Positions 1-64,000 of a DNA stretch of 64,000 nucleotides are shown here, piece after piece (within the stretch, counting starts at the first letter, position 1; each line of letters starts with the position of its first letter). This DNA comes from Mayamaea pseudoterrestris (Eukaryota), in assembly GCA_027923505.1 (NCBI GenBank), contig BROI01000026.1:310001-374000 (forward strand). The letters are read 5' to 3'. The notes beneath the pieces are model-generated. The model saw only the letters and a list, made by a program, of their open reading frames with translations. It was not told the origin of the DNA and did not search any database. Made by a program: the position numbers and the translations under genes.

Positions 1-754
1 TGGGCGGCACATCGCGTCGATATTCCAGAGCTCTTGGAGATCCGCAAGCAGTTTCGCGCCAAGTATGGCAAACAGTTTGAGGAGGATGCACTATCAAACG
101 CTGGGGGAGTTTTAAACGAGCGCGTCGTGACCAAACTCAGCGTGCATCCGCCAGCGGCGTACTTGGTGCAAACGTACTTGGAGCGCATTTGCGAGCAATT
201 CGAAGTAACCTGGAGCCCAAAGGTCAAGCTCAGTACGAACGAAATGATTGAGCCAATGGCGGCACCGATTGGATATAGTGTCCAGGTGAGTCGACGCAAG
301 AATGTCTTGTTTAACGTTGAACATCGTTTGACAATTTACGTTTCGTTTCCAATAGGTTGCTCAAGGAACAGGACTGGGTTCAAAGCTTGCACCGCACAAC
401 TATGCTTACACGGGAAGTGAATCAGGGGCTCCTTCTGGAAGTATACCTTCGCCAATGGATCACTATCACTGGCCAGACGAAAAGAAAGACAATGGAGGCG
501 GCGGAGGTAGCGGAGGAAATGATTTTGCAGAAGTGGATATCTTCGTACCCAGCGCGCCAAGTGGTCCAGCGACGCCGACAAGCACCATGGCATCACCGAC
601 GACGGGTAATAACAAGGACGACGACGATCATTATGATAATAACGGTGAAGGACACGACGAACACAACAATGGAGCCTCTGGGGCCGGCTCGTCAGGTAGT
701 GGTGGAGCAACGTACGATGACTTGGCGGCTCGGTTCCAAATGCTAAAGAAATAA
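1..754 (+). CDS. IST1: IST1-family ESCRT-III-like protein (regulator of Vps4), 5'-partial; exons <1-285 and 356-754
   Basis: Frame 1 reads WAAHRVDIPELLEIRKQFRAKYGK...LNERVVTKLSVHPP, typical of the Ist1 domain. GT-AG intron 286-355 joins in frame to a low-complexity tail ending YDDLAARFQMLKK, an IST1-type MIM1 motif. Confidence 0.85.
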
Positions 755-1132
755 AGATTTAGGTTTAGTAATGGAATTGAAACGGATTTTCAGTTGCTGC
801 GAGTATGATTCTTCCACAGCAACACTTGGGGCGCCAGGTTGCATTTGCAGTTTCCCTATACAATATTGGGATTGAAAGCCTAGGTAGGTAGTCGTCGGGT
901 GTGACCAAACAGGCTAGGCTGGACGCGCTCGCGATGGTCGAAAAGTTGGCGCGTGCCAGCCGCTGCTCATTTTCCGCGAACAGAAATTTGGATCGAGGGT
1001 CGACTCACCTCATCATCTGCAGCATTCACCTTTTTTGTAGCTTCTTGGCTGTAACTGATTGACTACTCTCTCGTTCAGCGCTCGATCTTTTCGACCGAGC
1101 AATAATCTCCCGATTCTAGGCAAGAAAAGAAC

Positions 1133-2626
1133 ATGAATTCGTCAAATTCAGCAAATGAAACTACAAACGATACACCCGCTAAGGAATTCGGCAGATGCCG
1201 AAGCTTCCGCGATAAACCAGTCGTTTCGGCTGGTCTCCTTCTATTGATAGTTGCTCTAGTCGCTATTGTGGTGACATTGCCGATTGTTCTTCCTCGTGAC
1301 ACATCCGGCACTTCCAAGGACTTATCATCGACGTCGTCACAATCTGAGGCAGGCTTTGATTCAACACAAGCACCTTCGCCGTTGCGAGCATCGGCTGCAC
1401 CAGTGCCACCGTCTGCTTCTATCGCCGACCTCACAGATTCTCCAACAGAATCTCCAATCGAGATAGTCTCAACTTCATCTCCCACACTCGCGGCCACCGC
1501 CGCTGCAACTTCCTCAACTTCAGTGACGTACAGACCTGGAATCATCAGTCCCTCCGCCGAGAATCAACTTTACCTCGCTGAAGGTCTCTCCTCTAAAGTT
1601 ATAGCCAATTCCGGTCAGCCAGTCCAATACCCAACAATAGGCGGCACGTCGGACGAAACTTGCCATTCAAGTTTAGACTTTGGAGCTACTTTTGCGGATC
1701 CCAACAATGACGGCGGTTGGATTTACGTGAGCAACTCGGAAGATTCGCCCGGAGGTGTTGGCGCCTTTACCTTTTCTGCAAATGGGGATGTGATTGATTA
1801 CCGCATGCTCCTTACCGAGTCAACGCAAAACTGCGGGGGTGGCAAGACACCTTGGAATGCCTGGATCACTTGCGAGGAGAAGAAGAACGGACGATGCTAC
1901 CAGGTTGATCCTACGGGACAGCGTGAGGCACAGATCATTACAGTTGGCGAAGAGACGGACGGTGGTATGTTTGAGTCCTTTGCCTATTGGATAAAGGACG
2001 AGTCGGCGCCGCAGTTTTTTATTACGGAAGATGTCGCGTACAATACGGTACGCCGTTTCATACCGGATTCACCCGATTGGTCCGATCCATGGAGCATTCT
2101 TCTCGGTCAAGGTGAAACGATGTTTTTGCTAGTCAATCCCTCGGATAAAACCTTCACTTGGACGTCCGACGTGGAAACTGCCAGAGAGAATGCGCAGGAG
2201 AACTTCCCGGGAACGGAAGGGCTTGACCAGTACAACGACCTCTTGTACATTATTTCCAAAAATCGCAAGGTCATGCTTGTGCTTGACTTGATCAATGGCA
2301 CATACACTGAAGTGTACACTCAAGTAGGCCGATTCAATGGACAACCAGACCAGATTACGAGATTCAAGACATCAACTGCCGATGACACGATTTTCTTCGC
2401 CGAAGATGAGGACACCAACTGTGGCGTCTTTGGCCGTAATGTGGATGGTACCTATGCCGTGCTTACGACCGTTTCACGCGACGATGATTCGGTGACTGGC
2501 TTGGCGTTTTCGCCGGATGGGAAACACATGTACATTGGTATTCAGAACGCCGGAATCCTGTACGATATCACGAGAGACGACGGCTTGAGCTTTGAGTCCG
2601 AACCATCCAACGTAATTTACGAGTAA
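1133..2626 (+). CDS. phoX: PhoX/DUF839-like alkaline phosphatase, type II membrane-anchored with Ser/Thr/Pro stalk
   Basis: Motifs YVSNSE, NCGGGKTPWNAWITCEE, QPDQI and TGLAFSPDGKHMY typical of the PhoX beta-propeller; one hydrophobic helix at about aa 30-53; intronless. Confidence 0.8.
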   Translation: MNSSNSANETTNDTPAKEFGRCRSFRDKPVVSAGLLLLIVALVAIVVTLPIVLPRDTSGTSKDLSSTSSQSEAGFDSTQAPSPLRASAAPVPPSASIADLTDSPTESPIEIVSTSSPTLAATAAATSSTSVTYRPGIISPSAENQLYLAEGLSSKVIANSGQPVQYPTIGGTSDETCHSSLDFGATFADPNNDGGWIYVSNSEDSPGGVGAFTFSANGDVIDYRMLLTESTQNCGGGKTPWNAWITCEEKKNGRCYQVDPTGQREAQIITVGEETDGGMFESFAYWIKDESAPQFFITEDVAYNTVRRFIPDSPDWSDPWSILLGQGETMFLLVNPSDKTFTWTSDVETARENAQENFPGTEGLDQYNDLLYIISKNRKVMLVLDLINGTYTEVYTQVGRFNGQPDQITRFKTSTADDTIFFAEDEDTNCGVFGRNVDGTYAVLTTVSRDDDSVTGLAFSPDGKHMYIGIQNAGILYDITRDDGLSFESEPSNVIYE

Positions 2627-3534
2627 TGTTGATGTCAATTATTTGTTAATCGTACAATGCGATAGCTTCGGGCTCCGCTACAAACCAGCACAGTCTTACT
2701 CGCATCGGCAGTTGGCGAACACGCCCACTGCTCATAAAACACGCAGTCGGCCGCTGGAATCTCGTCAATTTTTTAAAATCTATAGCAAGGCTTCTTTCTC
2801 CATCAATTTCCATTCATTTGCGCCGAGAGTAGCAATCGTTACCACATCATGTTGCACAAGATCTCAATCAAGAGAGATCAACTTCTCGCATGACTCATCT
2901 ATGCATGACCGAATTACGCACGACTGATGCCGTCTGCAAAGATTCGTTGGCGATTGCGTTTGATTCTACGAATCTTCGCGACACAACTACATTCATCGCA
3001 TCCAGATCCCTTTATTCACGCCAACGAATCTTTGATTCTTTTAAAAGGCAAACACGTCGAATGACAAAGGATGGCGCTTGAAATTCTGGCGCAGTGTAAG
3101 AAGAGGGCAATGCCGAAAGAGTTCAAGAAAATAGCACAGCCTCATCCACGATTGTTCGGCTTGAGCCAACCAAGATTGAACGATGGAAGTTTGTCACCAG
3201 CTGCAAGAGTGATTGGACAATGAATTTGCGAGTGATTAAGCCGGACGATCCTGCTGGCATCGGCGTCCCTCTCAAAGCCATTTGCTTTCGCCGTCCATTG
3301 TAAGGCATTATCTTCCGAATCTTTGAATCTTCGTTCGAATGATTGAGCTGCCAAGTACTGAATCTCCACGCCAGAAAGGAGAAAGAGAAATGGCATCGAC
3401 GCTTCGGTTGCTCTCATTTTCATTGCTCGGATCAACTTGTGAGTCGATACACGCCAAGTGCATGCACCTAAACCAGGACGTATCTCACACCTGCCTTTCT
3501 TGCCAACATAGCGACTGTCTCCGCTTGATCTACC

Positions 3535-4812
3535 ATGATGATTGCAGGTTTTGCTCCTTTTTGTCTCGCCATTACGGCGCTGGCCGTCTCTTCCGCCAAA
3601 GCTGTCGACCAGGTCGATTCTTCCTATGCGTCGTCTTTGCGATCGCGAGAGCTCGACAAGATCACGTACTACCCTGGACAGCTCACTGTGAAGGAAAATG
3701 GGCTGTTGCTCTCGCAAGGATTGACGGCCAAGATCATTGGACGCAAGGGTGAGGTTGTTGATTACGATATTGGAGGCAGCTCAGTTGACGTCTCGCACGC
3801 CGCACCTGACTATGGCGCCACATTCGTCGATCCGCGCAAGTCCAACAAAGGTGGTTGGATCTACATGAGCAACTCGGAGAACAGAGCACGTGGATCGGGA
3901 GGCGTTGGTGCCTTCACGTTCGATAAAAAAGGCAACTTGATTGAGTACAAGCGAGCCTTGTCTAACACGACTTCGAATTGTGGTGGAGGCTACACGCCAT
4001 GGCAGTCCTACATTACCTGCGAAGAGACTACAAACGGAAGAATCTATCAGGTCGACCCTGCGGGCATTCGCAAGGCCGAGATTATAACTATGGGTCTCGA
4101 AACCAACGGTGGTTCTTTCGAGTCCTTCTCGTCCTACACCAAGAATGCGTCATTTCCTCAGTTCTTCGCCACGGAGGACACTTCGACTGGCGTTGTTCGC
4201 CGCTTTGTTCCTGATAGCCCAAACTGGGAAGATCCTTGGACCATGCTCACTGGAACCGGCTCAGTTGACTACTTGCTGGTTGATCCAGTCACCATGACCT
4301 ACAGCTGGACGACTGATCTTGCCGCCGCCCGCAGCAATGCCAAGCTTTACTTCCCGAACACCGAAGGCATTGACCAGAATGACAAGTACCTTTATTTCGT
4401 CACCAAGGTTTTCAAGTCCATGTATGTCCTCGACTTGGAGTTGAACACGTATATCAACGTCACCACTCTCTCCGGGGCTTTCAACGGGCAGCCCGACCAA
4501 GTCATCAATCTTCTGGGCAAGACAAAGAACTACTTTGAGGAAGACCAGTGGCTTTTCTTCACCGAAGACGGAGAATCTAACGCCGGCATCTTTGCGCGCA
4601 ACAAAGACGGCGATTTCTACACCATTCTTGAGAATGCTAACCCCAATTTTAAGGACGACGAGACGACTGGGCTCTACTTTTCTCCCGACGGCATGCACAT
4701 GTACTTTGCTCTCCAAGGCGCCGGTCTTATCTACGACGTTACCCGCTTGGACGGTCGCGCGTTCCAGGCCAAAAACTTCAATGTCATGTTTCATGCGTCT
4801 GCTGAGCTCTAG
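3535..4812 (+). CDS. phoX: PhoX/DUF839-like alkaline phosphatase, secreted paralog
   Basis: N-terminal signal peptide; YMSNSE, NCGGGYTPWQSYITCEE, QPDQV and TGLYFSPDGMHMY; collinear with the upstream paralog. Confidence 0.8.
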   Translation: MMIAGFAPFCLAITALAVSSAKAVDQVDSSYASSLRSRELDKITYYPGQLTVKENGLLLSQGLTAKIIGRKGEVVDYDIGGSSVDVSHAAPDYGATFVDPRKSNKGGWIYMSNSENRARGSGGVGAFTFDKKGNLIEYKRALSNTTSNCGGGYTPWQSYITCEETTNGRIYQVDPAGIRKAEIITMGLETNGGSFESFSSYTKNASFPQFFATEDTSTGVVRRFVPDSPNWEDPWTMLTGTGSVDYLLVDPVTMTYSWTTDLAAARSNAKLYFPNTEGIDQNDKYLYFVTKVFKSMYVLDLELNTYINVTTLSGAFNGQPDQVINLLGKTKNYFEEDQWLFFTEDGESNAGIFARNKDGDFYTILENANPNFKDDETTGLYFSPDGMHMYFALQGAGLIYDVTRLDGRAFQAKNFNVMFHASAEL

Positions 4813-4893
4813 AAGATAATGTGGTACCGGTAGCAGTTTCGAATATAGCCAATGTAACGTAGTTTAGTCAAAGAAATGGTAGAAAACATAAGG

Positions 4894-5955
4894 TTACATG
4901 CTAAGTATCTGCTCAATCATGCCTCTTGCTTGACTTGCGTATCCGCCGCCAAACAAGACTTCATGGTTGAGAATGTGATACAAATTGTACACCATTTTGC
5001 GCTTTTCAAAATCTGCTAGCAGCGGCCACTCGTCGTTGTAACCCTTGTAGAAATCACCGTTGAAGCCTCCAAATACATAGGTCATGGCAACGTCGGCTTC
5101 CCGGTCTCCGTAATACGTCGCTGGATCGAAAATGCATGGAATCGCCTTGCCCGACTCTCGGTCCTTGACAAATCCCTTATTTCCGCCCCATAAATCGCCG
5201 TGCAGCAGGCTTGGAAGTGGCTTATGCGACAAAAGTTGCCTCGTCTTATCTCGCAATGCTTGTGCCTTGTCTAACGAGAGCCCAGCGTTGTTTGTTAGCT
5301 TCAACATGTGTCCAAGTCTGTGGGTGTCCCAAAACTCTGCCCAATCATCCATCCATGGCAAGTTGGGTTGTGGCGTCGCCCCAATGGTATTGTCGACGTG
5401 AAAACCAAACTTGTCTGCCTGCTTGCGATGCATTTTCGCCAACTGTTGTCCGAGCTCGTACTGCGAGCCGCCGCCTGTGAATTCCAAGTATTCAAACAAG
5501 ACAAAGGAGGTTCTTCCATTGTTGTAATCGCCATAGGCAATCGGACGAGGACACTTGATCGTATTCGTATCGGCCATTTCCTTGACGCCAAGATACTCGG
5601 CGTACAACATGTTTGATTTGTCTTTGGTAGCCGACTTGACAAAGTATTTTGTGCCAGTGGAGGCATCGAGGACTGCACTGGTCGAAGCGCCACCTCCGCC
5701 AGATCCGCCGCCACCTTGCGTTGGTTCAAGATTGACTGGACGACCGAGGGCATCCGCCGCAGCTTTTGATATTGCTTCGGTGAAGGAGATGCTACTACTT
5801 GATGACGATGACATTGACTGGCAAGTGTTTCTCCTGGAAAACAAGGATTTGAATGGAAATTGGGCGGGTCGACGAATGGGCGACGTGAATCGAAAGGCTG
5901 CCGTGAACGACAAAAGCATTAACATGAGCAAGATGTCGCACAGCTGGCGGGGCAT
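4894..5955 (-). CDS. Fructosamine/ribulosamine 3-kinase family protein, probably plastid-targeted
   Basis: YFVK, FGFHVDNTIGATPQPN, PSLLHGDLWGGN, FDPATYYGDREAD and YNLYHILNH motifs; signal peptide followed by TAAFRF. Confidence 0.88.
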   Translation of the reverse strand: MPRQLCDILLMLMLLSFTAAFRFTSPIRRPAQFPFKSLFSRRNTCQSMSSSSSSSISFTEAISKAAADALGRPVNLEPTQGGGGSGGGGASTSAVLDASTGTKYFVKSATKDKSNMLYAEYLGVKEMADTNTIKCPRPIAYGDYNNGRTSFVLFEYLEFTGGGSQYELGQQLAKMHRKQADKFGFHVDNTIGATPQPNLPWMDDWAEFWDTHRLGHMLKLTNNAGLSLDKAQALRDKTRQLLSHKPLPSLLHGDLWGGNKGFVKDRESGKAIPCIFDPATYYGDREADVAMTYVFGGFNGDFYKGYNDEWPLLADFEKRKMVYNLYHILNHEVLFGGGYASQARGMIEQILSM

Positions 5956-6110
5956 GCTTGACTGATCAAGCGATCCTTGGCTTGCTTGCTTATTCTACGA
6001 TGGCGCAGCAGCACTTCCACGCCAGCATGGTGTAAAGTGCAAAAAGATCCATCGGGAAGTCGATCCGAGGAAGTCGTGTCGTGACTCTCTCCATGTTGTC
6101 AGTCGCACAA

Positions 6111-6320
6111 AACAAGTGCCAGTGAAAACTGCGTCACGACGCAATAGTATGAAACAAGTGCCAGTGAAAACTGCGTCATAAGGCAATAATGCGAAACGAA
6201 TGCCAGTGAAAACTGCGTCACAAGGCAGTAGTACGAAACGAGTGCCAGTGAAAAATGCGTCACAAGGCAATATTGAGAAACGAGTGCCAGTGAAAACTGC
6301 GTCATCAGGCAATAGTAAAA
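6111..6320. repeat. Minisatellite, 5 x 42 bp, in a divergent promoter region
   Basis: (G/A)TGCCAGTGAAAA(C/A)TGCGTCA starts at 6116, 6158, 6200, 6242 and 6284, an exact 42-bp period. Confidence 0.95.
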
Positions 6321-6449
6321 AGGACTGACGGAATCCGGAATTCACGTGGTTGGCCTTGCGCGAGTGAACTGGCTTCATCACCATGAGCAGATCGCCCTGT
6401 TTGTCACACAATCCGGCTTCGTTTCAATCACTGCTTCTACTTTGCCATC

Positions 6450-7178
6450 ATGACGCTCCTAGGTTTCGCCGTAGGCACTGCTCCGTCCGCTGCGCCGATT
6501 AACATGTCACTCGGTAAGAATACAGCACGCGCGTAGCTTTGGCGTACCTACTCCTTTGATTTGTTCAGCACGTCTCATTCTCACACGAATAGCATGCATT
6601 ATTGCTCCGCAGATGAACTCATTGCATCTCGCAAAAAGGAAGCGAGCAAGTCAGTTAAGACTGTCTCTAACGCTGATCGCTCCATTGCAACCAGTCGCGC
6701 CAAGCGTAACGCCAAGCTGAATGCTCGTCGTGGAATTGCCTCTTCGGACAAGCCGACTGCTATGGAGGTTGAGCAGCAGGTACAAATGCAGCACAAGCAA
6801 ACTATTACCAAGAAGGCTGCTGCCATCGAAAAAAGCAAAAACAATCAGCAGAGTAATCCAAATGAAACTGTAGCGGAAAAGAACCAGCGTCGTCGTCGCA
6901 ATCGTCAAATTCTTAACGAAGCAAAGAAGATTAAACAGGAACAGCAGCCAGCCAAGACTGGAGGAGCTGCCAGCAGCAAGCATGTAGTACAGACTGCCGT
7001 GATTGGTCGTCCTCCCTCCAAAAAGGCAATCAAGGCTGCTGTCGCTGCCATGGAGGAAAAGGGCTTTCAGATGCCGGAAGGCATGCACATGGTTATTTCC
7101 TTCGCGCCCAAGCCGCAGGCTCACAAGGCACCCAAGTCGACTCCGACGACGCAACAGCAGATGAATAATAATAACAAT

Positions 7179-7218
<40 letters not shown>

Positions 7219-7277
7219 CTGGACGGGGTGGACGAGGCCGAGGAAGAGGAAGAGGTGGCCGTGGAGGAAGAAAATAG
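6450..7277 (+). CDS. Basic RNA-binding protein with N-terminal UAP56-binding-like motif and C-terminal polyQ/RGG (ALYREF/UIF-like); exons 6450-6513 and 6613-7277
   Basis: GT-AG intron 6514-6612 gives ...INMSLDELIASRKK, resembling the MSLDDII UBM motif; ends GRGGRGRGRGRGGRGGRK; no RRM evident. Confidence 0.6.
7179..7217 (+). repeat. (CAG)13 coding microsatellite (polyQ)
   Basis: Perfect CAG run within the ORF. Confidence 0.95.
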
Positions 7278-7719
7278 CGTTCTTGGAGGTATTTCGTTTA
7301 TCAACCCTTGGATCCTGTACTAATCGTGTGGCTTTTAGCGACGAACCAAGGTGATACTTTCATCTAGCCGTTTATTGTTTTAAATGAATCGCATTTACTC
7401 GTATGACAGTTTACGCTAATACGATTCCCATAGTGCTTCAGCTCTTTTCTCGCTAAAAGCCACCCAGTGTCGCCTGCATCTTTAACTACTTGCACCGCTG
7501 CATGGCGCTGAAATACAAGCATGCGTCGGACTATGTCGATAGCTAAAAGCAATTGTGATGTTTCGACCTGCCTTGTTGCCGTCGCCGGTCACATTGTGAC
7601 AATCTACGAAAGCACCGCTGGGACAGTCATTTTCGGAGGAACTCATTGGAACGCTTCCGTTTCGTGACCCGGCACGCGCCCATAAAAATGCACCGCCTTG
7701 CTGACTCGGTCGGAGAAAA

Positions 7720-7736
7720 TGACTCACTTGACGTCA
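7720..7736. promoter_or_regulatory. Adjacent AP-1-like (TGACTCA) and CRE-like (TGACGTCA) bZIP motifs upstream of the CCCH gene
   Basis: Sequence TGACTCActTGACGTCA in intergenic DNA; function is inferred. Confidence 0.35.
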
Positions 7737-8123
7737 CCGCGAAACGCCATCGCCAGAACAGGCAAAGTTCGGGAAGGCAATGCTCGAAGAGTCACTTGAC
7801 AGATTGAACGAAGACGTTCTTTGTATCATAGTGCTTCGTTTCGGAATTTGGTGCACCGCAAAGGAACCGCCTCGATCGACCTCCACGAGTCGCGCGCCAA
7901 ACCCACCTGGCAGGCGTTGCGAAGGACGGGCCTATTCGCGCTCCATCGTCGTCCATCGTTGGGACTCGAGAGCGAGAGAGTGCCAAAGTTTGATTGAATG
8001 AAAGGTAACAAGAGTGGAAGTCAAAGAAATCAACAGTAGAAGCCGGTCCAAGCCGTCTTTCGTTACACGTGTCGAACGGTTGAGTAAATTCTGGCGCAGC
8101 GACGAGAGGGTCATTGTACTGCA

Positions 8124-11100
8124 ATGTCGAGTGTCCGAAGTGCTTCCTCTTGGGATCATTATTTAGCATCAGACGCCTTGCAGAGCAGTCATCGGCAATA
8201 TTTATTGTACCAAGAGTCGTTGCATCGCAGAGAGGACAAACGAGACGTGGAGGGTGAGGTGCAGTTTGTTGCGGATGCTGCTGATTCAATGGAAGCACGA
8301 TTGGAGTCAACCGAAGAAGAACGTCACGAGCGACGGTGGGGTGACACGTTCGGCTCACAAATTCCATCCCAAGTGATCGAATCCCTTGGAACGACGAGTA
8401 ATAGTGAGCGAGTCGAACTTTCTTTACTTGACGATTACCGGTTTTACAATCAGAGACGTCAAACGACCTTGTTAGAGTCTGACAGACCGATCAGTTTCTT
8501 GGGTGATCCCGAACGTAACACTTTCATCCAGAACGACTCGAACTCGGAAGAGGAACCTGCTCAAACAATTGACACTACTTGCATCACGAGTCAGTCCACG
8601 CTACACTTGCCGTCACAAGAAATTGAAGCAAGTCAATCAGCAGCAGAAGCAGCAATTTCGTCATCAATGGGCGTGAGCTCTTGGAAGCAACAGCCAACCG
8701 CGTGGTCGTGGAGCAACATGGCAGCGGTCCGCAGCGAAAGTCGTCGCGCCCATTGCGACGAGGACAAGATGGAGGAGGCTACGGCACAGACTGCGACTTC
8801 CATCTCGCTACAGAAGGAGGATGATGAAACGATCGATTCTGCTACTGTTTCCAGTCCGCAAAGTATGCGGCCTGTGCCTTGTCCGGAGCATCAGCAAGTA
8901 CCATCACTTCATGTACGCGTCCCTTCGACGACTTCGACAGCCGCTTCCACTGTCGCAGATGACGGCTCGTTTCATCATCAGCAGCAATATCAGCAGCAGC
9001 AGCATCAACGAGCCCCATCTTGGGACTCCTTGTCGCTGGAGCAGCTACATCAGTCATTTCCAAGTTCATCGCAGCAATCATCTTCCTCCTTCCAACCTTG
9101 GCAGCAGCAACATCAGGCGCCGCAACCTGACAGGCATTTTTTCAGAAGCGAAACAATGATTACAGATAACAGATGGGATCAGCGGCAGCATAACATGTAT
9201 CAGCAGCAACAGCAGCAGCATATTTATCAGCCGCAGCAGAGAATCGGCAGTGGAGGTGGCCCGCCTCAGCATCCTTTGCTAGTGGGGCAAAGGGGAGCTT
9301 CGACGCATCCATCAGCGGTTGACACTACCAAAATGCAGCGAGGGTCACAGCAATTCCAACCTTCCATGGCGTTTCCGGTTCTATCAATGCAGCAACGTCA
9401 CTCGCCCGCAAACGGAGCTGACCGAAGCTACAGTGCGCTCGCGCAACAGCAGCAACACTTGCCTCCTTCAGCTCCGCCTCGGCAGCCATCGACTAACGCG
9501 CAACAGCAACATTCTCTGGTACATTCACATGCGCGGCCTCCTCATCGCATGCCGCAGCAGCAACAGCAACCAGGCAGTCCTATGCACCAATCATCATCGG
9601 CACCACTTACTAGTGGCGGCGCGCGATCTGCGTCAGAAGTGCTCAAGACGTTGCTTCGCAAGAAAGCATGTTTATACGAACCTGACACGTCGAGAGCAGT
9701 TGCGTTGGTCACGTGGTTGGTTGGTCGTGAACTTGCCTTGGAGTTTGGTTTCTTTTCGCGCCAGCAATTACAGGCTGGTGTACATGCCTGCGTTGCGCAA
9801 AAGATTGATTCAAACATGATTACTCGAACTAAGGTGAATCGATGTATGCAAATTATTTTGAACTCTTGCTTTCACTACATTATTCCTCGACCTGACGGAA
9901 CGGAAGAGAATGGAAGTTCCTTTTCGAAAACCTTTGCTAGAGAGTCGAGCGACAATGATGCGGTGTTGCTTAACGTTTTGCCCGACGCGTGGAGGAATAT
10001 TCACGTAGATCGTGAGGAAGTCTTGCAGGCTATCGCTGATTTAGACGATGGAGCTTCTCAGACGCCATCGGTGGCAACCATGCCTACACGGCCTCAGCAA
10101 GGCATGGTGACACCGCAACAATCGCCTCGAGTATGCAGCCAGACGCCCGATAAGAGCCCCGGAGGCTTGTCGCTCGATGGCGATGGGAGTGATCAACACA
10201 AGCGAGCCGTTCTCTTGTGCTTTAACGAGAACGTCCGGACTGCGGAAGATGTATTTCGATGCCACAACGAGTTCATTCGAGACACGGCACATGCCTCACA
10301 TTTGCAGCTGACAGCGCAGGAGTGGCGACACTTTTTTGGGAACGATGCTGCGAATAGCCCATATCTCTGGGGCAACGTTGGAGTTCCTGTGCCGTATACA
10401 GAGTTTCACGGATCATCTCGCATGGATGCGCCGGGAAGGATGGCGCCAGAAGAGGTGTGCAAATTTCGCACGTCATGGTGCACCAAGCGATATGAGCATG
10501 ACCATGAGCTCTGTGGGTTTGCCCATGTTGAAGTAAATGGAGGATGGCTACGACGCAATCCGCGCATGAACGCTTATAAGGATGAAATGTGCCAGGCGAT
10601 ATCGATGGCAGTGGACCAACGGGCGAAGGATCAATGCTACGTAATTCATGAATGCCCTCATGGCAACACTTGCCAGTATGCTCACTCCATGGAGGAGATG
10701 ATGTATCATCCGCGTCGCTACAAGTCGAAGGTATGCACTTACTCGGGTCGTGCTGGTGGCTGCCCACTCGGTGAGGTGTGCAGCAATTTTCATCCCACCG
10801 AGACATACCGGTTCCCCAAGAAAGTTGATGGTCGCTCGGCACGTCACGGAAAGCACTCGCACCATCCGCCAACTTCCAGTGCTGGTGGCACTAAAGCACA
10901 GGGCGTTGTTCCAGCACCATCGCCAATTCTGTATTGCGAGCCAGCTCCGATTTCGAGTTTTGAAGACCATCTCGGTTTGCCTGGCTTGAAGAATCTCTTT
11001 CGACGACAATGCTTTGTTGTTCGTACGCACTTGCGCAAGAACGGAGCTTGCACTTGCTGCTATACCCACTTTGGTAATGAGACACCAGTGTTTGAAAGCG

Positions 11101-11162
11101 TTGCCACCAGACCTACGCCTCCTCAGTCACTGGGACTCCCATCTCGACGAAGCCGACCCTGA
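8124..11162 (+). CDS. Unkempt/TZF-like CCCH zinc-finger RNA-binding protein with long Q-rich N-terminus
   Basis: KFRTSWCTKRYEHDHELCGFAH, CPHGNTCQYAHSMEEMMYHPRRYKSKVC and CPLGEVCSNFH; 1012-aa intact ORF; true start uncertain. Confidence 0.75.
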   Translation: MSSVRSASSWDHYLASDALQSSHRQYLLYQESLHRREDKRDVEGEVQFVADAADSMEARLESTEEERHERRWGDTFGSQIPSQVIESLGTTSNSERVELSLLDDYRFYNQRRQTTLLESDRPISFLGDPERNTFIQNDSNSEEEPAQTIDTTCITSQSTLHLPSQEIEASQSAAEAAISSSMGVSSWKQQPTAWSWSNMAAVRSESRRAHCDEDKMEEATAQTATSISLQKEDDETIDSATVSSPQSMRPVPCPEHQQVPSLHVRVPSTTSTAASTVADDGSFHHQQQYQQQQHQRAPSWDSLSLEQLHQSFPSSSQQSSSSFQPWQQQHQAPQPDRHFFRSETMITDNRWDQRQHNMYQQQQQQHIYQPQQRIGSGGGPPQHPLLVGQRGASTHPSAVDTTKMQRGSQQFQPSMAFPVLSMQQRHSPANGADRSYSALAQQQQHLPPSAPPRQPSTNAQQQHSLVHSHARPPHRMPQQQQQPGSPMHQSSSAPLTSGGARSASEVLKTLLRKKACLYEPDTSRAVALVTWLVGRELALEFGFFSRQQLQAGVHACVAQKIDSNMITRTKVNRCMQIILNSCFHYIIPRPDGTEENGSSFSKTFARESSDNDAVLLNVLPDAWRNIHVDREEVLQAIADLDDGASQTPSVATMPTRPQQGMVTPQQSPRVCSQTPDKSPGGLSLDGDGSDQHKRAVLLCFNENVRTAEDVFRCHNEFIRDTAHASHLQLTAQEWRHFFGNDAANSPYLWGNVGVPVPYTEFHGSSRMDAPGRMAPEEVCKFRTSWCTKRYEHDHELCGFAHVEVNGGWLRRNPRMNAYKDEMCQAISMAVDQRAKDQCYVIHECPHGNTCQYAHSMEEMMYHPRRYKSKVCTYSGRAGGCPLGEVCSNFHPTETYRFPKKVDGRSARHGKHSHHPPTSSAGGTKAQGVVPAPSPILYCEPAPISSFEDHLGLPGLKNLFRRQCFVVRTHLRKNGACTCCYTHFGNETPVFESVATRPTPPQSLGLPSRRSRP

Positions 11163-11444
11163 ACATAATTACTGTCGCGTATTGATTGAGATTTAACTTA
11201 TAAAAAGTGGAAAAGGGCGAGATGCTATGTTGCTGAGTGCCACATTTAGAGCCAAGTCCGTAGCACTATTCTGATGGATTGTCGCATTAATGATTCATGA
11301 TCTGACAAACGAATGACTGCTATCTTTACCCTGCTATATATACACATTAGTAAATTTATAATTTTAGTAAAAAATGCATACTCTTTCTATAGTACTGTAC
11401 GTCTAAGTTTCGCCGTGCGTGTGATGCTTAGTTTTCTCGAATGG

Positions 11445-12713
11445 CTACAACTTCGGCCGCCAAGACTCTGGGAAATCGTAAAAACTCATATCGTTGTACA
11501 CTCCTCGTCGAAACCTTTGATAGTTAGTTTCTTTGGCAGCTTCTGCCTCGAGAGCAGCCTCCAGAGCTAGGTCTTGAAGAGTTTTGACAGGCCGGCTGAT
11601 GATTGTAAGCATCATCAATTTATCACCCAATGAGTATTTGACAACTTGACTACTGTAAGCTCTCTTCGCTATACGTACGTTGGATCTTGCATCTATTATC
11701 ACTTACCTAATCGGTTTTTGATCTGGCTGCCATAGTGATTTTGTGACGCGATGCACAAACGCAGTGGAAGCTCCGCCTGTCAACCAGCACCAACCTTCGA
11801 TGCGTTCCACAAGCTCGAGTTCGAACGACCCATCACCGGCTATGCGACTATCATTCTCCACACCATTCACATGCCCAGTGAGTGGTAGCATGAACTCGGT
11901 TGTAATGACAATGGTTCCTGGTTTGCACTGACGGCCAATGTTCTCAGCCAGCGCAGGAAGCGGCCCATTTCCCATGCACGCGGCAAAGCAAAAGACAATG
12001 TCAACGTCGCCTAGATAAATGTATGGGTCATCAAAGGAGCCGCATATTAAGGTGACGGGTGCCATGGGTAGATTAGATTGTTGGTTATCGTTGCTTGACG
12101 AAAGGCCGCGTTTAGGTAACGACGTATTGCCATTCTCCTCAATGATTGTGCAGGCCTGCAGTTTTTCTTGCGCCGCTTCATGAATAGTGGGCAGCAGCTC
12201 CACACCTCGACACTCGCCAAGATCTGGATGCAAAGCAGCGGCGGCCAAGACCAATCGTCCCGTTCCACTGCCAACGTCACAAAAGACTTCCGGTAGCTTG
12301 TTGGCATGTTGGTTAAAAGTTTTCAGCAAAGCTCTAGCCTTGTCGAGTAGCTGGGCGAAAAAGTAAAAGTCAAACTCTCCATACGTTAATTGCAAGGGAG
12401 GATCCTCTCCTTTTTGAATGAATGGCCAGTAGCCATCGGTTCGGCTGAGTGCGTTGCGTCGCTCAAGGTCCGTTGGTGGGTAAAGATTATGAATGCCGGC
12501 GAGGACATCATTGTAGTAAACGCCAGCATGAGACTTTGCGTGTGGATCCAAATTAGGATTCTCTTCTGGTATAAGAGGAGGTGGAGGTGAAAAACTGGAA
12601 AGTAAAAGGTTTGTTGGCGTTCTTGTTGTAAAGCTGGGATGAGTGATGGACGTCAGTCGGAATGCATGATGTACGTCAGTGATCAATGCCGTCAAGGTGA
12701 TTGTAAGGAGCAT
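11445..12713 (-). CDS. Class I SAM-dependent methyltransferase (DOT1-like motifs), probably plastid-targeted; intron 11596-11706
   Basis: LTYGEFDF, FCDVGSGTGRL and GVEL motifs. A minus-strand GT-AG intron joins the 11703..12878 and 11445..11702 frames. Start MLLTITLTALITDVHHAFRL looks like signal + AF; alternative ATG at 12767. Confidence 0.7.
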
Positions 12714-13020
12714 CGTAAAGGTCGTTGAGATTGAGAAGACCGTAGGAGTCCTGGGTCGCATTCGCATATTGCTAAAGCTATTGTGTGCACTTAGTGCTCT
12801 GTATTCGTCGACAACACCCCTTCGATGATGCCATGGCAAATTAATGCGACTGATTTGAAAGATGGTGTGATCATCCACATTATCGAGTACCGATGCGACG
12901 TTGCTCCCGACGCAAAGACGGCCGCGACCACGAGAAACGCACCATGGGAATTGTTCTTGCTCATCTCACACATCGTTGCAACTCATAACAAGAAGAACTA
13001 CCGGTAGGAAGCAACTTAGC

Positions 13021-13530
13021 ATGTTTCGCGCCATAACTCGCCTATATCATCCACGAGCAAGTGGAACTTATCGTCCATTCAGCTCCATGCTTGATCAATT
13101 TCGAGATCTTGTTCCTCGAGCGCAGCGCATGTCCGATCCAGTTGGTCGATCATGGTCCGTCGCGGAACTACGTCGAAAGTCCTTTCAAGATTTACACAAA
13201 CTGTGGTACGTCTTTGTCTGGCAGCTGCTCTGATATTCTTCATGCATGTCGTCGTGTCTCATCAATCCTTCACTATGCATCCGAACGAACACATAATTCA
13301 GGTTTGTATTGTATAAAGAACGCAATATGTTACTCACCGAGAAGCAGCTCAGTCGACGCAAAGGTGCCATATTTCCTCAGCCAGAACGATTTAAAAAGGT
13401 TCAAAAGAGTATGGGAGCGATTCGTCATGTGCTGGGTGAACGAAAGCGAGACAAGCTATCCTCGCTCGCTTTGGGTGGTATGGATCGCGATGCAGACGAC
13501 ACGGATAATGAGAAGGATATAGCTGTATAA
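13021..13530 (+). CDS. MRPL47: Mitochondrial ribosomal protein L47 (uL29m); exons 13021-13205 and 13302-13530
   Basis: Spliced [33 protein letters not shown]...RFKKVQKSMGAIRHVLGER is the MRP-L47 signature; Arg-rich mitochondrial presequence. Confidence 0.92.
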
Positions 13531-13578
13531 ATGTTAAGCTATATTAATACTATGAAATGACATGTGTTTTGGTCCGCG

Positions 13579-14727
13579 CTACTCTTTATAACCCAGTAAA
13601 TGCTCCGTCGCAAAATCAACATGCTCCTCCACATACTTGCGAAAGTCTGGATCAATGACACGTTTATACAAACGCTCCGGCTGAGGAGGACTTGGTCGAC
13701 AATGAGCTGGCAAGGCATTCAAACCAAGTATTCGAGCAATCTCCTCCAAAACAAAGCTTGTTCCATTACGAAGCAAGTCCTCGTAGCGCACAGCCACGTA
13801 GCCACCAAGCCGGACTAGCAAAGGAAGCTCCAATGCAAAGTTAACAATCTTGTCACGCCTCAAATCAAGAATGTTGCGAAACGGCAAACCAGACTGGTCG
13901 CGACGTAACTCGTAGATTGGCTCGTAGCCGCGAAACCGATGGACTGGAATCTGATGCATTGACAAATTGTCCGTTGTCAAATTGAAGCGACAAGGCATAA
14001 CTTCATGAAAGGCAAAGTCTTGTGCACAAATGTCGCCGCTTAACGTTTCATCGCTTCGTCCATGTTGTATCAGCTTCTTGTCAAAGGAGCTTCGTTGCGT
14101 CGTCCATTCAGTTTCCACAAAGCTGCGCCAAGGCATGGGAACCACGCGGCGTTCTGGCGTCTCGTCGAACCCAAGCGAGTGACGAGGACTATGATAAGGC
14201 GCTTCCCGCATCGCAGCGACCCAGTCAACTGGATTCCGATACAAGGTGACGATAATGGAGTTGGTCTTGTCTTTGCCGAGCCGAATGGGCTGGAAAAAAT
14301 GTTTGCTTCGTATAAAGTCTCTTCTGACTTTGAAATGGTAGCGATGCCGAGGAAAGCACTTTTGCAGCTCATCCTGAAGCCATTTGGTGCCGCTGTTGCG
14401 TTCCCCGACAATGTGAACCGTGTAATTCTGTTTCTTGTCAATGGGAACGAATGGACCAGTCAAACATTTTTGAAGATCTTGCCATGTCTCCACTGCATCA
14501 CAAGCACTTGATAACGTTCGTACATGCTTACTTGGATAACAACGTCGGATGTCATTGACTGTGCGTAGGACTTGACAAGAAGTGGAAGTGAAATTGAGAG
14601 TTGGAAACAAGACGTTTGGTTCCCGTCGTGGAATGTCAACCTTTTGAAAGAGAACCAAGTTACAGAGAGTCATGACAGCGCCAGAAATGAAGAGCAGTTT
14701 TACCATTAAACTGCTTGGAATTCCCAT
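13579..14727 (-). CDS. Sulfotransferase-like type II membrane protein
   Basis: N-terminal TM helix; IVGERNSGTKWL (5'-PSB-like), YRNPVDW (3'-PB-like) and VRYEDL motifs. Confidence 0.6.
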   Translation of the reverse strand: MGIPSSLMVKLLFISGAVMTLCNLVLFQKVDIPRREPNVLFPTLNFTSTSCQVLRTVNDIRRCYPSKHVRTLSSACDAVETWQDLQKCLTGPFVPIDKKQNYTVHIVGERNSGTKWLQDELQKCFPRHRYHFKVRRDFIRSKHFFQPIRLGKDKTNSIIVTLYRNPVDWVAAMREAPYHSPRHSLGFDETPERRVVPMPWRSFVETEWTTQRSSFDKKLIQHGRSDETLSGDICAQDFAFHEVMPCRFNLTTDNLSMHQIPVHRFRGYEPIYELRRDQSGLPFRNILDLRRDKIVNFALELPLLVRLGGYVAVRYEDLLRNGTSFVLEEIARILGLNALPAHCRPSPPQPERLYKRVIDPDFRKYVEEHVDFATEHLLGYKE

Positions 14728-14997
14728 ACTAATACTGGTCTCGTTGGAACAAGACAGCCGGTGATATCGTTATATTCCTTGTCGTCTTTCCATCATTTTG
14801 TTGGACCTTTGTACTGTAACCGTCATGATGGTGATGGAGCATCAATCATTTCCGTGCATCGTAGCGGTTTTCAGTGGTCCACAGTACCTGTGCGACAGCA
14901 CCTCACAGCCGCTGCTTGATCGCGCGTTTCACCATGGCCTCATCACTTGTGCCTGTCAGAGCCGCAGCTATTTCGTTCTTTTAAGTCGATCGCTACC

Positions 14998-17900
14998 ATG
15001 GAAGTCGAATATATGCAAGACGATGATGTCATGGATGTGGAGGATGGCAATATTGATGACATGCCAGTCACGCAAGAAGATGCGTGGGCAGTCATTAGGT
15101 AAGATTTATCTCGAAGATTTCGATCTAATAATGGCATATGGCACCGCTTCTGCACCCGCAGCATTTTTGATGCCTGCCGAGAAGGATAATGGGGAGAAGA
15201 ATATTTTAGTATGCAAAAAGATTCGGATTGTCTGACTATTTGTTCCTATTGCTTTATCAAATACATAACAGCGCATACTTTGAGGAAAAGGGTCTCGTCA
15301 GACAGCAGCTTGACTCGTTCGACGAATTCATTCAAAACACCATGCAGGAGCTCGTTGACGACTCGGGCGATATTCGCGTCAGTCCCGAAGTCCAGCACAT
15401 GATTGGCTACGACGATGAAGCCTACGACAAGGATGCGGAGCAAGACACCAAGGTGGTTTTTGAGGTACACTTTGGTCAAGTATATCTCTCCAAACCAACT
15501 ACCGTCGAAAAGGATGGAACGGTGACCAACATGTTTCCACATGAAGCAAGACTTCGCAATTTGACATACTCGGCGCCACTATACGTGGATGTTCAGCTCA
15601 ATCAGTATCGCGTGCCGAAGGAACTAAATGTTTACGATCCAACCGAGGAGCTTGGTGAACCGATTGCGACGGAACACGCCAAAAAAGAGTTTCTTGGATA
15701 CGTACCAATCATGCTGCGATCGCTCTTTTGCGTACTATCCGACAAGGATGATGCTGATCTGTCGGATCTTGGTGAATGTATTTACGATCAAGGTGGATAC
15801 TTTGTCATTAACGGATCGGAAAAGGTCATTATTGCGCAGGAACGACTCAGCAATAATCATGTGTATGCCTTTCAAAAGAAGCAGCCTTCCAAGTTTAGTT
15901 GGGTTATTGAAACTCGCAGTCAAGTTGAAAACTCTACGCGGCCTGTCAGTACGCTGTACATGCAAATGTATCACAAGGGTGGGCGAGGAGCTATCGAGGG
16001 CAATCAGATTCGGTCAACTTTGCCATACATTCGAACAGATGTTCCTGTGGTAATTGTTTTTAGGGCACTTGGATTTGTGGCGGATCGCGACATTATAGAG
16101 CATGTCGTTTATGACTTGACGGATGGAGAAATGATGGATATGTTTCGACCGTCGCTCGAGGAAGCATTTGTCATTCAGCGCCAAGATGTTGCGCTGGATT
16201 TTATTGGGCGACGTGGAAGCGCCCGCGACGTGACCAAGGAAGATCGCATGCGTTATGCGCAGGCCATTTTGCAGAAGGAAGTTTTGCCGCACGTCGGAAC
16301 GGAAGACCATTGCGAGACGAAGAAGGGATTTTTTATTGGATACGCAGTGCACAAGTTATTGATGTGTCGCCTCGGTCGAGCCGAGGAGGACGATCGGGAT
16401 CATTTTGGAAAGAAGCGATTAGATCTCGCGGGTCCCCTACTTGGTGGACTATTTCGTGTCTTGTTCCGCCAGTTGACAAAAGACGTTCGCAGACACTTGC
16501 AGCGATGCCTCGACGAAGGGAAGCATTTCAATATTGGAACGGCTATTAAAAGTAACCACATCACAGACGGTTTAAAGTACAGTCTTGCAACCGGAAATTG
16601 GGGGGCGCGTGGGGGTGCAGGGTCCAAGGCTGGAGTTTCGCAAGTGCTCAATCGTTTGACGTATGCTTCGTCGCTGTCACATTTGCGCCGCTGTAACACG
16701 CCTCTGGCTCGGACGGGCAAGCAAGCGAAGCCTCGACAGCTTCATTCGACTCATTTTGGAATGGTTTGTCCAGCGGGTACGTGTTCTGCTTTGCTGCTGA
16801 TGTTCGGCGCCAAATATTGTTTCGTTTATTAACGCTTTGATCGTCGTTTCGCAGAAACGCCGGAAGGACAAGCAGTTGGCTTGGTCAAAAACTTGGCACT
16901 GATGGCTTACATAACCACAGGTACAGCTCAAGTTCCTGTCCTGGAGTTTTTGGAGGAATTTAGCACCGAAAACTTGACTGACATCTTGCCGTCAGTAATT
17001 GCCGAGCCAAACACTTGCAAGATTTTCGTCAACGGTAATTGGGTCGGCATTCATCGTGATCCCAAGGCGCTTGTTGATACTTTCCGATCGCTTCGCCGGA
17101 TGGTTGATATTGACGCCGAAGTCTCGATCGTACGAGACATTGCTGCGAAGGAAGTGAGAATCTACACGGACGCTGGGCGTATCTGTCGCCCACTCCTTGT
17201 CGTTACCGATCAGCAACTCGTCCTCAAGAAGAGTCATATAATGGGACTACAGGGACTTAATCCGTCCGAGAAAAAACTTACGTGGACTGATTTGCTCATG
17301 GAGGGTACAGTTGAATTTGTCGACACGGAAGAGGAAGAAACGACAATGATTGCCATGCAGCCCGAGGACCTTTCATCAGATGATACGTACTCCTCTTCGT
17401 ATACACATTGCGAGATTCACCCATCCATGATCCTCGGAGTTTGTGCGTCGATCATTCCGTTTCCTGATCACAACCAGTCGCCTCGTAACACGTATCAGAG
17501 TGCAATGGGCAAGCAGGCGATGGGGATTTACGCCTCCAACTATCAAGTGCGAATGGACACCATGGCGCATGTACTGCACTACCCTCAAAAGCCGCTGTGC
17601 ACAACGCGCTCTATGGAGTTCCTCCATTTCCGAGAGCTACCAAGTGGTGTGAATTGTGTGGTTGCTATTATGATCTATACAGGTTACAATCAGGAAGATT
17701 CCCTCATTCTGAACCAATCTGCCGTTGATCGAGGACTCTTCCGGTCGTCATACTACAGGTGCTATGTTGACCAGGAACGCGCAAGTGCGGGTGGGACCAT
17801 CGGATCCTTGTCTTCGGAGGTGTTCGAGAAGCCAACGATGGACGCCACGCGAGGAATGAAGCACGGCGAGTACGGCAAGCTTGACGAAGACGGTTTGGTT

Positions 17901-18857
17901 GCTCCTGGCACTCGAGTTTCGGGAGATGACGTGCTTATTGGAAAGACTGTTCCGCTTGAAGGAACTGCTGGAATGCCTTCGCGGTTTACAAAGCGAGATT
18001 GCAGCACGAGCATGAAACCGAACGAGAATGGAATTGTCGACAATGTGTTAATCAGCACGACGAAAGAAGGATACCGCTTTACGAAGGTGCGCATTCGCAA
18101 CGTTCGAGTGCCTCAAGTCGGGGACAAGTTTGCTTCGCGCCACGGACAGAAGGGTACAATTGGAATGACCTATCGACAGGAAGACATGCCTTTCACTGTT
18201 GAAGGCATCGTTCCTGATATTATTGTCAATCCGCACGCGATTCCATCTCGAATGACAATCGCACAGCTCATCGAGTGCCTTCTTGGAAAGGTCGTCGTCT
18301 TCCAGGGCTGTGAAGGCGACGCGACGCCATTTACAGATGTAACTGTCGACGACATCAGCACCCGCCTTCATGCCATGGGCTACCAGAAGCATGGAAACGA
18401 AGCTCTCTATCAGGGGCATACCGGTCGTCCGCTGTGTGCTCGCGTCTTCATAGGTCCAACCTTCTATCAGCGCCTTAAGCATTTAGTTGACGACAAGGTA
18501 CACTCTCGTGCTCGCGGTCCGGTAGCTATGCTGACTCGACAGCCTTTGGAAGGTCGCAGCCGAGATGGAGGCCTGCGCATGGGAGAAATGGAGCGTGACT
18601 GCTTGATTACTCATGGCTGCGCGGCCTTTATGCGCGACCGCTTCTTTGTCAATTCCGACCAGTATCGTATACATATCTGCGAGCGCTGTGGCCTTACAGC
18701 GCAGTCGAACCTCAAGAAGATGACTTATGAATGTCGCAGCCCAATGTGTGTCGGGCAGCCGTCGCAGATTTGCCAGGTCGAGATACCTTACGCCGCGAAA
18801 CTGTTGCTGCAGGAGCTTGCTTGCATGTGCATCCAGACTCGCATATACGTCAAATAG
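14998..18857 (+). CDS. RPB2: RNA polymerase II second-largest subunit; exons 14998-15098, 15272-16776 and 16855-18857
   Basis: [31 protein letters not shown], spliced [28 protein letters not shown] and [21 protein letters not shown]; two GT-AG introns restore the frame. Confidence 0.98.
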
Positions 18858-19315
18858 TGGACGAATAATACTCGCATTGTGTGGTGCATTTAGTGATAGG
18901 TTAAGGTTTCATAGGACTTATAGCTTTTGTCGGATTTTCACTGCCAATCCACGAATCCAGCTACCGGTACCAATAGGCAGTTGTCAGGTTTGCGTTGTTG
19001 TACCGGTGGGTTCTTCGATCGGTTATGATCAATGCAAAGTGCTCTATAAACTCAGTTCGACGAGGCTTGCCGCAGCGTACCGAAACTTGTTGTCCATTGC
19101 AGTGAAACCCGCAACATTCCACAGCATGACGTCACTGTGACACATATAGTACGCTAGCATTGGCCTTGATCCTTCGCACAGGATTCGACCATGACAAATA
19201 CGACGACGCACAAAGCTATACACAACCAGCTTCTCATCAAATTGCTACTTGTACTGCATCAACCGGTAGTTCCTCCTAGTAACGACTTCACTTAACGTAT
19301 CTCCTTGACTTCGCC

Positions 19316-20090
19316 ATGGCCGGATCAAAGCGAATGTCGGCGGACGAGAAGCGCAAGACAATCCTCGATATCTTTCACAAAACCAAGTCGGTGTACACAG
19401 AGAAGGAAATTATTACGCTCGCCACAAAATCCGGCGTCAACACAAACACGTAAGTAGAAATTTCCGACTCATGGAGATAATTGTCAAGTATGCGAATGCT
19501 GGGAGGTCTCATGTGGTCGATGTTTCATGAGCAACGCATAATACTCACTCAACAAACACTCAACAACATGACAATGCCTCCTTTACAGCGTCGCCGATCA
19601 GCTTCAGTCTCTCATTGATGATAGCTTCGTCGAAAAATCCAAGATTGGAGGGTCAAACTACTTTTGGTCGTTCCCTGCCAAGAAAGATGCAATGCTGCAG
19701 GTTGAACACTCGCAAAACCTTGAAGCCTTGGAGAAGGTCAAGGAAGCTGTTCTGGACGCAACGGCCAAGCTTGCCGACGCCAAGCGAGGACGCGAGGAAA
19801 GTGAAGATGGAGAGCGCGCCAAGAAGCTTGCCCGTTTGAAGGAAATTGCTGCTGAAAAGACGACATTGACGGCCGAACTTGACAAGCTCAAGGAGAATGA
19901 TCCGCAAGCCTTGGCCGACTTGCAACAGGAGCTCAAGCTTGTCACTGAAGCTGCGAATCGCTGGACGGACAATATCTTTAACGCACGTGACTACATGGTC
20001 AAGAAGCGCGGAATGGACCGTAAGGATGCGAACAAAATGCTCGGTATCACGGGCGACTTTGATTATCCGGAGGACAAGATTCCAAAGTAG
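19316..20090 (+). CDS. MND1: Meiotic nuclear division protein 1; exons 19316-19449 and 19589-20090
   Basis: MSADEKRKTILDIFHKTKSVYTEKEI, LQSLIDDSFVEKSKIGGSNYFWSFP, ENDP...AANRWTDNIF and GITGDFDY, all Mnd1 motifs. Confidence 0.92.
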
Positions 20091-20502
20091 ATGGCGGCAC
20101 AGTGGATGCCAAATGCTTGCAACTTAGAAATCAGTCTTTACGATTGGCATTACCGGTGTAAAATTGGCGCGTCAAATACTTGACCGGTCGAGCGGCAAAT
20201 GTGATGTAGTACCGGCGCAAATCAACCCGTGGGCGAGCACCTTTACCGTCAGGACTACCGACTAGAAACGTTTACATATAATGACAACTGCATTGCTTGG
20301 AAATCTTTGTACTTAATATTATAGGCAAATGATTAGCTTGCAGTGTGGTTAGCTATCATACCGTTATCGGCCAAGGTGGATGATGGTCCTCCTGCATGTG
20401 TGACGTGTCAGATTCGACGGAATTGACTGTGAATCATCAGCCATCCGTGTCGGCACATCCTTTTGTCACAATGGCCATCGACATCAAACGAACCTCGGCA
20501 CA

Positions 20503-22065
20503 ATGATACAGACTAATGATAACCCTTTAATGGATAGACCAAAGAGAAGCGTTGATAAAGGGGATCGTATTGGTGGATCTTATAAGCTTGCTCTTGCTCT
20601 CGTAGGGTCGGCGCTCCTAGTTTCGCCCGTTCAAGGCTTTTCGACACCTTCAGGATTGCGACAACGACAACGAGGGAGGAGACTAACAAAATGGCATGCT
20701 ACGGGAACCAGTGAATATTACAGCCGACAAGTTGCTTTGAAGAAGCGAGAAAAGGATGGGGAGAGATACTCTTCCGCAGCAACAGCAAGTTCCAAACGCG
20801 CAAAGAAACTTCCCCAAGAGTTCAGTCCATGGATGCAACAACTATTTGATCATGACTTGCTTACAAAGGAAGAAGAGCAGCGTCTTGGAATTGACATTCA
20901 GCGCGCTAAAACACTACGAGTCGCATTGGATGCGGCGGTTGCAAGGAAAAAGGAAGAGCAATTATTGCATGACCTGCGACTGGAACAAGCGAGATTGGAG
21001 CAGCTTGATGATGAATTAGAAGACGAGGACGAGGACGAACTGACTAGATTTTCCATTTACGGGGAGTCATCGTCGGAGTGGTTTGTCGACGAGATGCTAG
21101 CAGATACTGATGGTTGGTCGCCGGAGCACACTCGTGCACTCTCGGTTCAGCAAATATCATTAGACGAATTAGACTTGTTCACCGATGCAGAAATCATTTC
21201 ACAGCTCAATCTTACCGGAGGACGCAGTGAGTTGCAGCAAATTCTCCGCGATGGATTCGACGCTCGACAAACCATGCTTGCTGGCAACTTTCGTCTCGTC
21301 GTGAGCATCGCCAGAAGCTTTGCCACTCGCAACAAAGGTGTAGGAACGTGGGGTCGTCCGACCTTTGAGGAAGTCATACAGGAGGGGATATTGGGTCTTG
21401 CGACTGCCGTGGATCGATATCAACCCGGAATGGACTTCCGCTTTGCGACGTATGCGACGTGGTGGATCTCCAACTCGGTGCGCAACTGCTTCCAGCATCA
21501 TGCGGCGAATATTCGACTCCCTGCGACATACTATTCGACCAAGAGCAAGTATATGCAGGCTGTTAAGCGACACTTGGATATGGACGGCGAGCTGCCGGAG
21601 ATATATGTGCTGGCAAATGAAGTGGGGGTGTCCGTCGATCAGTTAGAACGTATTCTTCGAATGACACGACCCCTGGTTTCCATCGACGAGAGAGTCGGTT
21701 TTAGCCGAGACAATAACGCAAGAAATGATGAACTTTCGTGGGATCTCCTTGATGACTTTATCGATAAAGAGATAATGCTACCAGAAGACTGCGTTGACTT
21801 GAGCTTTTTGCGTCAAAATTTAGAGAATGCCATGGCCTCGGAGCTTGCACCGCACGAACGTGATGTCATACGACTGCGATTGGGGCTGGACGACGGTGTG
21901 AGACGGACAACTAGGCAGGTTGCGCAAATGTTTGCTCCTATGCTTTCTGTCGCTGATGTTCGGCAGGTGGAGCAGACGGCACTCAGGAAGTTGCGATCCA
22001 AGCATAGTTTATCAACATACAAGCTTGTGGGAGTTGACGAGAACGCGATAAGGATACGACGATAG
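20503..22065 (+). CDS. Nucleus-encoded plastid RNA polymerase sigma-70 factor
   Basis: Region 1.2 LLTKEEEQRLG; region 2 NFRLVVSIARSF and QEGILGLATAVDRY..FRFATYATWWI; region 4 ERDVIRLRLGL..VRQVEQTALRKLR. Hydrophobic signal ending VQG-FS; start may be downstream (e.g. 20530). Confidence 0.9.
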   Translation: MIQTNDNPLMDRPKRSVDKGDRIGGSYKLALALVGSALLVSPVQGFSTPSGLRQRQRGRRLTKWHATGTSEYYSRQVALKKREKDGERYSSAATASSKRAKKLPQEFSPWMQQLFDHDLLTKEEEQRLGIDIQRAKTLRVALDAAVARKKEEQLLHDLRLEQARLEQLDDELEDEDEDELTRFSIYGESSSEWFVDEMLADTDGWSPEHTRALSVQQISLDELDLFTDAEIISQLNLTGGRSELQQILRDGFDARQTMLAGNFRLVVSIARSFATRNKGVGTWGRPTFEEVIQEGILGLATAVDRYQPGMDFRFATYATWWISNSVRNCFQHHAANIRLPATYYSTKSKYMQAVKRHLDMDGELPEIYVLANEVGVSVDQLERILRMTRPLVSIDERVGFSRDNNARNDELSWDLLDDFIDKEIMLPEDCVDLSFLRQNLENAMASELAPHERDVIRLRLGLDDGVRRTTRQVAQMFAPMLSVADVRQVEQTALRKLRSKHSLSTYKLVGVDENAIRIRR

Positions 22066-22122
22066 CTAAAGCTTATAAGTAGCTTTTACAGTTTCACATT
22101 GCATTTTAAACCTTTAGGTGAT

Positions 22123-25100
22123 CTATGCCGTGACACCGTCTTCGAGATCCGGCGCAATTTCCTGACTCTCCATGCCCCATTCTGTGTCACTAATTTTGCG
22201 CATCGCACTTAAAATTGCTTCGCTACTCTCTATGCGCTCTTGCTCGCAAACCAAAGACAGTAAGCTGACCATGAATTGTGTACTTTCGTTGCAATTTGGC
22301 TCGGACTGTTCGTCAAGTTTATTAACGAGATACTTTGCAAGCTCGACGCAGGCTTGCCGACAGGATAAGATCGCAACAACGGCTGTTTTAATGCTTCCTG
22401 TTTTGAAAGAGCAGAGCTCATTAACAGATACATGTCGCTGCTGGGAGCCATTCATATCACGGCGCGAAACTACCTCGAGAGCCGCCTCGACAACAACTTC
22501 CACCGTTGATGCTGTTGTCGAGGCCCTCCGCGGCGACAATAACATACACACTAACTCATGCAGGGAATGATCGGACTCTGACAGATTGTCATCGCTACAT
22601 TCAAGCAATAGACTCTTCAAGAGCATGTTGTTCTGTGCAGTGTTCGTTAGTTGTACGGCCAATCGACTGAACGCGGGAAGCAATGCCGTCTGTGCTTCAA
22701 TTCCGCCTCGTTCAATGCAAAATATCTTGGTCCAACAAACAGCTGCTTCAGTAATTTCTACTCCCCCGGCACATCCGACAGCTAACCATTCAGAGAATAT
22801 GATGCAGGATGCTTGTAGCATCGAAACTGCAAAGGCCCGTGCTACAGCAACGGCAGATTCTTTGTCACGAGTGCTGGCCAATGACGTGCTCGCTGACGAA
22901 TCCGCGCCTTCCTTGCTTGGAGTCATGTTTCGGTTGGTGCGTCGTCTTGGCGGGCCAGTTGCAATCGGTGACATCGGAGAGCTTGGCGGTTTGGCAGAAG
23001 AAAGAGTGTTGAAACCAATATCATCCGTTGAGAGCGAAAATGCTGGGACCACTCGTTTTGTTGTCCAATCTAACAGTTGATGTGCATCATCGTTGAAGCT
23101 TTTACCACCGCCGTATAATGCTTCCTTGTGTAGAGCAAACCGCCCAAACATTTCACAAGCCAGCAAAATGATTTTCAGCTCCGCCTCGTTTATTGTGCCC
23201 GACTAAGGACGAGAAAAAATTTGTGAGCCATCACTTTGGTTGAACGCCAAGCAACTTGAGCTAGACAAACGTACAGTTGTTCCCGTTAGTACAAGTTCAG
23301 CATATCTGATGGCTCGTTGTAAGGCCCTCTGAATTGCGGCTGAAGCTACGACGCTTTCTAGAAGCGACTTTCGCGCCGTGATGCTACTCGGATTCGATCC
23401 CCTAAATATATCTCCAAGCACAGAGAGCGCAAGTAGGGGAGGGAGTTCCGGGAAAAGACTAGACTTGCCTGCATTCTTATTGGTCCTTTCACCTGCTCGG
23501 CGTTTCCGTGAGTGCATGGGAGATGTCTCGTAATGTAGACAATGATCTTGCTCGAACTCCGATTCAATAGAAGCGGCAAGCGATATCCCAACTTGCTCGG
23601 TCATATTCCACAAACACAATAAAGCAATAGAAGCCGTAGCTTGCTGCGATGTCCATTTTGATGCGTTGACCGTGGAAAATGTTTTGAGTTTCTTCGCGAT
23701 ATGTGACACCAGACCACGAATAGCTTTCTGTGGCAAGCGCCCTGCAATGCGAAGAATTGCCGCACACACTCGGTGACAATCTTCTTGCGTTTGCAAAGCT
23801 TCGCTTTCACTTTGCACAACTGTGACGTGAGCTTTTTTCTCAAAATGGGCGAGGATCACCATGAGCGGATCGCCAGAAAACTTCTCAACGAGAAGGTCGT
23901 GGAGGACCTCATTGTCTTTTTGGCTCAGTGCTTTCTCAATCGATTGCCATAAAGTGTCAATTGTTTCAGTCAACGAAGCCATAAGTTGCGTATCTACTGC
24001 GGATGGGAGGGGCACGTCTTTGCGCTTCCCGCCGCTAACACTGTCATCCTCTTGTCCATCTCTGTGACCAGGTTGCTCGTCAAACTGATGCGCTGTTTTA
24101 AACCGACGACGCTTTTGGTCCTTGGGACCATCGCTATCGCCTGTTTTGGCCTTTAACTCAGTCCAGACTCCATGGTTGAGAAGCTTAAATAGTTTGCATA
24201 TAAAGCCGACAACTGAATTGGTCGTCATGTGCTGTGCAATATTGCTGAAAAATACTCGTGCTGCCGATGGATGAGTCGACAAGAAGCATATAATCGTTTC
24301 GCTTTGCGTCGTTCCAGAGGCATCGACCCCTTGGGGGAGAAAAGTATCCGCCATAAGACCGGCCAAAGCAATCGCTACCGGACCGTGCGAATTGTGTTGT
24401 CCCTCCTGCTTCAGCTGGCCCACAAGATTTGCTTCCGGCACAACATGATAATAGCTGATCCCCGGAATTTCCGTTTTTATGAGATTAAGCATCTTGACAA
24501 CTGCCAGGCGAACCTTTTCAACCTTGTCGTGAATGAGATTGCCAACATGAGGAAGTATTGGCCGAAGTACCCCGATAGTCCGTGGGAATCGGAGCAGCTC
24601 ACTGACTGTTTGGACGGCACGGGCGCGCACTTCATACGAACTTGCATCCGACACATGGTTAGTAACTACATCTGCATGATAACAAATTGGTAAGGAAATG
24701 GTTTTGAATTCCGATACAGAAGGGCGTCAACTTGCATGCACTTACAGTTCAAAATACTGTGCATTGTTTCCGTTGGCAAAACGGTCCAATAAACTCCCAG
24801 CACGGCCGCCGACGCTTCCGACGCTGCCATGCGTACACTCGGATGCGAATCTTGCAGCAACAATAGCAAGGCCTTGCAGGCATCCCGAATACTTTGCTCG
24901 GTGCGGCAGTGAGAGCCATCCTGCAAGGGAAAGACTTGGGCCAGCACTTTGGTTCCGTGCAAGCGTACTTGGGAGTTGCGTTCTTCCAGAGATCGCCAGA
25001 GAAGAGGTCCGTAGAGACGATGGAGCAAGTCTTCGACGGCTACGCTCTTCTTTTGCTGTTGATGAAAGGGTATCATAAAGGACAAAAGGTTTGCATGAAG

Positions 25101-26093
25101 TGTAGGGTTCTTCGCGTGCAGCATGCAAAGTATGTACTGTCCAATCAAGTCTTGAATCTCTTCTCGTGCGCATTCGTCGTCATCGGCCAAACCCTTCCAT
25201 GCTAGCAAGTACACTTCTCCGTAAACCTTGACGATAATCGACTTTTGTTGCCGAATCTGCGATCGAATGGCCAAGTGCATGTGCTTTCGCAGATCAGCGT
25301 CGCATTGCAACATGTAAGCCAGCAACTTGATTCCCTCTGTTGTCTTCAAGCAAAGAGGAGACTTGGCCAATGACTGCAGCAATCTACAAAGCTCTCCGCA
25401 GGAATTATCTGCAAAGTCGACCACTTGAAGTGCCTCTCGCATGGCATACAAGCGCTTGACGTCCTTGGCGACGATTGCTTCCTGCGCATGACCAGCGGCT
25501 AGAGCGGCTAGATGAGGGAGGGCCTGCAGTATCAAATGATCGCGATTTGGAACGCCTGCTAGCCAGAGCACTTCGCACATGGAAACAATAGTAGCTTGTG
25601 TTTCCTCGCAGAAATTGAGTTCAAAAATCGCGTCATGAAGGTTGCGAGCGACGGCAAACGTTTCGTCGATCAAATTTAACTTGCTGCTAGTTCTGGAAGC
25701 TAGTAGCCCCGATACGTAGGCTTTGATTGACATGGCGGCATAGTGCAGTGTGTTTGGAGTGTCTGGATTCGTTACAAATGTTTCGCTTTCGAGTAACGCA
25801 TCGACAATGAGGTGCAATCCAGCAAAAAACCGTCGAGCCGATGCCTTATTGAACGACTGAATAGTTTTATATAAAAGTTGCCGCTGTGCGCGAATAGTAC
25901 CAGAACGTATCAAGGTACATGAGGGCTTGCTGACAAAAAGGTTGATGAATGGTCGAGGCGAATGCAAGTCTTCATCAGCATCGTTCGCGGTTGTGCCTTC
26001 GACGGCTTCAAGAAGAGCCTTGCGTGCGAGCGATGCGTCACGTGAGGATTCTTCCTCGACTGCAGTTTCTGCTGTATCAATTTGCTTCTTCAT
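22123..26093 (-). CDS. NCAPG2: Condensin II complex subunit G2 (HEAT); introns 24672-24745 and 23203-23274
   Basis: EDLLHRLYGPLLWRSL...VRLHGTKVLAQVFPL, LLQDSHPSVR, DASSYEVRARAV and LIHDKVEKVRLAVVKML match the CAP-G2 pattern; two GT-AG introns join three ORFs in frame; ATG at 26093 inferred. Confidence 0.82.
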
Positions 26094-26309
26094 TGCTTTC
26101 GAGTCAATAAAATGCCGCTCGTCGAAAGGATGTGGCCATGATGTATGCCATGGTTGACGTGAATCGGTCTCTGTCAATCCGTTGGAAACCGGCCTGGCGT
26201 GCAGTCGGGTCACGAATGTGAGTACCGGTAGGCCTTTCCGGTAATGGAGATCGCGATCCTGCTTGGCAACTTCAACCACGAGATGAACAACTTCATGCTT
26301 TGACAACCA

Positions 26310-26924
26310 ATGTTGCGTTACTCCGGCATGGTCACCATGAGATCTCTAATTGCAACTGCATGCTGCTGTTTTTCAGTAACATCAGCTCTGATTCCAAACG
26401 TACCTGAATTAACGCAGCGAACAAGCCAGCAAATAGCATCACGGCGCGCATTTGTGTCGGCATCCATTCTTGGCATCTCCCTGGCCCCGAGCGTGACATC
26501 AACGCCTTCGTCAGCTACAGCAGCCACATCCGATGCTTCCATACCCATGCTCACCACCGACGAGTTCATGTTGGTACTTCGTGACTCGTCTAGATCAATT
26601 GCTCAGGTTGAAATATTTAACGGCGCTCGCGTTGTTGTGCGCTTACTTGACGGTACCGCCTTTGGAATAAACGACGTTGTGGAAAGCAGCACGGATCCAC
26701 GATCGGTGCTCAAGATTGCTGCACTATGTCGCGAATACAAAGTGCCCTGCAAGTTTGTTGATATTCAAGCAGCATTGCTCAATACTTCCACCACCAAGCG
26801 AAAGAATTATGCCAACAGTCGAGTACAGGAAGCAAATGTGCGAGAAAAGGAACGACTAGAGCGTATGCAAAAGGATGAAGATGAGAGATTACTAGAATTA
26901 CAGCAGATGCAGAAGAATTATTAG
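26310..26924 (+). CDS. Hypothetical plastid protein, likely thylakoid lumen (Tat)
   Basis: Signal peptide ending VTSA-L, then twin-arginine SRRAFV, a hydrophobic stretch and an AxA site (SATAA); C-terminal coiled coil. Confidence 0.55.
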   Translation: MLRYSGMVTMRSLIATACCCFSVTSALIPNVPELTQRTSQQIASRRAFVSASILGISLAPSVTSTPSSATAATSDASIPMLTTDEFMLVLRDSSRSIAQVEIFNGARVVVRLLDGTAFGINDVVESSTDPRSVLKIAALCREYKVPCKFVDIQAALLNTSTTKRKNYANSRVQEANVREKERLERMQKDEDERLLELQQMQKNY

Positions 26925-27497
26925 GACAACCGGACATGATACAGCATGGCAAGGACATAATGTTCATTCGACAGGACAAAAGACGCAAGCCATTGACTTT
27001 GGCAACTAACTTATGCAGATCAGCCTTTGCTTGGACTTGTTCGGTTCAAAAGTTATGTAATTAGCACCGGTGACTACCTGATTTATTTAGTAATGTTAAG
27101 CCTTCGTCCCAGCGTGCAAGTTCCTGCTTTTCATCTCCGGTACTACCCTTAACCTGCAAATGCTCTCGCGCTTGCCTGTAGTGATCCAGTCGATATGATT
27201 ATATCGTAATTTGGCAATAGATTATTAATTAGTCCGGTAGTTTGATCAGTATGATAAGGAAATGTGAGCGTGACTGACGTCGCACCGTGATACGTTGTTT
27301 TCGATGCAATCCTGTCGCTGCGCAGGTCAATTGCCATTCGTGCGCATGATAAGGTTTGCCTGCATGCCCAACGACACCGAGTCTTATAGAGTCGACAAAA
27401 GCATTGACTGGAAAGCTCACAACACACCAAGGTTCCGTTAACAACATCAGGGAACGAAGAAAGCGATTTGTAGCTGTAATAGCCAAGTATCAGGAAC

Positions 27498-28747
27498 ATG
27501 ATAACATTCTTTCCTTGCGCAATCGCCTTGTTGCTCGTGTGGGTGGTCAGCGCAGTCGTCGAGTCGGTACACATACGACCGATAATTCAAGATGCGCTTC
27601 CAGTGGAATGGGCTTTTGAGCGCAATTATGCTTATATATTGAGAGCGAGAGGTGGAAGTAATTTGACATTTGATGCGAGCGTTGCGACGATTGATGCATC
27701 ATCCGAAACGAATACGAATTCTGCGGAGCAAACAACGATAGCGACGAATGAAGCCAGTAGCCCGATCTCGAAAGGAGACATAGTGCGATCCGACAAGTCC
27801 AAAGGGATTTTTTCACTTTACCAAGTCGGTGACGGATCAGAAGACGATCCTGATGGCATTTTGGATCGATATTTACGCATGCAGCTTGGTCATCGCGACG
27901 ATGCCATGCAAGCCATCCAAGCAACTCTAGCTTGGCGAAAGGAACACGACATCGATCACTTGCTTCTCCGTCCGCAGCCAAAGTTTGATGTTTGCAAGGC
28001 TGTCTTTCCTCATTGCTTTATCGGACGCGACAAGTTCAACCACGTTATCCTTTTGCAGCGGCCAGCTTTGATTGATATACCAAAAGCCAAGGCCAACTCA
28101 TTGACGAATGACGAACTGCTCATGCATTATGTCTTCGTGAATGAGTACTTGTGGCAGATTGTCGAGTCGGAGCAAGCGTTGGGCACCATGACGAGTGTAC
28201 TTGATTTGCGTGGATTAAACTTTGGTGTGCTAAAAAAGACTGACTTGATTGGCTTTTGCAAAACATTTATATCAACCATGGATGCTCACTATCCCCAGCG
28301 CGCCTACAAGACTCTCATTATCAATGCTCCGAAATGGTTCAACGCCTTGTACAAGCTTTTTAGTCCGCTGCTACGAGAATCGACCAAGGCAAAGATTCAA
28401 ATATATCCACGTGGCAAGAAACAAGACGCTGCTTTGATGGAGCTTTTAGACAATGCCAAAGATGTGTTCCCTTCGAGTGTTTGGAGCAGTCACAAGGAAT
28501 CAAAAAAGAGGAAGCGCCACAAGCGTGGAGACGATGGCGATGACGAAGAAGTGGACGCGTCTTCTGACAACGCTTGGAAGTGTGATTCGGGAATGGAGAA
28601 AGATCTTCGAGCATATGTACGTATAGTAGACATCCGCGTCGTATATTTGTATAAGTCGTTCTCGGTGGTCTCACTGGTGTGCTTTCTTTTCGTCAGGTCC
28701 TCTCTCGTCTCGAAGTTGCCGGGGAGAAAATGGGGGATGTCAAGTAG
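27498..28747 (+). CDS. CRAL-TRIO (Sec14-like) lipid-binding protein with signal peptide; intron 28617-28696
   Basis: ILDRYLR..ATLAWRKEHDID, SVLDLRGL, HYPQRAYKTLIINAPKWFNALYKLFSPLLRESTKAKI; the intron gives the C-terminus ...LRAYVLSRLEVAGEKMGDVK. Confidence 0.85.
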
Positions 28748-29456
28748 TTAGCAAGGTAGCGGTCATGACATATTACATGTACTACCGGTGCGCGATCGGA
28801 GTTTGGAACTCGTCTGTCGTATACGAGTTGTGGTCTTTGACGATGGTATACCTGCAACAAACTGATGAACTTTTGCTTTGATTTGCGAAAGCACCACTTC
28901 AGAACAAACTGTTGATGCGAGTATTGCGAAAGCGAGAAAAAAGTAGTCCATCAATCAATCGCAATTGCGTATTACTATGACAAACAACTACATCATACAC
29001 ATGCACCTACCGGTAGAGTAGACCAGTATACTTGCTTGTGAGCTGTCCTGCATCTGAAGTGTGCGTGCCCCATAACTTGGTGAGTAATGCCAAGGCTACG
29101 CAGTTCGTGCAAGGTTTTGGTGTCCCATTAGAAGCACTGATAGAAGCTAGTGAACAAGCTAAGTGCACTTCCAGCATCATAATATGCAACAAGACAAGGG
29201 AGCAACAGTATGCTAGTACCAAAGTACAATGATATTATCCACGTATAGAATGACTGGAATCGCAAAGTGACTGGCATTCATCGACTCCATTGGCTCACGG
29301 CGCGCCATGCGTGACGGTGACGTCGCTCGCGCCTCCCTCCAATGAAGAACTTCGGTTTCTCAAAGGTGCGCCATCACCGATCACCTTGCTTCAAGAAACT
29401 GATATAGAATCGAATCGCTTAGCTGCGTATCCTTGGCGAGTAGCTCTTCTTGAAGT

Positions 29457-30593
29457 ATGTTGCTTTTGACGGCCATTGATGAGTCAATAACTAAGCAGTT
29501 CCTTGGGGTGGGAAGCAAGGGTTTTGTCAAAGCGTCGAAGTCCTTCATGAAACCGAACTATGCGACACCCCCATCAAGTCCTGTGTCGGTTCTTCCTAGC
29601 TGCGTCCCAGGATACTCGCAAATGGAGCAAAAGCGAAGTGGGGTGACATGGAGCGACGAATTCGGAGAATCTCTGGTAGAATTGCGGACCATCCCTCGTC
29701 GAGAAAGGAGCCGATCGTCTGACGCCAAGAAACTTATCATTCTCTTGCTTTCGCCATCGCATCGCAAATACGAGTTCATTTGCTGCGAGTACCAGGTATC
29801 AAATTCCAAGGATGTCAATGACAATGCGAAAATTACAGTCAAGGACGTGTTGGAGCAACTGCCTGCCATGGCATCGCATGACCTCCTACGGCGACAAAGA
29901 TACATTGCTCTATGTAGACGTGACAATACGGAACTTATTAACGCTTTGTCTATGCAAAGTTACGGTTTGAACAGCTTTGAAATGCTATGGGCGGTTCCAA
30001 AGCATCACAAGTCGAAACAGCTTGCGCCTATGGTTTTACGCGTCTTATCCAACAAGGGATTGTTGAAGGCGCTGCGATACTCGCCTGCTCATTGGGAGGT
30101 GCACAAACTGAGAGTGCCACCTGCAAAGAAACAAGCGTCTGACATATTTGATATGTTGAATATCAAGCGCATTCCGAACGATGGTGACGGTGGCATGACT
30201 TGTCCAACGTCAGACAACAACGACGACGACGACGACGACGACGACAATATCAACAACAGCAAAAACAGCGGCATAGACGAAGGGTGGACAAAGGAAACAT
30301 ATCTACTGCGCGCTTCGCCGTCGCCGAAGCCAGAAAGCTTCTGCGTGTTGCCATCATTCATGTCTTTTTTGCACCGAAAGACATTTTCAGTAACTGGGCA
30401 CACGTTGTTTTGGAAAAGCTGGGTGGCAAAGACGCGCACCAACATGTCATGGGAACGCGAAAACCTATTGGTGACACTCTTTACTAAGACGGAATTCTTG
30501 CAGCGCAAGAGTCTACTTGATCGCAAGAGTAAATCGCAACGAGAATCTGGTCGACACTCGGATAAGTTTCTCGAGGAACGGTTTTTCATTTGA
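29457..30593 (+). CDS. Hypothetical protein
   Basis: 378-aa ORF with a globular-looking middle (IILLLSPSHRKYEF...TVKDVLEQLP) and an acidic poly-D tract; family not recognised with certainty. Confidence 0.55.
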   Translation: MLLLTAIDESITKQFLGVGSKGFVKASKSFMKPNYATPPSSPVSVLPSCVPGYSQMEQKRSGVTWSDEFGESLVELRTIPRRERSRSSDAKKLIILLLSPSHRKYEFICCEYQVSNSKDVNDNAKITVKDVLEQLPAMASHDLLRRQRYIALCRRDNTELINALSMQSYGLNSFEMLWAVPKHHKSKQLAPMVLRVLSNKGLLKALRYSPAHWEVHKLRVPPAKKQASDIFDMLNIKRIPNDGDGGMTCPTSDNNDDDDDDDDNINNSKNSGIDEGWTKETYLLRASPSPKPESFCVLPSFMSFLHRKTFSVTGHTLFWKSWVAKTRTNMSWERENLLVTLFTKTEFLQRKSLLDRKSKSQRESGRHSDKFLEERFFI

Positions 30594-30930
30594 TGTGGAT
30601 GATGATGCTAGATGGGTTTTCAATTCGCTATCACGTTTAGTCCGTGCCTAGCTTGTTGCTGCGAGAAATACAAGCTGCTCGGCAATAAAAGTCAACGCCA
30701 CTACTCGTGCTCTTACCCAATCTCTGTTTTGAGCTAGGAAGTTGCGACGTAAATCAGGATTTCCTTTGCTCGAACATGCATGAAATTATACAGGCCGCGG
30801 CGTAGGACGAAACGACATTACTTTTGATATGCTAACGAAATTGATAATTAAAAAAAATTCTGCGTTCTGCGCAGCGGCAGAGTATAGAATGCAAGCGGTC
30901 TATTACGACATTCTCAAAGCAGCGACAATG

Positions 30931-33530
30931 TCATATCCAATCCCATAGGCCTTCGTAAACAAACTCCAGGCTCACCAAGGTCAGCTTGACAGCATCCATT
31001 TGCAGCCAATCATGCTCTAAAGCTCGTCTTGCCGATGGACGGTCAACTGGATCTGGTTGTAGCAACAGTTCGACAAAGGCCCTTGCCTCTCGTGATGGCG
31101 CGTCAAAGCTAAACGGGTATTCAATATACACACTTCTACGCTTAACTTCGACGTCGTCCTTTGATCCGTGGAATGGATCAATCCCGCAGAGGAGGAAATA
31201 CGTGACAATCCCAAGGCTCCATAAGTCCACCTTCTCGTCGTAGGAAAAGTCAGAGTAGACTTCCGGTGCCGTCGACCGGTAAGGTGTTCCACAGTACCCG
31301 GTGAGCGAACGTTCGCCTGGGACGGAGTTGGTTGTGAACGGTGTGTTGCGTAAAATCACACGCTCCGTCCCGTCGTCAAGTTTCTGCACGAACAAGTTGG
31401 TCATGGTGATGCATCGATGCACAACGTTGGACTCGTGGAGGCCTGCGACACACTCGAAGATCATGCGGCAGTACCGACGCGCCGCCGCCTCCGTGTAATC
31501 GGACGCAGTCAATGTCTCGGTAATGTGATTCAACAGTGGTTTCGATGCGCGTGGAAAGTCTGAGCCGACATGCAGAACTGATGGCTCCCAAAAGGTCAGC
31601 CCAGCAACAGCGGGAAACGCAACTGGAGGTGACCACGCTCGTCCCAGCGTTGAAGATCCAGAGAAGCTGACCTGTCGTCTTGTGCTTTCGCTGACAGAGC
31701 TTGTTTGGTTGTCGCTGTAATCGCTCTCGCGCCTGGAGCTGTCACTTATTGGAAGAAGGCGATCATGATCGTAGCCCGGGGCTTGGGGAGTAGTATTGTC
31801 GGGAGAGTCTGATCGCATGCGACCTGAACGCATGCTATCGTCTTGTGTCGAGTATCGTACCCGACTAGACTCCAAAGACACACCAAGCGAGCTAATTCCA
31901 GATTGCAGAAAGTTACGCCGACTCTCGCTTGATTCCGAGTCGTCATCTGAGCTGTCGTTACTCAGAAATGGAAAAAGGTATGAGCAGCAATTGGGTCTTG
32001 CTGATTGGGAAAAATTGTTTGACACTCTTGGTGGTAATCTGGCCGCAATGACTGGAGGTTGAACCGGTGGGCCTTCGCTCACAACCGTCACGTCCTGGTC
32101 GTCTACTCGACCAGCCACTGAAGGCACTATACCATCACCATCATTCGTTGCAGACATTGGTCCAGCGGCTATTCTTTCTGCTGCGGTAGAAATACCAGTA
32201 ACATCGACTTCCGCATCGGACTCATCGTTGTTTGCATAATTTCGCGGCAGCGAATTACTCGTAATACTCTGCGACTCCGAATGGTTTGGCAATAAGCGTG
32301 ATGAACTGTTCGCTTGTGCATCACTAGCCTGGGAGCTACCACTCCGTAGCGACATCTCTCGTTCCAATTTTCTTTCCTCCCGTATCGACCTAGCAATAGC
32401 TCTCGCGTTTTCAGTCAGATCAGGCGTGTCACCGTGCTCATCATGCTGCATCCAATCATGATTTAAAGCTTCCGCCACGGATAATCTGTACTCCGCCCGT
32501 GTCAAAAGCCTCTTCACTAGATGCTTGGCTTTTTTGCTGACACGATTCCAGCTGTCCACGTTTTGTCGATATTCGCAGCGAATCGTTTTGGCCTCAATTT
32601 GGGATTTAGGATAGGATGAAAATGGCTGATAGCCAGCCAGCAGAAAAAACAGTATCACACCAGCCGAAAACATGTCGCTCAGCTCGTTGTATTCTTGTCG
32701 TAGGAACATCTCTGTTAGCAGAATGAGAGTGAGAAGAGAATGTAAATTATCAAGAGCATCGCATTGACATAGCACCGCCAATGGCCACAAAACCTACCTG
32801 GACATCGGTAGCCTGGTGTACCAGTGCATGTTCTAGTTTTGTCCTCATCCTCCCGAAGCATCTTTGACTGTCCAAAGTCGGCTAGCTTTAACGATGTCGG
32901 CTCGCCGCGTATCTGAAGCAATAAATTAGACGGCTTTAAATCACGGTGCAGCACACGCTTCGATTGCATAAATAAAAGGGCACGCAAAAGGATCCGAAAA
33001 ATTTCTCTTACGTCCTGCTCCGAAAACGGTTGACCGTCACGGTTTCTGTCAGCGATGCAATGAAAAAGCTCTCCTCCTTGTAAGAATTCTGTGACAATGT
33101 ACAAGATATTCGCAGCGTTTGCTTGATCGGCTTGTACAAAGTACTCGTGTAAATGAATGATATGCGGCGAGTCACGAAACTCTTTTAGAATAGCGATCTC
33201 GGTCACTTGTTCTTCAACTCCCATGATAAGTCGTTTTTTAGTAGCTAGCTCATTCTGGTCTTGATCCGCATCAAAGTCTGCATGTCGAATCTGTAAACGC
33301 AAGCGTTTCACGGCGACTGGCATTTCATGCACGAAAAGGTGGCAACACTGGTAGACTGTACCAAAGCCTCCACCAGCCAAGGGTTCTGCTTCAAAGTCTA
33401 CATGATATACGTCTTCTATTGAGAAACCTCTGCTAGTGTTCGTTTGCACTCGAAAATTCTCATCAAATGGTAAAACGATCGGACTTTCATCATCTTGCGA
33501 GGACATGCCTTGCTGACATCTGTTTTCCAT
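30931..33530 (-). CDS. CAMK-like Ser/Thr kinase with a second, degenerate kinase C-lobe; intron 32712-32797
   Basis: Domain 1: GGGFGTV, VAVK, HRDLKPSN, DFG, spliced GTPGYRCPEM, DMFSAG. Domain 2: VVHRC, GTPYRSTAPE, DLWSLG, RPSARRALEHDW. Confidence 0.85.
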
Positions 33531-34583
33531 CGAACAAGACCAACGGCGCCTACCGGTATAGTTTCACCGAGACCGTTCTAAGCCAGACTTTAAACTGTCC
33601 GTTCATTTATACGGTAAGGGCGAAGCTTCTCTTGCTGCCGATTGCAGTTTCGCCGAGTTGAGTCCATGGAGCATCACAAGTTGTTGATACGTACTTGCAA
33701 TGTTAATCGTGTTTCTGTTGCTGTGACCGTATGGTGAACCGAGTTCTCACTATCTGGCTGATAGTAAATGCCACGTACGTTGGACAAATTCGTGGAACGT
33801 ATCGTGTGAAACATTTTCCAGAGCAGCATGCTCTTCTCTGTGTATGATACTTGTATGGTGCTTGCAACGGGAAGCAAAGCTAAGGCAGTCCTTTACTGTC
33901 CGTGGTATGCTCAAGGTCCAGCTGAGTCTAACAAATCAAATTACTAAGATGTCCACGGGTAGTCCGGTAGTTTTGTACTGGCAAGACGACAACAAGCCTT
34001 CCAATTTGTCATATTAAACATCCAACATTTGTTCCGCGATTCTAGTAGACAACATCAGTAGTGAAAGTAAGGGCAGTAAAGTGAAAACAATTTGGAAGTA
34101 TCAGAGCTTAAATCTGAGCTGTGGTGCATTGCTAGAAATTGCGTAATCCACTCGATGCACATCTCACCTGCACTAGCATGTACGTATCATGCTGGCGATA
34201 TGGACACCGCCACTCCATCTGTTCCTTCAGCACGTACATCGTCTCATTGGATTCTACCACTTCTCCGCCCGCGAATGTGTTATAATAGCGTCTGCAAGAA
34301 ATTTATCTTGATAGATAATGAATTGGCATCACGAGTCGCAGTGGTCATGCAGCTTATCGGATCGGTACTCACACACCACGAGCCATTGCTCTTCGTACCA
34401 TTCTTCACAATCAAGTCTGTGGATTGAATTATAGTACAAAGAATACAAGAAGCATCATCTTGCATGCCACTGCTTGACGCGTATTGAGCTCAGTATATTG
34501 CAAAACACAGATCCCATATAGCGACTCTTATCATATATGAAGTCATAGGACGATTTTTGCACCTCATTGAATAGCGACATATA

Positions 34584-37500
34584 ATGAGCGAGTCATTTAC
34601 TGTCAATCAGCCGAAACCACGTCTTTACGCTAATCTCCAGTTGGCCTTGAGCAGCCTTTACTCGCTTCCTGCACATCCAGGATCATCCGTCATTTCCCCG
34701 AGTAAAGCACACGAATATTTAATGCATCTTCAGTCGAGGAACGTCCGACGAAGGATCCACGCCATTCAACAAAGTTATCGCGATCAGTTGCATGACAATC
34801 ACCAAGCATTACCATCCGCCCAGCAAAGTATCGGTCAACAACAGTTAATCTATCCCCATCAACAAAATTACAATTCTCATCAAAATCAACAATCTTTCAC
34901 GGCCGTCGAAATGGGATCATCATGGCTTGCCTGTCTGTTTCTGCTAGTGTCTGCACAAACGACAACGGAGCAGCTATTTTGCGCGCAGACGCTTCTGCAT
35001 CGAATCAGACGGAGTCGCTTAACGGAAGCGATTGATTGGGAGGTGGAGCATCCACATGACTGCACTGAAAAGGAGATTGTGCAAATGTTTCAATCCATAG
35101 ATCTCCTCCGGATTTCAGACCAATATTGCCACGCCATACGGCAGTTACATCCATTTGTCGGCGCAGTTTTGGATTCTTCTCCGGTGTCGCGTTCCAGCAT
35201 GACTTTAACTGCAAACGATGAGGAACGGTTGAAAGGAGAGTTGACATTACTAACCGTTGCGAGTTTACTTTATCTGCTGCTGTCGCATGCCCCTTCCTTA
35301 AACGATGGTGATAGCAGCCATTCGAGCGGTGTTTCTCCAATCGCGTCGACATTGGGTGCAGTCGTTGCAACATTGGCGCTTCGCCTGCGCTACGCGGTCG
35401 CACTGACTGAACAGCAACATTCGTTAAGGACGATTTTTACTACCATTACCGACGCGTTATCGGTCGTTTGGAATGCAGCCACGAGTCTGGATGGGAGTGA
35501 CGGGAGCGGCAATGCACGCGCCTTTGTTGTCGCTATGCATGCCTGTCTGAGTAGCGTTCCAGATACTGTCATGGGCGGCATGCAGACGAGCGGCGCGCGC
35601 GGAAGATTATCGATGGATCCCAAATGCTTGCAGGCGGCAATGGCTGAGGTACGCTGCACTGGCATGCAGCAACTTTGGGATACTGTGCGGCACGTAGAAA
35701 GCATACATGGGTCTTCAGTGCCCTGCGATACGCTGCTACTCGACACGTGCACTCAGTGGGCCAAGTTTCTGCCGCTGACCAATGAATTTCTTGAATACCT
35801 GTCTCCTCGGATAAACAAATATTTGACTGGCGTTCTTAATCGACATCGACAACTGGTGATGGGCTTAATCATAGCAGTCTTCGACTGTGGCACCTGGACA
35901 GTCGGAGATGTTCTTGCTCGCAGCCTTGGCCTCTCAGAGCAGCAGCAAATGCAGCAGCTAGGTAAGAAGAAGCAATCAAATAAAACGAAAAAGAGAAACA
36001 ATGCCCGGATTGGCTCAAATGCAACTGACAAGCTGGCTGAAGAAGCTGCCGCCGAAGTGCATTGCCGCGGCGAGTTAGCATGTAGCTTGGCAATTCAAAT
36101 TTGGGAGCATCTTAAACATGTCATTAACCAGCAAATCGTTAGCTTGAACGCTGATTTACAAGCTCCTGTCGACGGTGAAGGTTCCATTGGATGCTTGGTG
36201 TCGGCCGCTAATGCATGCCTACCTCATGTCGTCCAAAATACACATATCCGAAACGCAAAAGAACTCGTCTCAGCAATAGTCGCGCCGTTACAGGAGCTTT
36301 GCAGATCAACCAATAAATCTGTGCGTGCTCTAGTGATGGAGGCGCTATGGACTCTTCATTGTTCTGTCGTGACTAGCGGTCCAATCGAGCGCGAGTTTGA
36401 GGAGATTATCGTAGACAACCTCTGCGCTTGTGCCATGGGCCTTGCAGCAGCTTGTGGTTACCCTTCTGACTACTTTGTTGACCTTGGTGCAGTAAACGAC
36501 GAAGATTTAGAAATTGAACGCAACGACGTGCGAGATTTAGTTAGAACCATATCCGGCTCAACAGCAGAGATGGCAAAGTCGGTATATTTTGACGAGGTTT
36601 TGTCGACGAAAGTTCTTGTTCAGCTTGTCGGGGCTTGCAAAGATGCCGCTTCCTTGGCTTATATGAACCGGCATCTTTGCGCTGAGTCTATTGTGCATAT
36701 GTTTTCAGCCTTGGCAAAACCAATAAATCAAATATTAGTATGGGCAAGTGGTGCCCCATCTTCTCTAGCCATGCACCTCACGTTGACTGCCCTGGAAACG
36801 CTTTGTCTCATGTGCAAGAATACTTTGGCTGCTTTTGATCAACCATTTTCTGTGCAAGTCATACTTCCCGTCTGTCGCACGGTTAATATCGCCGTTTGCT
36901 CCCTCTCACCATTTCTTGCCGGGTTCTGTGTTCCATGCAGCGACGCTGATCAACGATCGGAACTGGTCAAGGAGATAACGAAGTCAGCAGTAATGCTAGC
37001 AGCTTTTTCAATTGACCGCTTACCAGAATTGGCTGCGCGGTCACCCCTTGGTCGACATTGCTATGACATCCGTGGAGCAATGCGCGGACCAGGTGGCGAG
37101 GATCACGTTGGATGCTTGGCATTGATGAGGCTTGTGAACGAGACCAGCGACTTGACGCAGACGGTGATTAATGGATCTAGCGATTTTATTCCCCAATTGT
37201 GCAATCTCCACAGGAAACTCCAAATGATTGAGACACAGAGAGGTCAAGGAGTGTGGCACGGAAGCGGGGTTACTCCAAAGTCAAGGCGGATCCTTCTAAG
37301 CGTGCTCTGTCGCCTCGAGGTAGCTTTCGAGGGAGTAACGGCATCAACGATGCTCGGTGATTTATTCCATTCCGCTGTCAATGCAATCGCATCTCACAAG
37401 CGCACGTCGCTGGACCATCGTGTAATCTACGAGATCTGTGAGGCAATTCATGATATTGGTACATTTCCCAGCGGATTTATACGGTCCTTGTTTGAGGCAT

Positions 37501-38795
37501 CAAGCGTGAATCAACGCGATTGCCTGGAAGCCATTACTCGCGCTTGTTTAGAGGGCTATTGGGGCAATCCCATCGGTTGCGACCATGATGCATCGTGTCG
37601 ACAATGGAATCGCCTACGGGCAGCTTTGTTTTATTTATTGACGAGCTTTGGCACTGTTGATGTTCCGGATCGTGCATCCGAAATGATTCAAAAGTTTATA
37701 CAGGCCGAGTGCATGGCTATCAATCGTCAATGCGGAGCTGGTCCTTATAGCCAGAGTAGTATATTTTGCGAAGAAGTTGTGTCAGAAAGTTTTGTTCCTG
37801 CAGGAGTTTTTGTACGATGTTTTAGCGAGATCATACGTCCTCTACCCGCCTCGCCGACAAATAAGCGAATAAACTCTGCGACAAGGACACTCAACGGAGT
37901 TTTGGAGCAGCAAGATGTTGATAATGCAGTTACCTACTCGAAAGCCATTCAGACCATGTATTTATGCCGAGAGGTTGTCATTGCTTCGGTGCGCCATACA
38001 TGTCCAGAGCCACACTCTAACGCCTTCATTGATCCTCGACCGGTGGTCCTTGAAGCTTGGCTTCTAGCGATGGTTGATTTGATGGAGTTAAACATTCCTG
38101 AGTCTCTCTTGTTTCACGTTAAAGTTTTGCTAACGGAGACGCTGGCGACGGTCGTCTCGCTGCTATTATATCCTACGTTAAAGAGGACTGAGGATCGTTC
38201 CGACGACCCAGGGATGAGTTTCGATGGCCCACAGAGTCTAGCTATCATGGAATTTCTTTCTCATTGTCTTGCGCTACCTATGGGACTTGAAATTCTTGAT
38301 TTGACGGCAGCAGTCTTGTCAAAAAGCTTGTCACTCGATTTTGGAGTGCTTGGCTCGGATGCAGATGGCCAGAAAAAGGGCGAAGCAATGATTGCGGCCT
38401 CCCTCTTCCGAGCGGTCCAGGGCGGACTGCCACCTTGGGCTGTGGAGTTTATTCCAGACGTGTACGCTTCATTCTATGCCGCTCTTGATCGCGACGCTGT
38501 CGCCTTTGGCATGGTGTTGCGATTAGCCATGGACGTGCGTTTGCCACTCGAACCAAATGTTAGTTTCGGCGGCTTGCAGCCGGGTAAGCTAGTAGCGGGC
38601 AGGTATTTTGAGTCTTTGAGTAGCCAAGCAAAGGACAAGTTTGCTCAAGAAGCTATGGTGCTGGCCAGCACTGATGATTTAGCGTCTTGGCGGCGACTTA
38701 AGATGTTGATCAAGGCGGCATGCGGCGGCAAGAAAAAGGACTCTGGTTTCCAGCTGAAGCCTTCTCTCACGAGATGGGATTTCGATCGGATTTAG
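34584..38795 (+). CDS. Large HEAT/ARM protein, importin-beta superfamily-like (importin-13/transportin-3-like N-terminus)
   Basis: 1403-aa intact helical ORF; ALSSLY..AHEYLMHLQ..SWLACLFLL..QLFCAQTLLHRI resembles the importin-beta N-terminal region. Confidence 0.55.
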   Translation: MSESFTVNQPKPRLYANLQLALSSLYSLPAHPGSSVISPSKAHEYLMHLQSRNVRRRIHAIQQSYRDQLHDNHQALPSAQQSIGQQQLIYPHQQNYNSHQNQQSFTAVEMGSSWLACLFLLVSAQTTTEQLFCAQTLLHRIRRSRLTEAIDWEVEHPHDCTEKEIVQMFQSIDLLRISDQYCHAIRQLHPFVGAVLDSSPVSRSSMTLTANDEERLKGELTLLTVASLLYLLLSHAPSLNDGDSSHSSGVSPIASTLGAVVATLALRLRYAVALTEQQHSLRTIFTTITDALSVVWNAATSLDGSDGSGNARAFVVAMHACLSSVPDTVMGGMQTSGARGRLSMDPKCLQAAMAEVRCTGMQQLWDTVRHVESIHGSSVPCDTLLLDTCTQWAKFLPLTNEFLEYLSPRINKYLTGVLNRHRQLVMGLIIAVFDCGTWTVGDVLARSLGLSEQQQMQQLGKKKQSNKTKKRNNARIGSNATDKLAEEAAAEVHCRGELACSLAIQIWEHLKHVINQQIVSLNADLQAPVDGEGSIGCLVSAANACLPHVVQNTHIRNAKELVSAIVAPLQELCRSTNKSVRALVMEALWTLHCSVVTSGPIEREFEEIIVDNLCACAMGLAAACGYPSDYFVDLGAVNDEDLEIERNDVRDLVRTISGSTAEMAKSVYFDEVLSTKVLVQLVGACKDAASLAYMNRHLCAESIVHMFSALAKPINQILVWASGAPSSLAMHLTLTALETLCLMCKNTLAAFDQPFSVQVILPVCRTVNIAVCSLSPFLAGFCVPCSDADQRSELVKEITKSAVMLAAFSIDRLPELAARSPLGRHCYDIRGAMRGPGGEDHVGCLALMRLVNETSDLTQTVINGSSDFIPQLCNLHRKLQMIETQRGQGVWHGSGVTPKSRRILLSVLCRLEVAFEGVTASTMLGDLFHSAVNAIASHKRTSLDHRVIYEICEAIHDIGTFPSGFIRSLFEASSVNQRDCLEAITRACLEGYWGNPIGCDHDASCRQWNRLRAALFYLLTSFGTVDVPDRASEMIQKFIQAECMAINRQCGAGPYSQSSIFCEEVVSESFVPAGVFVRCFSEIIRPLPASPTNKRINSATRTLNGVLEQQDVDNAVTYSKAIQTMYLCREVVIASVRHTCPEPHSNAFIDPRPVVLEAWLLAMVDLMELNIPESLLFHVKVLLTETLATVVSLLLYPTLKRTEDRSDDPGMSFDGPQSLAIMEFLSHCLALPMGLEILDLTAAVLSKSLSLDFGVLGSDADGQKKGEAMIAASLFRAVQGGLPPWAVEFIPDVYASFYAALDRDAVAFGMVLRLAMDVRLPLEPNVSFGGLQPGKLVAGRYFESLSSQAKDKFAQEAMVLASTDDLASWRRLKMLIKAACGGKKKDSGFQLKPSLTRWDFDRI

Positions 38796-38939
38796 CAATA
38801 TGCTCAGCACATTTAAGCAATATTTGCGCAATTGCATCTCGCGGTAAAAGGAGCTGTACTTACTGTTAGGTGCTATCGTAATGCAAGTCACGGAAGTATT
38901 ATATGTTACGGAGGAACAACAAACTGTAGGTTGTAGTCG

Positions 38940-39810
38940 CACCGGTCAAAGGTTTAATCGTGGTACAGGTTCAAGATCTTCGAACGTTGACATTCGCTGC
39001 CGCCGCGGGCGTGGGCATGTTCCACGGAAGCTCTTCGCAGATCTTGCCGATACACTGTAATCCCAATCCATCTTGTCAACTGTCGCGTATCGCTCGTCCG
39101 TTGGAATCGAAACGTTGAATCGAATCGCTCCATCCGGGTATCGTCGTAAGTATCCGCGAAATATGCTTCAACCGTTCCAAGTGCCCCGCTTGTGGCGCAG
39201 CTCGGAATCTCCCCATAGTCATGACAGCACAGTGAATGTCGAATCGACATAAACTTACTGCCCATTGCAACGCACCAATGATCGATTGATACTTCGCAAT
39301 TCCGTCGTCGTCAAGTTCTTTCGTTTCGTCGAGTTCCGGATGATCGCCGTCGCGTAGTGGACTGTCTGCGGTCGCGGTTCCTCGCCGAACATTTCTTTGT
39401 AGTTCGCTAGTAGTGCTATACTTCTTCGCTCCGAAGCAGAGTACGCCATCGTCGTCTCGCCAAACGTCTGCGCCCAAATGATATGCCAATGGACCGACGC
39501 CCTTCAACTTGTAGTTGTAGTTCTCAATTAAAAGATCCGTTAGTTCCTTCGGATTCTTCATCGCTATCGCTAAATCGTCGACATACACACAAACGTATTC
39601 GTAGTGCGTGCCTTTATCGCGCATCCACACGTCCGGTTCTGCGATACACGGCGTGAAGCCAATGTCGCGGAGCGTGTCTGCAAAGTGCTCGTGCCAGCGT
39701 GCGCCTGACGTGCGAAGACCGTATAATGCCTTCACGATCGTGAGCGTGTGACCCTCGAGCTCCCGAACTCCGGACCTGCCACGATATAAACCTTCTCTTC
39801 GTTTTCCTTC
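38940..39810 (-). pseudogene. Frameshifted RT C-terminal half and RNase H start of the copia element
   Basis: Copia motifs KALYGLRTSGARW, YVDDL, YQSIIGALQWAVSLCRFDI, GYLRRYPDGAIRF and EELPWNMPTP are split across frames by several 1-nt indels. Confidence 0.75.
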
Positions 39811-42800
39811 CGTATGCGTTGCCGACGTCAGCTGCCCACAGTTCCAGACCGTTGAGTTCCGCTAACATCGCTACCATTCGTAGACTTCGCAATGACACAA
39901 CGCCCGAGTAAACTGAATCCTTCGGCGGCTCTGTCATATGTCCTCCTGCGACGAGTCGTGCTTTCCGTCGCAAATCGTGCTTGACATCGAATATCATGTG
40001 CACGTTTATTCGTTTCCATGGCGCCGGCATAACCTTACCGACTCCTTGATCTGCGAACGTGTCGTAATCATTTATCTGATTTAATTCCGTTCGAATCGCA
40101 TCCGTCCACAGCGTGTTGCCGTTGATCTCGTCGAGAGCTTTCGCATCTTTATAATTGCGCGGCAGTCTTACGCCAAATTTGTAGCGTACGCCGTTTGCTT
40201 TCGATTTTCGTTTCGCTGCTGTCACCATCTGTCGAAACTTCTTTCGCTTCCGAGTGTAATGTTCCAGCTGCTTCCATCCTGGCTTGTCGAGTAAGCCGTG
40301 CTTGAGTCCATACTCTGCGATCGTTATCGGATCGTCCTTCTTCATGATCGCGAGAGGCTCCCACGTCGTCGTTCCGTCAGTCCATTCGACGAGAACGTTA
40401 CTTGAACTTCCTTTATATGTCGGATCGTTCGGTTTCAAATTAAGCTCGTGTCCGATTACCTTCGTGAATACCCACTGAGTCGCCGGATCGTTTCGTATAT
40501 CTTCGTCCATCTGTCGTTCGATTAAATCCGACAGTTCGTTGTAACTTATTAAGTCTTTCGCTGGCTCCTCTCCCATCTGGATCAGGAAACCTTTCGTCGT
40601 TTCGAGTAGCTCGTTATCGCGTACTTCGATATATTCGCATACAGTCGCTCGCATTTTCTGACCGTTTTCGTGTTCCCTTACGAACGTGCGTCCGATGAGT
40701 TCGCTTGGAGAGAACAGAGGGCATTTATTCCCTGATTCTTGCTCAGCCCTTCTGAAGAACTTCGCTGGTACGTTGGCGTGGTTCGCCATCGGAATCGTTT
40801 CGTCGTCGTTTCCTTCGTAGTTGTCGTGACTACTTTCTGTCGCATTCGTGCTATGGTAGCGTCCTGTCGCGAGATCTGGAGTTTCAAAACTTTCAAAATT
40901 TCGTTCGCTTGCGCGTGTAGCTTCTTCAGAAATCTCCCCTCCAGACTCAGGGAAGGAAGGCAACTCTCGTGGTAACAAGTAGCTGCGCGAGACCACGTTG
41001 GAGCGCGGAATCGCCTGAAGCGTGTCGTCCGTCAGAACGAGAAAAGTCATGTGCGGACCGCTATTCTCTGCGATGCCCACGAATCGGCCGTTGCCAGATC
41101 GTACCGCCGAGGGAAAACTCCCCTGCGCCTCAAACGTGACCGGTTCCCACCACTTGAAATGTAACAAAGGCGAAATATCCGGCAAATTTCCGAACGCAAC
41201 TTCCGTTGGAGTGCGCCATCCCAGCGATTTCGTCGCGAGGACGTTCAGAATCATGATTACGAATTTAATCAGCAAAACCCAGCAATGGCCTGGCGAACCC
41301 GAATCTCGTTGGAGGTTCTCCATCATTGGCTTAATGTGCGACGTGTGACGTTCGCATGGATTTGGTTCTGGATGACCCGGTTCTGTGGTCACTTGAGGAA
41401 TATTGTACATCCGACAGAGATCCCTCACAGCCTTGCCAGTCTCCGACTTGGCATTGTCGCTGAGCAGTCCGTTAGGAGCGCCCACTTCGCGGATAAAATC
41501 CTCTAACGCGTTTGACATTTCACTTTCCGACTTCATCGGGTAGCCGCGCGTGTAAAAACTTTCTCGTCCAACAAAGAGCTGCATCTTAGTAGCTCCCCCA
41601 TGCCCTAGAATTCCATCATCCAAAGCTGGCGTGTCAGAGTGTATCGTGTCCGTGGCGAATAGTTCGCGCAACCGCGGAACGTTCGCGGCCGGAAATCTCG
41701 ATTTCGTGAGGTGTCGAAATGGTAATCGCGGATGTTCGCTGAGATGATACCATGCTTCCGTGTGACGTAAAGTCTGTTGAACTCGCTCAGTCGGTACCCA
41801 TCCGAGGTACGGCCGAAGAGCATTATAGTCCGGTTCCTTGCTTCGTAGCTTCCGCAAATTAACGCGTGAAAACTGAGCGTGTCGCACGCACCGATTGATC
41901 AGTACGTCAAGTTCGTCGCCAGTGCGTGTTGGCGTGTGACGATTGCGGTGCGTGATGCCGTCATCGTCGAATCGTTCGTCGAAAAATCCATAATCGTGAT
42001 CGCGTTCATCGAAATCGTCGTGCGCGTGCTCGACATCGTAAACAGTCGGGTCCCACGGCACATCCGACGTCATTATGACGGTCGGATACTTATCCAAATC
42101 ATCGAACGTGGGTTTCGTCACGTCCAAGTACACCAGGCCGTCGCGAATCGCCAATGGCAAAACGTAGCCTCCAATGTTCGTCGTAATTCGTTGCGTTCCG
42201 CCAAACATGGTCGGAATATCGTCGACGCGATGTCCCATTGCGCGCAATTGATTCGGGCAATGAATCGTCGGTCCGTCTCGCTTTAAAGCATACTGGTGAC
42301 ACAAAAGCAGAATGGTTTCGCCACTAAGGGTCTTTGCCAGTCCAGCTGCAGTGCCAATCTTGAGAGCTGGGACAATATGATCGTCAATACCAGTCACATC
42401 CACCTCGGCGTTCGTTTCCGAAACGACGAGCATGTCTCCTCCGCATAAGCCTCCGTTTGCGCCGCTGTCGATGAGCGCACCTTCGTTGATCCGCTCGTAG
42501 TGTGCGCGATTGACGCGCATACGACGATGCATGTTGAAGCTGAATGTACCTCGTCCGGTGTTATCAGTCGTCAACGATCCTGTCACTTGCTGAGTTGTAG
42601 TACTCGCATTATTCGCTTGCAGAACCGATCGTGCAGCCGTTTGGACTGACATTCCACTATTGCCTGGCTGAATATTAATCGTGCCAGGAACGCTTGCGTG
42701 ATCGTTCGCTACAGATTCCGTCGCGTGACGCTCTTGATGCGCCGCGTTGACTTGCGTCTGCGTCGTAGCCGTGCCTCGTTGGTTGCGCGGTCGCCATCCG

Positions 42801-44306
42801 TTTTCGGGTGTCTTGGGCGCCGTCGCACGCTTGTCCTTCAACTGCTTTCGCTGATCGAACTTCATCTCCAACCAGACTTCATCCTTCACGCTCGCGTGAG
42901 GTTTCTTCATGATCGCTGCAAATCGTTCCGCCGATAAGCCGCTTGGAGTCGCGCCGCCATTGCCGCCGCCGCCTCCTTTCGTTCCACTAGACTGCGCTTG
43001 ATTGATTGTGCGCTTAGTCTTCGTCGTCGATGGGTGCTTCTTGTCATACTTGATGCAGCACTCTTCTAAGTGCGCGTACAACTGCGCGAAATTGTCTTCC
43101 GAGTCGTGTTGCCCCATGTGTTTCTTGATGGCAATCATTCCGTCAAAACCTGCTAGCGAGGCGCTGAATCCAGTGTGCTCAGAGAAAGCGTCGCGTAGCA
43201 TGTCGTATCGTTGTAAACCTGTCAGAGCTTCTGCGTCCATTTCGAGCAGCCAGATGACTTTCTTGTAGAACAGTGCGAGAAATTCGATCGTCGGCCTTGA
43301 CCACTTCTCGGTCAGCCGCATTCCCTGCAGTTCCGTTCGCGCGCGTTCCTTCTCGATGTGAGCAGTAGCGCCTTCTTCGTATCGCGTTCGCAATCGTTGG
43401 TAGACTTCGCGTCCGTCCATCGTCTTCTTGAACTGCTGTACTGCGAGTGATGCAGACGGAGTTCGACAGTGCGTGAGAAAGATTCTGTATACAAACACAT
43501 TCTTCTTTGCATACGCCTTCTGTTCCTTCGGTCCCTTTTCCTTTGGGTCATAATCGTCGTCAAAGACTTCGTGGAAGTCGTGCAATGTAGCGATGACTTT
43601 CAACTCGGAAATCCACTGTTTCCACGAGGAATCCAGCTTCATTTCTTTACAATCCTTCGCCGAGAACTTGATAGACTTCGTAAATTGGTCTGAATACTTC
43701 TCGTCGTCTTCGTCGTCGCCGAGGTCCAATACGGATGTCGGTGACTGCTTCGTGTCCACGTCCACGCTCGTCGGTGGCACCTTGTCGGCCGAGTCGGGTT
43801 TCGACTCGTCGCCTTCGTTCGTTAGCGTGGAGTCCTTGGATTCGTCCTTCTTGGATTCCGTTTTGCTTTCTTTTGCTGGAGGTTTCGCTCCGCTTCCGCT
43901 GCCCACGCTCGCAATGTTGCGCGCTTGGACTCGTTCCTTCGCTCGTGCTGTGACGAACGTCGCCAGTGTTTCGGTGGTCAGTTGCGACCATATCTTGATG
44001 TCCGGCGACTCTTGCGCCAAATACCATTCGATCGCGTTCGTGATCGTGCGTTGTTTCATCTTCGTTAGCGAGTGTTCGCTCGTTTCCTGCGTGACATTGT
44101 CGCCATCGTCAGTCGTCGTCGTTGTCGTCGTCGTGACGTTCCACTTCGTCGCGAAATCGTCGTACTCCATCTCGATCAATTGCGTAAGCGATTCTACTCC
44201 GAGTTCGTCGAATAACTCCTTGAACTGAGGATCTTGGAAAACGCCTACGTTCTCTTCGTAAACATGCGCAAAAGCCGCGTCTTTCTGCGCGCGAGTTTCC
44301 GCCATC
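39810..44306 (-). CDS. Copia gag-pol polyprotein, intact part (ATG about 44306 to first frameshift about 39810)
   Basis: Single open frame of about 1500 aa through gag, protease, integrase and the N-terminal half of RT. Confidence 0.85.
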
Positions 44307-44446
44307 GTTGTCGTCGTGACAATGTTCTTGCTATCACCTGCGGAACTTTCCGGGCCAAGAACCAACGTGCGTCCACGTTACTTCGTAAATCAATAGTACT
44401 CTTCGTCGATAAAGTCTCTATGCCGAGGCAATGAGTCTCAAGACAG

Positions 44447-44886
44447 TGTTAATCTTGTAACTTGTAAATCAAATCGTTGCACCTTTCGCTTGTAGCTGTC
44501 CTTGGATGGCCAATCCAAGCTTGCAGTTGCTACAATACGAGAGACGAATAAATCGCTTTCTTAACTCTTCAAGCTTAGTAAGTCTGCTTGTTTCTACTCT
44601 ATATCGCACTAGTTTCAGCAATATGCTCGTTGAATCGCTTCGAAGCCGTCGCTGCCACGCATCACGCGATCGTGAGGCTGTGGTGAGCCGCGAGTGCCGC
44701 TGTGTCACCCTATCGGACATTCGGTGTGACTTGCCCGATTTTCGCTGTTTTCGTTCGCATCCTGCAAGACGTGCCGACTCGTCTCACGTTCGCCGTCTGA
44801 TTTTCTTCCACCATGATGAGACACCCTTAGCGTTTGTTACTGCTGCTATCACCATTGACTCTAATATCATCTGCAAACATCTAACA
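44447..44886 (-). repeat. Putative 5' LTR (about 440 bp)
   Basis: The minus strand begins TGTTAG (44886) and ends TTAACA (44447), giving TGTTA/TAACA inverted termini about 140 bp upstream of the gag ATG; there is no second copy to confirm the boundaries. Confidence 0.55.
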
Positions 44887-44949
44887 GGCTCCCTTACTTG
44901 GAATTGGTTCTACGTAGTCTATTTCCCATCCGCAACAAGGAAATCATTT

Positions 44950-45562
44950 GATTTGGGCATACACATGGCTCTGGGTATGGGCGTTTGAAAATTTCGGCAT
45001 CTGCTGGCTGAGACTGGTGACAAGTTGTCACCAATCACATTGCCATCTACTGAGCCACAAGCCAGTCAAATTTTCTTGTAGCGCACCTGAAATAAGGATG
45101 TTAGCACCATTCTAGCTTGATTTGGGCATACACGTGGCTCTACGTATGGGCATTTGAAAATATTGGTATCTGCCGGCTGAGACTGGTGACAAGTTATCAC
45201 CAGTCACATTGCAGACAACCAAGGGACCATCCAGTCAAGTTTTCTTGTAGCCCACCTGAATTAAGGATGTTAGCACCATTCTGGCTTGATTTGGTAATAC
45301 ACGTGGCTCTTGGTGTGGGTTTTTGAAAATAACGGCATCTGCGAGACTGGTGACAAGTTGTCACCAATCACATTGCAAACAAGCCAGTCAAATTTTCTTG
45401 TAGCGCACCTGAAATAAGGATGTTAGCACCATTCTAGCTTGATTTGGGCATACACGTGGCTCTAGGTATGGGCATTTGAAAATAACGGCATCTGTTGGCT
45501 GAGAAGTCAGAGACCATCCAGTCAAAGTTTCTTGTAGCGCACCTGAAAAAGGGAGCACCATT
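44950..45562 (-). repeat. About 3-4 diverged copies of the 169-bp satellite, inverted relative to the main array
   Basis: GCTGAGACTGGTGACAAGTTGTCACCAATCACATTGC, TGTAGCGCACCTGAA and GCACCATTCT are reverse complements of main-array segments; palindrome copies near 45015, 45184 and 45348. Confidence 0.9.
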
Positions 45563-45974
45563 CTGGCCCCTAGATGGGCATTCAATGGATTGCACCAATG
45601 ACTGCATGACCACTGAGCCACCGCAGAAATTTCCTTGTAGCCACCAAACCCTTGTCCAATATGGGCATTTAATTAAGGTGGTGAAGACCCCAATCACTGC
45701 CATGGCATCCAAGTAGCTCAGTGACAGTGAGATCACTGACAAACCTTCTTGAGCGCCAGTTGAAGGCCATCTGCCTAGAAGGCGCCACTGGTGCACCAAT
45801 GGAGCATCAATGAGCACCTGCATGGCCAAACTCCTTGTTCCCATATGTTGCATTTAGTGTGGGAAACCCCGGCCATGGCACCAAGTAGTGGCGATGGTGA
45901 GAAGGAACATACATGATCTTAGTGCTATGTGGAAGCTAGCCATGTCTGCCTAGAAGGCACCACTGGTGCACCAA

Positions 45975-48388
45975 GGTGGGAATGCTTCACATAATGGGGA
46001 TGGCCAAAGTTCTGTGGATGCTGCCGCTGCTGCTGCGTGACATACAGTCACATGGAATACAGCATATCTACTCCTGTGTTGCCAGGAACACATGAGTTGT
46101 CCAACATTGAATGTGTCATAGAACCTCAAGTATATCATGTTGAAAGGTGGCATTGGCTAAAATGACAATATGAGCCATAGTTTGATTGGTTTGGATTCAT
46201 AGACTGTGCTGTTGTTCCATTTGGCCCATCTACTCCCACAGCTTCCCAAAACTTGAGCTTGCCAGGTTTGTTTGTCTTTCTAGGCCTCATGGATAGCTTG
46301 GCTGGTGGTGACAATGTCTATATTGATGGGGATGCTCAGCGGACCTGGTGGCGTGGTGTGGTGTGGTGACATGATACTTAGCTATGTGGAAGCTAGCATG
46401 TCTGTTCCCAAAACTTGATGGATTTGCATGACCACCAAGGTTTTAGAGTTTGATAGACCTTACCACTAGCTTGGTTAAAGGTGGCAATGTTGCAGATGAT
46501 GGGGATGACCAAAGTTCTGCTTGCGCTGCCGCTGCTGCTGTGTGACAAACAGTCCCACGGAATACAGTGTCTCTACTCCTGTTTTGCCAGGAACACATGA
46601 GTTGTCCAACATTGAATGTGTCATAGTACCTCACGTATACCTTGTTGAAAGGTGGCATTGGCTAAAATGATAATCTGAGCCATAGTTTGATTGGTTTGGA
46701 TTCATAGACTGTGCTGTTGTTCTATTTGGCCCATCTACTCCCACAGCTTTCCCAAAACTTGAGCTTGTCAGGTTTGATTGGTATTGTTGGCCTCATCAAT
46801 AGTTTGGCCAATGGTGGCAATGTTGGTAATTGATGGGGATGCCCAGCTGACCTGGTGGCATGGTGTGGTGTGGCGACGTATGGGATACGTAGCTATGTGG
46901 AAGCTAGCATATCTACTCCCAAAACTTGAAGGATTTGCATGACCGCCAAGGTTGTAGAGGTTGATTGACCTTACCAAAAGCTTTTTGAAAGGTGGGAATG
47001 CTTCACATGATGGGATGGCCATAGTTTTGCGGGTGCTGTCACCGCTGCTGTGTGACATACAGTCGCAGAAAATACAGCGTATCTACTTCAGTTTTGCCAG
47101 GAAAACATGAGTTGTCCCACATTGAATGTGTCATAGTACCTTATGTATACCTTGTCGAATGGTGGCACTGGCTAAAATGACAAACAGAGCCATAGTTTGA
47201 TTGATTTGGATTCATAGACTGCGCTGTTGTTCTATCTGGCCCATCTACTCCCATGGCTTTCCCAAAACTTGAGCTTGCCAGGTTTGTTTGGTTTTGTTGG
47301 CTTCATTGATAGTTTGGCCGATGGTGGCGATGTTGGTAATTTATGGGGATGCCCAGCGGACCTGGTGGCGTGGTGTGGTGTGATGTGGTGTGGTGTGGCG
47401 ACGTACGGGATACTTAGCTATGTGGAAGCTAGCCATCCCAAAACTTGAAGGATTTGCATGACCGCCAAGGTTGTCAATGATGATTGACCTTACCAAAAGC
47501 TTCTGAAGGGTGGGAATGCTTCACATGATGGGAATGGCCAAAGTTCTGCAAATGCTGTTGCTGCTGCTGCTGCGTGACATACAGTCACATGGAATACAGC
47601 GTATCTACTCCTGTTTTGCCAGGAACACATGAGTCGTCCAACATTGTATATGTCATAGTAGCTCAGGTTTACCTTGTCGATAGGTGGCATTGGCTAAAAT
47701 GACAAACAGAGCCATAGTTTGATTGGTTTGGATTCATGGACTGCGCTGTTGTTCTATTTGGCCCATCTACTCCCATGGCTTTCTCATAACTTGAGCTTGC
47801 CAGGTTTGATTGGTTTTGTAGACTGCATTGATAGCATGACCGATGGTGGCAGTGTTGGTAATTGATGGGGATGCCCATCGGACCTGGTGGTGTGGTGTGG
47901 TGTGGTGTGGTGTGGCGACGTACGGCATACTTAGCTATGTGGAAGCTAGCATATCGACTCCCAAAACTTGAAGGATTTGCATGACCACCAAGGTTGTAGA
48001 CGTTGAAAAAACCTTACCAAAAGCTTTTTGAAAGGTGGGAATGCTTCACATGATGGGATAGCCAAAGTTTTGCGGGTGCTGTCACTGCTGCTGCGTTACA
48101 TACAGTCACATGGAATACAGCGTATATACTCCTGTTTTGCCAGGAACACATGAGTTGTCCAACATTGTATTTGTCATAGTAGCTCACGTATACCTTGTTG
48201 AAAGGTGGCATTGGCTAAATTGACAATCAGAGCCATAGTTTGATTGGTTTGGATTCATAGACTACACTGTTGTTCTCTTTGGCCCATCTACTCCCACGGC
48301 TTTCCCAAAACTTGAGCTTGCCGGGTTTGTTTGGTTTTGTAGGCTTCATTGATAGTTTGGCCCATGATGGCTATGTTGGTAATTGATG
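45975..48388. repeat. Satellite B: about 4.7 tandem units of about 505-522 bp containing (GGTGT)n
   Basis: Anchor CCAGGAA at 46082, 46587, 47097, 47619 and 48140; unit length varies partly through the GGTGT tract. Confidence 0.93.
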
Positions 48389-51300
48389 GTATTTGGTGAC
48401 AACTTGCCACCAGTCTCAGCCCGCAGATGCCATGACATTCAAACCTACCTACAGAAGGCCCTGTAGGTGCCCAAATTACACCAGAATGGTGCCAACATTA
48501 TTATTCAGGCTGCGCTACAAGATGGTAGGCTTGGCTGGTGTCTCAGGGGATGGCAATGTATTTGGTGACAACTTGTCACCAGTCTCAGCCCGCAGATGCC
48601 GTGACATTCAAACGCCCCTACAGCAAGCCCTGTAGGTGCCCGAAATACACCAGAATGGTGCCAACATCCATATTCAAGCTGCGCTACAAGATGGTAGGCT
48701 TGGCTGGTGTCTCACAGGATGGCAATGTATTTGGTGACAACTTGTCACCAGTCTCAGCCCACAGATGCCGTGACATTCAAACACCCCTACAACAAGCCCT
48801 GTAGGTCTCCAAATTACACCAGAATGGTGCCAACATCATTATTCTGGCTGCGCTACAAGATGGTAGGCTTGGCTGGTGTCTCAGGGGATGGCAATGTATT
48901 TGGTGACAACTCGTCACCAGTCTCAGCCCGCGGATGCCTTGACATTCAAACGCCCCTACAGCAATCCCTGTAGGTGCCCAAATTACACCAGAATGGTGCC
49001 CACATCCTTATTCAGGCTGCGCTACAAGATGGTAGGCTTGGCTGGTGTCTCACAGGATGGCAATGTATTTGGTGACAACTTGTCACCAGTCTCAGCCCGC
49101 AGATGCCGTGACATTCAAATGCCCCTACATTAAGCCCTGTAGGTGCCCAAATTACACCAGAATGGTGCAAACATTATTATTCAGGCTGCGCTACAAGATG
49201 GTAGGCTTGGCTGGTGTCTCACAGGATGGCAATGTATTTGGTGACAACTTGTCACCAGTCTCAGCCCGCAGATGCCGTGACATTCAAATGCCCCTACATT
49301 AAGCCCTGTAGGTGCCCAAATTACACCAGAATGGTGCCAACATCATTATTCAGGCTGCGCTACATGATGGTAGGCTTGGCAAGTGTCTCAGGGGATGGCA
49401 ATGTAATTGGTGACAACTTGTCACCAGTCTCAGCCCGCAGATGCCGTGACATTCAAACGCCCCTACAGCAAGCCCTGTAGGTGCCCAAAATACACCTGAA
49501 TGGTGCCAACATCATTATTCAGGCCGCGCTACAAGATGGTAGGCTTGGCAAGTGTCTCAGGGGATGGCAATGTATTTGGTGACAACTTGTCACCAGTCTC
49601 AGCCCGCAGATGCCATGACATTCAAACGCCCCTACAGCAAGCCCTTTAGGTTCCCAAAATACACCAGAATGGTGCCAACATCATCTTTCAGGCTGTGCTA
49701 CAAGATGGTAGGCTTGGCTGGTGTCTCACGGGATGGCAATGTATTTGGTGACAACTTGTCACCAGTCTCAGCCCGCAGATGCTGTGACATTCAAACGCCC
49801 CTACATTAAGCCCTGTAGGTGTCCAAATTACACCAGAATGGTGCCAACATCATTATTCAGGCTGCGCTACAAGATGGTAGGCTTGGGAAGTGTCTCAGGG
49901 GATGGCAATGTATTTGGTGACAACTTGTCACCAGTCTCAGCCCGCAGATGCCGTGACATTCAAACGCCCCTAAAGCTAGCCCTGTAGGTGCCCAAATTAC
50001 ACCAGAATGGTGCCAACATCATTATTCAGGCTGCGCTACAAGATGGTAGGCTTGGCAAGTGTCTCAGGGGATGGCAATGTATTTGGTGACAACTTGTCAC
50101 CAGTCTCAGCCCGCAGATGCCGTGACATTCAAACGCCCCTACAGCAAGCCCTGTAGGTGCCCAAAATACACCAGAATGGTGCCAACATCATTATTCAGGC
50201 TGCGCTACAAGATGGTAGGCTTGGCTGGTGTTTCAGGGAATGGCAATGTATTTGGTGACAACTTGTCACCAGTCTCAGCCCACAGATGCCGTGACATTCA
50301 AACGCCCCTACAGCAAGCCCTGTAGGTGCCCAAAATACACCAGAATGGTGCCAACATTATTATTCAGGCTGCGCTACAAGATGGTAGGCTTGGCTGGTGT
50401 CTCAGGGGATGGCAATGTATTTGGTGACAACTTGTCCCCATTCTCAGTCCGCAGATGACATGACATTCAAACGCCCCTACAGCAAGCCCTGTAGGTGCCC
50501 AAAATACACCAGAATGGTGCCAATATCATTTTTCAGGCTGAGCTACAAATTGGTAGGCTTGGCTGGTGTCTCAGGGGATGGCAATGTATTTGGTGACAAC
50601 TTGTCACCAGTCTCAGCCCGCACATGCCGTGACATTCAAACGCCCCTACAGCAAGCCCTGTAGGTGCCCAAAAAACACCAGAATGGTGCCAACATCATCA
50701 TTCAGGCTGTGCTACAAGATGGTAGGCTTGGCTGGTGTCTCACGGGATGGCAATGTATTTGGTGACAACTTGTCACCAGTCTCAGCCCGCAGATGCCGTG
50801 ACATTCAAACGCCCCTACAGCAAGCCCTTTAGGTGCCCAAATTACACCAGAATGGTGCCAACATTATTATTCAGGCTGCGCTACAAGATGGTAGGCTTGG
50901 CTGGTGTCTCAGGGGATGGCAATGTATTTGGTGACAACTTGTCACCAGTCTCAGCCCGCAGATGCCGTGACATTCAAACGCCCCTACAGCAAGCCCTGTA
51001 GGTGCCCGAAATACACCAGAATGGTGCCAACATCCATATTCAAGCTGCGCTACAAGATGGTAGGCTTGGCTGGTGTTTCAGGGAATGGCAATGTATTTGG
51101 TGACAACTTGTCACCAGTCTCAGCCCGCAGATGCCGTGACATTCAAACGCCCCTACAGCAAGCCCTGTAGGTGCCCAAAAAACACCAGAATGGTGCCAAC
51201 ATCATCATTCAGGCTGTGCTACAAGATGGTAGGCTTGGCTGGTGTCTCACGGGATGGCAATGTATTTGGTGACAACTTGTCACCAGTCTCAGCCCGCAGA

Positions 51301-54300
51301 TGCCGTGACATTCAAACGCCCCTACAGCGAGCCCTGTAGGTGCCCAAAATACACCAGAATGGTGCCAACATCATTATTTAGGCTGCGCTACAAGATGGTA
51401 GGCTTGGCTGGTGTCTCAAGGGTTGGTAATGTATTTGGTGACAACTTGTCACCAGTCTCAGCCCGCAGATGCCGTGACATTCAAACACCCCTACAGCAAG
51501 CCCTGTAGGTGCCCAAAATACACCAGAATGGTGCCAACATCATTATTCAGGCTGCGCTACAAGATGGTAGGCTTGGCTGGTGTCTCAGGGGATGGCAATG
51601 TATTTGGTGACAACTTGTCACCAGTCTCAGCCCGCAGATGCCGTGACATTCAAACGCCCCTACAGCAAGCCCTGTAGGTGCCCAAAATACACCAGAATGG
51701 TGCCAACATCATCATTCAGGCTGCGCTACAAGATGGTAGGCCTGGCTGGTGTCTCACAGAATGGCAATGTATTTGGTGACAACTTGTCACCAGTCTCAGC
51801 CCGCTGATGCCATGACATTCAAACGCCCCTACAGCAAGCCCTGTAGGTGCCCAAAATACAATAGAATGGTGCCAACATTATTATTCAGGCTGCGCTACAA
51901 GATGGTAGGCTTGGCTGGTGTCTTTGACTGTCACCCAGCGCAATTTGGTGACAACGTCACCCTCAGCTCACAAGATGGGGCTTGGCCTCAGCGCGAGACA
52001 CTACAGCAAGCCCTGTAGGTGCCCTAATTACACAAGAATGGTACCAACATCATTATTCAGGCTGCGCTACAAGATGGTAGGCTTGGCTGGTGTCTCCAGG
52101 GATGGCAATGTATTTGGTGACAACTTGTCACCAGTCTCAGCCCGCAAATGCCATGACATTCAAACGCCCCTACAGCAAGCCCTGTAGGTGCCCAAAATAC
52201 ACCAGGAAGGTGACAACATCCTTATTCAGGCTGCGCTACAAGATGGTAGGCTTGGCGGATGCCTCAGGGGACGGCAATGTATTTGGTGACAACTTGTCAC
52301 CAGTCTCAGCCCAAAGATGCCGTGACATTCAAATGCCCCTACAGCAAGCCCTGTAGGTGCCCAAAATACACCAGAATGGTGCCAACATCATTATTACGGC
52401 TGCGCTACAAGATGGCAGGCTTGGCTGGTGTCTCACATGATGGTAATGTATTTGGTGACAAATTGTCACCAGTCTCAGCCCGCAGATGCCGTGACATTCA
52501 AACGCCCCTACAGCAAGCCCTATAGGTGCCCAAAATACACTGGAATGGTGCCAACATTATAATTTAGGCTGCGCTACAAGATGGTAGGCTTGGCTGGTGT
52601 CTCAGGGGATGGCAATGTATTTGGTGACAACTTGTCCCCATTCTCAGTCCGCAGATGACATGACATTCAAACGCCCCTACAGCAAGCCCTGTAGGTGCCC
52701 AAAATACACCAGAATGGTGCCAACATCATTATTCAGGCTGCGCTACAAGATGGTAGGCTTGGCTGGTGTCTCAGGGGATGGCAATGTAATTGGTGACAAC
52801 TTGTCACCAGTCTCAGCCCGCAAATGCCATGACATTCAAACGCCCCTACAGCAAGCCCTGTAGGTGCCCAAAATACACCAGAATGGTGCCAGCATCATTA
52901 TTCAGGCTGCGCTACAAGATGGTAGGCTTGGCTGGTGTCTCAGGGGATGGCAATGTATTTGGTGACAACTTGTCACCAGTCTCAGCCCGCAAATGCCAGG
53001 ACATTCAAACGCCCCTACAGCAAGCCCTGTAGGTGCCCAAAATACACCAGAATGGTGCCAACATCATTATTCAGGCTGCGCTACAAGATGGTAGGCTTGG
53101 CTGGTGTCTCAGGGGATGGCAAATGTATTTGGTGACAACTTGTCACCAATCTAAGCCCGCAGATGCCGTGACATTCAAACGCCCCTACAGCAAGCCCTGT
53201 AGGTGCCCAAAATACACCAGAATGGTGCCAACATCATTATTCAGGCTGCGCTACAAGATGGTAGGCTTGGCTGGTGTCTCAGGGGATGGCAATGTATTTG
53301 GTGACAACTTGTCACCAGTCTCAGCCCGCAGATGCCATGACATTCAAACGCCCCTACAGCAAGCCCTGTAGGTGCCCCAAACTACACCAGAATGGTGCCT
53401 TCACTATTGTTAAGGCTGCGCTACAAGATGGTAGGCTTGGCTGTTGTCTCATGGGGTGGCGAAAGTATTTGGTGACAACTTGTCACCAGTCTCAGCCCGC
53501 AGATGCCGTGACATTCAAACGCCCTACAGCAAGCCCTGTCACGTTACACCAGAATGGTGCCAGCATCATTATTCAGGCTGCGCTACAAGATGGTAGGCTT
53601 GGCTGGTGTCTCAGGGGATGGCAAAGTATTTGGTGACAACTTGTCACCAGTCTCAGCCCGCAGATGCCGTGACATTCAAACGCCCCTACAGCAAGCCCTG
53701 TAGGTGCCTAATTATACCAGAATGGTGCCAACATCATTATTCAGGCTGCGCTACAAATGATAGGCTTGGCTGGTGTCTCAGGGGATGGCAATGTATTTGG
53801 TGACAACTTGTCACCAGTCTCAGCCCGCAGATGCCGTGACATTCAAACGCCCCTACAGCAAGCCCTGTAGGTGCCCAAAATACACCAGAATGGTGCCAAC
53901 ATCATTATTCAGGCTGCGCTACAAGATGGTAGGCTTGGCTGGTGTCTCAGGGGATGCAATGTATTTGGTGACAACTTGTCACCAGTCTCAGCCCGCGGAT
54001 GCCGTGACATTCAAACGCTCCTACAGCAAGCCCTGTGGGGTGCCCAAAATACACCAGAATGGTGCCAACATCATTATTCAGGCTGCGCTACAAGATGGTA
54101 GGCTTGGCTGGTGTCTCAGGGGATGGCAATGTATTTGGTGACAACTTGTCACCAGTCTCAGCCCGCAGATGCCGTGACATTCAAACGCCCCTACAGCAAG
54201 CCCTGTAGGTCGCGAAATACACCAGAATGGTGCCAGCATCATTATTCAGGCTGCGCTACAAGATGGTAGGCTTGGCTGGTGTCTCAGGGGATGGCAATGT

Positions 54301-57300
54301 ATTTGGTGACAACTTGTCACCAGTCTCAGCCCGCAGATGCCGTGACATTCAAACGCCCCTACAGCAAGCCCTGTAGATGCCCAAAATACACCAGAATGGT
54401 GCCAACATCATTATTCAGGCTGCGCTACAAGATGGTAGGCTTGGCTGGTGTCTCAGGGGATGGCAATGTTTTGGTGACAACTTGTCACCAGTCTCAGCCC
54501 GCAGATGCCGTGACATTCAAACGCCCCTACAGCAAGCCCTGTAGGTGCCCAAAATACACCAGAATGGTGCCAACATCATTATTCAGGCTGCGCTACAAGA
54601 TGGTATGCTTGGCTGGTGTCTCAGGGGATGGCAATGTATTTGGTGACAACTTGTCACCAGTCTCAGCCCGCAGATGCCTTGACATTCAAACGCCCCTACA
54701 GCAAGCCCTGTAGGTGCCCAAAATACACCAGAATGGTGCCAACATCATTATTCAGGCTGCGCTACAAGATGGTAGGCTTGGCTGGTGTCTCAGTGGATGG
54801 CAATGTATTTGGTGACAACTTGTCACCAGTCTCAGCCCGCAGATGCCGTGACATTCAAACACCCCTACAGCAAGCCCTGTAGGTGCCCAAAATACACCAG
54901 AATGGTGCCAACATTATTATTCAGGCTGCGCTACAAGATGGTAGGCTTGGCTGGTGTCTCAGGGGTTAGCAATGTATTAGGTGACAACTTGTCACCAGTC
55001 TCAGCCCGCAGATGCCGTGACATTCAAACACCCCTACAGCAAGCCCTGTAGGGTGCCCAAAATACACCAGAAGGTGCCAACATCATTATTCAGGCTGCGC
55101 TACAAGATGGTAGGCCTGGCTGGTGTCTCAGGGATGGCAATGTATTTGGTGACAACTTGTAACAGTCTCAGCCCGCAGATGCCGTGACATTCAAACGCCC
55201 CTACAGCAAGCCCTGTATGCGCCCAAAATACACCAGAATGGTGCCAACATCATTATTCCGGCTGCGCTACAAGATGGTAGGCTTGGCGGTGTCTCAGGGG
55301 GATGGCAATGTATTTGGTGACAACTTGTCACCAGTCTCAGCCCGCAGATGCCGTGACATTCAAACGCCCCTACAGCAAGCCCTGTAGGTCCAAAATACAC
55401 CAGAATGGTGCCTCCATCATTATTCAGGCTGCGCTACAAGATGGTAGGCTTGGCTGGTGTCTCAGGGGATTGCAATGTATTTGGTGACAACTTGTCACCA
55501 GTCTCAGCCCGCAGATGCCGTGACATTCAAACGCCCCTACAGCAAGCCCTGTAGGTGCCCAAAATACACCAGAATGGTGCCAACATCATTATTCAGGCTG
55601 CGCTACAAGATGGTAGGCTTGGCTGGTGTCTCAGGGGATGGCAATGTATTTGGTGACAACTTGTCACCAGTCTCAGCCCGCAGATGCCGTGACATTCAAA
55701 CGCCCCTACAGCAAGCCCTGTAGGTGCCCAAAATACACCAGAATGGTGCCAACATCATTATTCAGGCTGCGCTACAAGATGGTAGGCTTGGCTGGTGTCT
55801 CAGTTGATGGCAATGTTATTGGTGACAACTTGTCACCAGTCTCAGCCCGCAGATGCCGTGACATTCAAACGCCCCTACAGCAAGCCCTGTTGGTGCCCAA
55901 AATACACCAGAATGGTGCCAACATCATTATTCAGGCTGCGCTACAAGATGGTAGGCTTGGCTGGTGTCTCAGGGGATGGCAATGTATTTGGTGACAACTT
56001 GTCACCAGTCTCAGCCCGCAGATGCCGTGACATTCAAACGCCCCTACAGCAAGCCCTGTAGGTGCCCAAAATACACCAGAATGGTGCCAACATCATTATT
56101 CAGGCTGCGCTACAAGATGGTAGGCTTGGCTGGTGTCTCACGGGATGGCAATGTATTTGGTGACAACTTGTCACCAGTCTCAGCCCGCAGATGCCGTGAC
56201 ATTCAAACGCCCCTACAGCAAGCCCTGTAGGTGCCCAAAATACACCAGAATGGTGCCAACATCATTATTCAGGCTGCGCTACAAGATGGTAGGCTTGGCT
56301 GGTGTCTCAGGGGATGGCAATGTATTTGGTGACAACTTGTCACCAGTCTCAGCCCGCAGATGCCGTGACATTCAAACGCCCCTACAGCAAGCCCTGTAGG
56401 TGCCCAAAATACACCAGAATGGTGCCAACATCATTATTCAGGCTGCGCTACAAAATGGTAGGCTTGGCTGGTGTCTCAGGGTGTGGCAATGTATTTGGTG
56501 ACAACTTGTCACCAGTCTCAGCCCGCAGATGCCGTGACATTCAAACGCCCTACAGCTAGCCCTGTAGGTGCCCACAGTACACCAGAATGGTGCCAACATC
56601 ATATTAAGGCTGCGCTACAAGATGGTAGGCTTGGCTGGTGTCTCAGGGGATGGCAATGTATTTGGTGACAACTTGTCACCAGTCTCAGCCCGCAGATGCC
56701 GTGACATTCAAACGCCCCTACAGCAAGCCCTGTAGGTGCCCAAAATACACCAGAATGGTGCCAACATCATCATTCAGGCTGCGCTACAAGATGGTAGGCT
56801 TGGCTGGTGTCTCAGTTGATGGCAATGTATTTGGTGACAACTTGTCACCAGTCTCAGCCCGCAGATGCCGTGACATTCAAACGCCCCTACAGCAAGCCCT
56901 GTAGGTGCCCAAAATACACCAGAATGGTGCCAACATCATTATTCAGGCTGCGCTACAAGATGGTAGGCTTGGCTGGTGTCTCAGGGGATGGCAATGTATT
57001 TGGTGACAACTTGTCACCAGTCTCAGCCCCCAGATGCCGTGACATTCAAACGCCCCCTACAGCAAGCCCTGTAGGTGCCCAAAATACACCAGAATGGTGC
57101 CAACATCATTAATCAGGCTGCGCTACAAGATGGTAGGCTTGGCTGGTGTCTCAGGGGATGGCAATGTATTTGGTGACAACTTGTCACCAGTCTCAGCCGG
57201 CAGATGCCGTGACATTCAAACGCCCCTACAGCAAGCCCTGTAGGTGCCCAAAATACACCAGAATGGTGCCAACATCATCATTCAGGCTGCGCTACAAGAT

Positions 57301-60300
57301 GGTAGGCTTGGCTGGTGTCTCAGTTGATGGCAATGTATTTGGTGACAACTCGTCACCAGTCTCAGCCCGCAGATGCCGTGACATTCAAATGCCCCTACAG
57401 CAAGCCCTGTAGGTGCCCAAAATACACCAGAATGGTGCCAACATCATTTTAGGCTGTTCTAAAAAATGGTAGGCTTGGCTGGTGTCTCAGGGGTTAGCAA
57501 TGTATTAGGTGACAACTTGTCACCAGTCTCAGCCCGCAGATGCCGTGACATTCAAACGCCCCTACAGCAAGCCCTGTAGGTACCCAAAATACACCAGAAT
57601 GGTGCCAACATCTCTATTCAGGCTGCGCTACAAAATGGTAGGCTTGGCTGGTGTCTCAGGGGATGGCAATGTATTTGGTGACAACTTGTCACCAGTCTCA
57701 GCCCGCAGATGCCGTGACATTCAAACGCCCCTACAGCAAGCCCTGTAGGTGCCCAAAATACACCAGAATGGTGCCAACATCATCATTCAGGCTGCGCTAC
57801 AAGATGGTAGGCTTGGCTGGTGTCTCACGGGATGGCAATGTATTTGGTGACAACTTGTCACCAGTCTCAGCCGGCAGATGCCGTGACATTCAAACGCCCC
57901 TACAGCAAGCCCTGTAGGTGCCCAAAATACACCAGAATGGTGCCAACATCATTATTCAGGCTGCGCTACAAGATGGTAGGCTTAGCAATGTCTCAGGGCC
58001 GCAATATACGGATGGTAATGTATTTGGTGACAACTTGTCACCAGTCTCAGCCCGCAGATGCCGTGACATTCAAACGCCCCTACAGCAAGCCCTGTAGGTG
58101 CCCAAAATACACCAGAATGGTGCCAACATCATTATTCAGGCTGCGCTACAAGATGGTAGGCTTGGCTGGTGTCTCAGGGGATGGCAATGTATTTGGTGAC
58201 AACTTGTCACCAGTCTCAGCCCGCAGATGCGGTGACTTTCAAATGCCCCTACAGCAAGCCCTGTAGGTGCCCAAAAAACACTAGAATGGTGCCAACATCA
58301 TCATTCAGGCTGCGCTACAAGATGGTAGGCTTGGCTGGTGTCTCAGGGGATGGCAATGTATTTGGTGACAACTTGTCACCAGTCTCAGCCCGCAGATGCC
58401 GTGACATTCAAACGCCCCTACAGCAAGCCCTGTAGGTGCCCAAAATACACCAGAATGGTGCCAACATCATCATTCAGGCTGCGCTACAAGATGGTAGGCT
58501 TGGCTGGTGTCTCAGGGGATGGCAATGTATTTGGTGACAACTTGTCACCAGTCTCAGCCCGCAGATGCTGGACATTCAAACGCCCCTACAGCAAGCCCTG
58601 TAGGTGCCCAAAATACACCAGAATGGTGCCAACATCATTATTCAGGCTGCGCTACAAGATGGTAGGCTTGGCTGGTGTCTCAGGGGATGGCAATGTATTT
58701 GGTGACAACTTGTCACCAGTCTCAGCCCGCAGATGCCATGACATTCAAACGCTCCGCAAAGCCCTGTAGGTGCCCAAAATACACCAGAATGGTGCCAACA
58801 TTATTATTCAGGCTGCGCTACAAGATGGTAGACTTGGCTGGTGTCTCAGGGATGGCAATGTATTTGGTGACAACTTGTCACCAGTCTCAGCCCCGCAGAT
58901 GCCGTGACATTCAAACTCAGCCCCTACAGCAAGCCCTGTAGGTGCCCAAAATACACCAGAATGGTGCCAACATCATTATCTCAGGCTGCGCTACAAGATG
59001 GTAGGCTTGGCTGGTGTCTCAGGGGATGGCAATGTATTTGGTGACAACTTGTCACCAGTCTCAGCCCGCAGATGCCGTGACATTCAAACGCCCCTACAGC
59101 AAGCCCTGTAGGTGCCCAAAATACACCAGAATGGTGCCAACATCATTATTCAGGCTGCGCTACAAGATGGTAGGCTTGGCTGGTGTCTCAGGGGATGGCA
59201 ATGTATTTGGTGACAACTTGTCACCAGTCTCAGCCCACAGATGCCTTGACATTCAAACACCAGAATGGTGCCAAAATCATTATTCCAGCTTCGCTACAAG
59301 ATGGTAGGCTTGGCTGGTGTCTCAGGGGATGGCAATGTATTTGGTGACAACTTGTCTCCAGTCTCAGCCGGCAGTGGCCATGATATTCAAAGGCCCCTAC
59401 AGCAAGCCCTTTAGGTGCCCAAATAATACCAGAATGGTGCCAACATCATTATTCAGGCTGCGCTACAAGATGGTAGGCTTGGTTGGTGTCTCAGGGGATG
59501 GCAATGTATTTGGTGACAACTTGTCACCAGTCTCAGCCCGCAGATGCCGTGACATTCAAACGCCCCTACAGCAAGCCCTGTAGGTGCCCAAAATACACCA
59601 GAATGGTGCCAACATCATTATTCAGGCTGCGCTACAAGATGGTAGGCTTGGCTGGTGTCTCAGGGATGGCAATGTATTTGGTGACAACTTGTCACCAGTC
59701 TCAGCCTGCAGATGCCGTGACATTAACAAACACCCTACAGCAAGCCCTGTAGGTGCCCAAAATACACCAGAATGGTGCCAACATCATTATTCAGGCTGCG
59801 CTACAAGATGGTAGGCTTGGCTGGTGTCTCAGGGGATGGCAATGTATTTGGTGACAACTTGTCACCAGTCTCAGCCCGCAGATGCCGTGACATTCAAACG
59901 CCCCTACAGCAAGCCCTGTAGGTGCCCAAAATACACCAGAATGGTGCCAACATCATTATTCAGGCTGCGCTACAAGATGGTAGGCTTGGCTGGTGTCTCA
60001 GGGGATGGCAATGTATTTGGTGACAACTTGTCACCAGTCTCAGCCCGCAGATGCCGTGACATTCAAACGCCCCTACAGCAAGCCCTGTAGGTGCCCAAAA
60101 TACACCAGAATGGTGCCAACATCATTATTCAGGCTGCGCTACAAGATGGTAGGCTTGGCTGGTGTCTCAGGGGATGGCAATGTATTTGGTGACAACTTGT
60201 CACCAGTCTCAGCCCGCAGATGCCGTGACATTCAAACGCCCCTACAGCAAGCCCTGTAGGTGCCCAAAATACACCAGAATGGTGCCAACATCCTTATTCC

Positions 60301-62287
60301 GGCTGCGCTACAAGATGGTAGGCTTGGCTGGTGTCTCAGGGGATGGCAATGTATTTGGTGACAACTTGTCACCAGTCTCAGCCCGCAGATGCCGTGACAT
60401 TCAAACGCCCCTACAGCAAGCCCTGTAGGTGCCCAAAATACACCAGAATGGTGCCAACATCATTATTCAGGCTGCGCTACAAGATGGTAGGCTTGGCTGG
60501 TGTCAGACATTGCGGATGACATCTTGTCCGAGTCTCAGCCCGACCAGCCCTCCAAGGCATGGCCAATGTATTTTGGGGACGGGTACTTGTCACCAGTCTC
60601 AGCCCCCAGATGCCGTGACATTCAAATGCCCCCTACAGCAAGCCCTGTAGGTGCCCAAAATACACCAGAATGGTGCCAACATCATTATTCAGGCTGCGCT
60701 ACAAGATGGTAGGCTTGGTTGGTGTCTCAGGGGATGGCAATGTATTTGGTGACAACTTGTCACCAGTCTCAGCCCGCAGATGCCGTGACATTCAAACGCC
60801 CCTACAGCAAGCCCTGTAGGTGCCCAAAATACACCAGAATGGTGCCAACATCATTATTCCGGCTGCGCTACAAGATGGTAGGCTTGGCGGGTGTGTCAGG
60901 GGATGGCAATGTATTTGGTGACAACTTGTCACCAGTCTCAGCCCGCAGATGCCGTGACATTCAAACGCCCCTATACAGCAAGCCCTGTAGATGCCCAAAA
61001 TACACCAGAATGGTGACAACATCCTTATTCCGGCTGCGCTACAAAATGGTAGGCTTGGCTGGTGTCTCAGGGGATGGCAATGTATTTGGTGACAACTTGT
61101 CACCAGTCTCAGCCCGCAGGTGCCTTGACATTCAAACACCCCTACATCAGGTCCTGTAGATGCCCAAAATACACCAGAATGGTGACAACATCCTTATTCC
61201 GGCTGCGCTACAAAATGGTAGGCTTGGCTGGTGTCTCAGGGGATGGCAATGTATTTGGTGACAACTTGTCACCAGTCTCAGCCCGCAGGTGCCTTGACAT
61301 TCAAACACCCCTACATCAGGTCCTGTAGGTGCCCATATTACACCAGACTGGTGCCTACATCATTATTTAGGATGCGCTACAAGATGGTAGGCTTGGTTGG
61401 TGTCTCAGGAGACTGCAATGTGATTGGTGACAACTTGTCACCAGTCTCAGCCCGCAGATGCGGTGACTTTCAAATGCCCCTACAGCAAGCCCTGTAGGTG
61501 CCCAAAATACACCAGAATGGTGCCATCATCATTAGTAAGGCTGCGCTACATGATGGTAAGCTTGGCTGGTATCTCAGGGGATGACAATGTATTTGGTGAC
61601 AACTTGTCACCAGTCTCAGCCTGCAGATGCTGTGACATTCAAACGCCCCCACAGCAAGCCCTGTAGGTGCCCAAAATACACCAGAATGGTGCCAACATCA
61701 TTATGCAGGCTACGCTACAAGATGGTAGGCTTGGCTGGTGTCTCAGGGGATGGCAATGTATTTGGTGACAACTTGTCACCAGTCTCAGCCCACAGATGCT
61801 GAGACATTCAAGCGCCCCTACAGCAAGCCCTGTAGGTGCCCAAAATACACCAGAATGGTGCCAACATCAATATTCAGGCTGCGCTACAAGATGGTAGGCT
61901 TGGCTGGTGTCTCAGGGGATGGCAATGTATTTGGTGACAACTTGTCACCAGTCTCAGCCCGCAGATGCCGTGACATTCAAACGCCCCTACAGCAAGCCCT
62001 GTAGGTGCCCAAAATACACCAGAAGGGTGCCAACATCATTATTCAGGCTGCGCTACAAGATGGTAGGCTTGGCTGGTGTCTCAGGGGATGGCAATGTATT
62101 TGGTGACAACTTGTCACCAGTCTCAGCCCGCAGATGCCATGACATTCAAACGCCCCTACAGCAAGCCCTGTAGATGCCCAAAATACACCGGAATGGTGCC
62201 AACATCATCATTTAGGTTGTGGTAAAAAATGATAGGCTTGGCTGGTGTCTCAGGGGATGGCAATGTATTTGGTGACAACTTGTCACC
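48389..62287. repeat. Satellite A: about 82 tandem 169-bp monomers (about 13.9 kb)
   Basis: Near-identical unit GGCAATGTATTTGGTGACAACTTGTCACCAGTCTCAGCCCGCAGATGCCGTGACATTCAAACGCCCCTACAGCAAGCCCTGTAGGTGCCCAAAATACACCAGAATGG...; repeated ORF starts step by 169 (48538, 48707, 48876, ...). Confidence 0.99.
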
Positions 62288-62362
62288 TGTTCCTGGTAAA
62301 ACAGGAGTAGATACCCTGTATTCCGTGCGACTGTATGTCACACAGCTGCAGCGGCAGCACCC
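62288..62362 (-). repeat. Inverted fragment of satellite B at the A/C junction
   Basis: TTCCTGGTAAAACAGGAGTAGATACCCTGTATTCC...CTGTATGTCACACAGC is the reverse complement of the satellite B segment GTGACATACAG...GAATACAGCGTATCTACTCCTGTTTTGCCAGGAA. Confidence 0.9.
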
Positions 62363-64000
62363 AGGCAGGAAGCAGTGACTTGTTTGAATGATCAATGATG
62401 CACTGAAGCCTCCTTCAGGAAGTGGTGGGAGCCTGGTTGGTGTTTGGCAGTCAACTGGTGTGTTTGTGTTCAAACTGTCTCTGGTGCACTGGCCAGAGCC
62501 TGGCCAGAGCGTGGTGCCTGAATCCATTCTTGGGATGTAGAACTGATGCTTACATATATTTTTGAGCTTCTGCGCATGAATGGATTATTCCAAGTGCTTG
62601 TGGGTGCCAGAGCAGTGGCATATAGCAGAAACAATGGCTAGGCCCATCATTTTATAATTCATAAAACATTGAAATGGAGACTATACCAATCCATGGCGCC
62701 CTTCCACAACCATGGCAGGACACCATTGGCTTGTTTGACTGATCATTGATCCACTGAAGCCTCCTTCAGCAAGTGGTGGAAGCCTGGTTGGTGTTTGGCA
62801 GTCAACTGGTGTGTTTGTTTTAATACAGTTTTTGGAGCATTGGCCAGAGCTTGGCCAGAGCTTGGTGCCTGAAATCAATTCTTGGGATGTAGAACAGTCA
62901 CTAACATTTATATTTTGGGTTTCTGCGCAACAATGAATCATTCCAAGTGCTTGTGGGTGCCAGAGCAAGTGGCATATAGCAGGAACAATGGGTAGGCCCA
63001 TCATTTTATGGTTCATAAAACAATGAAATGGAGACTATATCAATCCATGGCGCCCTTCCACTACCAAAGCAGGACAGCAGTGGCTTGTTTAACTGATCAA
63101 TGATGCACTGAAGCCTCCTTCAGCAAGTGGTGGGAGTCTGGTTGGTGTTTGGCAGTCACCTGGTGCGGTCGTTTTCACACAGTCTCTGGAGCATTGGCCA
63201 GAGCTTGGCCAGAGCTTGGTGCCTGAAATCCAGTATTGGCATGTAGAACAGTCACTAACATTTATATTTCGGGTTTCTGCGCAAGAATGGATCATTCCAA
63301 GTGCTTGTGGGTGCCAGAGCAAGTGGCATATAGCAGGAACAATGGCTAGGCCCATCATTTTATGGTTCATAAAACAATGAAATGGAGACTATACTGTGCC
63401 ATGGCGCCCTTCCAGTAACATAGCAGGACAGCAGTGGCTTGTTTGATTGATTAATGATGCACTGAAGCCTCCTTCCGCAAGTGGTGGAAGCCTGGTTGGT
63501 TTTTGGCAGTCAGCTGGTGTGGTCGTTTTCACACAGTCTCTGGAGCATTGGCCAGAGCTTGGCCAGAGCTTCGTGCCTGAAATCCATTGTTGGGATGTAG
63601 AACAGTCACTAACATTTATATTTTGGGTTTCTGCGCAAGAATGGATCATTCCAAGTGCTTGTGGGTGCCAGAGCAAGTGGCATATAGCAGGAACAATGAA
63701 TAGGCCCATCATTTTATGGTTCATAAAACAATGAAATGGAGACTATATCAATCCATGGCGCCCTTCCACTACCATGGCAGGACAGCATTGGCGTGTTTGA
63801 CTGATCAATGATGCACTGAAGCCTCCTTCAGCAAGTGGTGGGAGCCTGGTTGGTGTTTGGCAGTCACCTGGTGCGGTCGTTTTCACACAGTCTCTGGAGC
63901 ATTGGCCAGAGCTTGGCTTGAGTGTGGTACCTGAAATCCAGTATTGGCATGTAGAACAGTCACTTACATATATGTTTGGGTTTCTGCGCAAGAATGGATT
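62363..64000. repeat. Satellite C: 354-bp tandem repeat, at least 4.6 units, continuing past the window end
   Basis: Anchor GGAGACTATA at 62676, 63030, 63384 and 63738, an exact 354-bp period. Confidence 0.97.

What the first reader, a model, noticed from the sequence alone, without database searches (positions are those of the whole stretch)
44950..64000. Composite satellite domain with nucleosome-scaled units (169, ~3x170, 2x177 bp): candidate satellite-type centromere or heterochromatin in a diatom-like genome
Seen: gene-dense DNA ends abruptly and is followed by more than 19 kb of three tandem-repeat families with unit lengths 169, ~505-522 and 354 bp. Known: plant and animal centromeric satellites are mono-nucleosome sized (alpha satellite 171 bp, Arabidopsis ~178 bp), whereas the centromeres described for Phaeodactylum are short, low-GC and non-satellite. 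Inference: this may be a satellite-based (peri)centromere or a subtelomeric heterochromatin block with nucleosome phasing, an architecture unlike that of the model diatom.
Basis: partly seen in the sequence, partly recalled or inferred. Interest (0 to 1): 0.8.

Follow-up and report, generated by a model that had tools for sequence, protein, structure and literature searches.

The report
Dispersed satellite island in a diatom
This is a real 22-kb block of nucleosome-sized tandem repeats, but it is only one of many such blocks scattered between genes across a small diatom genome, so it looks more like dispersed silent chromatin than like a chromosome's single centromere, although a role as one unit of a many-part centromere is not excluded.

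Summary
The repeats are real. The island is 22.4 kb, ends 3.4 kb past the window, and has a young copia element on its left and genes on its right. Its 169-bp repeat (S169) has 7,799 exact core copies (at least 4.3% of the assembly) in at least 86 places on 34 of 41 contigs, up to 8 per contig; 20 of 20 checked places are arrays. That rules out one array per chromosome. Nine unrelated repeat lineages have units of 168-181 bp or multiples, and all are CpG-poor; CpG sites mutate 4 times faster, a methylation scar. S354 shows no internal 2x177 structure. Spacing is no more even than random, and 1.7 Mb of contig C2 is satellite-poor, which argues against a Tyba-type holocentromere. Best reading (0.55): dispersed, methylated satellite islands like Tribolium's euchromatic Cast families, not found described for diatoms in the library searched. 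A CENH3 gene is present; CENH3 occupancy is untested. Novel case: clustered or polycentric satellite centromeres (0.15). The scan noted this family many times before on other pieces of this genome; the genome-wide map and the holocentric test did not appear in the notes shown.

The parts
39076..44766 (-). Young Ty1/copia LTR retrotransposon beside the island: 5' LTR-like end at about 44345-44766, gag-pol ORF 39614-44377, RT fragment in another frame; no second LTR found
   Evidence: 40 near-identical (99-100%) full-length copies of the 5' end scored genome-wide, of 117 candidates
44948..45567 (-). Diverged S169 variant, 3.4 copies plus a fragment, ~78% identical to the main array and inverted relative to it; the same variant recurs x6.7 beyond the window (65514-66640)
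45644..45974 (-). Relic of about two units of a 168-bp family (S168; an array of it lies at C26:276 kb)
   Evidence: 79-81% identity
45973..48389 (+). S510 satellite, 4.7 copies, units 505-522 bp, 85% matches, CpG o/e 0.44
48389..62290 (+). Main S169 array, 82 copies, GC 52%, CpG o/e 0.35; 56 of 80 unit spacings are exactly 169 bp; two short scrambled patches near 51.95 and 60.5 kb
56158..56176 (.). Example of the 19-bp perfect dyad (9-bp arms, 1-nt centre) in each S169 unit; the best-conserved part of the monomer; its 9-bp core also occurs in S347 and the S181 subtype
62290..62362 (-). Inverted 73-bp fragment of S510 at the S169/S354 junction
62364..64000 (+). S354 satellite (continues to window-equivalent 64957; 7.3 copies; units 353-354 bp); a minor family with 23 exact marker copies in 11 places, 7 of them here

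Best explanation
The block is one of about a hundred dispersed satellite-heterochromatin islands lying between genes. A library of unrelated repeats with nucleosome-sized units is amplified in tandem and exchanged between chromosomes; S169 is a widespread, highly homogenised family. The islands are CG-methylated and silent, and they collect other satellites and copia insertions. They are not the chromosome's single centromere. Shown: dispersal, multi-family content, unit-length clustering, cross-contig homogenisation, CpG loss, co-location with copia. Inferred: present-day methylation (by DNMT5, as in Phaeodactylum; the gene was not searched for here), spread by ectopic conversion or circle re-insertion, selection of unit length by nucleosome spacing, and absence of CENH3.
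For: 7,799 exact dyads, reversed-pattern control 0; 410 of 530 monomers carry the exact dyad, so about 10,000 monomers by extrapolation. At least 86 places on 34 of 41 contigs; 26 on C1-C7 (Chao2 estimate 28). 20 of 20 checked places hold 5 or more units. Whole C26 has ten non-coding satellite islands, 19% of its bases, CpG o/e 0.24-0.6 in island-rich 10-kb bins against about 1.1 in gene DNA. Nine lineages without mutual homology have units of 168-181, 347, 354 or 514 bp, consensus CpG o/e 0.08-0.49. CpG transitions 255/2678 vs non-CpG C/G transitions 672/29265. 5 of 12 arrays, on three contigs, share an identical consensus. 20 array flanks share no common mobile-element border. Spacing is no more even than random (P=0.79), and S169-free stretches reach 1.7 Mb. 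The same layout is non-centromeric in Tribolium (PMC4675708 abstract).
Against: No direct chromatin data exist here. No Phaeodactylum-type low-GC centromere was seen in 868 kb of fetched loci (lowest 2-kb GC 0.448), though that is under 3% of the genome. 29 of 82 contig ends lie in satellites, 12 of them in S169, so larger unassembled arrays may exist. The dyad is the best-conserved 19-mer (2.0% vs 3.9-11.2% for 16 others), and its core is shared by three lineages, which hints at a binding protein. Satellite density is regional (C26 17/47 tiles vs C2 arm 1/20; P=0.008), as pericentromeric domains would be.
Confidence: 0.55

Rival explanations
1. Monocentric satellite centromere with dispersed siblings: on each chromosome the largest S169 array or the densest cluster carries CENH3, and the other arrays are inactive copies. 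This 14-kb array would more likely be an inactive or pericentromeric copy.
For: CENH3 gene present. 12 contig ends break in S169. S169 regions of 30-50 kb on C1, C7, C18 and C29. Regional clustering. This array is the largest S169 array on C26.
Against: 12 S169 ends are few if every chromosome had an unspanned centromeric array. Arrays of 7-30 kb occur repeatedly on single contigs with a near-identical consensus. Contigs are not telomere-to-telomere, so the per-chromosome count is unknown.
Confidence: 0.2
2. Repeat-based clustered, polycentric or holocentric chromosomes (Rhynchospora Tyba or Meloidogyne type): many arrays each load CENH3 and fold into one kinetochore plate, with the palindromic box as a recognition site.
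For: Monomer 169 bp vs Tyba 172 bp; arrays of tens to about 100 units vs about 106 per Tyba array (4.6 M monomers in 43,400 arrays); one place per ~470 kb on C1-C7 vs 247 kb-1.4 Mb for Tyba. Conserved dyad with a core shared across three lineages. CENH3 retained.
Against: Spacing is not more even than random on C1-7, C8-13 or all contigs with 2 or more places (P=0.79, 0.78, 0.83). S169-free stretches of 1.7, 0.98, 0.87 and 0.81 Mb. The 1.7-Mb C2 arm is poor in all families (2.7%). The box is absent from S510, S354, S174, S176 and S168. The diatoms studied are reported as monocentric (10.1101/096016).
Confidence: 0.15
3. Subtelomeric heterochromatin.
For: The island is 47 kb from a contig end. 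The one assembled telomere (C11 start) abuts a satellite array.
Against: That telomere abuts S180, not S169. No telomere-junction match on C26. Genes follow the island. Most S169 places are far inside contigs.
Confidence: 0.03
4. Assembly artefact: contigs chained or inflated through a few true arrays.
For: Some arrays look poorly polished (C29:130-142 kb, C1:636-638 kb). No listed public contig formally bridges the S169/S354 junction; the best has 27 letters on the S169 side.
Against: Arrays carry their own local variants and subtypes (within-array difference 12.7 vs between-array 18.1). Each island has different companions and flanks. Gene-dense segments are bounded by arrays on both sides at spacings of tens of kb. 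The tandem joint is present in 4 of 4 runs.
Confidence: 0.07

Closest known systems
Tribolium castaneum euchromatic satellite families Cast1-Cast9 (Pavlek et al. 2015, PMC4675708; abstract and section 3.5 read)
   Same: Several unrelated families with ~170 and ~340 bp monomers, about 4% of the genome, arrays scattered among genes with exchange between chromosomes, mostly without shared flanks.
   Different: Here one family alone is at least 4.3% of a 30.6-Mb genome; families stack in composite islands with copia elements; there is strong CpG loss; and the non-centromeric location shown by FISH in the beetle is untested here.
Rhynchospora Tyba repeat-based holocentromere (10.64898/2026.01.17.700053; passages read)
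   Same: Nucleosome-sized monomer, many discrete arrays of similar unit number, gene-rich DNA between them, CENH3 retained.
   Different: Uneven spread with Mb-scale gaps on contigs of only 1-3 Mb; many co-resident families; no CENH3 data.
Meloidogyne clustered centromeres with a conserved 19-bp box (PMC13404089; abstract read)
   Same: Multi-family tandem repeats in clusters; a short conserved box.
   Different: Only a 9-bp core is shared, in 3 of 9 lineages; no Helitron-like shared borders seen in 20 flanks.
Phaeodactylum tricornutum and Fistulifera solaris centromeres (10.1101/096016, passages and section 10; 10.1101/2021.11.10.468027, passages)
   Same: Same algal group; conserved CENH3.
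   Different: Those are short, low-GC, typically one per chromosome and without highly repeated elements; this array is 51-52% GC and highly repeated.
Phytophthora satellites PpSat1/2 (PMC7290008, abstract) and copia-rich P. sojae centromeres (PMC7082073, passages)
   Same: Stramenopile satellites; copia elements in heterochromatin.
   Different: P. sojae centromeres are 211-356 kb transposon domains with about 90% of CoLT copies inside; here 12 of 29 other copia ends lie by satellites.

Membership tests
Regional satellite centromere (alpha-satellite / Arabidopsis 178-bp type) | Nucleosome-sized monomer in head-to-tail arrays | tested here: met
   169 bp x82
Regional satellite centromere (alpha-satellite / Arabidopsis 178-bp type) | One dominant array per chromosome | tested here: not met
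   86 places; 21 contigs with 2 or more, 14 with 3 or more; 20 of 20 checked are arrays
Regional satellite centromere (alpha-satellite / Arabidopsis 178-bp type) | CENH3 gene present | tested here: met
   C2:130344-130610; longer loop 1, Q-to-A and F-to-W changes against H3; nearest hits are diatom proteins. The diagnostic residues are recalled knowledge.
Regional satellite centromere (alpha-satellite / Arabidopsis 178-bp type) | CENH3 occupancy of the array | not testable with these tools
   no ChIP data
Tyba-type repeat-based holocentromere | Many discrete arrays of tens to about 100 monomers | tested here: met
   arrays of 7-32 kb at fully read loci
Tyba-type repeat-based holocentromere | Arrays spread along whole chromosomes | tested here: not met
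   no S169 found in the first 1.7 Mb of C2; spacing no more even than random; C2 arm 1 of 20 tiles with any satellite
Tyba-type repeat-based holocentromere | CENH3 on each array; line-like kinetochore | not testable with these tools
   needs ChIP and cytology
Meloidogyne-type clustered centromere | Conserved box across centromeric repeat families | tested here: inconclusive
   9-bp palindromic core in S169, S347/348 and the S181 subtype; absent from the other consensuses tested
Phaeodactylum-type low-GC centromere | Short region of low GC | tested here: not met
   array GC 0.50-0.53; lowest 3-kb GC on C26 is 0.457
Dispersed euchromatic satDNA (Tribolium Cast type) | Several unrelated ~170/~340 bp families | tested here: met
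   nine lineages
Dispersed euchromatic satDNA (Tribolium Cast type) | Arrays among genes on many chromosomes with inter-chromosomal exchange | tested here: met
   34 of 41 contigs; identical consensus on C26, C13 and C29
Dispersed euchromatic satDNA (Tribolium Cast type) | Separate from the centromere | not testable with these tools
   needs FISH or ChIP
Subtelomeric satellite | Adjacent to telomere repeats | tested here: not met
   2 telomere-junction matches genome-wide, none on C26; genes follow the island

The most novel reading that the evidence does not exclude
This diatom has abandoned the short AT-rich diatom centromere for satellite-based centromere units: several S169 arrays per chromosome (with S347 and S181 sharing a palindromic box read by a dimeric protein) load CENH3 and form clustered or polycentric kinetochores, a repeat-based poly- or holocentromere of a kind not found reported for diatoms in the library searched.
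Probability: 0.15. Interest if true: 0.9.

Novelty: new variant of a known kind. Interest (0 to 1): 0.55.

Why it matters
Diatom genomes of this size are described with short, non-satellite centromeres. A 30.6-Mb diatom assembly with at least 4% in one nucleosome-sized satellite, and nine independent lineages converging on 168-181 bp units or multiples, offers a compact system in which to test why satellites are nucleosome-sized. One CENH3 ChIP would decide between dispersed heterochromatin, a satellite monocentromere and a polycentric chromosome; either centromeric outcome would change the picture of diatom centromeres and of episome design for them. As a single locus the island is ordinary within its own genome.

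Tried and rejected
Internal 2x177 structure of S354: not found. 10-bp WW or AA/TT periodicity over ten consensuses: power 3.14 and 3.00 at 10-10.8 bp against up to 3.0 and 3.12 at other periods; not shown. Strong folding of the monomer: z=-1.75, 8 of 200 shuffles as good. Rfam: 0 matches. A fixed composite mobile unit: S510 and S354 are absent from the other loci read, and flanks share no common border. Copia targeting: 12 of 29 other LTR loci have satellite in the outer 1.5 kb, 6 are nested in copia, 11 neither (30 of 40 full-length matches were fetched). That exceeds the C26 background for all DNA (21%; P=0.012, or 0.001 without the nested six) but not for non-ORF DNA (55%; P=0.96 or 0.70). 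C26 is satellite-rich, so the test is inconclusive. A chromodomain-like stretch in the copia ORF was seen by eye (recalled motif) but gave 0 Pfam families at E up to 10. Raw-data abundance: summed contig depth is about 1000:1 for S169 over S354, but such sums are no copy number, so the earlier notes' claim that S169 is far more abundant than assembled was not confirmed. No RNA holder listed. Small-share runs with other organism labels (X4, X5) carry the same variants at far lower depth; not used as evidence of conservation. The ESM Atlas look-up of RPB2 gave no taxonomic help. One dyad-variant count failed through a pattern slip and was redone. Overall homology between S169, S180/181 and S347: none above shuffles.
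Full report
Observation. The window is G000:C26:310001-374000 of a 30.6-Mb, 41-contig assembly. Tandem Repeats Finder confirms the three families at the stated places: 169 bp x3.4 (44948-45504), about 510 bp x4.7 (45973-48389), 169 bp x82.1 (48389-62287) and 354 bp from 62365. Reading on shows that the island is finite. S354 ends after 7.3 copies, followed by S169 fragments, an inverted S169 variant x6.7, S176 and S510 relics, and genes from window-equivalent 67640. The total is about 22.4 kb. The left neighbour is a copia retrotransposon rather than genes. The island has no stop-free frame over 151 aa and no Rfam match. The head-to-tail S169 joint is present in contigs of 4 of 4 public runs from two studies; no listed contig formally bridges the S169/S354 junction.

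Organism. The histone search found a CENH3-type gene at C2:130344-130610. Its identical database protein is labelled by its source as a cse4-like histone of Mayamaea pseudoterrestris, and the named hits among the best 120 are diatoms. Against H3 it has a longer loop 1 and substitutions that I recall as typical of CENH3.

Genome-wide map. The 19-bp dyad of S169 occurs 7,799 times exactly, the reversed control 0 times: at least 1.3 Mb, or 4.3%. Because listings stop at 100 rows, I sampled arrays with rare variants. Searches were listed in full (15, 24, 38 rows); some searches listed 100 of 134, 129 and 410, so later contigs are under-sampled. I entered representative coordinates of each cluster, not every row. 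Merging at 30 kb gives 86 places on 34 of 41 contigs; 21 contigs have two or more, C1 has 8 and C13 has 7. On C1-C7 sampling looks near saturation (26 seen, Chao2 28, in 12.2 Mb). Twenty places chosen from C1, C2, C5, C6, C12 and C13 were fetched: 20 of 20 hold five or more units, and 17 are satellite over at least 1,600 of 1,700 bases. One array per chromosome is therefore excluded. S354 is minor: 23 exact markers in 11 places, 7 here. By my reading, 6 of the other 10 places lie within 30 kb of a sampled S169 array.

A library of nucleosome-sized repeats. All of C26 (424,661 bases) holds ten non-coding satellite islands, 19% of its DNA. Clustering 70 consensuses gave ten non-coding families with units of 168, 169, 172, 174, 172-181, 176, 179, 347, 354 and 514 bp, plus one probably coding 21-bp-based repeat that I left out. 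S172 and S174 are distantly related, so nine lineages remain. Under a log-uniform prior over 120-600 bp, the chance that one unit falls within 165-185 bp times 1, 2 or 3 is 0.21, about 1e-6 for nine by my arithmetic. The size window was chosen with the data in view, and shorter repeats (11 and 42 bp) exist. No 10-bp periodicity stood out, so phasing is not shown.

Chromatin state. Every family is CpG-poor (o/e 0.08-0.49), against about 1.1 in gene DNA. In 366 indel-free monomers, transitions at CpG sites run at 9.5% against 2.3% at other C/G sites (monomers are not independent). This is the expected scar of 5-methylcytosine. In Phaeodactylum, DNMT5a accounts for DNA methylation and represses young transposons (PMC9998398, abstract); I did not search for the gene here. 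Five of 12 arrays, on three contigs, share the same consensus, yet arrays keep local variants (12.7 differences within vs 18.1 between). That fits exchange between chromosomes plus local amplification. Twenty array flanks share only other satellites, so no carrier transposon is evident. Copia ends lie by satellites at 12 of 29 other loci, which is not separable from simple tolerance of insertions in non-coding DNA.

Centromere or not. Against a regional centromere: the multiplicity above. Against subtelomere: only 2 telomere-junction matches in the assembly, none on C26, and the one true telomere abuts S180. The layout invites comparison with Rhynchospora Tyba holocentromeres (172 bp; 4.6 million monomers in 43,400 arrays; spacing 247 kb-1.4 Mb, passages). 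However, spacing here is no more even than random (P=0.79, 0.78, 0.83), and S169-free stretches reach 1.7 Mb. Twenty 9-kb samples of that C2 arm held satellite in only 1, against 17 of 47 tiles on C26 (P=0.008). On the other side: 29 of 82 contig ends break in satellites, 12 in S169; no low-GC stretch was met in 868 kb of fetched loci, too little to count; and the dyad is the most conserved part of S169, with paired changes that keep the palindrome in 9 of 28 variant cells at one pair (shared descent possible). Its 9-bp core is the only one of 169 S169 9-mers found in two other families, and it occurs twice in 171 kb of gene DNA. A dimeric binding protein is possible; self-correction of a palindrome is the plain alternative.

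Comparison and novelty. The closest described system is Tribolium's euchromatic Cast1-9 families: about 4.3% of the genome, mostly ~170 and ~340 bp monomers, exchanged between chromosomes, separate from the centromere (PMC4675708, abstract and section 3.5). Diatom centromeres in print are short, low-GC and typically one per chromosome (10.1101/096016, passages and section 10; 10.1101/2021.11.10.468027, passages). Searches for diatom + centromere + satellite + tandem repeat, diatom + holocentric, diatom + satellite DNA (30 of 61 listed), diatom T2T/CENH3 (25 of 271 listed) and Mayamaea + genome + repeat showed no title or abstract describing such satellites in a diatom. A paper on this species has 0 occurrences of satellite, tandem, centromer, heterochromatin or telomer in its main text (PMC9724779, term search only; supplements not seen). 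The library lacks most subscription papers. Earlier notes of this scan report the same family on other pieces of this genome (55 fit 'satellite', 8 shown); the words holocentric, holocentromere and Tyba were met in no finding. Those notes are not support. Their claim of much higher raw abundance could not be confirmed from summed contig depths.

Verdict. Real, methylation-scarred satellite island, one of about a hundred. Dispersed heterochromatin 0.55; satellite monocentromere with dispersed siblings 0.20; clustered or polycentric units 0.15; artefact 0.07; subtelomeric 0.03. New variant of a known kind; interest 0.55, rising to 0.9 if CENH3 proves to sit on many arrays.

Noticed in passing
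G000:C26:415,626-423,180 (L005): A 7.5-kb repeat built on a 21-bp unit (42/63/105/210 bp higher periods) lies largely in long open frames and keeps more CpG than the satellites: probably a coding repeat protein.
   Followed up: no
G000:C30:219,806 (L143): Four telomere hexamers sit inside a contig between an S169 remnant and an S180 array: a healed break, a fusion scar or a misjoin.
   Followed up: partly
G000:C11:1-1200 (L113): The only assembled telomere found (27 hexamers) directly abuts an S180 array; 10 contig ends lie in S180, which may be partly subtelomeric.
   Followed up: partly
window 39076-44766 and loci L074-L103: A very young copia family (99-100% identical 5' ends; 117 candidates), often nested in itself; at C12:166,117 it is inserted directly into an S169 monomer.
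   Followed up: partly
G000:C1:627-641 kb, C29:130-142 kb: A second S169 subtype, 16-18 differences from the window's consensus; similar sequence is seen at several contig ends.
   Followed up: partly
G000:C26:1-8,858 and 226-238 kb: S347/348 is a real dimer-like unit with two dyads 169 bp apart that share the 9-bp core of the S169 dyad.
   Followed up: partly
window 6110-6317; C8:5.5 kb; C26:212 kb: A dispersed 42-bp minisatellite (about 5-9 copies) recurs between genes.
   Followed up: no
G000:C18:66-1200 (L120): An 11-bp-unit satellite (103 copies, CpG o/e 0.03) at the contig start, outside the nucleosome-size class.
   Followed up: no
window 20404-22065 +: ORF resembling a sigma-70-type factor (by eye, recalled motifs), probably a plastid-targeted sigma factor.
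   Followed up: no
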